Translations under genes and position numbers: made by a program
Part shown: positions 1-64,000 of the stretch, piece by piece
Position numbering within the stretch: position 1 is the stretch's first letter
Layout of the letters: every line of letters starts with the position of its first letter
IMG/VR virus record: IMGVR_UViG_3300012983_000036
Span: 36,896 to 100,895 of that record
Reading direction: 5' to 3' (one strand)
DNA from: a virus
Lineage: Duplodnaviria; Caudoviricetes
Length of the DNA: 64,000 nt
Notes under the pieces: model-generated
What the model was told of the DNA's origin: nothing
Seen by the model: only the letters and a program-made list of their open reading frames with translations
Database searches by the model: none

Positions 1-2
1 TT

Positions 3-245
3 AATATAGGTAATAAGCTCGCAGCCGCCTGTAGAAGTATAGCTGATAAGTTAGAACGTCCTGATTATGCAAGATTAGTAAAAGCACTGCCTGAAGTTTA
101 TCAGGGACTTATGTTCTGTAACTATGATAAACCTTTTACTATGCAGGACTTTACTCAGAAGTGGGATGAGTCTAAGTGGGATACTTATCTAACTAACTTT
201 GAAAAGCTTGAACTTGATTCTATTGAAATTGAAAGTGAGGAATAA
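3..245 (+). CDS. 5'-truncated hypothetical protein (C-terminal 80 aa)
   Basis: Open frame 3 from window start (NIGNKLAAACRS...EIESEE) to TAA 243-245; not in ORF track. Confidence 0.7.
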   Translation, partial: NIGNKLAAACRSIADKLERPDYARLVKALPEVYQGLMFCNYDKPFTMQDFTQKWDESKWDTYLTNFEKLELDSIEIESEE

Positions 246-246
246 T

Positions 247-1020
247 ATGAATGGTTATATGGCTACTGAGTTAGCTTATAAAAACGGTTATAAAAAAGGT
301 ATAGAAGACAGTATGGCGAAAGAATATCGAGAAGCACCTTCTATGGAAAACATGGAGAAACAATTTATAGAAAGAGACAGTGTTGTTTCTGAACTAGATG
401 AGTTAATAAAAATCTATGTAGATGATGGTAGCGTACAGTGTCATATAGCAGCAGGAACTGTGATTGATATACGTGATAATATTATACTTGCTCGTAAGCC
501 TGTAAGAGTTGTCGAGGTGCCAATAGAAGGTATGGGAGAAGTGTCTGATGGCTTCCATACTTTTAATGAACTCTATCATCACAGAGCAGTACTTTTTTCA
601 GTAATTTGTAATTCTATGCCAGATAAATCTTGGAAGAGTAAATTACATAGTACTGGTGATATGTTCCCTGGAATGTTTGTAGTCGGTATAAGTACACCAG
701 AAGGCTATGCAACTTATCATTTTGATATTGAGCCTTACTGGGATTTGTTTAAAGTACAAGAACTTGCTATGGCACCTGAATGGGATGGTCATACCCCTGA
801 AGATGCCATTAACCGAATTTCTAAATTGCAATTTAATTCAGCTGATAAAATAACAGGTAAATGGAAGCTTGTTCATAAAGGATTATTAGGAAGTGACTAT
901 GCCTGTAGTTTTTGTGGACATTCTGCTTCGGTGGGCAATAACTGTGGTCATTTTGATAACTTAACACCTTATTGTTCAAATTGTGGTTCTTTAATGAAAG
1001 GAGAGTCTGTAAATGATTAG
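247..1020 (+). CDS. WDGH-domain protein with C-terminal Zn-ribbon
   Basis: GFHTFNELYHHR...WDGHT motif; CSFCG...YCSNCGSLM; start moved to ATG 247 after GAGG RBS. Confidence 0.75.
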   Translation: MNGYMATELAYKNGYKKGIEDSMAKEYREAPSMENMEKQFIERDSVVSELDELIKIYVDDGSVQCHIAAGTVIDIRDNIILARKPVRVVEVPIEGMGEVSDGFHTFNELYHHRAVLFSVICNSMPDKSWKSKLHSTGDMFPGMFVVGISTPEGYATYHFDIEPYWDLFKVQELAMAPEWDGHTPEDAINRISKLQFNSADKITGKWKLVHKGLLGSDYACSFCGHSASVGNNCGHFDNLTPYCSNCGSLMKGESVND

Positions 1021-1267
1021 TGTTGGTTGTATTGTAGCTATTATACTTGCTTGGAATTTTCTAGGTTTTGTTGCTTTAATGGTTATTCCTTATAGTAAAG
1101 ATGCTAATGAAATATGTGAGATTTTCAACCCTAGTGAAATTTATGAAATGTTAGGTGTAAATAAATTTGGCTGTGCTATGGTAACAATATTTTTTAATCT
1201 ACTTTGTCCTATATTTGCTATTGGCTATTGGTTTTACTGGTTATGTACAGTTGGGAGGACTCGGTAG
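1013..1267 (+). CDS. small membrane protein (2 TM)
   Basis: Two hydrophobic segments; AAGGAG RBS. Confidence 0.7.
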   Translation: MISVGCIVAIILAWNFLGFVALMVIPYSKDANEICEIFNPSEIYEMLGVNKFGCAMVTIFFNLLCPIFAIGYWFYWLCTVGRTR

Positions 1268-1269
1268 TA

Positions 1270-1563
1270 ATGAAAGAATTTGTTGATCGTCAACTTATAC
1301 TTAATCATAAACGCAGAATGAGTGGATTTGATTTCACTGAAGAATTTTGGGATGAAGCTGTTTTGTGTGAAGATATTAAAAATGTTCCTGCAGCAGATGT
1401 GCAAGAAGTAAAACATGGTGAGTGGGTTGTTTGCGGAGACGGTAAATATGTACCTTTTATGTGTACTGCTTGTGGTAAAACTACTTCTTGGTATCATAAA
1501 CAGGTAGCAGACTTTTGTCCTAGATGCGGAGCTAAGATGATCAAGGAGGTAACCAATGGCTAA
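1270..1563 (+). CDS. Zn-ribbon phage protein
   Basis: PAADVQEVKHGEW...CTACG...FCPRCGAKM; start at ATG 1270 after GGAGG. Confidence 0.75.
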   Translation: MKEFVDRQLILNHKRRMSGFDFTEEFWDEAVLCEDIKNVPAADVQEVKHGEWVVCGDGKYVPFMCTACGKTTSWYHKQVADFCPRCGAKMIKEVTNG

Positions 1564-1786
1564 GTTAATAAGAGATTGGGACGATTTGGCTGATTTAGAG
1601 TCTGAGTATTATACTATCAGTGTTGATAGGTATGTAGGTTGTGGCTATATTATTCCTAAAGATGAGTTTTCAGATAGAAGACAACATTATTTAAGCACTC
1701 ATACTTTTTATAATAGCAGCTGCAAAGGTTATGAGGACTTATTACAAATATGCGGCTTTGATGTAGTGCTTCAAAGTTGGGATTAA
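1556..1786 (+). CDS. hypothetical protein
   Basis: GGAGG RBS, coupled to previous ORF. Confidence 0.7.
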   Translation: MAKLIRDWDDLADLESEYYTISVDRYVGCGYIIPKDEFSDRRQHYLSTHTFYNSSCKGYEDLLQICGFDVVLQSWD

Positions 1787-1791
1787 TAAGG

Positions 1792-1826
1792 AAAAGAATC
1801 TGATAAATAAATATCAGATTCTTTTT
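1792..1826 (+). terminator. intrinsic terminator
   Basis: AAAAGAATCTGATA/TATCAGATTCTTTT 14-bp inverted repeat with T tract. Confidence 0.75.
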
Positions 1827-1853
1827 ATTTTGTAATTCCTATTAGAATTATAC

Positions 1854-1862
1854 TGTATTATA
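1854..1862 (+). promoter_or_regulatory. class A promoter-like motif (YGTATWWTA)
   Basis: TGTATTATA between terminator and RBS; recurs in 12 intergenic gaps. Confidence 0.6.
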
Positions 1863-1888
1863 TTATATCAACGAAAGGTAGAATAATT

Positions 1889-2206
1889 ATGGCAAAATTT
1901 GTAGATTTAGATTTAATTATAAGTGAAATAGCTAAGGCTCAAGTGGAGTTAGAAACTGACGATGATACAAATTGGCGTATAAATAAACCTATTTATAAAG
2001 GTCTTTGCTGGGCACGAAATATTATAGAAAGCGCTCCAGTAGTTGAATCATCTCAAGTTTTTGACTGTGGCTATTGGGAGGAAGTTCAGGGTAAGGTGTA
2101 TAGATGTTCTAAATGTCATCATGCAGCAACAGTAGATATTAATGATAATTTTGTTAAAACTAAACGTTGTTTAAATTGTGGTGCGATTATGAAGGAGGAC
2201 GGTTAA
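1889..2206 (+). CDS. Zn-ribbon phage protein
   Basis: CSKCH...RCLNCGAIM. Confidence 0.75.
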   Translation: MAKFVDLDLIISEIAKAQVELETDDDTNWRINKPIYKGLCWARNIIESAPVVESSQVFDCGYWEEVQGKVYRCSKCHHAATVDINDNFVKTKRCLNCGAIMKEDG

Positions 2207-2554
2207 ATGCGAATTGTAAATAACTTATTTGCTTTAGACGAAATACCTATTCTTTGGCAGTACCTATATATGGATGAAAATCATTATATTACTGTAGATA
2301 ATGGTGTTGCAAAATTAGAAATACGTATGCGAGAGAATTTTTCGTTTCACGCCAAAAATCTTAACTTTCCAGACCTACCAGATTTAGAATATACTGATAT
2401 GATGGTAATACCTAATATGCTTGGTATTATAGATCAGCTTAAGAATACTCCTCCTATTGAGTTTCCAGAAGCTTTTAAATCTAGGTGGGATGAAATACGT
2501 AATATAACTTTATCTGTTATAGGTTTAAACAAAATGCGCCAGAAAGGAAGATAA
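2207..2554 (+). CDS. hypothetical protein
   Basis: GGAGG RBS, abuts previous stop. Confidence 0.7.
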   Translation: MRIVNNLFALDEIPILWQYLYMDENHYITVDNGVAKLEIRMRENFSFHAKNLNFPDLPDLEYTDMMVIPNMLGIIDQLKNTPPIEFPEAFKSRWDEIRNITLSVIGLNKMRQKGR

Positions 2555-2555
2555 C

Positions 2556-3044
2556 ATGGCTAGATATGTAAATATTGATAATCTTGAATATACTTCCTAT
2601 ATTCTTGATGGAGGTTTTTCAGAAACCACCTTTATTACAAAAGAGGATCTTGAAAAAGTGTGTGAAGTGTCGGTTAAACCAGTGACTTACGGTAGTTGGA
2701 GGTTAGAGACAGATGAGGAATGCCCAAATCCAATGTTTAAGTTAGTTATTTGCTCTAATTGTAAAGAGTCTTCGAATAGCACTTATAGATTTTGTCCTAA
2801 CTGTGGTGCAGACATGAGCGGCCTTAAATCAGCAGAGATTAGAATGCCTAAAGAGCTTTTGGAGTCTTTAAAACATATTAAGCCTCAGCTAGAAACAAAA
2901 GTTTGTGGTAGGTGGATTAAAGCCTCTTGCTCAGAACATGATGGTGATGCTCATTGTTCAGAATGCGGGCATTGGGACTGGTCAGATTGTAATTATTGCT
3001 CTAAGTGTGGTGCTAAAATGTGTATAAGTTATGAAGGTGATTAA
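2556..3044 (+). CDS. protein with two tandem Zn-ribbon modules
   Basis: CSNC...FCPNCGADM and CSECG...YCSKCGAKM. Confidence 0.75.
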   Translation: MARYVNIDNLEYTSYILDGGFSETTFITKEDLEKVCEVSVKPVTYGSWRLETDEECPNPMFKLVICSNCKESSNSTYRFCPNCGADMSGLKSAEIRMPKELLESLKHIKPQLETKVCGRWIKASCSEHDGDAHCSECGHWDWSDCNYCSKCGAKMCISYEGD

Positions 3045-3046
3045 AA

Positions 3047-3226
3047 ATGGATACTTGTGGTCAGTGTAAGCATTTTTTAGGTGGCGGTGATTGGAATTTA
3101 TGTTGTGATATTTCACATCCTACACCTAAAGAAAAGGAACAGGGCCGTATTTTTGTATTAGGTCATTTATGTTATGCTTGTACAGAAGCTTGCGATGCTT
3201 TTGAAAGGAATGATAAAAATGAATGA
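3047..3226 (+). CDS. small Cys-rich protein (59 aa, not in ORF track)
   Basis: MDTCGQCKHFLGGGDWNLCC...; AAGGTG RBS; fills gap. Confidence 0.65.
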   Translation: MDTCGQCKHFLGGGDWNLCCDISHPTPKEKEQGRIFVLGHLCYACTEACDAFERNDKNE

Positions 3227-3623
3227 GAAGCAGTTTACAGAAACTTATTGCTCTAATTGTGGTACGCAAAGATGCGAGGGAGTAGGATCTCCTTGGTTTG
3301 AGGGTTGTAGATATAGGTGGAATCTTGATGGTATTGATGCTGCAGCTGAGATAGAAAGACTTACTAAACAGGTTATGAATTTAGCCACTCAGCTCGCTTG
3401 TTCAAAAGTACCGACTGCTCATTGGACAGGTAAATTGCCTGCAGATAATGCACATGCAGAAGGTTTTGCACCTTGGTTTACTGAAATAGATAAACAGGCT
3501 TATATTGAAAGCCAAAATCATATTACACACTGCTCTAACTGTCTAGCTGGATATGATGATCGTTTACTGGCGGGTATTAATTACTGCTATGCTTGTGGTG
3601 CGAAAATAGAAGCTGAAAAATGA
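3219..3623 (+). CDS. Cys-rich protein with C-terminal Zn-ribbon
   Basis: CSNCGTQRC and CSNC...YCYACGAKI; start at MNEKQ after AAGGA. Confidence 0.7.
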   Translation: MNEKQFTETYCSNCGTQRCEGVGSPWFEGCRYRWNLDGIDAAAEIERLTKQVMNLATQLACSKVPTAHWTGKLPADNAHAEGFAPWFTEIDKQAYIESQNHITHCSNCLAGYDDRLLAGINYCYACGAKIEAEK

Positions 3624-3648
3624 AAAATAAACTGAGGAGTATTTAAAA

Positions 3649-3912
3649 ATGCCAACTTTAATAACAGGATTAATGTATGAAGAGCACGGAGACTGCTCTG
3701 AACTTAAAAGACAAATTCATATTGAAAAACAAGGTTATAAATATATAGCAAAAGCTTTTGAAAACTATGATTTTGTACCTATTAATAAGGGTAGATTTTT
3801 TTATAAGCATTTATTAAAAGATATTGAAGCTTATAAAAAATCGCGTAGTTCTTTCTATGCAGGTTATAAAGCTGACATTATAAAGACGGTCCATATACCT
3901 TTTGAGGATTAA
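3649..3912 (+). CDS. hypothetical protein
   Basis: GAGGAG RBS. Confidence 0.7.
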   Translation: MPTLITGLMYEEHGDCSELKRQIHIEKQGYKYIAKAFENYDFVPINKGRFFYKHLLKDIEAYKKSRSSFYAGYKADIIKTVHIPFED

Positions 3913-3915
3913 AAT

Positions 3916-4095
3916 ATGGATTATAATAAGTGTTGTGATAATTGTCGTTGGTGTCTGAATGCTGGCACACCTGTTGTAGAGCCTTGTTCTTTTTGGGATG
4001 AATGTCTATCTCACAGTCTGGCTCACTTTGAGCCTACTACTTGGTGTATTTTAAAAACTAGATTGAAGAATTTTTTAAAAGGACTGATAAAATGA
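3916..4095 (+). CDS. small Cys-rich protein (59 aa, not in ORF track)
   Basis: MDYNKCCDNCRWC...; GAGGA RBS; ATGA overlap with next gene. Confidence 0.65.
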   Translation: MDYNKCCDNCRWCLNAGTPVVEPCSFWDECLSHSLAHFEPTTWCILKTRLKNFLKGLIK

Positions 4096-4487
4096 TTACT
4101 TGTAAGGATTGTCTTTGTTATGAAGCTTGTGGTTATCATATAACAGAGGAGACAGATATGACAGTAGAAGAATGTTCTACAGGATTCAAACATAAAGATC
4201 AGTATACTCAGTTACCTGTTTATATAGGTCAGCCTATTTGGCGAGTTATTACTTACTATGGTGGTAAAGTTGAGCTTGTTGAAGGCAAAGTTTCGATGAT
4301 ACAGCAAAAAGCAGATAGGTCTTGGAAGTTTCGTATGTCTAGAAAAGGTTCTGTTGGTGACTATACTTTAAAAGATATTGGTACTAGAGTTTTTTTAGAT
4401 AAACTCCAGGCTGATAAGATTTATGAGGAAACAATACGTGAGGTTGAAGCTTTAAAATCGGAGGTTAATGATGACTGGTTTGATTAA
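4092..4487 (+). CDS. hypothetical protein, 'PxxxGDxxW/Y..GKxVF' paralogue family
   Basis: LPVYIGQPIWRV...IGTRVFLDKLQA. Confidence 0.7.
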   Translation: MITCKDCLCYEACGYHITEETDMTVEECSTGFKHKDQYTQLPVYIGQPIWRVITYYGGKVELVEGKVSMIQQKADRSWKFRMSRKGSVGDYTLKDIGTRVFLDKLQADKIYEETIREVEALKSEVNDDWFD

Positions 4488-4833
4488 AGAAGAAAGTAAA
4501 AGTAAATTAATTGAACTTATTTATTCTGCTTATGCCGAGTGTGATTCTCTTATGACTCCTTATATTACCTATCGTGGGGCTGAGGTGATGGCAGAGCATA
4601 TTTTAAATAAAAATATTACTTTTGTGCCCTTTAAACCGGGTGATATGCTGTATTATATAGATAGAGAAACAGGTAAGCTTGAAACTGATATTATAAAATA
4701 TATTACTATTACTAAAGAGGGCATAAAACCGATTTTAGTTGATCATAATATTAGGTTTTGGGAAGTCTATACTTTCGGAGTAAATGTGTTCTTATCTAAG
4801 ATTAAAGCTGAAAAAGTTTTAAATAAAATGTGA
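4468..4833 (+). CDS. hypothetical protein, same paralogue family
   Basis: VPFKPGDMLYYI...FGVNVFLSKIKAE. Confidence 0.7.
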   Translation: MMTGLIKEESKSKLIELIYSAYAECDSLMTPYITYRGAEVMAEHILNKNITFVPFKPGDMLYYIDRETGKLETDIIKYITITKEGIKPILVDHNIRFWEVYTFGVNVFLSKIKAEKVLNKM

Positions 4834-4843
4834 GGTATTAAAA

Positions 4844-5179
4844 ATGACTTTTAAAGAAGAACTTAGTCATAGAGCGAATACTTATTTATCTATGCAGGAT
4901 ATTCAAAAGCATATGGAATATATTAAAGAACAGCTAAATATTTTTTATAACAAAAGAATATATTATATATCTTTAATTAAACCACATTGTTCAATGGCTA
5001 TTGGGAGCACTACTCACAATCATACAACTTTATTTATTCCGGGTAATGTTATACCTGAGATTTATTATCAAAGTTTTATTTCTGAATTTGAAAAACTTGG
5101 ATTTAGTACAACTGATTTAGACCTAAAAATTTCTAAACAAGACAATTTTGATAGTTATGAGATTATATTAAAATGGTAA
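4844..5179 (+). CDS. hypothetical protein
   Basis: GAGG RBS. Confidence 0.65.
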   Translation: MTFKEELSHRANTYLSMQDIQKHMEYIKEQLNIFYNKRIYYISLIKPHCSMAIGSTTHNHTTLFIPGNVIPEIYYQSFISEFEKLGFSTTDLDLKISKQDNFDSYEIILKW

Positions 5180-5198
5180 ACACAGAAAGGTGATTTAT

Positions 5199-5807
5199 AT
5201 GACTGAGCACGAAAAAACGCAACTTTTAGAGACTTTAAATAATTTTCCTGTCTGGCATTCTACACTTAAAGAGACCTGGATGCCTCAAGCTATTGAAAAG
5301 CTCGCTGATTATCTTTTTGAAGAAGGTATGATAGTACCCCCTTGTAAAGTTGGTTCTACGGTATATAGAATACTTGAAAAGGGTCCTAATAACTGGATAC
5401 TTGGTGAAGGTGTTATAGTAGAAATTAGACAGCGTATTGGTCAAGCTCTTGAAATTATTGAACAACGTGTTTCACCAGAAGGTCATTGTGAATATTATCC
5501 TATACCTTTTTATACTTTTGGAAAATCTACTTTTTGCGACAGAAAGCTAGCAGAAGAGGCTATAAAAAAGCTTACTAACGCATCAGGTAAGATTCTATGC
5601 CGCGAGTGTGGGTCTGAGATGTATTTAGATGATAAAGATATTAATTTTAAAGGTAATTATGATAATTACTGGAATTGTAAGAAATGTCAAACCTCTTGTA
5701 TAGAACAAGTAAGATTTTCTCAGCGTTGGAAAGAAATTTGGCATTCAGAAAATAATGATGAAGTAAAGGACTATGAGTTTAAATATAATATTGTAACTAA
5801 TAAATAA
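5199..5807 (+). CDS. paralogue-family domain fused to Zn-finger
   Basis: PPCKVGSTVYRI...FGKSTF..AE plus CRECG...CKKC. Confidence 0.7.
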   Translation: MTEHEKTQLLETLNNFPVWHSTLKETWMPQAIEKLADYLFEEGMIVPPCKVGSTVYRILEKGPNNWILGEGVIVEIRQRIGQALEIIEQRVSPEGHCEYYPIPFYTFGKSTFCDRKLAEEAIKKLTNASGKILCRECGSEMYLDDKDINFKGNYDNYWNCKKCQTSCIEQVRFSQRWKEIWHSENNDEVKDYEFKYNIVTNK

Positions 5808-5941
5808 ACTAGCTTAGATTCTTTGTTTACATTTGCTGAGTGTAAATCAGTTAGTAAAAGAAACGTGTCTTAAAACAAGTTTTAGAGCTCAATAAAGCTA
5901 TTTAAAAATTTAAATAAAAATTAATTAATGTGTTAAATATC

Positions 5942-5975
5942 AATTCTGTTAGTTGTATTATATACTAACAGAATT
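5942..5975 (+). promoter_or_regulatory. class A motif in the loop of a 12-bp inverted repeat
   Basis: AATTCTGTTAGT-TGTATTATAT-ACTAACAGAATT. Confidence 0.6.
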
Positions 5976-6000
5976 TTTTATTTTAAAAAGGAGACTTATT

Positions 6001-6384
6001 ATGGGAATGGATTTTAAATATGCAGGTAGCGCTAGCTATCCAAGATTTGATAGAGAGCTTTGTTCTATTGCAGAAGCTTTAGGTGGTATTAAAACTGAAC
6101 ATTTAAAAGAACGTGAAAGTACTGAAAATGAGCGTTTTCTTGGTTATTGGTTCGGCTTCTTAAGTTCAGATGATCCTTCTAAGACTAAGTTTGTATTTCC
6201 TAAAGGGACTAATGAAACTTTAGTAAAATGGTTTAATAATATTTATGATTTTTTTACACCTGCTGAAGTTAAAATTATTTGGTCTTTAATTTCAAAGCAT
6301 CCGGAAGTAAAAGATCTTTCTAGACAGATTTGGAGTGAATTAGAAGCCTGTAGTCAGTATAATTCTGCTTGGGATCTTAATTAA
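6001..6384 (+). CDS. hypothetical protein
   Basis: AAGGAG RBS before ATG 6001. Confidence 0.75.
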   Translation: MGMDFKYAGSASYPRFDRELCSIAEALGGIKTEHLKERESTENERFLGYWFGFLSSDDPSKTKFVFPKGTNETLVKWFNNIYDFFTPAEVKIIWSLISKHPEVKDLSRQIWSELEACSQYNSAWDLN

Positions 6385-6400
6385 GAAAGGATTTTAAATA

Positions 6401-6607
6401 ATGAAACAAAATCAAATAGCAAATGTTAAAATTAATTTAAATATTTCAAAACACAGCCTTGAAGGTTTGATTGTATTGTTTGACTCCAAGAGTAATTATA
6501 TGATTCACCATAACAAAGAAAGAGCACTAGATATGGTTGACTGTATTATTGATCTTATGACTGAAGTTAAAAGAGCTATTGAGCTTGATGATGGTAAAGG
6601 AGATTAA
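6401..6607 (+). CDS. hypothetical protein
   Basis: AAGGA RBS. Confidence 0.65.
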   Translation: MKQNQIANVKINLNISKHSLEGLIVLFDSKSNYMIHHNKERALDMVDCIIDLMTEVKRAIELDDGKGD

Positions 6608-6623
6608 AGGAGGAGAAATCTAT

Positions 6624-7643
6624 ATGTCTAAAAGTATAAATTCTATATCTAAGGACACTTTAACTATTTTGTGTGTAAAAACAGATAAGGGATGTTTTAT
6701 TTCAGATTGTACCGCTACTAGTGGATATGATTATAATTATCACAAGCCTAAGATTGAAAAAATGTTTTTTGACGGTAAGACACCTTCAGCAACCTTTTAT
6801 CCAAACTGGTTCTTTATCGAGCAGTACCCAACTATTGTGCAAAAAGAAGTTCCTGGTGGTATGCTAAATAAACGTTATGAGTTAGTTGATAAGTCATTAG
6901 AATCTGATAAAATGCCTAGTATTATCCCTTATGATGAAAATGATAAGTATAACGCTGCTGTCATTGAAAGCTTGTATAGATTTGCTTATGAGGAAGCACC
7001 TCCTCATTTAGAGGAGGTTGATTGCGAGCTTCAAGTGGTTTGTGAGATAGATAACTATGTTTTTCCAGCTAAAATGGATTATAAAGCAATAACACGTCGT
7101 AATTATTCAGATGTGACTTATTCTATTAAAAACATTGATGTTCAGCATCAATTGCTTGATAAGATGATTTTTCCTGCTATACTTCTTTCAGAAAGACCTT
7201 GTAAGCTTTCTTCTAAGCAGATGTATGATTTGACTCGCCAGCATATTTTAGAAAATATTGATAATTCTGTTGCAAAAATTACTTCTAATTATGATTTTTG
7301 TTTTGAAGTAAAAAAGCTTGTTCCTTTAATCGAGCCAGAAACTATTTCTTATCATAATATTTTTGCTAGAACTAAGAAAGAACGAAATAAAATTCATACT
7401 ACTATTAAAAAATATGAAGAGAAACTTATATTTGAAATGACTCATGATCAGTCTAAGTATAATAACTATTCAGTTATTCCTGAACTCTGTGCTAATAGCG
7501 AGACGGAACTGAAGGAAAAGGTTGATACATGGTTAGAAGGTTTGATGGAGACTATTAATAAACCTTTATGTCAGTGCCCCCATTGTCAAGGTTCGGGTTA
7601 TATAGATGAAATAGTAAAATCAGAGTTTAGTTATAATAAATAA
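6624..7643 (+). CDS. hypothetical phage protein with C-terminal CxxCxGxG
   Basis: AGGAGG RBS before ATG 6624; CPHCQGSG. Confidence 0.8.
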   Translation: MSKSINSISKDTLTILCVKTDKGCFISDCTATSGYDYNYHKPKIEKMFFDGKTPSATFYPNWFFIEQYPTIVQKEVPGGMLNKRYELVDKSLESDKMPSIIPYDENDKYNAAVIESLYRFAYEEAPPHLEEVDCELQVVCEIDNYVFPAKMDYKAITRRNYSDVTYSIKNIDVQHQLLDKMIFPAILLSERPCKLSSKQMYDLTRQHILENIDNSVAKITSNYDFCFEVKKLVPLIEPETISYHNIFARTKKERNKIHTTIKKYEEKLIFEMTHDQSKYNNYSVIPELCANSETELKEKVDTWLEGLMETINKPLCQCPHCQGSGYIDEIVKSEFSYNK

Positions 7644-7666
7644 AGAGAGAAAGAGAGCATGTAGTT

Positions 7667-8263
7667 ATGGTATATAAAAGTCATCAAATTTGGCGAGATA
7701 CTTTAGGCGTTGGTGCAGGTTATCAAACTGTTCCTAGTCATTATAAATTTGGAAAAAAACTTAAAACTTTACGAAATAGTAAGCCAAACATTCCTTATAC
7801 CCTTGAAATCGAATGTAATTCATATTGGGGTAATTTTGAGAGAGAATTTCTTGGTTATGCTTTGGGTATTCTCGATGATGTTCAAATGAATATTGATTTT
7901 GCAGATAAGGAACGTGCGATGTTCTGGAAAGAGGTTTTTAATTCAGATGAAGTAGTATCTTTTGAAGATGCTTTAGATTCTTATGAGCTTTTGCGTGATT
8001 ATCTATTTGAAACTTTTCAAGATGTAGATGACTGGGAGCAGCTTACTTTTTATGAAATTGATTGGGAAGCTATGCACAAGGAAGATCGTAATATTTTAGT
8101 AGTTCAGTTAGCTAAACCTTTGAGTACCTATTGGGAAGAAATTATTATTCCTCGAATGAAACGATTTTTTGAATTAAAGATTTATGAGTATATGGATAAG
8201 GATGCTGAATTAACTGGTATTACTCTTTGCAGTAAAGGTCATAATCCAATAAAAAGTTATTAA
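7667..8263 (+). CDS. hypothetical protein
   Basis: 198-aa ORF in operon. Confidence 0.75.
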   Translation: MVYKSHQIWRDTLGVGAGYQTVPSHYKFGKKLKTLRNSKPNIPYTLEIECNSYWGNFEREFLGYALGILDDVQMNIDFADKERAMFWKEVFNSDEVVSFEDALDSYELLRDYLFETFQDVDDWEQLTFYEIDWEAMHKEDRNILVVQLAKPLSTYWEEIIIPRMKRFFELKIYEYMDKDAELTGITLCSKGHNPIKSY

Positions 8264-8278
8264 AAGGAGGCTATTAAA

Positions 8279-8536
8279 ATGTTTGATTTTTTTAAGAGCT
8301 TTAAACCTTATTACTGGATGGGGTTAAGAACTATTGGTGGCCGTGATGGCATTCGTTTTTGTATTCAATTTGCTGGTAAGTGCGATTCAAGCTGGAGTGA
8401 TTTTTATGAAGACACTAATAAGCCCTGGAAAAAGTGGTATACAAATCCATTTTTTCAGAATAACTCAGGATATGATGAAAGCTTGGATAGGTACCGTGTT
8501 CGTTTTATTTTTATGTGGCTTATGATACAGTGGTAA
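8279..8536 (+). CDS. hypothetical protein
   Basis: AGGAGG RBS. Confidence 0.7.
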   Translation: MFDFFKSFKPYYWMGLRTIGGRDGIRFCIQFAGKCDSSWSDFYEDTNKPWKKWYTNPFFQNNSGYDESLDRYRVRFIFMWLMIQW

Positions 8537-8543
8537 AAAACTT

Positions 8544-8580
8544 AGAGATTATTAAGAACTTTCTTAATAATCTCTTTTTT
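8544..8580 (+). terminator. intrinsic terminator
   Basis: AGAGATTATTAAGAA/TTCTTAATAATCTCT 15-bp inverted repeat plus T tract. Confidence 0.75.
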
Positions 8581-8586
8581 ATTTAC

Positions 8587-8595
8587 CGTATAATA
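8587..8595 (+). promoter_or_regulatory. class A promoter-like motif
   Basis: CGTATAATA. Confidence 0.6.
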
Positions 8596-8626
8596 AATAG
8601 ATAAAATTTTTGGAGGCTTATAATAC

Positions 8627-8887
8627 ATGAAATATAAAAAGAAACTTGAGGTTGTTGAAGCTGTTCAGTGGTTAGGTAATAACATAGATGACCTAGAGAC
8701 CTTTGTTGGGTCTGCATTGCATCATACTACAGAGGAAGATGGCAGAATCGTTGTTTCAGTAACGACTTTTAAAGGACCGGTACGAGTGGATGAGGGCGAT
8801 TATGTTGTCCAAGTTCCGGGTACTCAGCATTTTTACCCTTATAGGCCTAGCTTATTTGAAAGTAACTATGAACCTTTGGAGGATTAG
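8627..8887 (+). CDS. PGDYG-family protein
   Basis: MKYKKK..VVEAVQW...EGDYVV...FYPYRPSLFESNYE. Confidence 0.65.
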   Translation: MKYKKKLEVVEAVQWLGNNIDDLETFVGSALHHTTEEDGRIVVSVTTFKGPVRVDEGDYVVQVPGTQHFYPYRPSLFESNYEPLED

Positions 8888-8890
8888 AAA

Positions 8891-9313
8891 ATGAGTAGAA
8901 TGTCTATAGATGAATATTATCTTAATATAGCCAAAGCTGTGAGCAAGAGGTCCTCTTGTTTACGTAGACAATATGGTGCCGTTATAGTTAATAATAAAGA
9001 AATTGTAAGCACTGGTTATAATGGAGCTCCCAGGGGTGAAACAAATTGCTGTGACCTTGGTGTATGTCATAGATTAAATGCAGCACATGGTACTGGTGAT
9101 TATAGTGAGTGCAGAAGTGTACATGCAGAACAGAATGCTATCATATCAGCAGCTAGATCCGAAATGCTCGGCGCAACTATCTATCTCTACGGTGAAGAAA
9201 ATGGAAAAGAAATTGAAGCTATACCTTGTCCTATCTGCGCTCGCATGATAAATAATGCTGGGATTGAGAAAATTGTAACTTCGGAGGGTTGCAGCTATGT
9301 TAAATCTTTTTAA
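8891..9313 (+). CDS. dCMP deaminase (ComEB-like)
   Basis: RSSCLRRQYGA, STGYNG, HAEQNA, PCPIC zinc motifs. Confidence 0.92.
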   Translation: MSRMSIDEYYLNIAKAVSKRSSCLRRQYGAVIVNNKEIVSTGYNGAPRGETNCCDLGVCHRLNAAHGTGDYSECRSVHAEQNAIISAARSEMLGATIYLYGEENGKEIEAIPCPICARMINNAGIEKIVTSEGCSYVKSF

Positions 9314-9554
9314 AGTTTTATTGAATAAAGCCTCAGTTAAGCCTTTATGTTCTTTGCTTGGCCTTGACCCGAGTATAATAAATCATTTACAGCAAGCTCA
9401 GAGACCTCATCTTTCTACAAAACAGGCAGGTAAATTATATAATAATCTCTATTTGCCGAAAACATCTTGGATAGCTTGCTGTAAATGTCGTTATCGTCAA
9501 GAATACGAAACGCGAGAGCTTCGTACAGGATGTTATTTAGGAGATGAAGGTTAA
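9297..9554 (+). CDS. hypothetical protein
   Basis: GGAGG RBS, coupled. Confidence 0.6.
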   Translation: MLNLFKVLLNKASVKPLCSLLGLDPSIINHLQQAQRPHLSTKQAGKLYNNLYLPKTSWIACCKCRYRQEYETRELRTGCYLGDEG

Positions 9555-9799
9555 TGTTGGAAGTTATTTTATTAATGTTATTTGTTGTATTGCTTTCAGT
9601 AGCTATTGCCGTTTTTTGTATAGTTTTAGGAACTCTTGAACCTAAGAAAGTTTTTGAAATTACTTATTATACAGAAGACCATAAACGTTTGAATATTTTA
9701 GTTACTGCTAGGTCGGCAGCTGGAGCAGTTAAACAGTTTTATAAGTTAAAGGGGCGTACTAATAGTATTCATTATATAGAGGAGGAGCAGTGTGATTAA
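9554..9799 (+). CDS. single-pass membrane protein
   Basis: N-terminal hydrophobic helix; TAATG coupling. Confidence 0.7.
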   Translation: MLEVILLMLFVVLLSVAIAVFCIVLGTLEPKKVFEITYYTEDHKRLNILVTARSAAGAVKQFYKLKGRTNSIHYIEEEQCD

Positions 9800-10028
9800 A
9801 TATGAATTTCCTTGCTTTCCAGGAGATCCTGTTTGGTATATAGAACGTTATAATGGTAAGCCTTTGCGTGTAGGTAAGGATATAGTTCAAATGGTTGGTT
9901 TTACAACTCGTAGTGTTCAAATAAAACTAAGAGACCATAAAGATTTCAATAAAACATTCACTTGGGGCAAAACTGTATTTTCTTCACAAGATGATGCTTT
10001 AATAGCTTTTGCAAAAATGTCAAAATAA
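9792..10028 (+). CDS. hypothetical protein, paralogue family
   Basis: FPCFPGDPVWYI...WGKTVF. Confidence 0.7.
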   Translation: MIKYEFPCFPGDPVWYIERYNGKPLRVGKDIVQMVGFTTRSVQIKLRDHKDFNKTFTWGKTVFSSQDDALIAFAKMSK

Positions 10029-10031
10029 AAG

Positions 10032-10295
10032 GTGTTGATAAACTTGGCTTATAAGCAAGCACAGAATCGTAAAAAGCGTTTACGTAAAACATATAATCAA
10101 ACTAAAACTAAATATTGTAGTGGAGTGTGGTATGATGAGGAACGCGGATACTATTATAAATATCATGCTTCTAATACACCGGGTTATACAAAACGGTTAA
10201 GAAAAATGTCTAATAAAAGAGTACGTAGATTACAAGATCCGGGTAACCATAGTTCTTATAAAAGAGTATATGATTATAAATGGATACTTTTTTAA
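10032..10295 (+). CDS. basic hypothetical phage protein
   Basis: KRLRKMSNKRVRR...YKRVYDYKWILF. Confidence 0.65.
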   Translation: MLINLAYKQAQNRKKRLRKTYNQTKTKYCSGVWYDEERGYYYKYHASNTPGYTKRLRKMSNKRVRRLQDPGNHSSYKRVYDYKWILF

Positions 10296-10309
10296 CAGGA
10301 GATTGCTAG

Positions 10310-10702
10310 ATGGCTAAAACAATTTCAAAAAAGACTAGAGAAAAAGTTTATAATAAATATTATGGTCATTGTGCTTATTGTGGAAAAGAAATCCAATATA
10401 AAGATATGCAGTTAGACCATCTTATTCCTAAGCAGCGTGAACGTTTTAAAAAATATACAGAAGAAGAAATTGAATGCTTTGAGAACTACATGCCTTCTTG
10501 TAGAAGATGTAATCACTATAAGCGTGCACATTCGTTAGAAACTTTCAGACAGATGATTGAAGAAATACCTGCAAAGCTTTTTAGAGATAATTACATATAT
10601 AAAGTTGGTTTAGACTACCATTTAGTGGTTCCTCACGAGCATAAGGTTATATTTTTCTTTGAGCAAGTAGATAAAGCTAAGGCTAAAAAAGATAATTCAT
10701 AA
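10310..10702 (+). CDS. HNH endonuclease
   Basis: CAYCG...LDHLIP...N..PSCRRCNHYK. Confidence 0.9.
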   Translation: MAKTISKKTREKVYNKYYGHCAYCGKEIQYKDMQLDHLIPKQRERFKKYTEEEIECFENYMPSCRRCNHYKRAHSLETFRQMIEEIPAKLFRDNYIYKVGLDYHLVVPHEHKVIFFFEQVDKAKAKKDNS

Positions 10703-10724
10703 TATTTATGAATTATCTTTTTTA
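10684..10724 (+). terminator. intrinsic terminator overlapping HNH stop
   Basis: TAAAAAAGATAATTCATAA/TTATGAATTATCTTTTTTA 19-bp inverted repeat. Confidence 0.75.
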
Positions 10725-10736
10725 TTTTAAAATAAC

Positions 10737-10751
10737 TGCTAAATTATTTGA
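10737..10751 (+). promoter_or_regulatory. class B (putative late) promoter motif
   Basis: TGCTAAATTATTTGA; same core at 31208, 46651, 50329. Confidence 0.6.
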
Positions 10752-10781
10752 TTAAACTTTAAATAATAAGTAGGTGCATAT

Positions 10782-11627
10782 ATGAATTTTATTGAGGCTT
10801 TTGATAAGCTGGACCAAATAAATTCTGAGAGCTTACTTTTAAGTCAGCAACCATTAGATGAAGGACGTTCAATGCCGTATGCGCTAATTGTAATGCTTAA
10901 TGACGAATGGAAGCTCTTTAAAGGCCTTGATACAGAGCTTACTGAGGCCGAGCTAGACGACTTTTTGTTGGATAAGCCTGAATATGCTGATGCAAAAGTA
11001 ATTCTTACATCCGAGATACCTGAGTACATAAAAAAGAAGACGACTCTACAGGAACAGGATTTTTCAGATAGAGAATATCTTATTGCTGAGCTGACTAGGC
11101 TGGGTTATAATTATAACTTTGATAAATATTCTAATAGACAGCTATATTGTATTTTAAACAATACATTAAAGAAAATTGATAATGAAAGAACAAAAGCTGA
11201 AATGGCAGCTGCTGAACGTGAGTTAGCTAAAGAAAGATCTCGTGCTAAATGTTCTTTATGCGACTCTCCCTTGACCGATGGAGGTTATTGTCCAGTCTGC
11301 GATGATGGTGCAACAGATTTAAATGAAGGAAATTTTAATGGTAAACCTTCCAATATTAGCTGGAAAGCTGTACCTAGTACCTCTACAAATCAGTCTGCTG
11401 CGTATTCGTCTACTCAAAATCAGGCAAGTACTGGTAATATTGTAACTATTGTTTATGATAGAAAAGCTCACAAACTCAGAGCTCGTGCTGATGATGGAGT
11501 AAATGGAGAAGCAAATGTAGCATTCCCAAATAATTTAAGAACTACTGCGGGACAACAGTATGAAGTAGATAAACTTATTTGGAATGGTAAAAATTATCGA
11601 GTATCCGGAAATATAAAACCGGTATAA
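10782..11627 (+). CDS. modular protein, putative internal head protein
   Basis: Class B motif upstream; MNFIEAFDKL leader; LDE/LQE/LNE sites; CSLC..CPVC finger. Confidence 0.55.
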   Translation: MNFIEAFDKLDQINSESLLLSQQPLDEGRSMPYALIVMLNDEWKLFKGLDTELTEAELDDFLLDKPEYADAKVILTSEIPEYIKKKTTLQEQDFSDREYLIAELTRLGYNYNFDKYSNRQLYCILNNTLKKIDNERTKAEMAAAERELAKERSRAKCSLCDSPLTDGGYCPVCDDGATDLNEGNFNGKPSNISWKAVPSTSTNQSAAYSSTQNQASTGNIVTIVYDRKAHKLRARADDGVNGEANVAFPNNLRTTAGQQYEVDKLIWNGKNYRVSGNIKPV

Positions 11628-11659
11628 ATAAAAAATTAAATTTTAAGGAGATTACTAAA

Positions 11660-12115
11660 ATGAGTTATTTTATGAGTGTATTTGAAGACCTTAATGCAAT
11701 TTATGACGAAGGTCTTGAGTCAGAAGTTAAAGAAGAACTTACTGAGGAAGTTATGTCTGAACCTGCTTCTGTTGAAACTGAAGCAAAACCAGCAGAGGAA
11801 GCTCTTACAGAAGATTCTGAAGAAATACCTGCAGATGAAGAGACTGAAGAACCTAGACAGCTTATCTTAGAGTGTGACAAATGTGGAGCTCTTGTTATTA
11901 AAGCAGAAACAGATGTTGCTATAGATGAGGCTACTGATCTTGTTAACGTAGAAGAAACTTGTCAGTATTGTGAAGAAACCGCTGGCTATAAAATTATCGG
12001 TATAGTTGCACCTTTTGAAACTGCTGAAGATGTATCTGAAGAAGCTCCTGAAGAAGCACCTGAAATTGAACAAGAGGCAGATGCTATAGAAGACTTTGAA
12101 GTTGTTGAAGACTGA
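11660..12115 (+). CDS. acidic protein with Zn-finger, putative internal head protein
   Basis: MSYFMSVFEDLNAIYDE leader; LTE sites; CDKC..CQYC. Confidence 0.55.
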   Translation: MSYFMSVFEDLNAIYDEGLESEVKEELTEEVMSEPASVETEAKPAEEALTEDSEEIPADEETEEPRQLILECDKCGALVIKAETDVAIDEATDLVNVEETCQYCEETAGYKIIGIVAPFETAEDVSEEAPEEAPEIEQEADAIEDFEVVED

Positions 12116-12147
12116 TCAATTATTTAAAATTAAATATAGTTAATTTG

Positions 12148-12181
12148 TAAGAGGTTTGGTATTAATTTATCAAACCTCTTA
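12148..12181 (+). terminator. stem-loop / terminator
   Basis: TAAGAGGTTTGGTA/TATCAAACCTCTTA. Confidence 0.65.
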
Positions 12182-12182
12182 T

Positions 12183-12191
12183 TGTATATTA
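12183..12191 (+). promoter_or_regulatory. class A promoter-like motif
   Basis: TGTATATTA followed by TAATA. Confidence 0.6.
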
Positions 12192-12224
12192 TAATATAAA
12201 TTTATATAATGAGGAGTACTTTAT

Positions 12225-12599
12225 ATGTTTAGTGTATATGTTTTAACTAGTACAGATGAAATTAAAAAGGTTGTGTGTAAATCCTGTGCTAAAAGAGGCG
12301 AAGTGCTTTCAGCATGTCCTGAATGCGGAGGAGCTGGAGTACATCGAAAATCTGTTCAGAGGTATAAGGTAAAAGATAGACCTATAGAACTTGTCCAGGT
12401 AGACAGAGATCCTCGTACTGGACTTATTAGATATTGGACTGGCTTAGGTGATTTTTATTATGAAAGTACCTATCCAACTTTAAATCGTTTTGTACCTGAA
12501 GTGCCTTATGGTATACATTTTGTACATGGTAATAAAGATTCAGCACAAGCGGAAGCTGATAGAATTAATGCTTTTTTAGCTAAGCAGGAAAGAGGATAA
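12225..12599 (+). CDS. hypothetical protein with DnaJ-like CxxCxGxG finger
   Basis: CKSC...CPECGGAG. Confidence 0.7.
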   Translation: MFSVYVLTSTDEIKKVVCKSCAKRGEVLSACPECGGAGVHRKSVQRYKVKDRPIELVQVDRDPRTGLIRYWTGLGDFYYESTYPTLNRFVPEVPYGIHFVHGNKDSAQAEADRINAFLAKQERG

Positions 12600-12604
12600 G
12601 CTTT

Positions 12605-12799
12605 ATGACCGATAACTTATTTATACATAAGTGTTATGAAGACTGCGAGGTAGGTAAAGCTAAAAGTAAAATCTTATTAGCTGACCATAATTCTGTAGCA
12701 GATGCTGCGTCAGACTTTAGATACTTTATTAATGACTGTCGAAAAACTTGTACTCGATGTCGTGAATGCTCACAGAAATTAGGAGGCTGTAAGAAATAA
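12605..12799 (+). CDS. hypothetical Cys-rich protein
   Basis: GAGGA RBS. Confidence 0.65.
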   Translation: MTDNLFIHKCYEDCEVGKAKSKILLADHNSVADAASDFRYFINDCRKTCTRCRECSQKLGGCKK

Positions 12800-13068
12800 T
12801 GCTTAAAACTTTTAATGACTATATTTTAGATTTAACTGTTACACCACAGACTTTGCTTTTGCCTGAGGATGCTCAAATTGTTGCTTTAAGAGAAGCATCA
12901 GATAAGCTTATTATGACAGCTTTAATTGATGCTAACGAAACTTATGGAAAAATAAGAGCTTTTCAAATTTGTACCTTATCTAATGTAATTTTAGCCAATG
13001 AGGTTATTTATATAGGCACTTGTGAAACTGAACTTTTAGGCCAAATTTATCTTGTTGAAATAAAATAA
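12799..13068 (+). CDS. hypothetical protein
   Basis: TAATG coupling, AGGAGG RBS. Confidence 0.7.
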   Translation: MLKTFNDYILDLTVTPQTLLLPEDAQIVALREASDKLIMTALIDANETYGKIRAFQICTLSNVILANEVIYIGTCETELLGQIYLVEIK

Positions 13069-13085
13069 TTATTAAAAGTGTTAAA

Positions 13086-13123
13086 AAAGTCGTTATTATA
13101 ATGTATATTATAATAACGACTTT
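13086..13123 (+). promoter_or_regulatory. class A motif centred in a 17-bp inverted repeat
   Basis: AAAGTCGTTATTATAAT-GTAT-ATTATAATAACGACTTT. Confidence 0.6.
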
Positions 13124-13144
13124 ATTTTTAGGGAGGTTAAAAAT

Positions 13145-13483
13145 ATGCCTGATATAAGACCTTGTAGCTGTTGTGGAAAAGAAAAAGAAGTTTTTGTAGC
13201 TTGTTCTATGCTTGGTGCTATTTCTTTTGCCTATTGTGCTGATTGTCTTAATGCTGGCGTGGAACCTTACGATACTTTAGTAGATTATATCTCTTTTGCG
13301 GGTGCTTATCCTGAAGATATTCAGCCAGATTGGTTAGATTTTATAAAGCTTAATTTGGAGTTTTATAACAAAACAGAAGAACAATTTAAAAAAGACCTTA
13401 GAAAAGCTGAGGAAGCTTTGTCTCGAGATTTTTGTCAGACAGCCTCACAAACTGAAAACTGGGAAGGAGATTTTTTAATATGA
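13145..13483 (+). CDS. hypothetical Zn-binding protein
   Basis: CSCCG...YCADC; GGAGG RBS. Confidence 0.75.
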   Translation: MPDIRPCSCCGKEKEVFVACSMLGAISFAYCADCLNAGVEPYDTLVDYISFAGAYPEDIQPDWLDFIKLNLEFYNKTEEQFKKDLRKAEEALSRDFCQTASQTENWEGDFLI

Positions 13484-13728
13484 AAACTGTAGACGATGTT
13501 ATGATTTGTCCTCACTGTGGCAGTGACGATTGCTATATGTATAATACTGATGAATGCAATTTTAATGAGGACAGCACTGGTAAATACATTATTGATTGTT
13601 CTTGTAGAACCTGTAATAAGTATTTTAGGCTTTATGCTAATTTTACTTATAATATAACTTCTGCCGGTGCCTATACAGGTTGTGGAAAAGATAGACAATT
13701 TAAACAAATTTATAATGAGGAGGATTAA
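13480..13728 (+). CDS. Zn-ribbon protein
   Basis: CPHCGS...CRTC. Confidence 0.7.
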   Translation: MKTVDDVMICPHCGSDDCYMYNTDECNFNEDSTGKYIIDCSCRTCNKYFRLYANFTYNITSAGAYTGCGKDRQFKQIYNEED

Positions 13729-13730
13729 AT

Positions 13731-14033
13731 ATGTCTTTAGTAACTAATTTAAAAAATATTAATTCTCAAGCAGATTTATTTAATTATATTTGTCAGCTGG
13801 AAGAGGACATTGAAGCTAAAGAAAAAATCATAGATAATCAGATACTTAAAATTGCTGATCTTGCTACTGAAAATGATGCTCTTACTAAAAAAGTTAAAAA
13901 GCTTACTGCTGCACTTGAAGAAAAAAATATTAATTTAGAGACACAAGAAAATCGATTTATTGATTCTGCTGTTCTTGAGGATAGTGCTTTAGACTCAGCT
14001 AGTAGAACTGCTGATTTTTCAAAAATTTATTAA
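13731..14033 (+). CDS. coiled-coil hypothetical protein
   Basis: Heptad pattern; GGAGG RBS. Confidence 0.7.
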   Translation: MSLVTNLKNINSQADLFNYICQLEEDIEAKEKIIDNQILKIADLATENDALTKKVKKLTAALEEKNINLETQENRFIDSAVLEDSALDSASRTADFSKIY

Positions 14034-14047
14034 AGGTAGGAATAAAT

Positions 14048-14470
14048 ATGAAAAGTGTTAAAGAAATTAAAGATAAGATTAAAACAGGTTTTGAACATGA
14101 CGTATTTGGTTTTGGAGTAGATGACCTTATTGAAGTACTTCCTTTTGAGGTGGCTAAAGAATACCTTCACGAGAGCTTTCTTAATAAATCAACTGCGGAA
14201 GAAGAGTGGGAAGCGCTTAGACTTAAAACTGATGATGACATAAAGGATAAGATGTTTGATTATCTTTCTTTTGCTTGGGATAAAGCTGATGGTTGCAGAG
14301 GTCTTTCAGCAGATAGAAGTATTCGTCATTTTGCAGCATGGGCTTGGCTTATTGACGATGAGCTTTATAGTAAGATTGAAGATATGTACGAAAATAACTA
14401 TGCTCCATATGGTAAACCTATTCTTACTTTTATTGGAGATAAGCTCGGTTACCAGAAAAAGATAGCTTGA
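14048..14470 (+). CDS. conserved hypothetical phage protein
   Basis: FAWDKA..RGLSADRS..HF..W.W...YGKPIL. Confidence 0.75.
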   Translation: MKSVKEIKDKIKTGFEHDVFGFGVDDLIEVLPFEVAKEYLHESFLNKSTAEEEWEALRLKTDDDIKDKMFDYLSFAWDKADGCRGLSADRSIRHFAAWAWLIDDELYSKIEDMYENNYAPYGKPILTFIGDKLGYQKKIA

Positions 14471-14483
14471 GAGGTCTTTTAAA

Positions 14484-14828
14484 ATGTTAGAATTTGGTGA
14501 TATTATATATAGACCTTGTCTCAGTTATGCAGGTAAGAAGAATTTTATAAATAGTCAAATCGTGTTGGATGTAAAAGATTACGGTTCTGGCCCGGTTATT
14601 CACAGTATCGATGCCTTTGGTCAAAAGTGGTCAGATTTTTATGATACTGCTTTAGATTCAATTATTTTTACAGATAAAGAAATTGCTAAGCAGTGTCTAG
14701 CTAAAAAAATTTCAGAGAAAGCTGTTAAAGTAGCTAATTCTACTATTTCATGCCCTCTAAAAGATCTTGATACTGAAAAGCTTTATTCATCACAGGGTTG
14801 TTGTTTTTCTACTATAAATTTTAAGTAA
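14484..14828 (+). CDS. hypothetical protein, paralogue family (divergent)
   Basis: LEFGDIIY...IIFTDKEIA. Confidence 0.65.
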   Translation: MLEFGDIIYRPCLSYAGKKNFINSQIVLDVKDYGSGPVIHSIDAFGQKWSDFYDTALDSIIFTDKEIAKQCLAKKISEKAVKVANSTISCPLKDLDTEKLYSSQGCCFSTINFK

Positions 14829-14843
14829 GTTAGAGGTTTATTT

Positions 14844-15068
14844 ATGTCATATTTAGATAATATTATGCGAATCGACTTTGAAACGGGTTGCTATACTTCT
14901 AGCGGTGAATTAGTGACAGGAACTGAAAGAACTATGACGATTCTTTATAATAAAACAGTTATAACTGAAGCTGAGGTTAGAAAGCTTCTTGGTTCTGGTG
15001 AATATGAATATGATTCTCGTATAATAGTAACTACACCTGTACAAGCTCAAAATTTGAAAGGTAAATGA
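14844..15068 (+). CDS. hypothetical protein
   Basis: GAGG RBS. Confidence 0.65.
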   Translation: MSYLDNIMRIDFETGCYTSSGELVTGTERTMTILYNKTVITEAEVRKLLGSGEYEYDSRIIVTTPVQAQNLKGK

Positions 15069-15072
15069 AAGT

Positions 15073-15822
15073 ATGTATAAACTTTTACAAGGGGACTGCG
15101 TTGAATTATTAGCAGAAATTCCTGATAATAGCATTGATTTAATTTTGACAGACCCACCTTATATTATAAGTAAAAAAAGTGGTTTTGCTAATTGTAATGA
15201 GAACACTTCTGCAGAATGTCTAACTAAATTTGGTGGTTATAAAACAGACTTTGGTGATTGGGATAAAGAACCTCTTGAGTTAGAAGTTCTTTTACATATA
15301 TTTTTTAAAAAGCTTAAACCTAGCGGTTCTCTTATAATGTTCTATGATTTTTGGAAGATGCAGGAATTAAAAGAAGCTGCAGAGCTTATTGGTTTTAAAC
15401 AACCTAGACTTGGTTGTTGGAATAAAACTAATCCAGTACCTATTAATTCAAAACTTAATTACTTATCGAATGGTAAAGAATTTTTTGTATCTTTTGTAAA
15501 AAAGTCTAAGCCTATTTTTAATTCAGAATATGACACAGGTGAGTATTATATACCTGAACAGGAATCATATGATACTTTTTTCTATCCTATTTGCCATGGT
15601 AAAGAGCGTACTATACATCCTACGCAGAAACCGTTAGCGTTAATTAAGGAGCTAGTGCTAAAGCATTCTAATGAAGGTTGCCTCATTTTAGACCCATTTA
15701 TGGGTAGTGGTACCACAGGAGTGGCTTGTCTTGAGTCTAATCGAAATTTTATTGGTATAGAACTTGATAATGACTTTTTTATATGTGCAGAGAATAGAAT
15801 TGGAGGTTTAAATGGCAGATAA
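15073..15822 (+). CDS. orphan N6-adenine/N4-cytosine DNA methyltransferase (beta class)
   Basis: LILTDPPY before HPTQKP and LDPFMGSGTTG. Confidence 0.93.
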   Translation: MYKLLQGDCVELLAEIPDNSIDLILTDPPYIISKKSGFANCNENTSAECLTKFGGYKTDFGDWDKEPLELEVLLHIFFKKLKPSGSLIMFYDFWKMQELKEAAELIGFKQPRLGCWNKTNPVPINSKLNYLSNGKEFFVSFVKKSKPIFNSEYDTGEYYIPEQESYDTFFYPICHGKERTIHPTQKPLALIKELVLKHSNEGCLILDPFMGSGTTGVACLESNRNFIGIELDNDFFICAENRIGGLNGR

Positions 15823-16051
15823 GACTTTTAGTATAGAAGTAACTATGGAAGAGCGTTGGATAGACCATTTTTGTTCAATGTTAAAATATATGGAGCATTG
15901 TGGAAATGTGGGGCATTCTGAAATAGTCTCTTTTTATTCCGACGGAGATGGTGATTTTAGACCCAAATTTGAAATTGGTACTGATTTTAATATTACCAAT
16001 TCTCGAGCCAGCCTCGCTCAAAATGTAACCACTTTATATGATGCTGGATAA
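15812..16051 (+). CDS. conserved hypothetical phage protein
   Basis: G.SE.VSFYSDGDGDFRPKF. Confidence 0.7.
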   Translation: MADKTFSIEVTMEERWIDHFCSMLKYMEHCGNVGHSEIVSFYSDGDGDFRPKFEIGTDFNITNSRASLAQNVTTLYDAG

Positions 16052-16062
16052 ATTATTTTATG

Positions 16063-16092
16063 GGTTATCTTAGAAAATTTTCTAAGATAACC
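16063..16092. repeat. perfect 30-bp palindrome (terminator or operator)
   Basis: GGTTATCTTAGAAAATTTTCTAAGATAACC. Confidence 0.8.
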
Positions 16093-16103
16093 TAAATATT
16101 TAC

Positions 16104-16112
16104 CGTATTATA
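16104..16112 (+). promoter_or_regulatory. class A promoter-like motif
   Basis: CGTATTATA. Confidence 0.55.
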
Positions 16113-16147
16113 TCATGTAATTTATATTTATAAGAGAGGTTATTATA

Positions 16148-16426
16148 ATGATTAAAGCTGAAGAACTAGTTGAGCGTCTTTATCAGCATATTGAAAATTA
16201 TGAACAAGGAAAAACGCAAGATTTTGAAAAAGTTTTTTCAGATTGTAAACTTGCTGCTGATATGATTAAAATTCTAAAGGCTAGTAAACATACTCAAAAG
16301 AGACAGAGACAGCGATTAAGTAAGAAAAATCGAGATAAAACTAAACAAATAGAAGCTCTCACTGCTGAAATAGCAGTACTTCGAAATAAAAATTCAGTAA
16401 AGGAGGCAGATTATGCCAATACATGA
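16148..16426 (+). CDS. hypothetical coiled-coil protein
   Basis: GAGG RBS. Confidence 0.7.
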   Translation: MIKAEELVERLYQHIENYEQGKTQDFEKVFSDCKLAADMIKILKASKHTQKRQRQRLSKKNRDKTKQIEALTAEIAVLRNKNSVKEADYANT

Positions 16427-17282
16427 TGACCTTGGCACAAGAATGAAGTCTTTTTATGAGCAAGTGCCGAAAACCAGACTAGTACGTCGTATGCCTGTTG
16501 CTATTAGAATTGATGGTAAGGCTTTTCATACCTTTACCAGAGGCTTTGCGAAACCTTTTGATGATATTTTAATGCGGTCTATGCAAGAGACTATGAAGTA
16601 TCTATGCGAAAATATTCAGGGTTGTGTTTTAGGCTATGCACAGTCAGATGAAATTACTTTAATTTTAGTAGACTATAAAAAGCTTACTTCTTCTGCCTGG
16701 TTTGACTATGAAGTTCAGAAAATGTGTAGTATTGCGAGTAGTATGGCTACCATGGCTTTTAATAAAATTTTCACAGATAGAGTAAAGTCTTATGATCTTG
16801 CTTGGAAGTCTGGGATGACACCTCAGAGTGTTGAAATTCAAAAATCCCATAATAATTATATGAATGCTCTTTATAAAGCTATCGAAAAAGGTGCCATGTT
16901 TGATGCTAGAGTTTTTAACATTCCAAAAGAAGAAGTAGCTAATCTTATTTATTGGAGACAGCTTGATGCAACTCGAAATAGTATTCAAATGGTAGGCCAA
17001 GCTAATTTTTCATACAAAGAACTACAAAATAAGTCTTGTAATGATATTCAAGATATGTTAATGACTCAGAAACATATTAATTGGAATGATTTTCCAGTTG
17101 ATTGTAAAAGAGGTAGTTGCTGTATTAAAAAAGCTCAAATAAATACTGCTAATTGTGAATCTCACCCTTCTGGCACAGTAAGAGCTGCAAGAACCTCTTG
17201 GGTAATTGATACTGATATTCCTATTTTTAAAGAATCCGGAAGGGATTACATAGATAACCTTATTTTTATTGGAGAAGAGTGA
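16413..17282 (+). CDS. tRNA(His) guanylyltransferase Thg1-like 3'-5' polymerase
   Basis: RMKSFYE, IRIDGKAFHTFT, YAQSDEI, FDARVF, WRQLDATRNS. Confidence 0.93.
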   Translation: MPIHDDLGTRMKSFYEQVPKTRLVRRMPVAIRIDGKAFHTFTRGFAKPFDDILMRSMQETMKYLCENIQGCVLGYAQSDEITLILVDYKKLTSSAWFDYEVQKMCSIASSMATMAFNKIFTDRVKSYDLAWKSGMTPQSVEIQKSHNNYMNALYKAIEKGAMFDARVFNIPKEEVANLIYWRQLDATRNSIQMVGQANFSYKELQNKSCNDIQDMLMTQKHINWNDFPVDCKRGSCCIKKAQINTANCESHPSGTVRAARTSWVIDTDIPIFKESGRDYIDNLIFIGEE

Positions 17283-17291
17283 TTTAGCTAT

Positions 17292-17537
17292 ATGTGCGAG
17301 TATTGTGGTGAAAATATTGATGGTAGTTGTCCTAACTACAAAATTCATCCTTCTTTTTACTTAGTGGACGAGGGTACTCAAGAGCTTTTAGTACCTAATG
17401 GTAATAATACTACTATGTATTTACGTGAATATTCCCCCACTCTATGGTCTATCATTTGTGAACTTGCTGACGAGGAAGGTAATGTTGTAGAAACTCCTGT
17501 AGACTTTTGTCCTAAATGTGGACGTAAGCTTATTTAA
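17292..17537 (+). CDS. Zn-ribbon protein
   Basis: MCEYC...FCPKCGRKL. Confidence 0.75.
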   Translation: MCEYCGENIDGSCPNYKIHPSFYLVDEGTQELLVPNGNNTTMYLREYSPTLWSIICELADEEGNVVETPVDFCPKCGRKLI

Positions 17538-17552
17538 TAGGGAGGTGATATT

Positions 17553-17936
17553 ATGCAACGTAGATTATATCGTGCTAGACGTACAGATAATAATGAGCTA
17601 GTATATGGTTCACCTATATTTCAGGATAATTATGTATTAATTCGTTTTTGGAATAGTGAAGAATCTATATTTGTAGAATACTTGGTTGACCCAGATTCAT
17701 TATCTGAGCATACTGGCATAAAAGATAAAAACGGAGTGCCAGTGTTTGAAAATGACTTTATAAAACTTAATGATGATGTAAAAGAGTTATTTGATTTAAG
17801 AGATGGCTTTGTTACTTATTTAGGCGGTTGTTTTATTATAGCAGGAAATAAAGGTAATTTCTTATGTTCTTTACATGCTCTTTCAGATATGAATTGGGTT
17901 TTACGTGGTGAAGTTATTAATAATAAAGAAAGGTAA
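17553..17936 (+). CDS. YopX-family protein
   Basis: YRARRTDNNELVYG...HTGIKDKNGVPVFENDFI. Confidence 0.85.
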   Translation: MQRRLYRARRTDNNELVYGSPIFQDNYVLIRFWNSEESIFVEYLVDPDSLSEHTGIKDKNGVPVFENDFIKLNDDVKELFDLRDGFVTYLGGCFIIAGNKGNFLCSLHALSDMNWVLRGEVINNKER

Positions 17937-17944
17937 TCAATAAC

Positions 17945-18205
17945 ATGAAAAGATTTTTAGGTATTATTTTAGTGCTTATTCTTATTGTAGCACTTTTCAC
18001 TGGTTGTAACGTATCAATGGGTTTAGGCTCTTATGAGTATAATAAAGTTCACGTCGACACTTATCACTATTCAGGTTGTTTAGATGTGGACAAGTGGTAT
18101 GACAACTCAACAGGTCTCGAAATAAAGACAGAAGACGGGCAGTCAATGTTTTTTTCTGAAGGGACCTACATATTAATTGAAGATGATTGTCCTTTTTGTG
18201 AATAA
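17945..18205 (+). CDS. putative lipoprotein
   Basis: MKRF + hydrophobic core + LFTGC lipobox. Confidence 0.75.
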   Translation: MKRFLGIILVLILIVALFTGCNVSMGLGSYEYNKVHVDTYHYSGCLDVDKWYDNSTGLEIKTEDGQSMFFSEGTYILIEDDCPFCE

Positions 18206-18227
18206 TTTTTAAGGTGACATTTAAAGT

Positions 18228-18262
18228 GACATCCAAAGTGCAAAAATTGCACTTTGGATGTC
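18228..18262. repeat. 16-bp inverted repeat abutting class A motif (CGTATTATA 18262-18270)
   Basis: GACATCCAAAGTGCAA-AAA-TTGCACTTTGGATGTC. Confidence 0.8.
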
Positions 18263-18298
18263 GTATTATATTTATATAGAATTTTATAGGAGTTTATT

Positions 18299-18691
18299 AT
18301 GTTATCTTGGAATGTCTGGCTTGAAGATACAGCCAAAAAAACTATCATTGCTTATGATATTTTTAAAGGTGGCTATTGGCAAGAAATTATTGATAAGCTA
18401 ATGCACGAGTCAATTAATAAAGCCGAGTTTGCTGAGAAATTCAAAGCTAAGCTTAAGTACCAATATTGGAGTCGAAGTGAATATGAAATTAGCCTTACTT
18501 CTTGGCCTGCATATGTTGAAGTGACTAGGTTAGAAGACTTAAAAAAATCTGTGGATTTTGAAAAGCAACAGTGGGGTATCCAACCTTATAGAGTTGCTGT
18601 GCCACTTACAGTAGCTAGAAAAATTGATATTTATGAGCAGCTTCTATTAAATTGGGATCCTTTTATAAATTATGTATGGGAGAATGCTTAA
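18299..18691 (+). CDS. conserved hypothetical phage protein
   Basis: YQYWSRSEYEI...KIDIYEQL..NW..F..YVW. Confidence 0.75.
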   Translation: MLSWNVWLEDTAKKTIIAYDIFKGGYWQEIIDKLMHESINKAEFAEKFKAKLKYQYWSRSEYEISLTSWPAYVEVTRLEDLKKSVDFEKQQWGIQPYRVAVPLTVARKIDIYEQLLLNWDPFINYVWENA

Positions 18692-19137
18692 TGAGCTTAT
18701 TTTGGGGAAGAGATAATAATATAAGTATATATTCTAATTTAAAAGATTTAATAGATATGTTTTTTGCACAAAGACAATTATTTAATAGAGCGCATTCTAA
18801 TAATGAAGGAGATTTGGTTAATATGAAAATTTGGGTAGATGACCAGAGACCTACACCTGAAGGTTATAAAGGTTTTGATTCTACAAATGCAGCACTTAGA
18901 TTTATAGTGTCTAATATTGAAAAAATTTCAGTACTAGACCTTGACCACGATATGGGCTACTCTTTTGGTGGGGATTGCATAGTAATTATGAATGAACTTG
19001 AACGTCTTTCAAGAAGAAATACAGCTTTTGCAGAAAGCGTAGATAAAATAAAATTTAAATTTCATTCAATGAATCCTGTAGGTGTCCAAAACATGAGAAA
19101 TGTTTTGATACGAAATAACTGGACTGAGATTTTTTAA
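18691..19137 (+). CDS. cyclic-phosphate-processing receiver-like domain protein (alternative start 18823)
   Basis: MKIWVDDQRPTPEGY...LDLDHDMG...FHSMNPVGVQNM. Confidence 0.75.
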   Translation: MSLFWGRDNNISIYSNLKDLIDMFFAQRQLFNRAHSNNEGDLVNMKIWVDDQRPTPEGYKGFDSTNAALRFIVSNIEKISVLDLDHDMGYSFGGDCIVIMNELERLSRRNTAFAESVDKIKFKFHSMNPVGVQNMRNVLIRNNWTEIF

Positions 19138-19149
19138 GGAGGTTTTTTA

Positions 19150-19710
19150 ATGGATTTAGGTGCATATTTACAAATAGATGATTTAGGTAAGATTGCTGAA
19201 GCTAACAATATCAAAGTTCCTAGATTAAGAGGTTATCGTTTAACAAAAGACTGTGAACCATATACCCAAAAAGAAATTAAAAAGTTGTTAGAAGCATGTG
19301 AAGTTCGAGCTTGCGAAGAACTTTGTAGAACAAAGCCTTTCTGGGACCCAAAAGGTGATTTAATTGTTCATAATGCAGAAACTGACAAGCTTTGTAACTA
19401 TTTTCTTGTAAGCGATGAAGAAGACCCTACTACATATACTGCAGTGCGCTGGGATAAGCTTTCAGAAGACAAAAAAGCTATTCTTTTAGAACAGACTGAA
19501 GTTAGAAAAAATCAGATATTACATCAGTTTAATATGTGGAATAAATATGCAGGTAAAGAGGGTATCTTGTATATTCATGCTCGTATTGGTGGTGCAAATT
19601 GGGAATATTTTGACGGTCCTGAATTGGCTAAGCAGTCATGGTTTTTAGAGAGGTCTGATGACTGCTTTGACAACACATATTGTGATATTTATGCAAAAAT
19701 TAATATTTAA
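19150..19710 (+). CDS. conserved hypothetical phage protein
   Basis: MDLGAY..VPRLRG..LYIHARIGG..DD.FD.TYCDIYA. Confidence 0.8.
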   Translation: MDLGAYLQIDDLGKIAEANNIKVPRLRGYRLTKDCEPYTQKEIKKLLEACEVRACEELCRTKPFWDPKGDLIVHNAETDKLCNYFLVSDEEDPTTYTAVRWDKLSEDKKAILLEQTEVRKNQILHQFNMWNKYAGKEGILYIHARIGGANWEYFDGPELAKQSWFLERSDDCFDNTYCDIYAKINI

Positions 19711-19724
19711 TTAGGTGAATTATT

Positions 19725-20012
19725 ATGATTATTTGTGCAGCTTTAGAAATTCAAGTTGAGGGCTTGCCTTATACTTCAATTCTTCCTTGTTGGCGACATG
19801 GAAAGGGCTATGAAATATTAAGGGACCTTGGATATCAAGCGCAGAAAAAATATAAAGTAGTAGCTGAAGGCTTTATTAATCATAAAGGTGAGTTTCTTAA
19901 TAGAACAGAAGCTTTTAAGCACATAAAAGATTGTGGTCAATGTACAGCTACTCAAAGATATTATTGGGAAGACCATAATCAATCAGAATTGTATTCAGAA
20001 GATTTATATTAG
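19725..20012 (+). CDS. conserved hypothetical phage protein
   Basis: RH...EGF...F..R.EA...GQ...LYSEDLY. Confidence 0.75.
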   Translation: MIICAALEIQVEGLPYTSILPCWRHGKGYEILRDLGYQAQKKYKVVAEGFINHKGEFLNRTEAFKHIKDCGQCTATQRYYWEDHNQSELYSEDLY

Positions 20013-20023
20013 GAGTGAGATAG

Positions 20024-20341
20024 ATGCCTTTTTATTTTGAATCTGATATACCTAAGCATAAAAAGAAATCTAAGGCAAAAGGACAGCCTAGAGCAAATCA
20101 TAAACATAAGTATATTGAAGTTGCTTTGCATACTACTTGGCAGGGACCTTATATAAGAAAGCATACTACAGTATCAAAAGCCAAAGTTTGTGAGATTTGT
20201 GGTCGAGTAAAAGAAAATGATTGGTTCGGAGTAAAACTGCAACGAGAAGGTCTTACTGTTGAAGAGCTTATTAAAAACTATCCAAGTTGGTATTTAAATG
20301 ACCTTATGGATAAATTTGCATATAAAAAAGAGGAGAGCTAA
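20024..20341 (+). CDS. hypothetical protein
   Basis: HKHKY...CEICGR. Confidence 0.7.
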   Translation: MPFYFESDIPKHKKKSKAKGQPRANHKHKYIEVALHTTWQGPYIRKHTTVSKAKVCEICGRVKENDWFGVKLQREGLTVEELIKNYPSWYLNDLMDKFAYKKEES

Positions 20342-20343
20342 TT

Positions 20344-20628
20344 ATGACTTTATTTAAAGCATTTTTGATTATTGCAATAACACTATTAGTGCTATTTATG
20401 ACTCTTTGGGAATTTTCTAGAGCTTCAAAAGCTAAACCGGATCTTACTCCTAGATATTTTTATAAAGAAAAAAATTTTAATTGGCCAGGTGCTTGGATTA
20501 CTTTTATAGCTTTAAGTATTATTAGTCCTTTTTGCTTCTTAATTAAAAGTTGTGAAGCTATTTATTGTTTTATTATTTGGTTATTTACCTTAGGCAGAGA
20601 GCCGAAAGATGAATCAAGGGAGCCTTAA
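20344..20628 (+). CDS. small membrane protein
   Basis: Hydrophobic segments; similar layout to 1013-1267. Confidence 0.7.
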   Translation: MTLFKAFLIIAITLLVLFMTLWEFSRASKAKPDLTPRYFYKEKNFNWPGAWITFIALSIISPFCFLIKSCEAIYCFIIWLFTLGREPKDESREP

Positions 20629-20629
20629 T

Positions 20630-20884
20630 ATGAGTTTAAAAAAGAAAAAATGTGTAGCATATATGACTTGTCAGAATGGTAATGAAGGTTGTTATACACG
20701 TGAGCCTGAAAAGTGTGTTAGATTTTTGCCGGTAAAGGGTACTAATTTAACTAAGTTATCTTATGTTATTGAAACTCCTCCTCATATTGATTGGGAAGCT
20801 TGTTCAGATATGTTTGGTAACTGGGTTGACAGCTTAGGCTGGAAAATGTGTGGTTACTCAGAAAAAGTAGAAAATGAAGAATAA
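20630..20884 (+). CDS. hypothetical protein
   Basis: GGGAG RBS before ATG 20630. Confidence 0.65.
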   Translation: MSLKKKKCVAYMTCQNGNEGCYTREPEKCVRFLPVKGTNLTKLSYVIETPPHIDWEACSDMFGNWVDSLGWKMCGYSEKVENEE

Positions 20885-21035
20885 TAATTTTTCTAGAGTC
20901 ACAGTAAAAGAATGCTCATACTGTGACTATCTTACTTGTCGTAAAAATAAAAAATGTAAGTGGTATAAGCACTATATAAAATCTATAGGAAATACTAAAA
21001 GGAAAAGGTGGACAAAGAATTATGTCGAGTACTGA
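20874..21035 (+). CDS. small basic Cys-containing protein (53 aa, not in ORF track)
   Basis: MKNNNFSRVTVKECSYCDYLTC...; overlaps both neighbours. Confidence 0.5.
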   Translation: MKNNNFSRVTVKECSYCDYLTCRKNKKCKWYKHYIKSIGNTKRKRWTKNYVEY

Positions 21036-21282
21036 TTTTTCAAAAATAAAAGATTTTTATAATATTGTGCCTGTTTCAGACGGTTTTCATTATTTGTGTA
21101 AAGATGCTGACGGTAATTATTTTAAACATCATAAAGCCGAAGAAGAAGTTAGAGAACACTTAATTTTTAAAACATCAGAGGCAGCCCAGGATTATATAAA
21201 TAGATATTTAGATCCTATTGAATATAAACCTGAGATTTTTGGTTATCGAGTTGATTATTTGATTGCCGAAGTGCTTGATTGA
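21022..21282 (+). CDS. hypothetical protein
   Basis: AAGGTGG RBS. Confidence 0.65.
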   Translation: MSSTDFSKIKDFYNIVPVSDGFHYLCKDADGNYFKHHKAEEEVREHLIFKTSEAAQDYINRYLDPIEYKPEIFGYRVDYLIAEVLD

Positions 21283-21563
21283 GGAGGAAAACTATGAAAG
21301 ACTTTTCAGTAGAGTTTTCTACTATCTCGCCAAAACCTGGAGATGTAATAATAGCTAAGTATAAAAATATTAGAGAAGCGAAAGCTGAAAATTTACAACA
21401 TCAATATAATTGTTTTAGGAAGGCTTTTCCTAATAATACTCTTTTATTTCTGCCTGATTTTATTGAATTAGAAAAAGGTAGCAAAGAATCTTTAATTAAT
21501 ATTGTAAAAAGAATTAATAGTATTATTGCTGATATGGACAACTATGAAGACGAGGTGGATTAA
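21279..21563 (+). CDS. hypothetical protein (probable start 21294)
   Basis: GAGGAGG RBS before ATG 21294. Confidence 0.65.
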   Translation: MRRKTMKDFSVEFSTISPKPGDVIIAKYKNIREAKAENLQHQYNCFRKAFPNNTLLFLPDFIELEKGSKESLINIVKRINSIIADMDNYEDEVD

Positions 21564-21775
21564 TGGAACGTATTCAAAAAACTTGTAATTCTTGTGGTGG
21601 CGTAGGTCATATAACTTATTACAAAGTTACTTCAGAAGATCCCGATAGTGATAGAGGAATTGCACAAGAGGTTGTAGAAGAATGTTCAGTTTGTGGTGGT
21701 AAGGGTTGGAAAGAATATGCACTTTTTACTATTGAAGAAGCCGAAGCTTTAATAAGATTAGTATTAAAAGATTAA
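21563..21775 (+). CDS. DnaJ-like CxxCxGxG Zn-finger protein
   Basis: CNSCGGVG...CSVCGGKG. Confidence 0.75.
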   Translation: MERIQKTCNSCGGVGHITYYKVTSEDPDSDRGIAQEVVEECSVCGGKGWKEYALFTIEEAEALIRLVLKD

Positions 21776-21796
21776 TTAGAGGAGTATATATTAGTT

Positions 21797-22219
21797 ATGA
21801 TGTTTACAAGTAATCAAGTTTTGGAACTTAGCGGTTCTTTAGATCAAGTACAGGCAGCCATTGAATTTGCTTTTAATTATTCAGGGTATCAAAAAAGTTT
21901 TACTCGGAAGGACTCACCAGCAAAGTGCACTTATCAAATAACAGATGATGGTCGTTATTGTTTAGGCTGGTCTTATGGGTCCCTTGAAGAAGGCTGGAAT
22001 GAATTTCCTTTTGATTTTGATGTAGGTATTATTGCTCTCATAGTTAAACAACATTTAGAAAAGCAAAAGATTTCTTATACTGACTACGATGGTAGCCATG
22101 CGAAAGGTTTTTTAATGAGAGTTATAGAAGATTCTTTTAGTCTCGAAAAACCTAATATAAAAAGTCCTTTTTGGGGAATTGTTGAGTTTAGTCCATTTAC
22201 ATGCTTTTATGCAAAATAA
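21797..22219 (+). CDS. hypothetical protein
   Basis: GAGGAG RBS. Confidence 0.75.
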   Translation: MMFTSNQVLELSGSLDQVQAAIEFAFNYSGYQKSFTRKDSPAKCTYQITDDGRYCLGWSYGSLEEGWNEFPFDFDVGIIALIVKQHLEKQKISYTDYDGSHAKGFLMRVIEDSFSLEKPNIKSPFWGIVEFSPFTCFYAK

Positions 22220-22237
22220 TTAAAATAGGAGGATCTA

Positions 22238-22420
22238 ATGTTTAAAACTAATGAATCCTGTGATTTTGAACTTTGTACTTATTATAAAACAAATAAATGT
22301 GTAGCACCTGAGAGTGTTAAACAATCTTGCAAATATTGCAATAGAATGAAAATGGTTTTATATTATATAAATTCAGCTACTAACAGTTTAAACTCTTTAC
22401 AAGCGTTATTCAAAGACTAG
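22238..22420 (+). CDS. small Cys-rich protein
   Basis: AGGAGG RBS. Confidence 0.65.
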   Translation: MFKTNESCDFELCTYYKTNKCVAPESVKQSCKYCNRMKMVLYYINSATNSLNSLQALFKD

Positions 22421-22433
22421 GAGGTAAGCTTTA

Positions 22434-22571
22434 ATGAGAACACCTGAAGAAGTCATTAAACTTTTAAGGTCTTATGAAGATATTTTTTGTGGTAAATATT
22501 TAATGTTAGAGGCTGCGGATATTATTGAAAAGCTACTAGCCGAAAATCAAATTTTAAAAAGTAAAGAATAG
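22434..22571 (+). CDS. small hypothetical protein (45 aa, not in ORF track)
   Basis: MRTPEEVIKLL..EAADIIEKL; AGGAGG RBS. Confidence 0.65.
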   Translation: MRTPEEVIKLLRSYEDIFCGKYLMLEAADIIEKLLAENQILKSKE

Positions 22572-22582
22572 TGGAGATGATT

Positions 22583-23284
22583 ATGAGCTGTCAATTTTAT
22601 AGTTCTGATAAAACATGTTTAAAATGTATGAATGCAACTACTAAATGTTCCTGCGAGGGCAAAGAGATTAAATGTAGTTTTTTTCCCAAAATAAGATTGG
22701 ATGCTGAAAGCCAAGAGCCTCTATTGATTGAAACACATATTAAAAATCCAATACTATCTGAGCTTGTTCAGGAGTTAAAAGCTAAATATGGCTGTATTAT
22801 TAGTAATGATGGTTATATGATAACCACTAAAAATAAAAATACTTGGTTTTCTCCTAAAGCTATTATATCGCTAATTTGTGAGTTAGATAATCACTTAGAT
22901 GAACTTGATTCCGAACGAGAGCTTCTTGATGCCAAATGTAGTATTCAGTCATATAAAAATAAGTATAAAAGTGCATTTGACCAGGTAAAAAGTCTACAGC
23001 AGGTAATAGAAGATAAGGATATTGAGATCTTAAAGTTAAAAGAAGAATGTAATAGACTTTCTCTTTTAAATAATATTGTCGACTCTGAAAAAGATGCTTG
23101 TGTAGCATTTGCTCAATTGGCTTTAGGGAAAGCTAAGTTAGAGGGAATGCGAGAGCTAGTAGAACAAATTACAACAAAAGCTGACTTAGTACGAGTAAAT
23201 GCTTTTGATAGTAAGTGGGCTATTAGTGATGCAGAACTTGACGGTTTTATTAAAGACCTTGCACAAGAAGTCTATAATAGTTAA
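22583..23284 (+). CDS. mosaic hypothetical protein (Cys-rich N-terminus, coiled coil)
   Basis: GGAG RBS; long ORF. Confidence 0.7.
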   Translation: MSCQFYSSDKTCLKCMNATTKCSCEGKEIKCSFFPKIRLDAESQEPLLIETHIKNPILSELVQELKAKYGCIISNDGYMITTKNKNTWFSPKAIISLICELDNHLDELDSERELLDAKCSIQSYKNKYKSAFDQVKSLQQVIEDKDIEILKLKEECNRLSLLNNIVDSEKDACVAFAQLALGKAKLEGMRELVEQITTKADLVRVNAFDSKWAISDAELDGFIKDLAQEVYNS

Positions 23285-23317
23285 TCAATAAATATTACTG
23301 AAATAAATTAAAAGGAT

Positions 23318-23500
23318 ATGACAAATATGTTAGATATTAAAAAACTTGATGATATAGATATTTATGTTTCTAATGAAGCCACTAAGATGCAGAATTTGAA
23401 GCAAACTGAGTTAAATGCCTACATGAAAGGCTTCAGAGAAGGTGCTGAGATGATGTATAAAAATATTAGAGCAGCACTTTTAAATAAAGCTGAAAAATGA
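23318..23500 (+). CDS. hypothetical protein
   Basis: AAGGA RBS. Confidence 0.6.
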   Translation: MTNMLDIKKLDDIDIYVSNEATKMQNLKQTELNAYMKGFREGAEMMYKNIRAALLNKAEK

Positions 23501-23522
23501 TTTAATTAGGAGTAATTTTAAA

Positions 23523-24083
23523 ATGTCTTTTAATTATGATAAGTTATCTGAACGTCAAAAAAATTTTTATAAAATATATAATGAGTTTCCATTTTTACTA
23601 CCACGAGATTCTAAAGGTAATATACGAACTGACTTTGATTGTACAAATCTCCAGTTAGAAATTCCTCCAGGTTGGTATAAATTGTTTTTGCAGATGTGTC
23701 ATGATATTAAACTTATTTTAGTTGAAGAAAATTTATTAGATAAATTTTACTTTTTACAGGTAAAAGAAAAATTTAATAAGCTTTGTTGTTATACTCAAAA
23801 TTCTTCTGTAAAAATAGATCAAATAATAAGTAAATATGAACATATGGCTCAATATGTTTGTGTTGTATGTGGGCGTCCAGCTACATATGAAACTCATAGC
23901 TATATTGCTTCTTTTTGTGATTATTGTTGGAAAGATCGAGTTAGACATGATATAGGTGAATGGATTACTTTTAAACCTTATTTCATTATTAACTCTGAAA
24001 CCGAGGGAGTACACTGTGATGAAAAACATATCTCTTTCCAAGACGAGTGGAATCGTTATTTAAGTAAGGAGACCTTACTATGA
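23523..24083 (+). CDS. conserved phage protein (GW...QVKEKF...CxxCG family)
   Basis: PPGWYKL...QVKEKFNKL...CVVCGRPA...CDYC. Confidence 0.8.
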   Translation: MSFNYDKLSERQKNFYKIYNEFPFLLPRDSKGNIRTDFDCTNLQLEIPPGWYKLFLQMCHDIKLILVEENLLDKFYFLQVKEKFNKLCCYTQNSSVKIDQIISKYEHMAQYVCVVCGRPATYETHSYIASFCDYCWKDRVRHDIGEWITFKPYFIINSETEGVHCDEKHISFQDEWNRYLSKETLL

Positions 24084-24391
24084 CACAGTTTGAAAACTTT
24101 ATGTCTTTAAATATTGATCAGCTAACTGATTGGCTTGCACGATATAGTAATTTTGATGATTCACCTTGGATGCAATGGTGGGATAGCACGTATTGTAAAA
24201 ATTGTGAAAGTCTAGAGGTTGCTTATGAAGATTTAGGTATGCAGAGTTATTTTGGAAGCCAACGAAAAGCTAAATGTGCTTATTGTGAAGTTCACCAAAA
24301 CTGCAAATATTTTCCAAATCTATTAGACATTCCAGATGATAAAGAAATTATTAAAATGTGGTTAAATACTCAATATTTAGACAGGAGGTGA
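24080..24391 (+). CDS. hypothetical Cys-containing protein
   Basis: ATGA overlap, AAGGAG RBS. Confidence 0.75.
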   Translation: MTQFENFMSLNIDQLTDWLARYSNFDDSPWMQWWDSTYCKNCESLEVAYEDLGMQSYFGSQRKAKCAYCEVHQNCKYFPNLLDIPDDKEIIKMWLNTQYLDRR

Positions 24392-24396
24392 TTTTA

Positions 24397-24720
24397 ATGG
24401 TTTGTATGCGTTGTGGAGCTTCCATGAGTGGTACTACAGGGGGACATTATATTTGTTCTAAATGTGGATTTAGCATTAATGATTTAGTCTATAGACCTTC
24501 TACTTGTGAAATGCCTGTGCCTCAAGCCTTTGGAATAGATAAAGGTTGGATATGCCCCGTATGTGGTCGTGGATTAGCTCCCTGGGTTAGCACTTGTCCT
24601 TGTAAGAATAGTGATTTAACAATTACTTACAGTACAAAGTTAACAAGTAAAGATATTAGTCAAGATTCAAATATCAGAAATCATAACTATTTTAGTTTAG
24701 TTAATGATCGAGAGGAGTGA
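24397..24720 (+). CDS. double Zn-ribbon protein
   Basis: CMRCG..CSKCG; GWICPVCGRGLAPWVSTCPC. Confidence 0.75.
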   Translation: MVCMRCGASMSGTTGGHYICSKCGFSINDLVYRPSTCEMPVPQAFGIDKGWICPVCGRGLAPWVSTCPCKNSDLTITYSTKLTSKDISQDSNIRNHNYFSLVNDREE

Positions 24721-24726
24721 GCTACA

Positions 24727-25032
24727 ATTAGCGGTGGACATTTTAATTATCAAGACCAATCATTAAAAAATGAAATTTTTGACTATTCAAGTGCTCCTAT
24801 TAATGTTTTCAATGACCTTGAGATTAGCGAGCTTGTTTGGGATGTTTTTGAACTAATTCATTATTTTGATTGGTATAAGTCTGGTGACACCTCTGAGACT
24901 ACTTATAATGAAAAACAAAAGTTATTTAAAGACAAATGGTTAAAAGCCTCTAGGGTAGACCGAACCAAAGCTATTATTGATAAGGCTTTAGAACGAACTA
25001 AAGCCGACCTGTATAAAACTTTTTTAGATTAA
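24727..25032 (+). CDS. conserved phage protein (SGGHFNY...DWYKSGD) with probable ATT start; not in ORF track
   Basis: 101-codon open frame fills the gap; GAGGAG 9 nt before ATT; no in-frame ATG/GTG/TTG seen near the 5' end. Confidence 0.7.
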   Translation: MSGGHFNYQDQSLKNEIFDYSSAPINVFNDLEISELVWDVFELIHYFDWYKSGDTSETTYNEKQKLFKDKWLKASRVDRTKAIIDKALERTKADLYKTFLD

Positions 25033-25039
25033 ACATTAA

Positions 25040-25091
25040 ATAAAAGCTAGAAATTAACTATTTTTAGGTAATTTCTAGCTTTTATCTTTTT
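25040..25091 (+). terminator. intrinsic terminator
   Basis: ATAAAAGCTAGAAATTA/TAATTTCTAGCTTTTAT 17-bp inverted repeat. Confidence 0.75.
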
Positions 25092-25117
25092 AAGTGCAAG
25101 AATTATAAGAAATAAAA

Positions 25118-25126
25118 TGTATAATA
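25118..25126 (+). promoter_or_regulatory. class A promoter-like motif
   Basis: TGTATAATA. Confidence 0.6.
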
Positions 25127-25162
25127 AATAGTAGTATAAATTTATTTTGGAGTTGATTTAAA

Positions 25163-25369
25163 GTGAATAATGAAGAGCGTATTATAAGACTTAGAACATC
25201 TAGAGATAATTTAATTTTACTATCTGAGGACTTAATTTCGCGAGCAAATAAAAACTTTAAGGAGTCTTCTGCTATAAATGCTCCAGATTTAGATTTTATT
25301 TCTTCAGTAGTAGGGGCTATTCGAGAACTAACTGAGATAATTAACTCAGAAACGAGGTCGAAAGTATGA
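25163..25369 (+). CDS. hypothetical protein
   Basis: GTG start, GGAG RBS. Confidence 0.6.
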   Translation: MNNEERIIRLRTSRDNLILLSEDLISRANKNFKESSAINAPDLDFISSVVGAIRELTEIINSETRSKV

Positions 25370-25575
25370 TAAAAGATTTTATTAACCAGTTACAACAATT
25401 AGTTAAGCATTCTATTGAGCTTGCAATAGAAAAACGTTGGTTAAAGCTTATTGATAAAGAATGTAATAAGTATAACAAGCTTTCTAAAGAACTGGAGGCA
25501 CAAAATATTTTAGTCAATCTTTTAATAGACCAATATAAATTAATATATAAGAAAGATTTGAGGAATCCTAAATGA
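25366..25575 (+). CDS. hypothetical protein
   Basis: ATGA coupling. Confidence 0.65.
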   Translation: MIKDFINQLQQLVKHSIELAIEKRWLKLIDKECNKYNKLSKELEAQNILVNLLIDQYKLIYKKDLRNPK

Positions 25576-25979
25576 GTAATATATCTAGATATTCTGAATT
25601 ATTGAAATTAGTGCAAGAAAACCCTACCTTACCTGTAGTTCCTTTGGTTGATAGTGAAATTGTTTTTGATGATGGTTATTGTCGTTGGCTAGGGCAGTTC
25701 GGAGATAGCTATTCTGGAGAATATACAGCTTATAAAGACCGATATTATACAGATCGAGATAGCTTCAAAGAACGTTATTATGATGATAACTGTGATGAGC
25801 TTTGTGAAAAATTTAATTATTCACCTTGTATTTGCTTGGAAAATGCCTTTAACACTTATACAGCTGAGCAGATTGAACTAAATAAGAAAAATGAACAGAA
25901 ACTTGAAGCTTATTTAGATAAGGTAGCAGAAGAATATTTTATTAAAGCTATTATAGTCAATATAGACTGTCTTTCTTAA
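25572..25979 (+). CDS. conserved hypothetical phage protein
   Basis: LVQENPTLPVVPLVDSEIV..W.G. Confidence 0.75.
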   Translation: MSNISRYSELLKLVQENPTLPVVPLVDSEIVFDDGYCRWLGQFGDSYSGEYTAYKDRYYTDRDSFKERYYDDNCDELCEKFNYSPCICLENAFNTYTAEQIELNKKNEQKLEAYLDKVAEEYFIKAIIVNIDCLS

Positions 25980-25989
25980 GGAGTTTAAT

Positions 25990-26808
25990 ATGGGAAAAAT
26001 TTTTTATATTAGTGATTTACATATTAGTCATAAAAATTGTATCAGTTTTGACAATAGACCTTTCACGTCAATTAAAGATATGGATGAAGCCATTATTAAA
26101 AATTGGAATAACACTGTTACAGATGAGGACACTGTATATATTTTGGGGGATATGTTTTGGTGTAATACACAGAAAGCTATCGAAATACTTAAAAGCTTAA
26201 AAGGCACTAAAATACTGATAAAAGGAAATCATGATGATTGTCGTGATGCTGAATTTCGTAGCTATTTTAAGTACATAAAAGATATGGATGAGGTCTATGA
26301 TAATGGACGAAAAGTAATTTTGTGTCACTATCCGATTCCTTGTTTTAAAAATCATTTTTATGGCTGGTTCCATCTATGTGGACATACTCATATCAGTTTT
26401 GAACATAATATGATGGAAAATGATAAATTTGAAATAAAGGCTTTATATGATAGACCTTGTAATATGTATAATGTAGGTTGTATGCACCCTTGGATGAACT
26501 ATACACCTAGAACGCTCAGTGAGATTATTTCAGGTTACGAACAATATTTAGCTAGCACAAAATCAGAGGAGCAAGTTGAAGCAGGCGGTTTACGCCCTTG
26601 CCCTTATTGTGGTGGCTCTGATATTAGGTATTCTATAAAATCAACAACTTTACAATTTAAAAAAGCATATCATGCATCGATGTACTGTTGGGACTGTAAT
26701 TCATATGGTCCAAGAGTTTTATATAAGAGCGATGAGCATAGATATGACGTAGAACATAATGAAAATCTTAGAAAACAAGCAGAAAGCTTATGGAATAGGA
26801 GAGACTAA
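25990..26808 (+). CDS. calcineurin-like metallophosphoesterase fused to Lar-type Zn-ribbon
   Basis: SDLH, LGD, GNHD, CHYP, GHTH; C-terminal LRPCPYCGG..CWDC..WNRR. Confidence 0.88.
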   Translation: MGKIFYISDLHISHKNCISFDNRPFTSIKDMDEAIIKNWNNTVTDEDTVYILGDMFWCNTQKAIEILKSLKGTKILIKGNHDDCRDAEFRSYFKYIKDMDEVYDNGRKVILCHYPIPCFKNHFYGWFHLCGHTHISFEHNMMENDKFEIKALYDRPCNMYNVGCMHPWMNYTPRTLSEIISGYEQYLASTKSEEQVEAGGLRPCPYCGGSDIRYSIKSTTLQFKKAYHASMYCWDCNSYGPRVLYKSDEHRYDVEHNENLRKQAESLWNRRD

Positions 26809-26809
26809 T

Positions 26810-27337
26810 ATGAGTGAACAAGAAAAAATCTTTTTATATGCGGCCCGAGATACGGTTACTGGCAAGCTAGTTTCAGATATTACAAATCCCAGAAGAAAGT
26901 ATTGGGATAAAAAAGGTAATGCTGAGAACGCTATTAATTATTATAATAAATCTGCTGTTGGCTTAGACCCTAATTTAATTTTCAATAGGAATAAGGGTAA
27001 ACATAATCTGCTTGAATTAGTTACTTTTGAATTAGTAGAGATTAATAAAATAGAAAATGATACAAAAAGTATAGAAACCCTAGAAATAAAAAATCAGTTT
27101 CCAGTTCAAGTAGGTGATGTACTTTGGTACATTGAAGGTCGTTATTATAATTCTCAAGCATTAAAACCAAAAGCTGTTACAGTTACCGAAATTAATCAGA
27201 AAAAAGTACGTGGTAAGGTGGTATGGGCCTTTATTGCTTGTGGTACTCGGTATTCTTTTGATAGCATTGGTAAAATAATTTTCCGTACTGAAAAAGAAGC
27301 CGAAGATTACATAAAGCTGTTAAAAATAAAAAATTAA
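26810..27337 (+). CDS. two-module protein with paralogue-family C-terminus
   Basis: FPVQVGDVLWYI...IGKIIFRTEKEAE. Confidence 0.7.
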   Translation: MSEQEKIFLYAARDTVTGKLVSDITNPRRKYWDKKGNAENAINYYNKSAVGLDPNLIFNRNKGKHNLLELVTFELVEINKIENDTKSIETLEIKNQFPVQVGDVLWYIEGRYYNSQALKPKAVTVTEINQKKVRGKVVWAFIACGTRYSFDSIGKIIFRTEKEAEDYIKLLKIKN

Positions 27338-27353
27338 AATAGGAGAACAGTAA

Positions 27354-27662
27354 ATGAACTCTTTAGAAATAGCACAAGAAATTAATTTTATTAATAAAAA
27401 GCTTGAATATCTTATACTACAAGATCCTGAAAATCCTGCAATATATTTTTTAAAAGGTAGGCTTTCATTGTTACCAGAGCTTCAAACAAAAACACGAATA
27501 CTTGAAGACCGTGATAACATACCTTTACTTAGTCTTCCAAAGACTGAGTCTGAGCTTAAATCTGAACTTGAAACTATTAAAAGTATATTAAGTACCAAAA
27601 TAGCTGATATAGAAACTTTAAGTATGATTTATAACCCTAAAGATTGGCGAGGTGAATATTAA
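27354..27662 (+). CDS. hypothetical protein
   Basis: AGGAG RBS. Confidence 0.7.
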   Translation: MNSLEIAQEINFINKKLEYLILQDPENPAIYFLKGRLSLLPELQTKTRILEDRDNIPLLSLPKTESELKSELETIKSILSTKIADIETLSMIYNPKDWRGEY

Positions 27663-27941
27663 ATGTTAAAACTAGCAGATAAAAGACTTTCAAAATTAGG
27701 CTTTAAGAAGATAAAAGAAAATGAATATGGAGCTTTATATGAACGTTATATTAATGAGTTTAAGTATACTCAAGTGCTTCATATAGCTTCTAAAGAAAGT
27801 GGCTACCATCTTATTATGTCTTATGATAAAGATTTATTTGATAAAAACTTTATTGGTAATGTAGGAGTTGGATTAACTCTTTATGAAGCTAAAATAGCTT
27901 TACGAAAAGCTAAAGAACTTGGTTTTAAGATTAAAAAGTAA
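27663..27941 (+). CDS. hypothetical protein
   Basis: GAGGTG RBS. Confidence 0.7.
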   Translation: MLKLADKRLSKLGFKKIKENEYGALYERYINEFKYTQVLHIASKESGYHLIMSYDKDLFDKNFIGNVGVGLTLYEAKIALRKAKELGFKIKK

Positions 27942-27955
27942 AGTGAGGTTTTTAT

Positions 27956-28105
27956 ATGGCAACATTACTTGGTGGTAGTCGTTGGGATGATGAAATTTCG
28001 CCTCTTGATGATGATTGGTATTTTTACAAAACTGAGCGAGAATGTGAAGAAGACCCATTAGATATGGATTATATCCCAGAAAAACGACGAATGGAGGATT
28101 TTTAA
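27956..28105 (+). CDS. small acidic protein (49 aa, not in ORF track)
   Basis: MATLLGGSRWDDE...; GAGG RBS; TAATG coupling. Confidence 0.6.
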   Translation: MATLLGGSRWDDEISPLDDDWYFYKTERECEEDPLDMDYIPEKRRMEDF

Positions 28106-28323
28106 TGATAACTGTTAAAACCGATAAAGATTGTGAATTTAAGTGGATTAAAGAAATTATTGAAACAGGTATTATTAATATGCCTGTAGATCGAAAAGAT
28201 TATTTTAAGCAATTAGGCATTGGGCCAAAACAGTCAGTTACTTTTGATAAACCTAAAGAACTTGTCAGCTATGCAGAGCTTAAAAATAAGTACTTTTCAA
28301 ATGACTCTGTGGAGGTGGATTAA
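28105..28323 (+). CDS. hypothetical protein
   Basis: GGAGG RBS. Confidence 0.65.
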   Translation: MITVKTDKDCEFKWIKEIIETGIINMPVDRKDYFKQLGIGPKQSVTFDKPKELVSYAELKNKYFSNDSVEVD

Positions 28324-28574
28324 TGCTTATAAAGTCTTTAGCTGCAGATGATAAGTTCTATAGGTATGCTGTAGTGGAGTTGAGCTATGATGAATTACGT
28401 TGTTTAGCTAATTCTTTGTATATTTTATCCACTGTTCAAGATACCGAAAAAGACTCTGACTTTAATGCCGTGCGTAAAAGTATTACAGAAGTTTTTGCAT
28501 TAGTTAAGCATGGACATATTCCAGATTTTGAATTAAAACAAATGCATGACCTTTTAGATAAAAGTAAAGTATAA
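28323..28574 (+). CDS. hypothetical protein
   Basis: GGAGG RBS, TAATG coupling. Confidence 0.7.
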   Translation: MLIKSLAADDKFYRYAVVELSYDELRCLANSLYILSTVQDTEKDSDFNAVRKSITEVFALVKHGHIPDFELKQMHDLLDKSKV

Positions 28575-28589
28575 GTGAGGTTAATTTAT

Positions 28590-29120
28590 ATGGAAAATAC
28601 TATTGTAATTAATTTAATAGGCGCTCCCGGCGCTGGCAAAAGTACAGGAGCTGCATACATATTTGCAAAACTTAAAGCAGCCGGTGTTAATGCTGAGCTT
28701 GTAACTGAGTTTGCAAAAGATAAGGTTTGGGAAGGTAATCCAGGGCCTTTTAAAGACCAACTTTATATGACAGCTAAACAAGCTTATAAACAGTCTAGAT
28801 GTAGAGGTAAAGTAAAAGTTATTATTACTGATTCACCACTTTTACTGGGTATCTATTATAATAATAATCCAGAGCTTACAGAAAATTTTAATAACATGGT
28901 TTTAGATGTATTTAATAGTTATTATAATATAACTTATTTTATTAATCGTGTTAAAAAGTATAATCCTGCTGGCCGTCATCAAAGTGAAGCAGAATCTGAC
29001 AAAGTAGCAAAAGATCTTAAAAAGCTTCTCAAAAAGTATGATATTGATTTTAAACAGATTAATGGTTGTATTGAGGATTATGATTTAGTTGTAGAAAATA
29101 TACTCAAAGTTTATATTTAA
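28590..29120 (+). CDS. P-loop NTPase, NadR/AAA_28-like kinase
   Basis: INLIGAPGAGKST, ELVTEFAKD, IITDSPLLL, GRHQSEAES. Confidence 0.85.
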   Translation: MENTIVINLIGAPGAGKSTGAAYIFAKLKAAGVNAELVTEFAKDKVWEGNPGPFKDQLYMTAKQAYKQSRCRGKVKVIITDSPLLLGIYYNNNPELTENFNNMVLDVFNSYYNITYFINRVKKYNPAGRHQSEAESDKVAKDLKKLLKKYDIDFKQINGCIEDYDLVVENILKVYI

Positions 29121-29135
29121 ATATAAAAGTTCATA

Positions 29136-29173
29136 AAACTCTCTAATAATTATTGTATATTATTAGAGAGTTT
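29136..29173 (+). promoter_or_regulatory. class A motif across the loop of a 15-bp inverted repeat
   Basis: AAACTCTCTAATAAT-TATTGTAT-ATTATTAGAGAGTTT. Confidence 0.6.
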
Positions 29174-29184
29174 ATTTTATTGAG

Positions 29185-30552
29185 GTGACTATTTTGGAAA
29201 AATATCAAGGTATAAAAATCAATGAAGAAATAATTTTAGTAGAAAAGCTACCTTCAGATAGTCCATATGGTAATGAAGATTCTATTTCACAGGCTTATGT
29301 AGTACAGACAGATAGTCCTAAAATGTTAGAGACTGCTAAGACTTGGGCAGCCATTTACAAATATGTAAAAGATGCAGACGGAAATTATATTAGAACTGAG
29401 ACCGGCGGCTATCAACACGAAAGAGTAGAGGGTATTGTTCATAGATATAAAAATGGTAGTTTTGATTTTTATATACATGATTCAGCAAATGGCTCGTCTC
29501 AAGGCGGTAAACTCAGTTTTTGGACTGCTAAGATAGTTGCACCTGATGGAAAAGAATTTTTAATAGGTATAAATTCAGACTTACTATTAGATATGTTTAA
29601 GTATAATACTTTTATAAATGGTAAATGTCAATCTAAAGTTTGGCTAGGAAGACAAGGTGGCCAACGAGTAGGTGCTTTTACTGAGAGTATGCCAGCATTT
29701 AGTCAAAGTCATAAAGATGCTGAATTTAGAAAATTAAGAACTACTGTTAAATACTCTATAGGTGATATAGTTAAAACAAAAACTAATACGTTTGTTTACC
29801 TTGGTGAACAAACAGAATATTTCTCAAAACAGAATTTATATGAGCCTTCAGAAAATTCTCGAATACCAGATCTTGATGTTGTTGGCTATACACTTATGGT
29901 AGATAATAAACCTTTTAAATACCATGCCTATCTTATATTAGATTCTATAAACATTGATGCTATTAAAAATGCAGAAGACCTTAAAAGAAGCTATAAAGAT
30001 AGTCTTTCAAATGCTTATTACTCTAGCATCATAAAAGAGCCTAAAAAGCTTAATCGAATACTTGCGGGTCATATAGACGACATTGATGAAAGCTTTTATT
30101 GGGAAATTAATAAAATTTATTATCATCATAAAGCAGAGGCTAAGTCGAATGCCTATAAAAATGCTAAAAAAGTTTATGAAAACAGCCTTAATAATAAAGC
30201 CTCTTTTGTTAAATCTGATTTTAATCGTATGATAACTAATATGGGATACTGGCTGGAATCAGAAATAGACTTTAAAATAGCTGGACTATACAAGGACTTC
30301 TTTATAAATTATAAAAATATTTCTACAAACGACGTATTAGAATTTCTTAATAAACATCTTGCGGAATTTGATTCAGCTGCTCCGGAATATGCTGACTCTA
30401 TTAAACTTAAAAAATTAAGTAGTGTTTCTTTAGAGGATGACTACAGAAAATATTTGCAAACTGTTTATGTTCAGGCTCATCTTTGGGGAAGACATAGCGG
30501 TATTGTTATACTCGGCTTGCAAAGTGGTAGAGAAGGAGCAAAATTACAGTAG
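29185..30552 (+). CDS. hypothetical protein (start uncertain)
   Basis: 455-aa ORF, no recognised motif. Confidence 0.8.
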   Translation: MTILEKYQGIKINEEIILVEKLPSDSPYGNEDSISQAYVVQTDSPKMLETAKTWAAIYKYVKDADGNYIRTETGGYQHERVEGIVHRYKNGSFDFYIHDSANGSSQGGKLSFWTAKIVAPDGKEFLIGINSDLLLDMFKYNTFINGKCQSKVWLGRQGGQRVGAFTESMPAFSQSHKDAEFRKLRTTVKYSIGDIVKTKTNTFVYLGEQTEYFSKQNLYEPSENSRIPDLDVVGYTLMVDNKPFKYHAYLILDSINIDAIKNAEDLKRSYKDSLSNAYYSSIIKEPKKLNRILAGHIDDIDESFYWEINKIYYHHKAEAKSNAYKNAKKVYENSLNNKASFVKSDFNRMITNMGYWLESEIDFKIAGLYKDFFINYKNISTNDVLEFLNKHLAEFDSAAPEYADSIKLKKLSSVSLEDDYRKYLQTVYVQAHLWGRHSGIVILGLQSGREGAKLQ

Positions 30553-30553
30553 T

Positions 30554-31156
30554 ATGGGTAGATTATTCTTTTATTTTGGAACTATGGGTGGCTCTAAGAC
30601 TGCTAATGCTTTAATGATGAATTTTAAATATCAAGAAAAAGGAAAATTATCTTGGTTAATAAAACCTGCTACAGATACCCGAGACGATACCCAAGATGAA
30701 TTTGGTAACAAAGTTATAACCATTAAGTCACGAATTGGCTTAAAGGCCGAAGCGGTTGCAATAGCTGAGTCTGATAATATTTATGATTTATATTTTAAAT
30801 TTAAAAATAAACGACCAGATGTGATAATTTGTGATGAAGCACAGTTTTTGACGGCCGAGCAGGTAGAGCAGTTTAAAGAAATTTTAAGTGTTGTCGATAT
30901 AAATATTTTATGTTATGGTCTTAGAACTGATTTTTTAACTCAGTTATTTCCAGGTTCTAAACGTTTATTTGAGCTAGCTGATAGTATAATAGAACTTGAA
31001 AATATATGTGACTGTGGACGTCCTGCAATAGTAAATGCACGAATAAATGAAAAAGGACAGGTAATGCTAGAAGGCGACCAAGTAGAGATTGGTGGAGATT
31101 CGCGTTACAAGGCTCTTTGTTGGAAGTGCTATAAAGAAAAACAATTAAATAATTAA
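30554..31156 (+). CDS. tdk: thymidine kinase
   Basis: FYFGTMGGSKT, IKPATDTR, IKSRIG, CDEAQFL, YGLRTDF, FPGS, ICDCG..CWKC; start after GAAGGAG. Confidence 0.93.
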   Translation: MGRLFFYFGTMGGSKTANALMMNFKYQEKGKLSWLIKPATDTRDDTQDEFGNKVITIKSRIGLKAEAVAIAESDNIYDLYFKFKNKRPDVIICDEAQFLTAEQVEQFKEILSVVDINILCYGLRTDFLTQLFPGSKRLFELADSIIELENICDCGRPAIVNARINEKGQVMLEGDQVEIGGDSRYKALCWKCYKEKQLNN

Positions 31157-31161
31157 CTGTA

Positions 31162-31197
31162 AAAAGCAAATCTAGTTTTAGATTTGCTTTTCTTTTT
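31162..31197 (+). terminator. intrinsic terminator ending the accessory region
   Basis: AAAAGCAAATCTA/TAGATTTGCTTTT plus T tract. Confidence 0.8.
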
Positions 31198-31207
31198 ATA
31201 TTAGAAT

Positions 31208-31222
31208 TGCTAAATTAGTTGA
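31208..31222 (+). promoter_or_regulatory. class B (putative late) promoter motif
   Basis: TGCTAAATTAGTTGA at head of structural operon. Confidence 0.6.
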
Positions 31223-31257
31223 TGAATTAAATTACTGACTTGTATAGGAGGTTTAAT

Positions 31258-31716
31258 ATGTTTAGTTACTGTACTGATTATTCAGCTACAATGCCTGATA
31301 TTACAGTATCTATGAATTGCGATACTTATTTTGCAATAAATGCTAGTGTATTCAATTTGACAGACAAAGATGAATTTATCTTTGCTATAAAAAATTATGA
31401 CCATATAGATTCACCTTATGCCTTTTTACTAAGGGCTTGTAAATCAGATATAGATGAAAATGGTGAAATCACTTTTAAGATTCCCTCCGAAGAAACTAAA
31501 AAAATAAAACCAGATGCTTTTTATTATTTTGCAGTACTCTTAAATGCTTATACAAGAGACTCTGAGACTAATTATAAAAAGCTAACTGATAACGGCAGAG
31601 TTTTTGTTGACTATGGAGCACAAGATTTATTAGTGCCTATTGAAGAACGGGACCAAATCCTTAGTGAAATTCTTCGAGTACGTACAGAAGCTGTTGTAGA
31701 AGAAGAGGAGATTTAA
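31258..31716 (+). CDS. BppU-like baseplate/tail accessory protein
   Basis: FNLTDKDEFIFAIK...IPSEETKKIKPDAFYYF resembles 50379 ORF; AGGAGG RBS. Confidence 0.5.
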   Translation: MFSYCTDYSATMPDITVSMNCDTYFAINASVFNLTDKDEFIFAIKNYDHIDSPYAFLLRACKSDIDENGEITFKIPSEETKKIKPDAFYYFAVLLNAYTRDSETNYKKLTDNGRVFVDYGAQDLLVPIEERDQILSEILRVRTEAVVEEEEI

Positions 31717-31718
31717 AT

Positions 31719-31901
31719 ATGCCTTTTGATGTTCAGAATAAAACAAAACAAAAACCAATTTGCTTGATTCGTTCTTTAACTGCCCAAGAAATTTTAGACT
31801 ACCAGAAAAAAGTTAAAAAACCTGGCAGCACCCTTCGAGAAAATGAATCCGGTTTAGAAATTGTTGGTGTTAGACTTGAGGAGGATAGTTTAAATGGATG
31901 A
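31719..31901 (+). CDS. hypothetical protein
   Basis: GAGGAG RBS. Confidence 0.65.
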   Translation: MPFDVQNKTKQKPICLIRSLTAQEILDYQKKVKKPGSTLRENESGLEIVGVRLEEDSLNG

Positions 31902-32385
31902 TAGATTAGACTTACTTTTAAAGGCTATAGCAAAAAATGAGCTTATTGAAAACTGGGATAGCTTAAACAGACTAGAAAAATATTTAGTTTGTATTATGAC
32001 TAGCGATAGTAATAAGCTTAAAGAGCTAGGAACACCTTTAAATAGACTAGAAGAACTACTTGTGCTTTGCTTTAATGAAGAAACAGCAGAAGACGAAATG
32101 ATTCGTGAACTTGAAGCTATTGCTGCTGACTATACTAAGACCTTAGAAATCTCCGGTGGTAATGCTGAAGACAAATTATCTGAAAACATCGCATCTTATA
32201 ATAAAGGAGGTATTGCAACGTTAGAAGAAAAAGGTGTAAGTCTTTCAGAGAATGCTACTACCCAAGAAATTATGCAAAGTATCGCAGATATTGAAGTAAG
32301 TATAGTGACTGATGATGGTGCAGGTAATGCATCAATAGTAAGTTCTAAAGTAATTGATAATAATGGAGACATTACAATAAATTAA
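31894..32385 (+). CDS. hypothetical structural protein
   Basis: Repeated LNRLEKYL/LNRLEELL. Confidence 0.7.
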   Translation: MDDRLDLLLKAIAKNELIENWDSLNRLEKYLVCIMTSDSNKLKELGTPLNRLEELLVLCFNEETAEDEMIRELEAIAADYTKTLEISGGNAEDKLSENIASYNKGGIATLEEKGVSLSENATTQEIMQSIADIEVSIVTDDGAGNASIVSSKVIDNNGDITIN

Positions 32386-32398
32386 GAAGAGGTAGACT

Positions 32399-32611
32399 AT
32401 GAGTGAAATAAAATCGTTAACAATAAATGAAACTAAGTATGACAGCTTTCCCGACTTAGTGGCTCGTGAGACTATAAATGCTTATATAAGTAATATAGTA
32501 GATGATGAGACTCTTATGTATACTATGTCCGAAATGGGTTTAATAACACCAGTATTACTAAATGATACTACTATACTGGTAACAGAAAATAATGAAATTA
32601 TTTGTATATAA
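32399..32611 (+). CDS. hypothetical structural protein
   Basis: GAGG RBS. Confidence 0.65.
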   Translation: MSEIKSLTINETKYDSFPDLVARETINAYISNIVDDETLMYTMSEMGLITPVLLNDTTILVTENNEIICI

Positions 32612-32630
32612 AATAAAGGAGATATGATAT

Positions 32631-33164
32631 ATGGCATACGAATATAAAAAATTAAGTGAAGTTGAAGCAATTGATGTAGCAGATAGTTCTGTGAATTTAA
32701 TTGTTGAAACTGAAGATGAAATTAAGAAATTGAATATAGGTGACTTACCTATTGGTGGACAAGAACAGGCAGACTGGGATGAAGAAGATGCAACTAAACC
32801 TTCATTTATTAAGAATAAGCCAGACTTGAGTCAAGTTGGAGGTTCTGGTGGAGAGGTAGTTTTTATTACTGTCGACTGGAACGGAAGTATCACCAGTTAT
32901 GAATATGAAGATGGCACTCCAATAACTCCATCTTCTTTGAAGGAAAAATTTGAAACAGGTGCAAAAGTGTATGTGTCTATATATGAAAGTGGAGTATATA
33001 TGGACGATGTTGGTTATGGTTATGGTGTTGCATATTTAAACAGCTTTGTTCACAACTATCAATATATTCCTGCACATACTCAAAGTGGTAGTCAAGTATC
33101 TGAACGTATAATTCTTGGTTATTATAATCGCTCTACTTATAGAAGTTTAACTATATCTGGTTAA
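32631..33164 (+). CDS. tail fibre-associated protein
   Basis: QADWDEEDATKPSFIKNKP fibre motif. Confidence 0.6.
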   Translation: MAYEYKKLSEVEAIDVADSSVNLIVETEDEIKKLNIGDLPIGGQEQADWDEEDATKPSFIKNKPDLSQVGGSGGEVVFITVDWNGSITSYEYEDGTPITPSSLKEKFETGAKVYVSIYESGVYMDDVGYGYGVAYLNSFVHNYQYIPAHTQSGSQVSERIILGYYNRSTYRSLTISG

Positions 33165-33177
33165 GGAAGGTGATTAA

Positions 33178-34452
33178 ATGTTTATAACAGTCGATATTCT
33201 TAAAAATATATTAAGTATATTTAAAAAAGATATTAAAGAAGAGATTGTTCAAGAAACCGAATCATTAATAATTGAACCTTCCTATGCTGACATTCCTACA
33301 GTTAATATAGTTGGAAAACTTCCAATGCAAAAGAACAATGTTCCTTGTGTTATTGAGTATTCGTCTTTAACTCACTCTTTCAAAGCAAATGCTAAAGTTA
33401 AAATACAAGGACAGTCAAGTACAATATTTCCTAAAAAGAATTTTGCTATTGAACTATATAATGATGAGTATTTTAATATTCCAATAAATAAGTCATTCAA
33501 GAATTGGGGTTCTCATAATAAATATGTATTAAAAGCAAACTACACAGATCATCTCCACGCAAGAAATATTGCTTGTGCAAATATGTGGGCGAATATTGTG
33601 CGTGACAGAGAAGACTTTGATACTTTACCTGAAGAATTAAAAGCTTCTCCAAATATGGGAGCTGTTGATGGTTTTCCTGTTAAACTTTATTCTAATGGTG
33701 AATACAAAGGAATCTATACTTGGAACATTCCTAAAAAGACCTGGATGTTTAATATGGATAAGAAAAACTCAAAACACGCAGTATTACAAGGAAATGCTAA
33801 TGACTTTGGGAAGGAAGAGTGTAAAATTAATCCTTGTAATTTTAATTTTCCTTGGAATGGTTATTCTTCTTGGACGGTAGAAGAGGGAGAAGAAAACGAA
33901 ATATTAACAAGTTCTTTTAATAGAGTTATTAATGCAGTTATTGATAAGGACACCGTTTCATTAGAACAATACTTAGACATTCAAAGTGCGATTGATTACT
34001 TTATTTTACAAGAAGTTATTATTGGAGTAGATGGGTTATCAAATAATATGTTGTGCTTAACATATGATATGCAAAAATGGTATTTAAGTGCATATGATAT
34101 GGACTCAACATTTGGTCTGAAAGCAACTGGTAAACTGGACGGTACGCCTACTGATGAGATGCCTACAACATATTCAAACCAATATAGTGAATTACTTAAT
34201 TTAATTAAAACTTACTATACAGAAGACTATAAAACTCGTTATGTAAAATTGAGGGAAAGTGCTTTAAGTTATTCTTCTATAATTGCAGAATTTGAAAAGA
34301 TTTTGAATGTTGCTAATGAAGACGAACGTATTAAAGATATACTTTCGTATCCTTATATTCCTAACATTACAACAAACACTTTTGACAATTTAAAAGTATT
34401 CATTAAAAAAAGACTTGACTATCTTGACAAGAAATACGAGGTGGTGATTTAA
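33178..34452 (+). CDS. CotH-family kinase
   Basis: KIQGQSS.FPKKNF, YVLKANYTD..HARN, GIYTWN, AIDYFI..D..NN, AYDMDSTFG, RLDYLD. Confidence 0.85.
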   Translation: MFITVDILKNILSIFKKDIKEEIVQETESLIIEPSYADIPTVNIVGKLPMQKNNVPCVIEYSSLTHSFKANAKVKIQGQSSTIFPKKNFAIELYNDEYFNIPINKSFKNWGSHNKYVLKANYTDHLHARNIACANMWANIVRDREDFDTLPEELKASPNMGAVDGFPVKLYSNGEYKGIYTWNIPKKTWMFNMDKKNSKHAVLQGNANDFGKEECKINPCNFNFPWNGYSSWTVEEGEENEILTSSFNRVINAVIDKDTVSLEQYLDIQSAIDYFILQEVIIGVDGLSNNMLCLTYDMQKWYLSAYDMDSTFGLKATGKLDGTPTDEMPTTYSNQYSELLNLIKTYYTEDYKTRYVKLRESALSYSSIIAEFEKILNVANEDERIKDILSYPYIPNITTNTFDNLKVFIKKRLDYLDKKYEVVI

Positions 34453-35678
34453 TGGCAAAATACATTAAAACTGAAGAGGGTTATAAATTATTTAAAGAAA
34501 TAGAAGATAATCAGTTACTCAGTGCTGATAATTTTATTGAAATTAATAACAACGTGGTATGTAGTACCTTTGGTAAGTCAGCTAGTGTGGAAATTAATGA
34601 TAGTATAGAATTTTATAGTAGTGGAACAATTCCAACTCTAAGTAGTTCAGGATCATTGTGGTCATATAACAGTTCTGATGGTCCTACACCATTCTTATTA
34701 CCGTTAGCGTACGGCTCAAGCTCAATTGTAGTTGAGATTATAACACCTACTAATGATATATTAATATTTGAAGGAATTTCTATAAATACGTCACCTAGTT
34801 CAGGTATTTATAACTGTTATATATCTGAATTGAATTTAATTTCTCCTACCACTTCAACTGTTAAATTTCAATATTCTTTCTACTCGGCAATTGGCACCTC
34901 TTATAGAATTGCCAGCTCGGAAGATTTAAGTGGTTCGAAAGTAAATATTTATAAAATTAACAAAGAAACAGTACAGAATTTCGTTAAATTACCAAAGAAC
35001 GCTTTATATTATGATACAGTACCAACGGCAGGAAGTACTAATCTTTTAACTTCAGGTAGTATATATACCGCTCTTGAAGATGTTAAAAGTAATATCGAAG
35101 ATGTTCAAAATAATATTAAAAGTGATATCGAAAATGGTATTACAACGGAGTATATACGTTCTTCGTGCACATTTGGTGATACAACTGTTATGGCTGAAGG
35201 ATCCATTACTGTCAAAAGTCCTAGTGAAGCAGACACTAGTTATACAGGTGTTGATTGGACTGATTTAGAAATAGGTGCTACTTATATTATAAAGATAGGT
35301 GCTACTGAATACACAGGAGTTTGTAAAGCATACGATAATATATATGTTGGTAATATGGGTTTATCGGAGTACAGTTCTTTTTATGAAGATACTGGCGAAC
35401 CTTTTGTCCTATATGTGTATAGTATAGGACCTTATACCTATACTAAGCTTGTGGTATCCACTCAAATTGGTGAAGGTACTTACCCTTATTCTATTATTAA
35501 AGATGAAAGAGAAACTGTTTATAAAAGTATGAGTCCATTTGACTTAATCAAACAGATTGAAGATTTAAATAATACAGTAGAAGCTTTAACTGCTAAAATC
35601 GAAGCTTTAAAAGAAAATCAAATTACAGCAGTTACTAATAATGAAGTACCATCCAATTCGCCTGAAGGCGCAGAATAA
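34452..35678 (+). CDS. putative tail fibre/spike protein
   Basis: S/T-rich beta regions, DTVPTAGSTNLLTSGSIY, C-terminal coiled coil. Confidence 0.55.
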   Translation: MAKYIKTEEGYKLFKEIEDNQLLSADNFIEINNNVVCSTFGKSASVEINDSIEFYSSGTIPTLSSSGSLWSYNSSDGPTPFLLPLAYGSSSIVVEIITPTNDILIFEGISINTSPSSGIYNCYISELNLISPTTSTVKFQYSFYSAIGTSYRIASSEDLSGSKVNIYKINKETVQNFVKLPKNALYYDTVPTAGSTNLLTSGSIYTALEDVKSNIEDVQNNIKSDIENGITTEYIRSSCTFGDTTVMAEGSITVKSPSEADTSYTGVDWTDLEIGATYIIKIGATEYTGVCKAYDNIYVGNMGLSEYSSFYEDTGEPFVLYVYSIGPYTYTKLVVSTQIGEGTYPYSIIKDERETVYKSMSPFDLIKQIEDLNNTVEALTAKIEALKENQITAVTNNEVPSNSPEGAE

Positions 35679-35698
35679 GTACATAAGGAGGGAATAAA

Positions 35699-36808
35699 AT
35701 GAGTATTTATGGTTTTACTGTAAATGGAAAATTTGAAAAAGTTGACTATGATAGTTTAGAAAACAAACCTGATATTCCTACCAAAATCAGTCAACTTGAA
35801 AATGACAACGAGTATGTCACCGAAAGTGAGTTGAACAATAAAGGTTATCTTACAGAACACCAAGATATATCAGGTAAAGCTGATGTAGACCACACTCACC
35901 CTGAATACCTTACTGAACATCAAAGCTTAGAAGGCTTAGCCACTGAAGATTATGTAGATACGAAAGTAACTTTATTTCATGCAACTCTAGACCCAGCTAC
36001 AACACAGTATATAAAGGATTCTGGCGACTTTACTTATGCTGATATAGTGGCTATAGAAAATTGTAAGATAGAAGCCACCTTCGGAAATATTAAGATTATC
36101 TTAAATAAAGAAATACATAGAAATATCGAACCAGATCCAGTTGCCGGTCGATATGTAGAATTTTCAGCACTTCTTAGAAATGGTCTTTCAACTCTTAAAT
36201 TATTCTTATTCGTGTATGACCCTGACAGCCTTCCTACAGACCCAGCTAGTGTAGCTGTGCTTGAGAGCTGGGGAGATTCTCAATACTGTGGAATAGCTGT
36301 TCAATATATGATTACAGGAGATTTTTTAGATAAAGATATTAAAGCTGGTCGAAATAATCTTCTTAATGCGCCTTGCACTAAAGCTACTTATGAGGCAGTA
36401 AAGTCTGTATATGACTTAGTAATGCCTGTAGTTATATATGATGACCCTACTGGTTTTGAAGCGACAAATAGTGACGTGGGAGATTGGCAATTAAATAATT
36501 TAGATTTAACACCATATAAGAGACTTAAATTTTATGTTAAAGCTGCCGGCGATGGAAATGATAATATAACACCAATGCATATTGTAGAAATGCATTTAGA
36601 TGATAGATGTAAAAATTCTATTGGTTTTACCGCAGGTCATATGTCGGTTAACCCAAATAATCGAAATAGAATACATTGTGTTACATTTGCAGTTAATGAA
36701 GCCAAAACAGCAGTACAGTTTGTAGCTGCTAACAGTTTATACGGTACGGCTTCTACTAGTAGTTCTGGTGGAAGATATTGTTATTTAATTGAAGGATATT
36801 ATATATAA
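35699..36808 (+). CDS. putative tail fibre protein
   Basis: YDSLENKPDIPTKISQLEND, YLTEHQ repeats. Confidence 0.65.
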   Translation: MSIYGFTVNGKFEKVDYDSLENKPDIPTKISQLENDNEYVTESELNNKGYLTEHQDISGKADVDHTHPEYLTEHQSLEGLATEDYVDTKVTLFHATLDPATTQYIKDSGDFTYADIVAIENCKIEATFGNIKIILNKEIHRNIEPDPVAGRYVEFSALLRNGLSTLKLFLFVYDPDSLPTDPASVAVLESWGDSQYCGIAVQYMITGDFLDKDIKAGRNNLLNAPCTKATYEAVKSVYDLVMPVVIYDDPTGFEATNSDVGDWQLNNLDLTPYKRLKFYVKAAGDGNDNITPMHIVEMHLDDRCKNSIGFTAGHMSVNPNNRNRIHCVTFAVNEAKTAVQFVAANSLYGTASTSSSGGRYCYLIEGYYI

Positions 36809-36832
36809 AGACTATAGGAGGTATATTTAATA

Positions 36833-37162
36833 ATGGCCAAATATAATTTAATATTTACAGTAAGAGATAAATATGGTAAAGAAAAAGATTTAGAAGGCGT
36901 TGAGGTCGATATCGACCTTGCTTCTCTAAAACCTGCTGATGTAGACATAATTACAGAGAAATTAGATTTAGAATCTTATGCTACCGATAAGGAACTTGCT
37001 GGAGCTATTAAAGAAATTAAGGAAGATATTCCTACAATAATTGAAGAAAACACTGAAGCACATCAGGTACTTACCAATGTAGTTGAGAAACATATTGATA
37101 CTCTTAAATATCGCTCTTTTGATGCACCAATAGACGAGGAGGTTTTAAAAAATGATAAATAA
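36833..37162 (+). CDS. hypothetical structural protein
   Basis: AGGAGG RBS. Confidence 0.7.
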   Translation: MAKYNLIFTVRDKYGKEKDLEGVEVDIDLASLKPADVDIITEKLDLESYATDKELAGAIKEIKEDIPTIIEENTEAHQVLTNVVEKHIDTLKYRSFDAPIDEEVLKNDK

Positions 37163-39998
37163 TGAAAACTTTAAAGTACGTACAGGACTTTCTACTGACC
37201 TTTTTAACTTAGATGGTTCCTTAAAAGCTTCTGTTGTTTTAGAACTTGGCTGCTGGTACCTTTGCTCGGACACTTTAGAAGTTTACATCTGTGTAGAAGA
37301 GCAAGAAAAACTAGTATTAAAAGCACTTAATAGTACTTCTATTAAAAATGACAGTCTTTCTGAATGGCTCAACAGTGAATTTAACTTTACTGAAGACCAA
37401 GCAGGTTTTAAACGCCTAAAAAAAGGTGAGATTGCACTTGCATGTGTAGAAGTTCCTAAAGTCAATGAAGCTGGAGAACTTGAGAACATTTCTACCTATT
37501 TAATGAAAATAGGTGACGGTTTACATAGTTTTTCTGAATTAAACTGGTTATCTGCTCCTGCTTCTGATGTTTATGCTTGGGCAAAAGCTTCTGACATCTT
37601 ATATGATAAGGGGACTCTTACTTTTAAAAAGGGTATGATAGATGGTTCTGACCTTGTTTTTGATTTTACAGATACTTTCTATACACAGGAAGACGTAAAA
37701 GCTCTGGTAGAAGATAGAATTGCTAATCATGGCACTCACGTAGTTTACCCTATGTCAGCTCCTAAAGCAAATGGTAAAGCAACAGTAGGTATTTCTGATG
37801 AAGTCGCAAGAGCAGACCACGTGCATCCAACAGACGAAACTAGAGCACCTGTAGAACATACTCATCCTTCTGATGATTCAAAAGCAGATATAGACCATAT
37901 TCATGATGATGCTGAAATTTATATTGGTACTATTGGTGAAGCTGCTAACAAGGCTACTCAAAATCCAGCAATCAGTTTATTTAAAAATAATACTTTTAAA
38001 GCTGGAGTGACTCTTAATGGCGATGATTTAACTGCTATTACTTCAGATGATGAGGGTAATATTTTCTTAGAAACTGATGATTTCTTTAAAGAAAAGATTA
38101 TAGATACTCAGGTAGTAATGGATAATACTTTTTCGGTAGTTTCTGAGGACGATTACTATAAAGAACAATATGAAATCGCTATTGAGCCCATTTTCTTATC
38201 TCCTGAAGTTTCTTATGACATTGAAATTAATGGAATATCTTTGATAAATCAAAAAGTAAAAGTCTTTTCAAATGCTGATGGCGAAGAAATTGCTTATGGT
38301 TTTGGTAATGGTTACTTATGGAGTAAACGAGAAGGTCAAGAGCTATTAGAAGATACTAGCGGAAAATGCTGTATTTACTTCGATAAAGCACGAAGAGACC
38401 GACTTCACTATGTGGGAACAGATTTCTATAATAAGCCAGATCTTAGTGTTAATATAGTGATAACCTGTCGTATAGAAGAGCCAAAGACTTTCTTAGCCTT
38501 AGAAAATAAACAATTTAGTAGTGCGGGAAACAAATTGTATAAAACAACATTTGATATAGTCTCTTCTGAACTTGGTTACTGTATAGGTAATAAAGCATTT
38601 TTCCAATTAAATATTGATGACCAATTAAATATTAGTGATAATATTTACAAAGGTCAAGCACATACTTACGCTTTAAGTGACGGAAGTTTAGTTTCTTGGA
38701 TAGGAAATATAGCTTTAGTTAAAGGATTAGACATCATTGATTTTGACCAGCGTGGTATTAATTTTGCAGATACCGAAGAGACTTTCTTAATTTTAGAAGA
38801 CTATAACCAGCCAGGGTCTTTTAGCATATTTGCAAAAGATCTTCGTGATGGTATCTTAAATATAAGATTATCTGTTTTAGGCTTTAATAAGATTAATCAA
38901 CTTAGTGATAAACATTTTAAAGACCGATTGGATACTAATGCTTCTGGTTATATTTCACACGCTACAGGTGTTAGAACTTTAGCATCTGGTATAGTATCAT
39001 ATGCAGAGGGTGTAGATACTATCTCTTCTGGCAGTCATTCACACGCAGAAGGTAATTTTACATTAGCAAGCGGTACTAGTGCTCACGCTGAAGGTGGTAG
39101 CACAACAGCCAGTGGTAATAATGCCCACTCAGAAGGTGCTGGTACTAGAGCGATAGAATATTGTGCTCATGCCGAAGGTGACAACACCGAAGCTTCAGGA
39201 GTTCAGTCTCACGCAGAAGGAAATGGAACAATAGCTTCTGGCACTCAGTGTCATGCTGAAGGTAACGCTACTGTAGCTTCAGGATATGTGTCTCACTCTG
39301 AGGGTATAAATACTCAGTCAAAAAATACAGGAACCCATGCTGAGGGTGTAAATACTATTGCAGAAGGAGAAATTTCGCACGCAGAAGGTAATGGCACTCA
39401 AGCTATTGGTAACCACTCTCACGCTGAAGGCGAAAGCTCTAAAGCCGAAGGCTATGTATCACATGCAGAAGGTAGAGCAACTATTGCAAGCGGTGCAATA
39501 TCACATGCAGAGGGTGATGCTACTCAAGCTACTGAATATTGTGCTCATGCTGAAGGTCAGTCTACGCAGGCTAGGGCTGAGGGTGCGCACGCTGAAGGGG
39601 TAAGTACTATTGCAGCTAATAAAGCAGCTCATGCAGAGGGAGAGAGTACCCAGGCGAATGGGGTCTATTCTCACGCTGAAGGCCATAATACACAAGCAAA
39701 GGCCGTAGCAACTCATGCAGAGGGAGTTGGTACTATCGCGTCTGGTGATTGTCAACATGTGCAAGGTAGATATAATATTGAAGATACTGAAAACAAATAC
39801 CTACATATTATCGGTAATGGCAGTAGTACAAGTGCACGTTCCAATGCTCACACTGTTACCTGGGATGGTAATGCTTGGTATGCAGGTAGCCTAGAAGTAG
39901 TAAATGGTGTAATATTACGAGCTCCTAATGGCTATAAATATAGAATTACTGTAGATAATGGTGGAAACCTTAGTACTACTAGGTACTTTGATTCTTAA
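37152..39998 (+). CDS. tail fibre/adhesin with Mtd-N-like domain and YadA-head-like repeats
   Basis: LKKGEIAL..MKIGDG.HSFSELNW; ARADHVHP; 20 x 14-aa SHAEGxxTxAxG. Confidence 0.8.
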   Translation: MINNENFKVRTGLSTDLFNLDGSLKASVVLELGCWYLCSDTLEVYICVEEQEKLVLKALNSTSIKNDSLSEWLNSEFNFTEDQAGFKRLKKGEIALACVEVPKVNEAGELENISTYLMKIGDGLHSFSELNWLSAPASDVYAWAKASDILYDKGTLTFKKGMIDGSDLVFDFTDTFYTQEDVKALVEDRIANHGTHVVYPMSAPKANGKATVGISDEVARADHVHPTDETRAPVEHTHPSDDSKADIDHIHDDAEIYIGTIGEAANKATQNPAISLFKNNTFKAGVTLNGDDLTAITSDDEGNIFLETDDFFKEKIIDTQVVMDNTFSVVSEDDYYKEQYEIAIEPIFLSPEVSYDIEINGISLINQKVKVFSNADGEEIAYGFGNGYLWSKREGQELLEDTSGKCCIYFDKARRDRLHYVGTDFYNKPDLSVNIVITCRIEEPKTFLALENKQFSSAGNKLYKTTFDIVSSELGYCIGNKAFFQLNIDDQLNISDNIYKGQAHTYALSDGSLVSWIGNIALVKGLDIIDFDQRGINFADTEETFLILEDYNQPGSFSIFAKDLRDGILNIRLSVLGFNKINQLSDKHFKDRLDTNASGYISHATGVRTLASGIVSYAEGVDTISSGSHSHAEGNFTLASGTSAHAEGGSTTASGNNAHSEGAGTRAIEYCAHAEGDNTEASGVQSHAEGNGTIASGTQCHAEGNATVASGYVSHSEGINTQSKNTGTHAEGVNTIAEGEISHAEGNGTQAIGNHSHAEGESSKAEGYVSHAEGRATIASGAISHAEGDATQATEYCAHAEGQSTQARAEGAHAEGVSTIAANKAAHAEGESTQANGVYSHAEGHNTQAKAVATHAEGVGTIASGDCQHVQGRYNIEDTENKYLHIIGNGSSTSARSNAHTVTWDGNAWYAGSLEVVNGVILRAPNGYKYRITVDNGGNLSTTRYFDS
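38940..39776 (+). repeat. 42-nt coding tandem repeat (20 copies of xHAEG 14-mer)
   Basis: Counted HATG/YAEG/HAEG/HSEG/HVQG units. Confidence 0.85.
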
Positions 39999-40029
39999 AA
40001 ATCTTAAAAACTAATATAAAAATAAAAAT

Positions 40030-40072
40030 TGTATAATAATTAGAGGTATTTTATTAGTAAAATACCTCTAAT
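40030..40072 (+). promoter_or_regulatory. class A motif followed by 15-bp hairpin upstream of endolysin
   Basis: TGTATAATA then ATTAGAGGTATTTTA-TTAG-TAAAATACCTCTAAT. Confidence 0.55.
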
Positions 40073-40097
40073 AATAAAAATAAAGGAGACATGTATA

Positions 40098-41987
40098 ATG
40101 GCATTTAAACTAGCTTTATCAGCTGGTCATTATCTGTACACACCCGGAAAAAGATGTAGTAAGTCTATTGACCCTAATGAAACTCGTGAGTGGTGGCTTA
40201 ATGACAGAATTGCTGATAGAATCGAAGTCTTATTAAAAGACTATGACGGTATACAAGTCTTAAGACTTGATGACACCACAGGTAAAAAAGAAGTAACTCT
40301 TAGAACAAGATCTGATGCCTCTAATAAATGGGGTGCTGATTTTTACCTCGCAGTGCACCACAATGCTGGAATTAATGGCGGTAAAGGTGGCGGTATTACT
40401 TCACATGTATATCTTACTCCGTCAGCAGAGTCACTTATCTGGCAGAAAGAACTGTATAATGCACTTATCGCTGCGACGGGTTTAAAAGGAAATCGTTCTA
40501 ATCCACTTGTTAGACAGAATTTACACGAATGTAGAGAGCCATATGCTCCTGCTGTTTTACTTGAGCTTGGTTTCATGGATAGTACAACTGATGTACCAAT
40601 TATTCTTACTCAAAAATATGCTTATGCTTGCGCACAGGCATGTGTTGATGTTATCGTAAAAAGAGCCGGCTTAAAGAAAAAAGCTACTAGCAGCTCAGCT
40701 ACCACACCAACTAATGCTAGTACATATAAATTAGTTACTAAGGTTAATAAATACACAAATGCTGCAGATGCAAAAGCAAAGAAAAACAGTGTAGGTATAT
40801 ATAAAGCTGGAACATATTATATCTTTACTAAGTATCCAAATGGTGTAGACGGAATGTTTAACATTACTACAGATAAAACAGGCAAAGAAGCCGGTGCTTG
40901 GATTAATCCTGCTGAAAATAAAATAAAAGAATCCGAAGATAAAAACGTTCAGAAACTTTATAGAGTCAGAACTTCTTGGGCTGATACTAAATCACAGAAG
41001 GGCGCATTTAGCTCTCTTACTAACGCTAAAGAATGCTGTCAGTCTGCTGGTAAAGGCTATAAAGTATTTGATTGGAATGGTAAAGAAGTTTATGCTTATA
41101 AAGCTCCGGCAGCCTCTTCGACCACTACAACTACTAAGCCTGCTGAAAAACCTGTAGAAGCTAAACCTAAGAAAGTTTATGAGCTTGATTATCCTGAAAA
41201 GCATCAGATTATTGAATATGACTTCGTTGCTACAGAAGGTATTAATGAAGAAGCCTGTACACGTGCTATTATTGCAATTAAGAAAAATAACCCAGATTTC
41301 GATATTGAAATTGCAAAAGCATTTTTCTTACTTGCTGATGAATATCATATTGACCCAATGAGAGCTATTGCTCAGTCTATCTTAGAAACCGGCTGGTTTA
41401 AATTTGTAGGTTCAAGTGTAAAAGCTAGTCAGCACAATTATTGTGGTCTTGGTGCAACCGGTGGTGGAGCAAGTGGCGCTTCCTTTGCTACTATTGAAGA
41501 CGGTGTAAGAGCTCAGCTCCAACATTTATATGCTTATGGTTGTAAAGACGCTCTTCCTAAAGATGAAGCTACTATTGTAGACCCACGCTTCAAATACGTA
41601 ACAAGAGGCATTGCAGTTTATTGGGAGCAGCTTGCTGGTAGATGGGCAGTTCCTGGTTATGATGGCTCAGACCCTGAAGTGGCTATGAAAAAAGGTCTTA
41701 CTTACGGACAGAAGATTGACGGTCTTTACAAAGGTTTAATGGCTGTTAAGGTAACTAAGGCAGATATTAAGAAATACTTTGAAGTAAAAGAAGAAGTAAA
41801 GCCGGAAGTGGAAGTTAAACCTGAGACAAAACCTGAGTCTAAACCTACCCCTGAACAGGATCCGGTAATTGAAACACCTGAAGTACCTGAAGAAAATGCA
41901 GATAAAAAAGTAAACTTTATCGTAGATATTGTTCTTAAGGTTCTTAGAAAGCTCGCGGAAATCTTTATTGACAACTTTAAAAAATAA
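40098..41987 (+). CDS. endolysin: Amidase_3 + cell-wall-binding modules + GH73 glucosaminidase
   Basis: SAGH..E, AVHHNA, LLELGFMD; YRVRTSWADTKSQKGAF; AIAQSILETGW, HNYCGLG, RWA. Confidence 0.9.
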   Translation: MAFKLALSAGHYLYTPGKRCSKSIDPNETREWWLNDRIADRIEVLLKDYDGIQVLRLDDTTGKKEVTLRTRSDASNKWGADFYLAVHHNAGINGGKGGGITSHVYLTPSAESLIWQKELYNALIAATGLKGNRSNPLVRQNLHECREPYAPAVLLELGFMDSTTDVPIILTQKYAYACAQACVDVIVKRAGLKKKATSSSATTPTNASTYKLVTKVNKYTNAADAKAKKNSVGIYKAGTYYIFTKYPNGVDGMFNITTDKTGKEAGAWINPAENKIKESEDKNVQKLYRVRTSWADTKSQKGAFSSLTNAKECCQSAGKGYKVFDWNGKEVYAYKAPAASSTTTTTKPAEKPVEAKPKKVYELDYPEKHQIIEYDFVATEGINEEACTRAIIAIKKNNPDFDIEIAKAFFLLADEYHIDPMRAIAQSILETGWFKFVGSSVKASQHNYCGLGATGGGASGASFATIEDGVRAQLQHLYAYGCKDALPKDEATIVDPRFKYVTRGIAVYWEQLAGRWAVPGYDGSDPEVAMKKGLTYGQKIDGLYKGLMAVKVTKADIKKYFEVKEEVKPEVEVKPETKPESKPTPEQDPVIETPEVPEENADKKVNFIVDIVLKVLRKLAEIFIDNFKK

Positions 41988-42000
41988 TAGGAGATAAATT

Positions 42001-42390
42001 ATGGATTGGTTAGATATTTTGAATCAAGCTTTTCAGACAGTAGCTCCTGCCATTATGTCAGCTCTCTCAATGATTTTAATCTTCGGGTTATGTCGTGTGA
42101 TTAAAGATACAAAAAACAGAGTAGCTAATGATACTACTGAAAAGTATTTTAAAATGTTAGAAACTACTGTAACAAATGCAGTTTTAGCAACTACTCAAAC
42201 ATATGTAGATGCTATGAAAAAAGAAAATGCTTTTGATAAAGAAGCTCAGAAAAAAGCATTTAATATGACTTATGAAGCAGTAATGAAAGTATTAACTGAC
42301 GAGGCTAAGCGTTATTTAGAAGCTGCTGTAGGCGATTTATCAGTTTATATTACAAATCAGATTGAGGCTACAGTTAAGCTAACAAAATAA
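42001..42390 (+). CDS. putative holin (LL-H-like)
   Basis: N-terminal TM; AVLATTQTYVDAMKK..FDKEAQKKA; IEATV; follows endolysin. Confidence 0.7.
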   Translation: MDWLDILNQAFQTVAPAIMSALSMILIFGLCRVIKDTKNRVANDTTEKYFKMLETTVTNAVLATTQTYVDAMKKENAFDKEAQKKAFNMTYEAVMKVLTDEAKRYLEAAVGDLSVYITNQIEATVKLTK

Positions 42391-42395
42391 TTAGT

Positions 42396-42433
42396 ATAAA
42401 GTCAGTAGCTATTTAAGCTACTGACTTTATTTT
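42396..42433 (+). terminator. intrinsic terminator
   Basis: ATAAAGTCAGTAGCT/AGCTACTGACTTTAT. Confidence 0.75.
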
Positions 42434-42451
42434 AAATTAGGAGAATTATTT

Positions 42452-43249
42452 ATGATTCAATTTAAACGAGGAACAACCTCAGTAGAATTAAAAGAAATCT
42501 CAATTCTTGGATTTAAATTTTATATTCCAAAACGTACACCAGGGTCTTGGAAAGATATTAAACTTGCTGACGGTCAGCCTGGCTACGATAAAGCGGTTAG
42601 AAAGCTTAAAGTAGGTGATGGTGAACATACTTGGGAAGAGCTCCCTTATTTAAATAGTGGTTTAGAGTCTGAACAAATATTAGACTCAGAATTAAGAGCA
42701 CGAGCTCGAAAGGTCTTAGATAAAGATGATGAAACTCTTTTTACTTATGGTACTATAGACCCTGATGATGATATGGCAGGTCAAATATACTTTCAACAAT
42801 TTGACGGAAAGCCAGAAGCTGATTACGTAATTGAGAGTGGCAGGTCAGGTATTTGGTATTATCGTAAGTGGTATAGTGGATTATCTGAATGCTGGGGGAC
42901 TTTACAACTTACAACTCATATTTCAACTCCTTGGGGTCGAGAAAATCAAGGAACTTACTATAATGGGACTAAAAAAATGGATAGACAGTCTTATCCGAGA
43001 GGTTTATTTGTTTCTATTCCAGTCGAAGTAGCTTCTGTTACTATGTCTTTTGAAGGTTCCTCTGATGACTCTGATGAATCTGACCCTGATGAAATTGCCA
43101 CTTCTGTTGGCGTTTGGACTGCCACAGCTGAAAATAATACAAAAACTCAAACAGCTAGATATCATATATTAAAGGGTGGCGGCCCCGTAGATAAGCAAGA
43201 AGCACAATTAAGTCTTAACTTCGTAGTTACTGGCTACTGGAAAAACTGA
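42452..43249 (+). CDS. tail protein with Mtd-N-like domain and fibre C-terminal domain
   Basis: IQFKRGT..LADGQPGYD..LKVGDGEHTWEELPY; DYVIESG..W.YRKW.SG..ECWG. Confidence 0.75.
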   Translation: MIQFKRGTTSVELKEISILGFKFYIPKRTPGSWKDIKLADGQPGYDKAVRKLKVGDGEHTWEELPYLNSGLESEQILDSELRARARKVLDKDDETLFTYGTIDPDDDMAGQIYFQQFDGKPEADYVIESGRSGIWYYRKWYSGLSECWGTLQLTTHISTPWGRENQGTYYNGTKKMDRQSYPRGLFVSIPVEVASVTMSFEGSSDDSDESDPDEIATSVGVWTATAENNTKTQTARYHILKGGGPVDKQEAQLSLNFVVTGYWKN

Positions 43250-43270
43250 CAGAATGGGTGATATAAATTT

Positions 43271-44857
43271 ATGAGTACTAAAATGATAGTATCACAATTA
43301 GTCACTAGTGTGGATGGATTAGCTTATGATACATCTGCATTAAATTATAATAAATACTCATCCAGAAACGGCAATGCTATAACGCGCATAACAATACACC
43401 ATTGCGCTGGTGTTATGAATGACCTAAATTCAATGCGTAGTTGTATAAGAAATCCATCCAGAGAAATGTCCTGCAATTATTTTATAACAAATTCAGGTAC
43501 TATTTACTGTATGCTGCCTGAAAATTTCCGGGCTTGGACTTCGTCTAACGGTGCAAATGATCGTAGAGCTATAACTATAGAAGTTTCTAATTCTGCAGTA
43601 AATGACAGCTGGCCTGTCTCTAATGAAGCCATGTCTGCACTTATTTCATTATGCACAGACATTTGTAGACGATATGGTATTGTATTAGTGGCAACAGGTA
43701 ATGCAAATACTGACACCTTGACTCGACATAATATGTTCACAAGTACTACATGTCCTGGTCCATTTTTACAAAGTCGCTTTGAAACTATCGCAACAATGGT
43801 GAATAATAAGGCAAAAGAATCTGGGTATTATTCGGCAGAAGAGATACGAACTCTACTAAGTACAATAACAGATAGTAAGTTTTCTCTTGATACTGTTTTG
43901 TTAGGACAAACTTATATAGCACCATTAGAAATATCTAATCCAATGATTGACTCACTTAAATTATCTAATAAAACATATAAGTATGATTTAAAAGTTACTG
44001 GTACAGTAAACCGGAACACCTCAGACTTAAAAATAATTTTATTTGACCAAGATGGAAAGACTATAGAAACGCTTTCGATAGAGGGTAGTAATCTAGAAAA
44101 TCTTTCAGATGGCGGTGATGAGGGCTCAACTGAGGATTTAGATGACCTTGGTGCTGCTTCTGAAGACGCTGTATCGACACTTTATTTAAATACTTTTAGT
44201 TTTGAAGGCAGCTTTAATAACTTAGAATTAGATACTACTTATAAAATACAGTTTCAAGGTGCCGGTGCAGCAGGGGGTTCAAATGAAGAAGTCGTACAGT
44301 CAGCTATTGTGCAGTTTAAAACACCTCAGTCTTACCCTAAACCAGTAACTAATTTAGTGTTACACCGAGATTATGATATTGAGAAGGATCTAACTTCGCC
44401 TGATAAACCTTTTAAAGCCTATTTTAAATTACCTGCATCAAGCTTTTGGGGAGCTTGGCCAAATAGAACAGATGTTACCTGTACTAAGGGTTATACCTTA
44501 ATGCTTTTTGTTAATAATAAAGTAGTTGCTTCTAGAGAGGTTGACCTTGGATCTACTTATGCTTTGGAAGTTGATTTTTCTTTTATACCCAAGCGTTTTA
44601 AGCTTACAGAGAGCCAACAAAAAATTGATTATCGTTGTATGCACAGAGACACTATTCAAATAGGCATTCAAACTTGGGTACGTATTAAATCCAAAGGTAA
44701 CACAGTTAAAGTAGCCAATTCTCAGGAAATTCTTAGAACTAACCCAATTATTTTATGTCCAGAAACATTAATAACTGATAGACTATACAGAATAGCTAAT
44801 AAACAGATTAGTAAAATACTTATTCAAAACTTTATAATCCCGAGGTGGTCGCGTTAA
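43271..44857 (+). CDS. N-acetylmuramoyl-L-alanine amidase (Amidase_2) with beta-rich C-terminal domains
   Basis: ITIHHCAG, SCNYFI, RAWTSS..ND.RAITIEV, H..F..T.CPG. Confidence 0.88.
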   Translation: MSTKMIVSQLVTSVDGLAYDTSALNYNKYSSRNGNAITRITIHHCAGVMNDLNSMRSCIRNPSREMSCNYFITNSGTIYCMLPENFRAWTSSNGANDRRAITIEVSNSAVNDSWPVSNEAMSALISLCTDICRRYGIVLVATGNANTDTLTRHNMFTSTTCPGPFLQSRFETIATMVNNKAKESGYYSAEEIRTLLSTITDSKFSLDTVLLGQTYIAPLEISNPMIDSLKLSNKTYKYDLKVTGTVNRNTSDLKIILFDQDGKTIETLSIEGSNLENLSDGGDEGSTEDLDDLGAASEDAVSTLYLNTFSFEGSFNNLELDTTYKIQFQGAGAAGGSNEEVVQSAIVQFKTPQSYPKPVTNLVLHRDYDIEKDLTSPDKPFKAYFKLPASSFWGAWPNRTDVTCTKGYTLMLFVNNKVVASREVDLGSTYALEVDFSFIPKRFKLTESQQKIDYRCMHRDTIQIGIQTWVRIKSKGNTVKVANSQEILRTNPIILCPETLITDRLYRIANKQISKILIQNFIIPRWSR

Positions 44858-46645
44858 ATGACAAAAGAAGAAATTCAGAAATACGTTTGTAATTTTTTGC
44901 TTACTAAACAGCTACCTATGGAGTCTGTTTGTGCTGTTATGGGAAATATTACCGGTGAGAGTAGCTGGGATGTGAATGCAATCGAACACGGTAGTGGTAT
45001 TGGGTTCGGTCTTTGCCAGTGGTCTTATGACAGAAGAAAACAGATAGAGGCTTATGGAGTATCTCTGCAACACCAATGTGAATTTTTGTGGAGTGAGCTA
45101 TCGGGTGAAAATTGTAAATTAACTGGCGCGGACCCTCAGTGGATAGCAAACTCAGACTGTGCCAGAGAAAACGGCTTTGTTTCAGACTTTTCATTACAGT
45201 CATTCCTAACTGCTAATTATTCAGGTTCCCAATATACCTGGCCTGCCTCAGATCCGATTAAAAAGGTAGAAGAGCTAACAAAAGCCTTTTGCTACTGTTG
45301 GGAGCGCCCTGGTACTCCACATATAAATAGAAGAATAAACTCAGCTAAAGAGTTTTTTGAAACTTTTGCAGGTTTATCTTTTACTCCTCGAACAAAAGCC
45401 CCTAGTAGTACAGCTAAATATTGGCGACACGTTTCTGTAGGAGGAGTTAATGAGTGTATACATATAGCAAATGGTTCTGTACTCCCTAATTGTGTTGGTT
45501 ATGCTTGGGGACGTGCATATGAAATAATGCAAGTGAAACCTACCCTTTCAAGAAATAATGCTGGAAAATGGTTTGGTAATACTGCAGACGGCTACCAACG
45601 AGGAAATGTTCCACAACTTGGTGCTATTATGTGTTGTTCTTCTAAAACAGGGGGAGCTGGTCATGTATCTGTGGTAGAAGAGATAATAAAGGATGCTAGT
45701 GGTAATATAACAAGTATAAGAACATCAAATAGTGCTTATAATGGAACTCGTTTTTATATGTCCACCTTATCTTGGCCGTATAGTTCATCTAGTTATACTT
45801 TTCAAGGTTTTATTTATCTTCCTAATATTAGAGGCACCACTGCGGGCGGTTTAGGTGTTCAACAAAGTAAACCTACAATTTTAAAATATGAAACGGTAAA
45901 TACTTCACCACAAAAGTTAGAAACTACAATTGTTTTTAGATCAAATGCTTCTCAAATTTCTAGTATTGAATATTTATTAGCAACGGAAGAAGACTTACTA
46001 AACAGTACACTTGTGACCGATGGAAAGCCTACTGAGGGTTTTTGGAACCAGCGAAAAGGCTCTGTGGCCCTAAATGCTGATGAAGATGGGTTAGAGGACA
46101 GAAGTACTATTAAATTTGAAGTCTCTAACTTAATTCCAAATTCATACTATACTTTTTGGTGTCGAATTAAATATTCGGTAAACGGCGCTGCAGACCTAAT
46201 AAATTTTAATAAAGTTTATTTTAAATCTAAGCAGGCTTTGCCAGAGTCGGTTGCTGATATTAAGTTAAAGTCTTTGCAAAGACCGCTAGCTAGCAACGCC
46301 TTTAATTACTCTTTTACATTGCCCTCTAAAAATGCTTATGGCTATTGGGCAAAGCAAAACAAGGACTGTGGCTACTCTGTCTATCTTGTATCGAACGGTA
46401 AACATCGACTTCTATATGAAGAAAAATGTACGCCTGGTACTACAGTCTCTAATTCTATTATTCCACGCCTGCACGGCTTGAAATTTACTGATAACTTTCA
46501 AATAGGTGTTTCTACTTGGGTGGCTTTAGGAGAAAAAGAGACAGACTATCTATTTGATTGTGATTTTCCAAAATGTTCAAATTCAATATGTTTAAGAGAT
46601 AATATTTTTGATATCTATTTAAGCAAAGATTTAATTCAAAAATAA
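44858..46645 (+). CDS. phage tail lysozyme + CHAP peptidase with beta-rich C-terminal domains
   Basis: MGNITGES..GFGLCQWS..WERPG; PNCVGYAWGR..GHVSVVE..SNS. Confidence 0.88.
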   Translation: MTKEEIQKYVCNFLLTKQLPMESVCAVMGNITGESSWDVNAIEHGSGIGFGLCQWSYDRRKQIEAYGVSLQHQCEFLWSELSGENCKLTGADPQWIANSDCARENGFVSDFSLQSFLTANYSGSQYTWPASDPIKKVEELTKAFCYCWERPGTPHINRRINSAKEFFETFAGLSFTPRTKAPSSTAKYWRHVSVGGVNECIHIANGSVLPNCVGYAWGRAYEIMQVKPTLSRNNAGKWFGNTADGYQRGNVPQLGAIMCCSSKTGGAGHVSVVEEIIKDASGNITSIRTSNSAYNGTRFYMSTLSWPYSSSSYTFQGFIYLPNIRGTTAGGLGVQQSKPTILKYETVNTSPQKLETTIVFRSNASQISSIEYLLATEEDLLNSTLVTDGKPTEGFWNQRKGSVALNADEDGLEDRSTIKFEVSNLIPNSYYTFWCRIKYSVNGAADLINFNKVYFKSKQALPESVADIKLKSLQRPLASNAFNYSFTLPSKNAYGYWAKQNKDCGYSVYLVSNGKHRLLYEEKCTPGTTVSNSIIPRLHGLKFTDNFQIGVSTWVALGEKETDYLFDCDFPKCSNSICLRDNIFDIYLSKDLIQK

Positions 46646-46650
46646 AGATA

Positions 46651-46665
46651 GGCTAAATTATACAA
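46651..46665 (+). promoter_or_regulatory. class B promoter motif (variant)
   Basis: GGCTAAATTATACAA. Confidence 0.45.
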
Positions 46666-46679
46666 GGAGATGATAATTG

Positions 46680-46943
46680 ATGAATCAAAATTCAAAGAAA
46701 AAAGTATCTAATATTATGTTAGTTGTAATAATTACTTTAATAGTGCTTTATACAGGAGCTGCTTTTGTTCTAGAGGCTCTTTATAGCAGAGAGATTAGTC
46801 CAACTTTAACTGGAGCTTATTTTTCTTTTTGTGGTGTTGAGCTTGTTAGTTTAGCTGCTATTAAAACTTCAAAGTTAAAATATAATCAAGATTCAGAAAG
46901 TATCCCAGAGTCGACTGAGGATATTATAAATGAGGAGGAATAA
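46680..46943 (+). CDS. small 2-TM membrane protein (holin-like)
   Basis: Two hydrophobic helices, acidic tail. Confidence 0.65.
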   Translation: MNQNSKKKVSNIMLVVIITLIVLYTGAAFVLEALYSREISPTLTGAYFSFCGVELVSLAAIKTSKLKYNQDSESIPESTEDIINEEE

Positions 46944-46946
46944 GCT

Positions 46947-47930
46947 ATGGCAGATAAATTAGATTATACAATAGAGTTGGATGGTACTGAATATGATCTT
47001 ACTGCTGCAGACTCTCTTCATGCTGATCTTGCAAACAGAGTTGAAAATAAATTAACCATCAATGAATCAAAATTAGACTCTAGCATCGCTATCACAGATA
47101 CTACAGTAATTGATGAAAATGTTCAAGAATTAAATTCTATAGAATTTAATGGTAGTGCAGCTAAAGCTGTTTCAGTAGTTCCTAGTAATGGTGGTGTTTT
47201 TACCGGTCCAATTTACATACCAGATATATCTGCACCTAATGAAGATTTAGATAATAATATTTCTGCTAATAAAAAAGCTGCTATAAATCTAAATAGTTTA
47301 GAAACTTTGATTTCGGCACTTAAAGGTTTTCCAATTTTAAACTGGGACGGCACAGAATTAAAAGAAGACGGTGATGCCGACGGAGCTATTGAACCTTTTA
47401 AAGTAATCTTATATCCAAATAGTGCAGAAAATTCTATAAATAATATTCCAAGTAAGTACTATTTTCTTTTGGTAAACAAAGATACGGGGTATCTAAGATT
47501 AGGTTATCCTACTGACAGTGGTAGCGCTTATACTGACTTAGGGGTTTACTATGCAAAGTATACCAGTCAGCTAGGTGCTGCAACTGGAACAGACGGAATT
47601 AACTATTATACATTTAGTAAATTACAAGAACTTATCGCAGCTCTACAGGAGGCTGATACAACAGAAGCATCAACTAGATCCGCCAAAGATGCTGAACTTG
47701 AAGAGAAAATTGGTGCTAATACCACAAATATAAGTACTAATACTACAAACATTGCTACTATAAATGATACTCTTGGAAATCTTGAAAATATCTATGGTTA
47801 TGCAGGAACTGGCACTGGCTCAACTACTCGTAAAAATATTTTTCATGGTAGCGACGATCCTACAGATAGCTCTAAATCTATTTACTCGAAGGGTCAAGTA
47901 GGAGATATTTATATTAAATTATCGAATTAA
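46947..47930 (+). CDS. putative tail fibre protein
   Basis: GGVFTG motif, IxxNTTNI coiled coil, GQVGDIYIK end. Confidence 0.6.
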   Translation: MADKLDYTIELDGTEYDLTAADSLHADLANRVENKLTINESKLDSSIAITDTTVIDENVQELNSIEFNGSAAKAVSVVPSNGGVFTGPIYIPDISAPNEDLDNNISANKKAAINLNSLETLISALKGFPILNWDGTELKEDGDADGAIEPFKVILYPNSAENSINNIPSKYYFLLVNKDTGYLRLGYPTDSGSAYTDLGVYYAKYTSQLGAATGTDGINYYTFSKLQELIAALQEADTTEASTRSAKDAELEEKIGANTTNISTNTTNIATINDTLGNLENIYGYAGTGTGSTTRKNIFHGSDDPTDSSKSIYSKGQVGDIYIKLSN

Positions 47931-47933
47931 TAG

Positions 47934-47970
47934 AGAAACTCAGATATGACTAAATATCTGAGTTTCTTTT
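47934..47970 (+). terminator. intrinsic terminator
   Basis: AGAAACTCAGATAT/ATATCTGAGTTTCT plus TTT. Confidence 0.75.
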
Positions 47971-47972
47971 AT

Positions 47973-47981
47973 TGTATTATA
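47973..47981 (+). promoter_or_regulatory. class A promoter-like motif
   Basis: TGTATTATA. Confidence 0.6.
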
Positions 47982-48017
47982 TATTAAGTATTTTATTGAA
48001 AGGAGACTTAATATATA

Positions 48018-50225
48018 ATGAGAACTCTTGTGATTTTGCGTGGAGCTCCTGGTGCAGGAAAGTCTACTTGGATTAGAGAGCACAATCTTGAAGCTTATAC
48101 CCTCTGTCCAGATGAAATTCGTTTACTTTGCAGCTCTTATGAGTTAAAAGCTGATGGTACATATGCAATAGCTCATAATCAGGAAGTAGAAAATCAAACT
48201 TGGAAAACACTATTTAATCTTTTAGAGTTTAGAATGTCTAGAGGCGAGTTTACAATTATTGACGGTACAGCTTCAAAGACAAAAGATATTCAGCAATATA
48301 AAGAGTTAGCTAGTCAGTATCGCTACAGAATGTATTGTGTTGATTTTTCAGATGTGCCTCTTGAAACTTGTATAAAACAAAATAAGCAGAGACCAGAATA
48401 TAAGTGGGTACCGAATGAAGCTATTGAAAATATTTATGCTCGGTTTGCAACTCAAAAAGTTCCTGCTGGTGTTCCTGTTCTTAAACCTGATGAATTTGAA
48501 CAACTTCTTGAAACACCTTTTGATATGTCAGACTATAAAAAAATTGTTTTTATTGGTGATATTCATGGTTGTTATGATACCTTAATGCAGTATTTTAAAG
48601 AAGGTCTTGACCCAGAAGTTGCCTATATCTTTTTAGGTGACTACTTCGATCGAGGAAATCAAAATGCTGAAGTATTAAATTGGCTTTATTCTATTATGGA
48701 TAAGCCAAATGTATGTTTACTTGAAGGCAATCATGAAAGACATTTAAGAAACTATGGAAATGATTCTCCCTCAGTTTCTAGAGTGTTTGAAAATCAGACA
48801 AAGCCGCAATTGATTAACGGCGGTTTTGATGCTAAAAAAGCTAGAATGTTTTACCGTAAACTAAGACAGATGTCTCATTTTACTTATAACGGGCTTGAAG
48901 TTTTGGCATGCCATGGTGGTATACCCTCTTTAAAGAAAAATTTGCTTTATTTACCAGCTTCTGGTTTTATAAAAGGTATTGGTGACTATAAGGATTATTT
49001 TACTATTGCCGAGACTTGGACACGTGAAACTGCTGAAAATGCTTATCTTATTCATGGGCATCGTAATACTGAAAAGCACGAAACACAAATTGCTGATAGA
49101 GTATTTAATCTTGAAGGTGCTGTTGAAATGGGCGGTCAGCTTAGAATAGTTGAGCTTAACCAGGATTGTACCTGGAATATCATAGAGATAAATAATTGTC
49201 AACCTATCACAGAAGATACAAATACTGAAGAATTTAGAATTGAAACAATTGAACAGGCAGTTCAGTACCTACGTAAAAATAAATTTGTGCAGGAAAAATG
49301 CTTAGGTGAAGGTGTATCTTCTTTTAACTTTACCCGTGAAGCGTTTTACAGTCATAATTGGAATAGCCAAACAATCCTTGCTAGAGGTCTTTTTATCGAT
49401 ACTGAAGAAAATAAGATTATGGCACGTTCGTATGAAAAATTTTTCAGAATTAATGAGGTTAGAGAAACCGAGTTTATAGCTTTAAAAGAAAAATTACAAT
49501 TTCCTGTAAAAGCTTGGCTAAAAGAAAATGGATTTTTGGGAATTGTCTCTTATGACTATAAAAAAGATAATTTATTTATAGCGTCTAAATCTACAAATAA
49601 AGGTGACTATGTAGGATATTTTACTGAATTATTAGCTCCTTATAGAGATTCTATTTTAAGTCTTCTTAGAAGCTACTACAACTGTGATCATCCAGTTACA
49701 CTAGTATTTGAAGTTAAAGACATTGAACATGACCCGCATATTATTCAGTATGATGCTAGCGAAATAGTTTTATTAGATATTATTAAAAATACTCTTCAAT
49801 ATCAGTCACTAGATGAAGAAGTTTTAAATGAGGTTGGAACAATTATAGGATGTTCGGTAAAGCAAAAAGCTTATGTTCTAAATACTTGGGAAGACTTTAG
49901 AGCTTTGTATATGCAAGCTCAAGATGAAAATTATCAGTATAATGATGAGTATATTGAAGGCTTTGTTTTTGAAGATGCCTCTGGTTTTATGACTAAGTGT
50001 AAAACAGGCTATTATAATCTTTGGAAAAAACTTAGAGGTGTTTGTGACCAAACTTTACGTTGTGGTTATATTACTCGTACTGGGATGTTAACTTCAGCAT
50101 TAGAGAATTATTTTTATGGTTTTTGTAGAGGGCTTTATCAAAAAGATAGAGATAAAGAAACAAAAACATATCCTTATAAAACCGACATTATTTCTATAAG
50201 AGAAAAATTCTTATTCGGTAACTAA
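48018..50225 (+). CDS. trifunctional RNA repair enzyme: polynucleotide kinase + metallophosphoesterase + RNA ligase
   Basis: RGAPGAGKST; GDIHG, GDYFDRG, GNHE, HGG, HGH; ARGLF..YEKFF, KENG, FE, EGFV, KCK. Confidence 0.9.
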   Translation: MRTLVILRGAPGAGKSTWIREHNLEAYTLCPDEIRLLCSSYELKADGTYAIAHNQEVENQTWKTLFNLLEFRMSRGEFTIIDGTASKTKDIQQYKELASQYRYRMYCVDFSDVPLETCIKQNKQRPEYKWVPNEAIENIYARFATQKVPAGVPVLKPDEFEQLLETPFDMSDYKKIVFIGDIHGCYDTLMQYFKEGLDPEVAYIFLGDYFDRGNQNAEVLNWLYSIMDKPNVCLLEGNHERHLRNYGNDSPSVSRVFENQTKPQLINGGFDAKKARMFYRKLRQMSHFTYNGLEVLACHGGIPSLKKNLLYLPASGFIKGIGDYKDYFTIAETWTRETAENAYLIHGHRNTEKHETQIADRVFNLEGAVEMGGQLRIVELNQDCTWNIIEINNCQPITEDTNTEEFRIETIEQAVQYLRKNKFVQEKCLGEGVSSFNFTREAFYSHNWNSQTILARGLFIDTEENKIMARSYEKFFRINEVRETEFIALKEKLQFPVKAWLKENGFLGIVSYDYKKDNLFIASKSTNKGDYVGYFTELLAPYRDSILSLLRSYYNCDHPVTLVFEVKDIEHDPHIIQYDASEIVLLDIIKNTLQYQSLDEEVLNEVGTIIGCSVKQKAYVLNTWEDFRALYMQAQDENYQYNDEYIEGFVFEDASGFMTKCKTGYYNLWKKLRGVCDQTLRCGYITRTGMLTSALENYFYGFCRGLYQKDRDKETKTYPYKTDIISIREKFLFGN

Positions 50226-50247
50226 TAAATTAAAAATTAAATATTTT

Positions 50248-50296
50248 AAACCAAGGTTGATGAGCTATTTCATTAGCCTTGGTTTTATTTATTTTT
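50248..50296 (+). terminator. intrinsic terminator
   Basis: AAACCAAGGTTGATGA/TCATTAGCCTTGGTTT with G-U pairs, T-rich tail. Confidence 0.75.
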
Positions 50297-50328
50297 ATTA
50301 AGTATAAATTAAATATTAGTACTTTTTA

Positions 50329-50343
50329 TGCTAAATTATATGA
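50329..50343 (+). promoter_or_regulatory. class B (putative late) promoter motif
   Basis: TGCTAAATTATATGA. Confidence 0.6.
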
Positions 50344-50378
50344 TCTTAAAAATTAAAAGAATTTAAGGAGGTTTTTTA

Positions 50379-50771
50379 ATGTCTAATACAATTTTAATGA
50401 TGAATCGTGGAGATCGTTTTTCTTTTAATATGACAATTTATGATGAATCCCGCGCAACTGGAGTATACGAGTTAAAGCCTGACGATATATTATATTTTGC
50501 ATTACTTAATCCTCATGATAGATTTGAAGATGCCATAATACTAAGAGGTTACACTTATGAGGATGCCAATATTATTGATACTAAAGAAGGTCCTATTCAT
50601 GTTTTTAAAATAATTCTTGAAAGAGAAGATACTATAAATTTGGAACCGGGTGTTTATTATTATACTTTAAAACTGCAAAAAGGCACTAAAACCGGCCAAG
50701 AGAGTCTTAAAGAAACAGCAGCTAATTTGTCAACTATAATAGGGCGTACAAAATTTATTATTAATGAATGA
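50379..50771 (+). CDS. BppU-like baseplate/tail accessory protein
   Basis: MNRGDRF..YEL...D.LYF...EDT.NL.PGVYYY.LKL. Confidence 0.6.
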   Translation: MSNTILMMNRGDRFSFNMTIYDESRATGVYELKPDDILYFALLNPHDRFEDAIILRGYTYEDANIIDTKEGPIHVFKIILEREDTINLEPGVYYYTLKLQKGTKTGQESLKETAANLSTIIGRTKFIINE

Positions 50772-50780
50772 GGTGTTTAA

Positions 50781-53174
50781 ATGATAAAGGGACATATTTC
50801 CTTTGATGAAAATGATGGACTTACTGGTGATGTTTTAGATAGCCCTAAAATATTTAATCATGACTATCTATATAACAGAGATGCTTCTGATGCCCATCCT
50901 ATTACAGCCATCGAGGGACTAGTGGAGCGACTAACCAAGATAGAAAAAGCACAAGAATCACAGACATCTATTCAAGACAATACCTTAACAGCTGAAGCGC
51001 TTACACAGCTGAAGAAAGACCTCACAACTGAGACTTTAAGAGCAAAAAAAGCTGAACAAGAACTAGAAAATAATTTAAATAGCACATCTGATGAGTTTTT
51101 TTCAGCAACAACTAGAGTTAAAACTGAGCTATCTCAAAAAATAACACAAGAAAGCACTAAGACTTTTAATCAGCTTATAGATAAATTAAGAGTTGAGGTT
51201 GCCAGAGCACAAAAAGCTGAGCAAGAGCTAAATAATGCTTTAGATGAATTAACTGAAAATAATACTTCAAGTAATAAAGCTCTCTATTCTGAAATTCAGA
51301 CTAAGTTACAAGAAGAACGTATAAAGTATCAAACAGCGATAGAAAATCTTAGCAATGAGCTTGATATAGTTGCTGATAGTCTAAATTCACAATTATCTAA
51401 AGTATCCTCTGATCTTTCAGCTCAGATCGCCAAAGAACAGACTAGGGCAATTACTACAGAAAGCTTGATAAAAGAGCAACTTCTAGAAATTTTAAAAGAT
51501 TTTAAAGACTTAAAAACCTTACTGGACAATAATACTAATGAAGGTTCATCAGATACAACTAGTATCTTGGCAATCCTACAGACACTGAAACAAGAAATTT
51601 CAGACGGTAAAGAAGTAGATGAACTCCTACAGATAAGAATAGATAATTATATTGACACTATTAATAAAAAGATTAAAATATTACAGGAAACTTCCTCTGA
51701 ATTAGTTGACTCTGCTACTATTATAAAAGCAGAACAAAGTGATATATCTCTAGGTACACAGAAGAATACTGATGATATTAGTCAGCTTAGTAAAAAGCTA
51801 CTTTGGTTAGAAAGCTTTATAGATGAACAAATAGATTTTTTAGCAAAAGCTGACCAAACTAATTTAGAAACAAATTTAAAAGCTATCAGCAGTAATCTTG
51901 AAAAAATAAATACACTTGATAAAAAGCTTACTGATTTTTATTCTGAACTATTATCTAATCAAGCTAATTTACAAAAAGATATTGAAGTGCTCTCAAGTAT
52001 CGTTGATGTATTGGTGAGTTCTCAAGCTACTTTTAAAGAGGCTCAAGCCACCGCACATGAAATCATAGACAAAGATATTTCTGAACTCAAAACTAAGCTA
52101 ACCACAACTGATAGTAGCCTGCAGAAGTTAGCTAATCAGTTAGATGAAGATGGTGCAAGTCTCGATAATTTAAAAGGACAATTTATAGTCGAAAAAAACA
52201 GCAACGAGACTAAAATAACAGCAATAAATAAAGATTTAACAAAACTAGAAAAGTCACTTAATGACTTATTAGATTCTTTAACTAATTATGCTCTCTCCGA
52301 TAACATTAACTCTTATATAGATGATAAATTTGAGGAACAAAACGGACATGTAAATCATCTTATTTTTACTGTCTATGAAGACCGAGTAGCAGATTTAGAG
52401 TCTTGGAAAAGCACTGTTGCAAACGTAATGGACTTCATTGGGGTTACTACTACCAATGTTTGTGATGAACCTAATACAAATCCAATTATTCTTAATAGTC
52501 GAGAAGTAGAGGCTATACCAGGTGATGTAGTTATTTATGGAAATAAAGAGTACGTATGGACAGGTTCTCAATGGGAAGAATTTGGTAACGTTACTGAGCT
52601 GACCGCTAGTGTAGAAGAACACTCTACCAGATTAGATACTATAGAGAGCAAATACTATGCTTGTCCAGCTTCTTTAATCTTTAGCTCGCTAACAGAAGCA
52701 GAAAATTATATAGAAAACAATCAAGCTTTCCCAGGTATGTTAGTAACTGTAAATGCCGACGGGTTGCTAGAGACTTATATATTAAACCTTACAGGAGCTT
52801 TAGAGCTCTTTAGTGGAGGCGGAGGAGGAACAGGTTCACCAGACAAGGTTACTGCTACGCAGTACTGCATTCAAGTACGTCCAAATGTTAATTTTACTTT
52901 TACTCAACTAAGTGATTTTAGCTCACCTGATATTGAAAAAGTTGCATCTATTGATATTGAAAAATCCGAACGTAAGAATAACACAATTATTACTGAGGAG
53001 TTAGATGCACCAGGCGGTTATATATATTATATTAGTCAGCTAGATAACTTAAAATTTACTAGCGCTGGTTTTGATGCTGGTTTTACTAAACTAGAAATTA
53101 AATTAGAAAATGACTATCTCGTATATAGGTCAAATCAAAAAATAATTGACCAAGTAGAGATAACTATAAACTAA
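50781..53174 (+). CDS. long coiled-coil fibre protein
   Basis: DAHPITAIEGL, extended heptads, GDVVIYGNKEYVW.G..WEEFG. Confidence 0.7.
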   Translation: MIKGHISFDENDGLTGDVLDSPKIFNHDYLYNRDASDAHPITAIEGLVERLTKIEKAQESQTSIQDNTLTAEALTQLKKDLTTETLRAKKAEQELENNLNSTSDEFFSATTRVKTELSQKITQESTKTFNQLIDKLRVEVARAQKAEQELNNALDELTENNTSSNKALYSEIQTKLQEERIKYQTAIENLSNELDIVADSLNSQLSKVSSDLSAQIAKEQTRAITTESLIKEQLLEILKDFKDLKTLLDNNTNEGSSDTTSILAILQTLKQEISDGKEVDELLQIRIDNYIDTINKKIKILQETSSELVDSATIIKAEQSDISLGTQKNTDDISQLSKKLLWLESFIDEQIDFLAKADQTNLETNLKAISSNLEKINTLDKKLTDFYSELLSNQANLQKDIEVLSSIVDVLVSSQATFKEAQATAHEIIDKDISELKTKLTTTDSSLQKLANQLDEDGASLDNLKGQFIVEKNSNETKITAINKDLTKLEKSLNDLLDSLTNYALSDNINSYIDDKFEEQNGHVNHLIFTVYEDRVADLESWKSTVANVMDFIGVTTTNVCDEPNTNPIILNSREVEAIPGDVVIYGNKEYVWTGSQWEEFGNVTELTASVEEHSTRLDTIESKYYACPASLIFSSLTEAENYIENNQAFPGMLVTVNADGLLETYILNLTGALELFSGGGGGTGSPDKVTATQYCIQVRPNVNFTFTQLSDFSSPDIEKVASIDIEKSERKNNTIITEELDAPGGYIYYISQLDNLKFTSAGFDAGFTKLEIKLENDYLVYRSNQKIIDQVEITIN

Positions 53175-53197
53175 AATTAGAAAGGATATAACATAGT

Positions 53198-56100
53198 ATG
53201 TCAATTAAAATTTTAGATACTTTTGAGCCTGCTGGCGAATTTGAGCTAGCAGAAGCAAAAGATATTGCGTACTCAGGCTCATATGTAGATGAACAAAATC
53301 AGAAACAATCTCTACATGAAGTTGATACAGCTTTAGATATTTTATTTAATCGAGTTTTCGCTGAGCCTAAATTAAAATATGCGTCTACAGATGTGGATGC
53401 AGAAATAGCTCCAGCAATTCCTTCAGAACCTGTTGCATTTGGGGACCAACTGTCACTAGCTTTTTATATTGATACCCCTTCGCTAGGTCAGTGTACTGTA
53501 ACAGTATATCGTAAAATAAACGGCTCAGAGTCCAACTATAAGTTTGTGCAGTCACAACAGGTGAATAAAGGTGTGGTAGTTATACAGCTAGGCTCCTTCA
53601 GAGACTATGCTGACTATCTATACAAAGTAGAAGTTACCGATGGTGCCGGCAAAATTGCATTAACTCCTTGGGGTACTAATTTCTTAGAATTTAGACGTTA
53701 TTGTAACAGTATAAGCTTTTCAGCCATTCAGTCTGACGATGAAAAACGTAAACTGTTTACTTTGGACGAACAAGAGTATCCATATGAATTCACTTATAAA
53801 ATTGGACAGCTAAATAGCTATGGATATTTGCTATATAAGTTTTTCGAGCCTAACATTGAAATTCCTACAAGTATTTCAACTGAAACATTAGATCAATGGG
53901 AACAAATTAGTTTAAATTCAGATAGCCCTTTATTAGTAGGTCAAGGTATTACAGATAACCGCTGCTTAGCATTACCTAAGACCTCTGCAAGTGGTACACA
54001 TGTTTTAGCTACATGCTTAGTTTTATCAACAACACCTGAGTTAACTACAAATTCTGAAATTATAACTTCGGCTATTTTAAAAAGAAACATTGACCGTTTA
54101 ACTTCAGAAACTTTGGCGGTTGTAGCAACAAAGGCTTTAGACCTACGTGTATCTACACGTGAGACTTGTCAGTTAAGCTTTATTGCAAAAACAACAATTC
54201 CTTCGTTAGCTAACTTTACTAATACAATAAAATTAACAGGTACTTTGTACCATGAAGCTTTAAATGGTAATGGTTCTCATTGTTTTTGTAAAATTTGTAA
54301 TAGAGTTTTTGATAATTCTGCAGAAACCGTCTGTGACTGCGCTGATATAAATAAAGTACAATTAACCGTAAATACAACCAAAAATTATGACGAAACCGTA
54401 ACACATGGTATAGAAGCCCCTTTATGGAATTTATATAGAATAGAGTGGCCATTGGATAAACTAGACCCTCATACTGAGTTAAGGAGTTTAGTTGAAGTTA
54501 AAGCTCGCCCTGTTGGTGATGTGCCAGTAGAAAATACTTTAAATTATTATCAATTATTTGAATTAGAAAAAGCATCAACAGAATCTCTTTATCGTACTGA
54601 TGATTTATTATTTAATTTTGATACTATAGCAGACGCGGGTATCGCAGGTCAGCCGGACTTTATTGCTGGTACTCTTATCCCCGACACAATAGCAGCCCAA
54701 GTTTCAAATACTAGATGGAATGACTCAGAGGGTAGCACACAGCTAGGTTTAAAATTATTTAATAGTATTAAGGGCCAAACAGGTGTTATTGAAAGTACTG
54801 AACAAAACGATCCTGTTGCTAGATTAAACTTATCTTATAATACTTATGCAGTTATGTACAAAAAGGCTGCAGATGGTACTTTAAATCCTTATTCTCCGTG
54901 GACAGAGCTTGCGTCAAATGTAGAAGCAGGACACAATAAACCTGCTTTTTCCATTGAAGCTTATTTTCGTAATACTTATATTGGTGATAAAGATTCAGCT
55001 ATAATTACGCTAATGAATAAGACAGGTAGCGCAGATGGTTTCTTTATCGATAATGAAAAAGCCTATATAAAACTGAAAGGACAGGAAGAGGCTCAGGTTG
55101 CTTTTTCAAGAGACTCCTGGCATCACATTGTAGCGGTCTTTGATTCTAATCCAAACGTTGATATTAATGGTAATATGTCAGGTATTACCGATCAGGAAGA
55201 TATAAATCCTTATCCAACTATTCGCATATACCTTGATGGTACCCTAGTAGCTGTTAATAAAATTGATACGGCTTCCTGGTCTAGCATTCACTCAGCTATT
55301 AAAGATATGCCACCTCTTATTATTAATGGTGAGATGGCAGAAAATAGTCTTAATTTTGTAGAGCCGGCTCTGTCAGTAGATTCACTTGAAGTAATAAATA
55401 CTGGTAAGTGCGATCTTAAAGTTTTACGTGTATACAAGGCAGCTTTAACTTCCAAGGATGTATATTGTAACTATCTATACACAAGAGAAGAAGAGGAAGC
55501 AGCCATAGTAGAAAACCGAAATACAGACGGATTACCTAAAATTTTCTTTATTAAAAATAAACTATCCCCTGAAAATGTTGTAGGTGCTTCTGAAGAAGAT
55601 GAGGCACGTTGGGCTGACTATAATGCAAAATATAAGCTTAATGACAAAAAAACTTGGACTAAAAAGTTAAATCCTACTACATTTACCGATTTGCATAGTA
55701 TTACAGAAAAAAATACTGTATTGGATTCTAATGATAATATTAAACATGGTTCTAAAACTTCTCTTGTAAACTGCTCTATGTATGCATGTATGCCTAATCC
55801 AGACAATCCTAATGAACTACTTTGGTCAGCTGTAGAAACTGATGTTGATGTTTATTTACAGGGTACATCTTCACTTGCATATCCAGTTAAAAACTATCAA
55901 ATAAAAGTAAAACAGATGAATAGAGCTTCCGATGGTGCCCCTCTAACACGTAGTAAAAAAGAAATTTTACCACCTTTCCAGAGTGACCAGACCGGTTGGC
56001 ACACTGCAGGCAGTGTTTATACCTTGAAGTGTGACTTTATGGAGCATTCACACAGAAATAATACTCCAACAGCTAGTTATTATCAAGATGCTGTTTTAGA

Positions 56101-59100
56101 TAGTGTCATCGCTGCTTATCATAAGTATAGCACAGATAATACTGAAGCTATTGCTAAACATTATAGTCCCGCTCGTAGCATTAGAACAGAAATAAGTACT
56201 AGTGAAAATCCAGAACCCACGTCTATCTACAGAGATGCGATAGCAGGTTTTCCATGTGTTGTTTACTACTCAGATAATACTGAGTTAGACTTAAAGGCTC
56301 TTAAAACTACTGTAAGATTTGAGGATTTACCCGGACTGAGTTATGCGGGCTCTTATATGTTTAATGTAGATAAAGAAGGTAAACAGCTAGGATTTGAAAT
56401 TAGTGGTGCTGAGGTTAACTATGAGCATTCTGCCTTCAGTGAAGCTGATAAAAGCCTTATAAAAAATGATCAAGATGTAAGGCTCTCTTGTATTTCATAT
56501 GAAGGTAGTGCAAATACTGACGAGCATGCCGCAGCTTTTGTACCTTTTGTTGAAGCCTTCGCTGATGAGATAGCTCAATATTACGCAGCTTTAATTAGAG
56601 GCGATACAGAAGTTCTTGTATTATTTGAAAAGTCTCAAGGTAAATCATTTAATGATCCAGAAATTGCAGATGATGTAAAAACACTTACCTCATTTACTGA
56701 AAAAATAAAAGATGGTACTTATACATTGTGGGTATATACCTATGATGAAAAAAAGGAAGAATCAGAATGGAAACCTTTTACTAGATATTCATATCTCGAA
56801 GCAACGCTCTCCCCTAGATTTTCTTCTGTGGATGAAGACAACCTAGAAGAAACTTATGATTCTATTGAAAGGGCCATAAACTGGATTAGTAGTGCTAAAA
56901 GTGACACACAAAAGTTTAAAGCAAACTTTGAAAAATACTTTAGCTTAGAATATTGTTTAGCCTACTATTTACAAATGCTATTATTTGCTCAGGTAGATAA
57001 TGCAGGTAAAAATGCTATGTTTGATATTTGGAAATGTCCTGGCGTGCCTACAACAGATTATCCAGCTGATTCTAAATTTAATAAATTATATCCACGTCCA
57101 TATGATATGGATACCCAGATGGGACTTAATAACTCCGGTGAGGATAAAATTCCTGAAATAGTAGAACTTAATCAAGTATTGTCTCCTTACAGCTTTACTG
57201 GAGAACTAGTAAATGCGGGTTATATACAAGCAAGTAACATTATCAGTAACTGGAATACTGTGGTAGCTAATCAGCATTCCAATAGATATCAGTATAATAC
57301 TTCAAACTCAAATCTTTGGAAAACTTTTGGTACGGTTTATAGAGATGAAATTGCTACTATATACAAAGCATTACGTCGACAGGGAATATATAGCGTTGAT
57401 GCAATTTGCAACTATGTAGACAAGATGACATCAAATGTTATTGGTGAACGTTTCTATAACAGAGATGCCGCCGCGAAGTATCTGAATTATAAGTCTGCAA
57501 AAGAGGTTACTAATGAGGATGGCTCTACGAGTACACTTGAGGGTGAATATGAATATAATTCTAGGTACCTTTATTGTATAAGTGGTAATAGAAAAAACCG
57601 TTATAGAGACTTTTTAACTGCTCGTATTACTTTCTTAGATTCTTTCTTTGATTATAATACTGCAAATAAAACAGAGTTACGTATTGGCTATATCCCAGGT
57701 GACCAGTATGATGAAGCAAATAAAATCGGAGGTACACAAGAATTTACAGGTAATACTAGGTGTGTGGCTTGTGGTATTCGTGTTCATAGACCGCAATATA
57801 TTACTATTACTGTACAATCAGTAAACTTATCCTTAAAAACACTAGTTACTCCAGAAGACTCTTATATATTCCATGGTGAATTACATCCAGGTGTGCTTAT
57901 ATGGCTTCCTGCACTTTCTGATGCTGGTGATGCAGAAGTTATAATAAGTGGTGGTGCTAATATTGCTGGGCTAGACCATTTACATTATGCTAACCCAACT
58001 AAATGTCTGTTAGATCTGTGCGCCGGACTAACCGAGCTTGATTTGACTGACTGTGCGAAGCTTAGTAATTTAACTTTAAGTCCTAATGGTTATTTACGTA
58101 AGTTTATTTTTGATGATGCAGGCGCATTAGACTCAGAGCGCAACTTAACTATTGATTTATCGGCCTGCAAAGACTTAGTTGAAGTTTCTGCAAAAAATTC
58201 TAAAATTACTTCTTTACTCCTACCTGCCCGTTCAAGTTTAACAAAACTTGATTTAACAAAAACAAATATAGAAGCCTTAGAAGTACAAGGAACGGCTCAC
58301 TTAACTGTAGATAAACTTAAATTAACTGAATGTACTCGCTTAAAAGAATTAACTATTAAAAATTGTCCTAAAATTTTAATAGAAGATGATATGAGTATCA
58401 CTGATAAAAAAGTGAAAACAGCTTTTGATAAATTAATTCCACATGGTCAGCTTCGAAAATTAATATTAGAAAATTGTGATGGTATCACAAAATTAAATTT
58501 ACATGGTTCAAATAATCTTACTTTTTTATCTTTAAAGTTGCCTAGTTTATTATCATTATCTCTAGTAAATACAGTAGCCCCAATTTTTGATTTTGCTTGG
58601 GATAGTACAGAATATACGGGATTAGATTTAAATGACCTAACGAGTTTAATCTATTTAAATCTTAAATCAACGGGCGGCTCAAGCAGTGCTAACAAATTTG
58701 GTCTTGTGCGTTTACCTAATGAAGCTAAGATTGAAACATTATACATTAATGAATCAACTATTAAGTCATTAGCTGTTACTGGTAATGAAATAGCTGAAGG
58801 CCTATATGATTTCAGTTCAATGGCAAATCTTAAGTCACTATCAATTACAAAGAATACGGCCGTAAATAGAATTAAAAAGCTCACATATTGTACCACGTCA
58901 ACAAGTACATTCAGTGGATGTAGCAATTTAGTGAGTTTTGATAATGAGTGTAGATTGACTATAGAAACAGATTGCGCAGCTAGTACTTTTAGTAGCTGTT
59001 CTGCGCTTGAAGAAATTCCAGATCATGTTCTGTCTTTTGAATCTCAAAGTGGCCTTAAAGGTAATGGTTTCTTTTATGGCTGTGGTCAATTGTCAGCAGA

Positions 59101-62100
59101 AACACTTGCTCGAACAGCTAAGTTACTAGTGGCTGCAAATTGTCCAGATTTTACTTTATATGCTTATGGTAATAATAAATTAATAAACATACCATATGAT
59201 TTCTTTGGAGTAGATACTGAAAAACTAAAACTAGTTAAAGTACTTACTAGCTGTTTTCGTTCTTGCTCTAACTTAACTACTTTAGATTTAACTCCTATTA
59301 CAGTAGAAGCAGTAGGTGAAAATGAAGTTAGCTCAGTTTATGCTCACGCATTTACTAATATGACTGGTGTTCAAGATGTAAATGCGCTTTTCTCGGAATG
59401 CACCAAACTAGAATTCGTTCCTTCTACTATTTTTGAAGAAATGACTCAGTTAAAAAATGCTGCTTATACTTTTTATAATTGTGTGAACCTTGGCAGTAAT
59501 GCTGAGAATAAAAGTAACTGTATTCTTAGTAATTATACTATTGTTGGGGAAACTACAAACTATAATTCTCATGTATTTAATAAAGTAGCTCCAGTAGAGA
59601 CAATAGAAAGCATGTTTAATGGCTGTAAGAACTTAGAAGTAAATGATGGTCTCAAAGGTTTCTTTGAAGACCTACAAACGTTAGTACGTGGTTCTTTAGC
59701 ATTCTACAAGTGCTCTAAAATAAATGGTTTAGCTGCCAATATTTTAACAGATTTGACTTTACTTGAGAATATAGATGGTATGTTTGCCGGTACAATGTCT
59801 GATGGTATTGATACTACTCTTCCATTGATTTTTGGTGATGGTACTACCACAATGACAGCATTACGGTCAGCTCGTGGTCTATTTAGCGGATGTAAAAATT
59901 TAACTGGTTCTATCCCAAATGGCTTTTTCACTTCGTTAACAGGTTTGGTAAATGTAGGAAGTGGTACTTATGTTCCAATACTGCAAAGTAGTTTTGGAAA
60001 CGTAACTCTTGGTGGTTTATTTATGAATACCAAAATTACAAGTCTTCCATATAATTTATTTAATAATAGTACATCCTTAAAATCATGTAGTAAGCTAATT
60101 TGTAACGTAGATACTAAAGGTAATATTATTGAAAATACTGTCTTTGAAGGATTTACCGATGTTGATGATTCTACTATACTTCCACAAGTTCCGTTAAATT
60201 TCTTTAATGCAAATACTACCACACCTACTATGGAGAGCATTGAATATGCTTTTGCTGGCTGTACAAAAGTTAAAACTATACAAGGTTCAATATCAACTGA
60301 TCCCGAAGATGATTTATCAATTTTACCCAAGTCTTTAAAAACTGCTCGTGGAACATTTATGCTAAGTGGAATAGAGAGCTTACCTTCAAATCTGTTTAAA
60401 AATAAAGATAACCTTAGTAATATTGCATATATGTTTGCTAATTGTACAAACTTACGTAGTGTTGAATTTTCTAGTTTATTTGCAGGCTGTAAGAGCTTAT
60501 CTAATTGTAGTAGTCTATTCTTTCAAGATGCATCACTAGCATATGGAGGCATTATTCCAGCTACCTTGTTTAATAGCTGTAGAGGTTCTCTTACAAATGT
60601 TTCATATATGTTTGCAGGTTGTACTAGTCTTAGTGGCAGTATAGGAGTTGGAACAGCTACAGTTAATGATTTAACAGCACTGGACGCAGCACACAAACTC
60701 TACTGTGAAAACATTGCAAAAGGCCTTATAAATCAAACTAACAAAAGTCTTGATAGTAAAGTTAAAGAGGCAATTAATGCTAGATTAGATGTAGAACCTG
60801 ATACAAGTATAGAATCTCTAGGTGTACTTGCCGAAAATACCGCAAAAGCTGTTATTCTTAATGAATTAAGTATTAAAAACTTTAATGTGTCTGATACAAT
60901 ATTTGAAAGCAATATAGTAGAAAAGCATGCTAACTATAGCCTTACCTTGACAATTAAAGGCACAACAGCTGAAATTACCTATTCAAAATACAAGTTTGCT
61001 GATTATGATAACAATAATTGGCAAGAACTTTTTGCAGCAGCTTCAGACGTATATAGCTTAGAAAACTATATTAAAGACCCTAGTCATAAAATTGTAAATA
61101 TTAATCAGTATGGTTTATTAGCTAATTGTACTCAACTAAGTTCAGTTACAGGCATGTTCTTGAATTGTAGTAATTTAACGGGCCCAATTCCTGCTGATAT
61201 GTTCTATGGAGATAAAAATCTACCGGTAGCACTATCATCTATTGCCTACTTGTTTGCTGGTTGTACTCGCATGTGTACAGCTCCTTTAAAAACAGGAGAT
61301 ATTACATCAGAATATCCGTGTACTTTTGAAAAACCAACCGACATGGCGCTTGAGCATTATATTGCTGGAAACTTCTGTAATGTATATCCACACTTCTATA
61401 AATATCAAGATAACTATATTATAATGGAAGAAAATGGTATAGATGAAGGTGAAATTTTCAGAGATAGCTGTGCTAGATACTTTGTGCCTGTAGATTGGTT
61501 AGCTAAAGCTCCGTATATCACAGATATACGCTATGCTTTTAGCCGAATAGGTATAAGTAACTTAAATACCTTATCTTATTCTAACTATATTGCTTTCAAT
61601 ACAAATGCGACAATTATTGAGCGTATACCTTTACAGCTGAAAATACCAGTAAAATTATTTGATTATAATATTAGTAATCCTTTAAGGATTAATAAAGCAA
61701 ATGGAGCTTTTTACTTCAATGCTTCTATAGGAAATAGTGTACTTACTCGTGCATTTATGGCTGAAAGCGTTAAAAATAATCTTACAGATATTTCTTATAT
61801 GTTTGCTTTATCTTCACTTCCTGCAATTACTGATGGTACTTCTAAATTTTTAGAATCTACTTTTGCCAATTCTATATTAAATAATGTTACAGGTGCATTT
61901 GCATTTACTAATAGCCTATCCTTTGCTACTGCAATTAACTCAGACACAGAAAATAAAAAACCGGTCTATGATTGGTTAATTGGAAATAACTATGGTGACT
62001 TTATTTTACATACTAGTGATGTAACTGGCTTGGCTGATCAAGAAGTAGTAGATTTCACAAATAATTTTAATAATATTACTTCAAAGGATAGGGCATTTAG

Positions 62101-62332
62101 AAATACTTACTCATTAACTACAGATAAGACTGCATTCACTTCATGTAAAGTACCATCACCTTATGATGCCTGCCTTATAAGTGAAGATGGTTCTACCTCG
62201 AACTATTATGTTTATGTTAGACCAGCTAATGATGCACAATCATCATATTCTAGCATCGGTACTAATGTAGAAAATAATGTTTTAAGTGATCAGTTAAAAA
62301 CTATTTTAGCAGTAATATATGAAACAGCCTGA
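53198..62332 (+). CDS. 3044-aa giant: LamG-like + CotH kinase-like + LRR + BspA-like LRR
   Basis: FSIEAYF..WHHIVAV..IYLDG..LRVY..AL; LQGTSS.YPVKNY, LKCDFMEHSH.NN, DNAGKN, PYDMDTQMG; LxxLDLxxC; MFxxCxxL repeats. Confidence 0.85.
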   Translation: MSIKILDTFEPAGEFELAEAKDIAYSGSYVDEQNQKQSLHEVDTALDILFNRVFAEPKLKYASTDVDAEIAPAIPSEPVAFGDQLSLAFYIDTPSLGQCTVTVYRKINGSESNYKFVQSQQVNKGVVVIQLGSFRDYADYLYKVEVTDGAGKIALTPWGTNFLEFRRYCNSISFSAIQSDDEKRKLFTLDEQEYPYEFTYKIGQLNSYGYLLYKFFEPNIEIPTSISTETLDQWEQISLNSDSPLLVGQGITDNRCLALPKTSASGTHVLATCLVLSTTPELTTNSEIITSAILKRNIDRLTSETLAVVATKALDLRVSTRETCQLSFIAKTTIPSLANFTNTIKLTGTLYHEALNGNGSHCFCKICNRVFDNSAETVCDCADINKVQLTVNTTKNYDETVTHGIEAPLWNLYRIEWPLDKLDPHTELRSLVEVKARPVGDVPVENTLNYYQLFELEKASTESLYRTDDLLFNFDTIADAGIAGQPDFIAGTLIPDTIAAQVSNTRWNDSEGSTQLGLKLFNSIKGQTGVIESTEQNDPVARLNLSYNTYAVMYKKAADGTLNPYSPWTELASNVEAGHNKPAFSIEAYFRNTYIGDKDSAIITLMNKTGSADGFFIDNEKAYIKLKGQEEAQVAFSRDSWHHIVAVFDSNPNVDINGNMSGITDQEDINPYPTIRIYLDGTLVAVNKIDTASWSSIHSAIKDMPPLIINGEMAENSLNFVEPALSVDSLEVINTGKCDLKVLRVYKAALTSKDVYCNYLYTREEEEAAIVENRNTDGLPKIFFIKNKLSPENVVGASEEDEARWADYNAKYKLNDKKTWTKKLNPTTFTDLHSITEKNTVLDSNDNIKHGSKTSLVNCSMYACMPNPDNPNELLWSAVETDVDVYLQGTSSLAYPVKNYQIKVKQMNRASDGAPLTRSKKEILPPFQSDQTGWHTAGSVYTLKCDFMEHSHRNNTPTASYYQDAVLDSVIAAYHKYSTDNTEAIAKHYSPARSIRTEISTSENPEPTSIYRDAIAGFPCVVYYSDNTELDLKALKTTVRFEDLPGLSYAGSYMFNVDKEGKQLGFEISGAEVNYEHSAFSEADKSLIKNDQDVRLSCISYEGSANTDEHAAAFVPFVEAFADEIAQYYAALIRGDTEVLVLFEKSQGKSFNDPEIADDVKTLTSFTEKIKDGTYTLWVYTYDEKKEESEWKPFTRYSYLEATLSPRFSSVDEDNLEETYDSIERAINWISSAKSDTQKFKANFEKYFSLEYCLAYYLQMLLFAQVDNAGKNAMFDIWKCPGVPTTDYPADSKFNKLYPRPYDMDTQMGLNNSGEDKIPEIVELNQVLSPYSFTGELVNAGYIQASNIISNWNTVVANQHSNRYQYNTSNSNLWKTFGTVYRDEIATIYKALRRQGIYSVDAICNYVDKMTSNVIGERFYNRDAAAKYLNYKSAKEVTNEDGSTSTLEGEYEYNSRYLYCISGNRKNRYRDFLTARITFLDSFFDYNTANKTELRIGYIPGDQYDEANKIGGTQEFTGNTRCVACGIRVHRPQYITITVQSVNLSLKTLVTPEDSYIFHGELHPGVLIWLPALSDAGDAEVIISGGANIAGLDHLHYANPTKCLLDLCAGLTELDLTDCAKLSNLTLSPNGYLRKFIFDDAGALDSERNLTIDLSACKDLVEVSAKNSKITSLLLPARSSLTKLDLTKTNIEALEVQGTAHLTVDKLKLTECTRLKELTIKNCPKILIEDDMSITDKKVKTAFDKLIPHGQLRKLILENCDGITKLNLHGSNNLTFLSLKLPSLLSLSLVNTVAPIFDFAWDSTEYTGLDLNDLTSLIYLNLKSTGGSSSANKFGLVRLPNEAKIETLYINESTIKSLAVTGNEIAEGLYDFSSMANLKSLSITKNTAVNRIKKLTYCTTSTSTFSGCSNLVSFDNECRLTIETDCAASTFSSCSALEEIPDHVLSFESQSGLKGNGFFYGCGQLSAETLARTAKLLVAANCPDFTLYAYGNNKLINIPYDFFGVDTEKLKLVKVLTSCFRSCSNLTTLDLTPITVEAVGENEVSSVYAHAFTNMTGVQDVNALFSECTKLEFVPSTIFEEMTQLKNAAYTFYNCVNLGSNAENKSNCILSNYTIVGETTNYNSHVFNKVAPVETIESMFNGCKNLEVNDGLKGFFEDLQTLVRGSLAFYKCSKINGLAANILTDLTLLENIDGMFAGTMSDGIDTTLPLIFGDGTTTMTALRSARGLFSGCKNLTGSIPNGFFTSLTGLVNVGSGTYVPILQSSFGNVTLGGLFMNTKITSLPYNLFNNSTSLKSCSKLICNVDTKGNIIENTVFEGFTDVDDSTILPQVPLNFFNANTTTPTMESIEYAFAGCTKVKTIQGSISTDPEDDLSILPKSLKTARGTFMLSGIESLPSNLFKNKDNLSNIAYMFANCTNLRSVEFSSLFAGCKSLSNCSSLFFQDASLAYGGIIPATLFNSCRGSLTNVSYMFAGCTSLSGSIGVGTATVNDLTALDAAHKLYCENIAKGLINQTNKSLDSKVKEAINARLDVEPDTSIESLGVLAENTAKAVILNELSIKNFNVSDTIFESNIVEKHANYSLTLTIKGTTAEITYSKYKFADYDNNNWQELFAAASDVYSLENYIKDPSHKIVNINQYGLLANCTQLSSVTGMFLNCSNLTGPIPADMFYGDKNLPVALSSIAYLFAGCTRMCTAPLKTGDITSEYPCTFEKPTDMALEHYIAGNFCNVYPHFYKYQDNYIIMEENGIDEGEIFRDSCARYFVPVDWLAKAPYITDIRYAFSRIGISNLNTLSYSNYIAFNTNATIIERIPLQLKIPVKLFDYNISNPLRINKANGAFYFNASIGNSVLTRAFMAESVKNNLTDISYMFALSSLPAITDGTSKFLESTFANSILNNVTGAFAFTNSLSFATAINSDTENKKPVYDWLIGNNYGDFILHTSDVTGLADQEVVDFTNNFNNITSKDRAFRNTYSLTTDKTAFTSCKVPSPYDACLISEDGSTSNYYVYVRPANDAQSSYSSIGTNVENNVLSDQLKTILAVIYETA

Positions 62333-62352
62333 TAAAGATAAAACTAAAAATG

Positions 62353-62475
62353 TTTTATAAATTTTATAAAATAAAATTATATATAATAAATAATATATAA
62401 TTATTTAAATTATAATATATTTATTTATATAAATATAGATTTTATAAAAATATAAATATAAATTTTATAAAATTT
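62353..62475. other. extreme AT tract with four TTTTATAAA copies
   Basis: About 123 nt with a single G; repeats at 62353, 62362, 62440, 62463. Confidence 0.8.
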
Positions 62476-62496
62476 GAAATTTTTAAAATTTAATAC

Positions 62497-62505
62497 TGTA
62501 TAATA
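62497..62505 (+). promoter_or_regulatory. class A promoter-like motif ahead of the ncRNA array and downstream gene
   Basis: TGTATAATA ending 6 nt before the first stem. Confidence 0.6.
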
Positions 62506-62511
62506 AAATGT

Positions 62512-62581
62512 GATTAATTTCGAGCCAATACTTATTTCGAACAATTTTAATAGGTAAAATAGTAGTTTGGCCTTATTAATC
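62512..62581 (+). ncRNA. structured repeat unit 1
   Basis: GATTAAT/ATTAATC base; G-(A)-GCCAA-(T)-ACT-TATTTC-25 nt-AGT-TTGGC-C. Confidence 0.7.
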
Positions 62582-62582
62582 T

Positions 62583-62663
62583 TAAAAATTAGAGCTTATG
62601 CTTATTTCCTTAGATGAGATTTGTCACTCTCAAATGACTTTAGAAAGCTAAGCCTAATATTTA
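62583..62663 (+). ncRNA. structured repeat unit 2
   Basis: ATTA/TAAT base; G-(A)-GCTTA-(T)-GCT-TATTTC-37 nt-AGC-TAAGC-C. Confidence 0.7.
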
Positions 62664-62756
62664 TAAAAGTATAATATTTTAAGAGACTGTACTTATTTCT
62701 TATTTCGTTCCAAAAATTACGATGTTAAGAGTCAGTTCAAAATATTATACTTTTAT
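62663..62756 (+). ncRNA. structured repeat unit 3
   Basis: 18-bp perfect base ATAAAAGTATAATATTTT/AAAATATTATACTTTTAT; G-(A)-GACTG-(T)-ACT-TATTTC-30 nt-AGT-CAGTT-C. Confidence 0.7.
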
Positions 62757-62785
62757 TATATTAAATTTTTAAGGAGATTATTATT

Positions 62786-64000
62786 ATGCAGTTTGATTTT
62801 AATGTAAATTCAAGATTGAGAAATATTTTAACTCTTCGTCATTTTCTTGTAAGTACCTCTGAGCAGGAGGCTGTTACAGAAAAAACAAAATTTTATAATG
62901 CTTATTTACTTGCTAACTTTGGTATTGTGGTAGATAAACCTTATTTGTTAACAAGTGATATGATTAAAGATATTTCTGAAGTTTTCAAATTAGAAGTTCC
63001 TAAATCTTTTTATGCAAATCCACAGGATACTCAGTATTTTACAAAAGAAGAACTTATTATTGAACAGATTGTTTCTTATTTTGCTTATGCTACTGACCTT
63101 GGTCGAATTGAAATATTTAAGAAGGACCTTCCTGAATACTTTGTAGGTGATGAGGTTAAGCTAAGAACTTTTACAATTTTAAATGTTGAAGAAGCTTACC
63201 AGCAACTTGAAAATATTTTAAAATCTTATTGTTCTTATACTCGTCCTTTTTCTATAGATGAGCTCGAAGAGTTTACAGCTCTTTATTATGCAGGCCTTCT
63301 TACTAATGAAGGTCTTCTTAAAGAAAATTTTGAAATTAAATGCAAAGATAATATTTTTACCCTTCTTAAATCTGACATTGCTTTTGCAAGATTTTTAGAT
63401 AAAAAGGATATTGTAAAGCTTTCTATTCAGAAATTTGGAGATAATGCTTGTTTTAAGCAGTGTTTTGGTGATTCCCGTAGAATGGCTGTTATTAAGCCTC
63501 AGCTTGAAGAAATTGCTTCTTATATTCCTTATGTAAAACATTGTCCAATGTCTAAGAAGCAAGCTAAATATTATAATAAAATTGTTTCTGTTTGTCGTAA
63601 GGCTGTTCCTAACTGTACTCTTAAAGTAACTAATGAAACAAATGCGCAGTCCCCTGATAGACGTGCTCTTAAATTCCTTGCAGAAGGTGATGTATTAGGA
63701 GCTGCGAGAATTTATGCTTCAAGTGGTTCAATGCTTGAAAGACGTATTAAAATGCTTCTTTCAAGGGCAAATCCTAGAGAAGCTATTGAAATTCTTGATA
63801 TGCTTCCTGCAAAAAATTCAATTGTTCTTTTTCAGACTATTAATAATATTGTATCGGATACAGGTGAGTCTAGAACCTTTACTTTCTATCATGATAATAA
63901 AGTAAAAACTCATCGTGAGACTGACTATGAAACAACTTGGAGAAAATCAAAACTTAATGATTCTACAAGAAAGCTTTTAAAGGATACTTGTATAGACAAG
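62786..64000 (+). CDS. 3'-truncated large alpha-helical protein, resembling TerD-fused / MXAN_6230-SCO0854-like family; not in ORF track
   Basis: AAGGAG RBS; 405 open codons to window end (MQFDFNVNSRLRNILTLRH...); SFYANPQ..EELIIEQIVSYF and GDVLGAARIYASSGSMLERRIKMLL resemble that family from memory. Confidence 0.75.
   Translation, partial: MQFDFNVNSRLRNILTLRHFLVSTSEQEAVTEKTKFYNAYLLANFGIVVDKPYLLTSDMIKDISEVFKLEVPKSFYANPQDTQYFTKEELIIEQIVSYFAYATDLGRIEIFKKDLPEYFVGDEVKLRTFTILNVEEAYQQLENILKSYCSYTRPFSIDELEEFTALYYAGLLTNEGLLKENFEIKCKDNIFTLLKSDIAFARFLDKKDIVKLSIQKFGDNACFKQCFGDSRRMAVIKPQLEEIASYIPYVKHCPMSKKQAKYYNKIVSVCRKAVPNCTLKVTNETNAQSPDRRALKFLAEGDVLGAARIYASSGSMLERRIKMLLSRANPREAIEILDMLPAKNSIVLFQTINNIVSDTGESRTFTFYHDNKVKTHRETDYETTWRKSKLNDSTRKLLKDTCIDK

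What the first reader, a model, noticed from the sequence alone, without database searches (positions are those of the whole stretch)
62497..64000. Candidate undescribed RNP system: tandem array of three covarying bulged-helix ncRNAs placed ahead of a large helical protein
Seen in sequence: three consecutive hairpins (62512-62581, 62583-62663, 62663-62756) share one architecture. Each has an AU-rich basal stem, a G-C pair, a bulged A, a 5-bp helix, a bulged U, a 3-bp helix, invariant UAUUUC, then a variable insert (25, 37, 30 nt) with its own small hairpin. The 5-bp helix differs in every unit yet always pairs (GCCAA/TTGGC, GCTTA/TAAGC, GACTG/CAGTT), and the 3-bp helix covaries (ACT/AGT vs GCT/AGC). 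Compensatory change like this argues for selection on RNA structure rather than on a DNA operator. A promoter motif ends 6 nt before unit 1, and an RBS plus a long ORF follow unit 3. The layout is neither CRISPR (no identical repeats) nor tRNA. Established analogy: Ro60/Rsr binds Y RNAs through a bulged helix and is encoded beside them, often with RNA-repair genes. Inference: the downstream protein binds each unit's conserved scaffold while the variable insert acts as guide, decoy or adaptor. Alternatively the array is an autoregulatory multi-site leader.
Basis: partly seen in the sequence, partly recalled or inferred. Interest (0 to 1): 0.9.

Follow-up and report, generated by a model that had tools for sequence, protein, structure and literature searches.

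The report
Y-RNA-like handle RNAs, TerD-domain partner
Three small folded RNAs in front of an unstudied phage gene belong to a widespread RNA family, absent from Rfam, that travels with that one protein family in phages and gut bacteria, so the pair probably forms an undescribed RNA-protein particle built like Ro60 with its Y RNAs.

Summary
Window 62512-62756 holds three tandem hairpins with one "handle": G-C pair, bulged A, variable 5-bp helix, bulged U, RCU/AGY helix, invariant UAUUUC, then a variable insert.

A related phage (62% protein identity) has the same three units before the homologous gene, with compensatory changes. The handle recurs in every related jumbo-phage record I examined. 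In those phages it encloses small hairpins, anticodon-arm look-alikes, one true tRNA, or a circularly permuted tRNA-like body. That body matches Rfam YrlA below threshold.

The downstream ORF is cut by the contig end and is about 665 aa in relatives. It has a helical N-terminal half and a TerD-fold C-terminal domain, with no TROVE or vWA. Homologues down to 27-34% identity carry the same RNA motif upstream, including about 60 of 76 bacterial loci. No other gene is conserved beside the pair.

Best reading: an RNA-protein module analogous to Ro60/Y RNA with a different handle and protein. Binding and function are inferred, not shown.

I found no published description and no Rfam family. This scan has already met the same pair on other genomes and reached the same reading.

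The parts
62497..62504 (+). Extended -10 promoter box TGTATAAT. The predicted start is about 62510-62512, at the foot of unit 1.
   Evidence: Read. The 15-mer TTAATACTGTATAAT is identical in the related phage L005. TGTATAAT also sits 6-10 nt before the handle of many stand-alone units in other phages. The consensus scan alone is uninformative in this AT-rich DNA.
62512..62581 (+). Handle RNA unit 1. It has a 7-bp basal stem. The handle is G-A-GCCAA-U-ACU-UAUUUC (62522-62538), the insert is 25 nt, and the closing strand is AGU-UUGGC-C (62564-62572).
   Evidence: The covariance model R1 scores it 54.5 bits, but it was in the training set. The orthologous unit in L005 keeps the handle with a different 36-nt insert.
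62583..62663 (+). Handle RNA unit 2. The handle is G-A-GCUUA-U-GCU-UAUUUC (62592-62608), the insert is 37 nt, and the closing strand is AGC-UAAGC-C (62646-62654).
   Evidence: The orthologue in L005 has GUCUA/UAGAC instead, which is two compensated pair changes.
62663..62756 (+). Handle RNA unit 3. It has an 18-bp AU basal stem. The handle is G-A-GACUG-U-ACU-UAUUUC (62683-62699), the insert is 30 nt, and the closing strand is AGU-CAGUU-C (62730-62738).
   Evidence: The orthologue in L005 has AACUG/CAGUU, so a G-U pair has become A-U.
62771..62776 (+). Shine-Dalgarno sequence AAGGAG, 9 nt before the ATG.
   Evidence: Read.
62786..64000 (+). The first 405 codons of the partner protein gene, cut by the contig end. 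Relatives are about 650-700 aa, with an alpha-helical N-terminal half and a TerD-fold C-terminal domain. The C-terminal domain lies beyond the window.
   Evidence: One search gives the open-ended ORF. One search shows the window ends at the contig end. Searches give full-length homologues at 51-62% identity. One search gives 1203 cluster representatives at E<=1e-3. AF2 models reach pLDDT 93 for full-length L005 and 90 for the window's part. The TerD fold scores Z 14.0. There are no Pfam hits. The PHROG is phrog_33734, unknown function.

Best explanation
The three units are small non-coding RNAs of one family. They are transcribed from the TGTATAAT promoter at 62497-62504. Each consists of a conserved 'handle' and a free-evolving apical insert.

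The handle is formed by the 5' and 3' parts of the unit. It contains a G-C pair, a bulged A, a 5-bp helix of any sequence, a bulged U, an RCU/AGY helix and a 6-nt single-stranded UAUUUC.

The handle is most likely the binding site of the protein encoded just downstream (helical N-terminal half plus TerD-fold domain). RNA and protein would then form a particle built on the plan of Ro60 with Y RNAs: one protein, several RNAs that share the protein-binding stem, and variable modules that face outward.

In sister RNAs that module is a YrlA-type tRNA mimic, an anticodon-arm look-alike or a real tRNA. This points to a role with tRNA-handling enzymes or tRNA-cutting nucleases. The window's own three units carry only small hairpins.

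Shown here: the fold, its covariation, the family, and the conserved RNA-protein gene linkage across phages and bacteria.

Inferred, not shown: transcription and processing into separate RNAs, direct binding, and any function.
For: (1) The structure is under selection. The handle pairs covary. There are about 19 different 5-bp helices in phages, all paired. Orthologous units in the window and L005 differ by compensated changes.

(2) Gene linkage starting from the protein. Units lie directly upstream of the homologue in L005, G002, G003, G004 and G005. They also lie upstream of homologues of only 27-34% identity in unrelated, even GC-rich, DNA: L138-L142, with six tandem units in L142. Among bacterial loci, 61 of 76 have 1-4 units. 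In those loci, 113 of 143 TAYTTC sites upstream have a perfect 8-bp partner, against 4 of 23 inside the gene.

(3) Gene linkage starting from the RNA. Of 11 phage records carrying handle RNAs, 10 encode the protein. These comprise the window's own contig, two records first reached through the protein, and eight found by DNA pattern alone. The exception is an 11%-complete fragment.

(4) No other gene is conserved next to the pair in 80 bacterial loci, so RNA plus protein is the unit of inheritance.

(5) The RNAs are not only leaders.
- In the complete 223-kb genome G003, 5 of 7 units sit in the tRNA array about 90 kb from the gene.
- Many units have their own TGTATAAT box 6-10 nt before the handle.
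- In L141 a hairpin-plus-T-run separates the RNA from the gene.

(6) Kinship with Y RNAs. Units with about 85-nt cargo hold a T arm, a closed acceptor hairpin and a D arm in YrlA order. They hit RF02553 at 32-53 bits, with E down to 2.6e-9.

(7) The protein has a large helical-repeat domain with several invariant arginines: R148, R301, R345 and R440 in L005 numbering.
Against: - There is no expression, processing or binding data.
- The protein has no recognised RNA-binding domain. TerD domains are known for Ca2+ or possible nucleotide-derivative binding, not RNA.
- In this window all three units lie between the promoter and the ORF, with no recognisable terminator. Here they could act simply as a leader.
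- Fifteen of 76 bacterial loci showed no unit under my strict perfect-pair rule.
- The short inserts of the window's units are not conserved between close relatives, so they may have no specific target.
Confidence: 0.6

Rival explanations
1. The array is an autoregulatory leader. The units are cis-acting operator sites in the 5' UTR of the protein's own mRNA. The protein binds them to set its own translation or mRNA stability, as ribosomal-protein leaders do.
For: In the window, and in most loci, the units lie on the gene's strand, 25-450 nt upstream of its start. No terminator is detected between unit 3 and the ORF. This reading is compatible with the particle reading; both could hold.
Against: Units also lie downstream of the gene and in distant tRNA arrays with their own promoters. 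Some are followed by a terminator before the gene (L141). Elaborate tRNA-like cargo serves no purpose in an operator.
Confidence: 0.15
2. The pair is a type III toxin-antitoxin-like or defence / counter-defence module. The tandem RNAs hold the protein inactive until infection or stress changes the RNA level.
For: The layout is promoter, tandem structured RNA units, then a protein gene. The module is self-contained with no conserved neighbours and sits in varied bacterial contexts and phages. A MazE-like gene lies near one homologue.
Against: The units are not near-identical repeats as in ToxI. The protein is 650-730 aa with no nuclease or other toxic domain detected. I did not scan PADLOC.
Confidence: 0.08
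3. The handle is a processing or stability cassette read by a host RNase or by tRNA-maturation enzymes. It releases or protects small RNAs and tRNAs, and its position next to the protein gene is incidental.
For: Handles enclose a true tRNA-Arg(UCU) in G003 and lie inside tRNA arrays. A long stem with bulges resembles RNase III sites.
Against: It does not explain why the motif tracks one protein family across Bacillota, Chloroflexota and phages while no other gene is conserved. It also does not explain the invariant single-stranded UAYUUC.
Confidence: 0.07
4. The units are true Y RNAs (YrlA/YrlB) that work with the host's Ro60/Rsr, acting for example as decoys. The phage protein is unrelated to them.
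For: The tRNA-like cargo matches the YrlA architecture and reaches 32-53 bits. TROVE proteins exist in some possible host groups: the control search rings in Bacteroides thetaiotaomicron.
Against: No TROVE was found in 4 of 5 bacterial genomes that carry the module, nor in any phage record, including two 91-100% complete ones. The Rsr-binding motif GNCGAAN0-1G (PMC4201824) is replaced by UAYUUC. All scores are below Rfam's gathering score.
Confidence: 0.05

Closest known systems
Ro60/Rsr (TROVE + vWA) with Y RNAs, especially bacterial and phage YrlA/YrlB (Rfam RF02553; Chen et al. 2014, PMC4201824; phage phiLo Ro60, PMC12135203, PDB 9l5y)
   Same: Several small RNAs are encoded beside one large, partly helical protein. 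The RNA ends pair into a bulged stem that carries the conserved motif. A variable or tRNA-mimicking module sits at the far end. Sister units have the same permuted order: T arm, closed acceptor, D arm. The pair occurs in phages and, in some, near RNA-repair genes.
   Different: There is no TROVE or vWA domain. The C-terminal domain is a TerD beta-sandwich. The handle is UAYUUC with an RYU/ARY helix, not GNCGAAN0-1G. Scores against RF02553 are below its gathering score. The window's own units have no tRNA-like domain. Units often come in tandem arrays of up to six.
TerD-family proteins (tellurite-resistance TerD/TerE/TerZ; PDB 2qz7, 2kxt, 3ibz)
   Same: The C-terminal roughly 160 residues adopt the TerD fold (Z 14.0, rmsd 2.3 over 145 residues). 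A GD..G.E-type acidic motif is conserved.
   Different: TerD proteins are about 190-aa stand-alone proteins in ter operons with no known RNA partner. Here the domain follows a 400-aa helical domain, and the gene is paired with structured RNAs. No ter genes lie nearby.
MXAN_6230/SCO0854 family RING domain-containing protein (NCBIfam NF041916)
   Same: There is partial sequence similarity over the end of the helical region plus the TerD-like domain (71-108 bits over profile positions 383-712; 39 bits for the most distant homologue, P0041). The Atlas structural search gives TM 0.73.
   Different: The score is far below the family cut-off of 600 bits. The phage and Clostridia proteins have no RING domain. 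I did not examine whether that family has RNA partners.
Type III toxin-antitoxin loci (ToxIN and relatives)
   Same: A promoter is followed by tandem structured RNA units and then a protein gene. The module is compact and mobile.
   Different: ToxI repeats are near-identical 34-36-mers cut by a small endoribonuclease toxin. Here the units share only the handle, and the protein is large with no nuclease fold detected.

Membership tests
YrlA Y RNA (Rfam RF02553) | Covariance-model score at or above the gathering score of 69 bits | tested here: not met
   The window's units give no hit at E<=10. Sister units with tRNA-like cargo score 32-53 bits.
YrlA Y RNA (Rfam RF02553) | tRNA-like domain: T arm, closed acceptor-like stem, D arm | tested here: not met
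   It is absent from the three window units, whose inserts are 25, 37 and 30 nt. It is present in sister units of related phages and bacteria.
YrlA Y RNA (Rfam RF02553) | Rsr-binding motif GNCGAAN0-1G near the 5' end (PMC4201824) | tested here: not met
   The corresponding position holds the invariant UAUUUC. In the Rfam alignment, UUUCUAAUGC aligns to cggCgaAUGC.
YrlA Y RNA (Rfam RF02553) | Encoded within a few kb of a Ro60/Rsr (TROVE) gene | tested here: not met
   PF05731 was not found in the window's contig or in five related phage records, two of them 91-100% complete. Of five bacterial genomes with the module, one has a separate TROVE-like gene elsewhere.
Ro60/Rsr (TROVE) proteins | TROVE domain detectable by sequence | tested here: not met
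   Pfam gives no hit for the window's ORF, the full-length L005 protein or nine distant homologues. A profile of 66 members finds no Ro60 chain in the PDB at E<=1.
Ro60/Rsr (TROVE) proteins | Ring of HEAT-like repeats | tested here: inconclusive
   The N-terminal model is all helical repeats. Its longest structural alignment is to phage phiLo Ro60 (9l5y_B), but only at Z 4.8 and rmsd 6.5 over 208 residues, within the noise for helical proteins. Foldseek gives nothing at E<=0.001.
Ro60/Rsr (TROVE) proteins | C-terminal vWA domain with MIDAS | tested here: not met
   The C-terminal domain is a TerD-type beta-sandwich.
TerD domain family | TerD beta-sandwich fold | tested here: met
   This was tested on the full-length homologue L005. 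Foldseek gives E 2e-5 to 2kxt and 3ibz. VIA gives Z 14.0 to 2qz7_B and 11.9 to 2kxt. This part of the gene lies beyond the window's end.
TerD domain family | Pfam TerD (PF02342) sequence match | tested here: not met
   There is no Pfam hit at E<=1.
CRISPR array | Near-identical direct repeats separated by unique spacers | tested here: not met
   The units share only about 13 fixed bases, and each 5-bp helix differs.
tRNA genes | Cloverleaf recognised by ARAGORN or Rfam tRNA | tested here: not met
   There are no tRNAs in the window and no Rfam tRNA hit in the region.
Type III toxin-antitoxin (ToxIN-like) | Tandem near-identical RNA repeats plus a small endoribonuclease toxin | tested here: not met
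   The units are not identical. The protein is about 665 aa with no nuclease domain found.

The most novel reading that the evidence does not exclude
A second, independent Ro/Y-like particle exists in bacteria and their phages. A TerD-domain protein unrelated to Ro60 uses a UAYUUC bulged-stem handle to carry interchangeable RNA modules: tRNA mimics, anticodon-arm mimics, even whole tRNAs. Large phages have expanded the RNA set inside their tRNA arrays to intercept or repair damage from host tRNA-targeting nucleases.
Probability: 0.3. Interest if true: 0.9.

Novelty: new variant of a known kind. Interest (0 to 1): 0.78.

Why it matters
Y RNAs with Ro60 are the only well-known case of a protein that carries a set of small RNAs sharing a binding stem and presenting tRNA-like modules. 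Their function in bacteria is still only partly understood.

Here the YrlA-type tRNA mimic appears on a different handle, next to a different protein. That protein family has about 1200 cluster representatives and is spread through rumen and gut Clostridia, Chloroflexota and 200-kb phages.

If the pair forms a particle, three things follow:
- tRNA mimicry on a protein-held scaffold has arisen or been re-partnered more than once.
- A large protein family of unknown function (phrog_33734) gets a first functional handle.
- Phage biologists get a new candidate player in the contest over tRNA cleavage and RNA repair.

The module is compact, one gene plus short RNAs. It occurs in cultured isolates such as Eubacterium ruminantium FB3002 and Lachnospiraceae C6A11 and AC2029, so it is directly testable.

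Tried and rejected
- **tRNA or tmRNA genes:** ARAGORN finds none in the window.
- **Known RNA family:** Rfam at E<=10 gives only noise in 61500-64000. It gives nothing upstream of distant homologues.
- **Close phage relatives in GenBank:** blastn of 62300-64000 finds no match.
- **Permuted tRNA genes matured by cutting and ligation:** I considered this when the T-arm-first order appeared. I rejected it because the bodies lack a normal anticodon loop, match the YrlA architecture, and have an acceptor stem closed by a short loop.
- **Ro60 in disguise:** TROVE searches were negative. Profile-to-PDB was negative. hhalign of the family profile against a TROVE-like protein from one host genome gave probability 0.2. 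The structural match is too weak to count.
- **Intrinsic terminators:** none in 62200-62900.
- **Sigma-70 scan:** not above shuffles in this AT-rich DNA. The promoter call rests on conservation instead.
- **More units in the window:** covariance model R1 with filters off finds only the three.
- **Conserved neighbour genes in bacteria:** none.
- **Scan of bacterial genomes with the 66-sequence alignment:** A single protein was used instead.
- **Literature:** searches for YrlA plus phage, TerD plus tRNA-like, TROVE plus TerD, and SCO0854 gave no description of this pair. Burroughs and Aravind 2016 (NAR 44:8525), which might mention a TROVE-like/TerD protein, is not held and could not be checked.

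Full report
**Setting.** The window is the last 64 kb of a 100.9-kb IMG/VR phage contig rated 45% complete. It is AT-rich and all long ORFs are on the + strand. The finding lies between a 3044-aa gene that ends at 62332 and an ORF that starts at 62786 and runs off the contig end.

The sequence shows three consecutive hairpins built alike: G-C pair, bulged A, 5-bp helix, bulged U, 3-bp RCU/AGY helix, UAUUUC, a 25/37/30-nt insert, then the closing strands.
- The 5-bp helices are GCCAA/UUGGC, GCUUA/UAAGC and GACUG/CAGUU.
- The pattern GAGNNNNTRCTTATTTC matches exactly only at 62522, 62592 and 62683.
- These are the only such sites on the + strand of the whole contig.
- The region folds better than any of 200 shuffles (z = -4.4).
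- Neither ARAGORN nor Rfam recognises anything there.

**Relatives keep the array.** Two IMG/VR contigs encode a homologue of the downstream ORF at 62% identity. Upstream of it, after an identical TTAATACTGTATAAT box, lie the same three units. Unit 2 now has GUCUA/UAGAC, which is two compensated pairs. Unit 3 has AACUG/CAGUU. The inserts are unrelated in sequence and length. That is selection on pairing and on the handle, not on the insert.

**The handle defines a family.** A pattern scan of viral contigs, filtered for the pairing, found the handle in about ten further large-phage contigs. It occurs singly and in arrays of up to five, with about 19 different 5-bp helices.
- On 32 units with short inserts, 6 of 9 pairs change on both sides. 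The covariation score is 0.475, against 0.189 shuffled (0 of 500) and at most 0.119 for slid partners.
- Many units have their own TGTATAAT box 6-10 nt before the handle, so the handle's 5' strand would be the 5' end of the RNA.

**The cargo is informative.** In several units the insert is a T arm, an acceptor stem closed by a short loop (in two units containing CCA) and a D arm, in that permuted order.
- These units hit Rfam YrlA over the full model at 35-41 bits, against a gathering score of 69.
- In that alignment, UUUCUAAUGCUGGG of the phage RNA lies on cggCgaAUGCuuggG of YrlA. This is the region that Chen et al. 2014 (PMC4201824) assign to Rsr binding (GNCGAAN0-1G).
- Other units carry CUUUUAA loops like the tRNA-Lys anticodon loop, two of them with a D arm.
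- One unit in the complete genome G003 encloses an ordinary tRNA-Arg(UCU).
- The window's own units carry only small hairpins.

**The RNA and the protein travel together.**
- Homologues of the ORF in four more phage records all have units immediately upstream: four, two, one and one. Several have more units and tRNA arrays just downstream.
- Going the other way, 10 of 11 phage records with handle RNAs encode the protein. The exception is an 11% fragment.
- The protein family is large: 1203 representatives at E<=1e-3.
- Homologues of 27-34% identity, from unrelated and even GC-rich DNA, carry the motif upstream in all four cases for which DNA was obtained. The form there is YAGCUA-N5-RYU-UAYUUC-cargo-ARY-N5'-RAUAU, with six tandem units in L142.
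- In 80 loci from Lachnospiraceae, Eubacterium, Oscillospiraceae, Chloroflexota and others, 61 of 76 with enough upstream DNA have 1-4 units. Of 143 TAYTTC sites upstream, 113 have a perfect 8-bp partner, against 4 of 23 inside the gene.
- Their cargos of about 85 nt are again YrlA-like, at 32-53 bits.
- No other gene is conserved beside the pair.

**The protein.**
- It has no Pfam family. Its PHROG is of unknown function. It has a weak partial NCBIfam match to RING_SCO0854.
- AF2 gives a confident model (pLDDT 93). Residues 1-400 are helical. Residues 435-594 form a TerD-type sandwich: Foldseek E 2e-5 and VIA Z 14.0.
- The helical half alone (pLDDT 90) has no clear structural relative. Its longest alignment is to phage phiLo Ro60, but at Z 4.8 and rmsd 6.5, which is not evidence.
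- TROVE is absent from the contig and from five related records, two nearly complete. It is also absent from four of five bacterial genomes with the module.
- So the protein is not a recognisable Ro60.

**Interpretation.** The pair behaves as a two-part module. The best-supported reading is a particle in which the protein holds the handle and the cargo faces outward, like Ro60 with Y RNAs.
- Units far from the gene (five of seven in G003 lie in the tRNA array about 90 kb away), own promoters and a terminator between RNA and gene in L141 argue that the RNAs act in trans.
- In this window an additional leader role cannot be excluded, since no terminator separates unit 3 from the ORF.
- The tRNA-like cargos, the tRNA-array setting and a kinase-phosphatase-RNA-ligase gene 12.5 kb upstream suggest tRNA damage or repair as the field of action. 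That is inference only.

**Prior work.** I found no paper or Rfam entry describing the pair. One likely source could not be read. This scan's own notes show the same RNA-protein pair was met on many other genomes, and earlier follow-ups reached the same reading. I formed mine before reading them, and I tested linkage, YrlA likeness and TROVE absence independently here.

Noticed in passing
window 48018-50225 (+): A single 735-aa protein combines a P-loop polynucleotide kinase, a calcineurin-like phosphoesterase and a T4 Rnl1-type RNA ligase (phrog_8238, E 1.7e-209; Pfam AAA_33, Metallophos, RNA_lig_T4_1). It is an RNA heal-and-seal enzyme, 12.5 kb upstream of the handle RNAs.
   Followed up: partly
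window 53198-62332 (+): A 3044-aa giant protein lies just upstream of the array. It has weak CotH-kinase and laminin-G-like matches (E 1.3e-4 and 5e-3, both below Pfam cut-offs).
   Followed up: no
G003:C1:2394-2501 (-), loci L122 and L015: One handle unit (GCUGA/UCAGC) encloses a complete, unpermuted tRNA-Arg(UCU) that ARAGORN calls at 2408-2482. Its counterpart in G002 (L010) holds a degenerate copy with a CCU anticodon arm.
   Followed up: partly
G003:C1:11081-11155 (-): ARAGORN calls a tRNA with anticodon UCA (labelled SeC) in the related complete 223-kb phage genome. This may be an opal suppressor, and so a hint of stop-codon reassignment in this phage group.
   Followed up: no
L212:2306-2412 (+): In a Leptolinea (Chloroflexota) locus the handle's cargo has D arm, anticodon-like arm and T arm in normal tRNA order, unlike the permuted YrlA order seen elsewhere.
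   Followed up: no
L005:6606-6754 (+): The Rfam tRNA match in the related phage's tRNA array has an 80-nt insertion in the anticodon loop. This is possibly an intron-bearing tRNA gene.
   Followed up: no
L223:304-2430 (+) (G010, Candidatus Limivicinus): A 708-aa protein has a partial TROVE match (34.5 bits, profile positions 277-355 only). It is unrelated to the TerD-domain family by hhalign. It sits in a genome that also carries the handle-RNA module.
   Followed up: partly
window 40098-46645 (+): Three adjacent genes have endolysin, amidase or lysozyme-like heads according to PHROGs (phrog_435, phrog_7698 and others).
   Followed up: no
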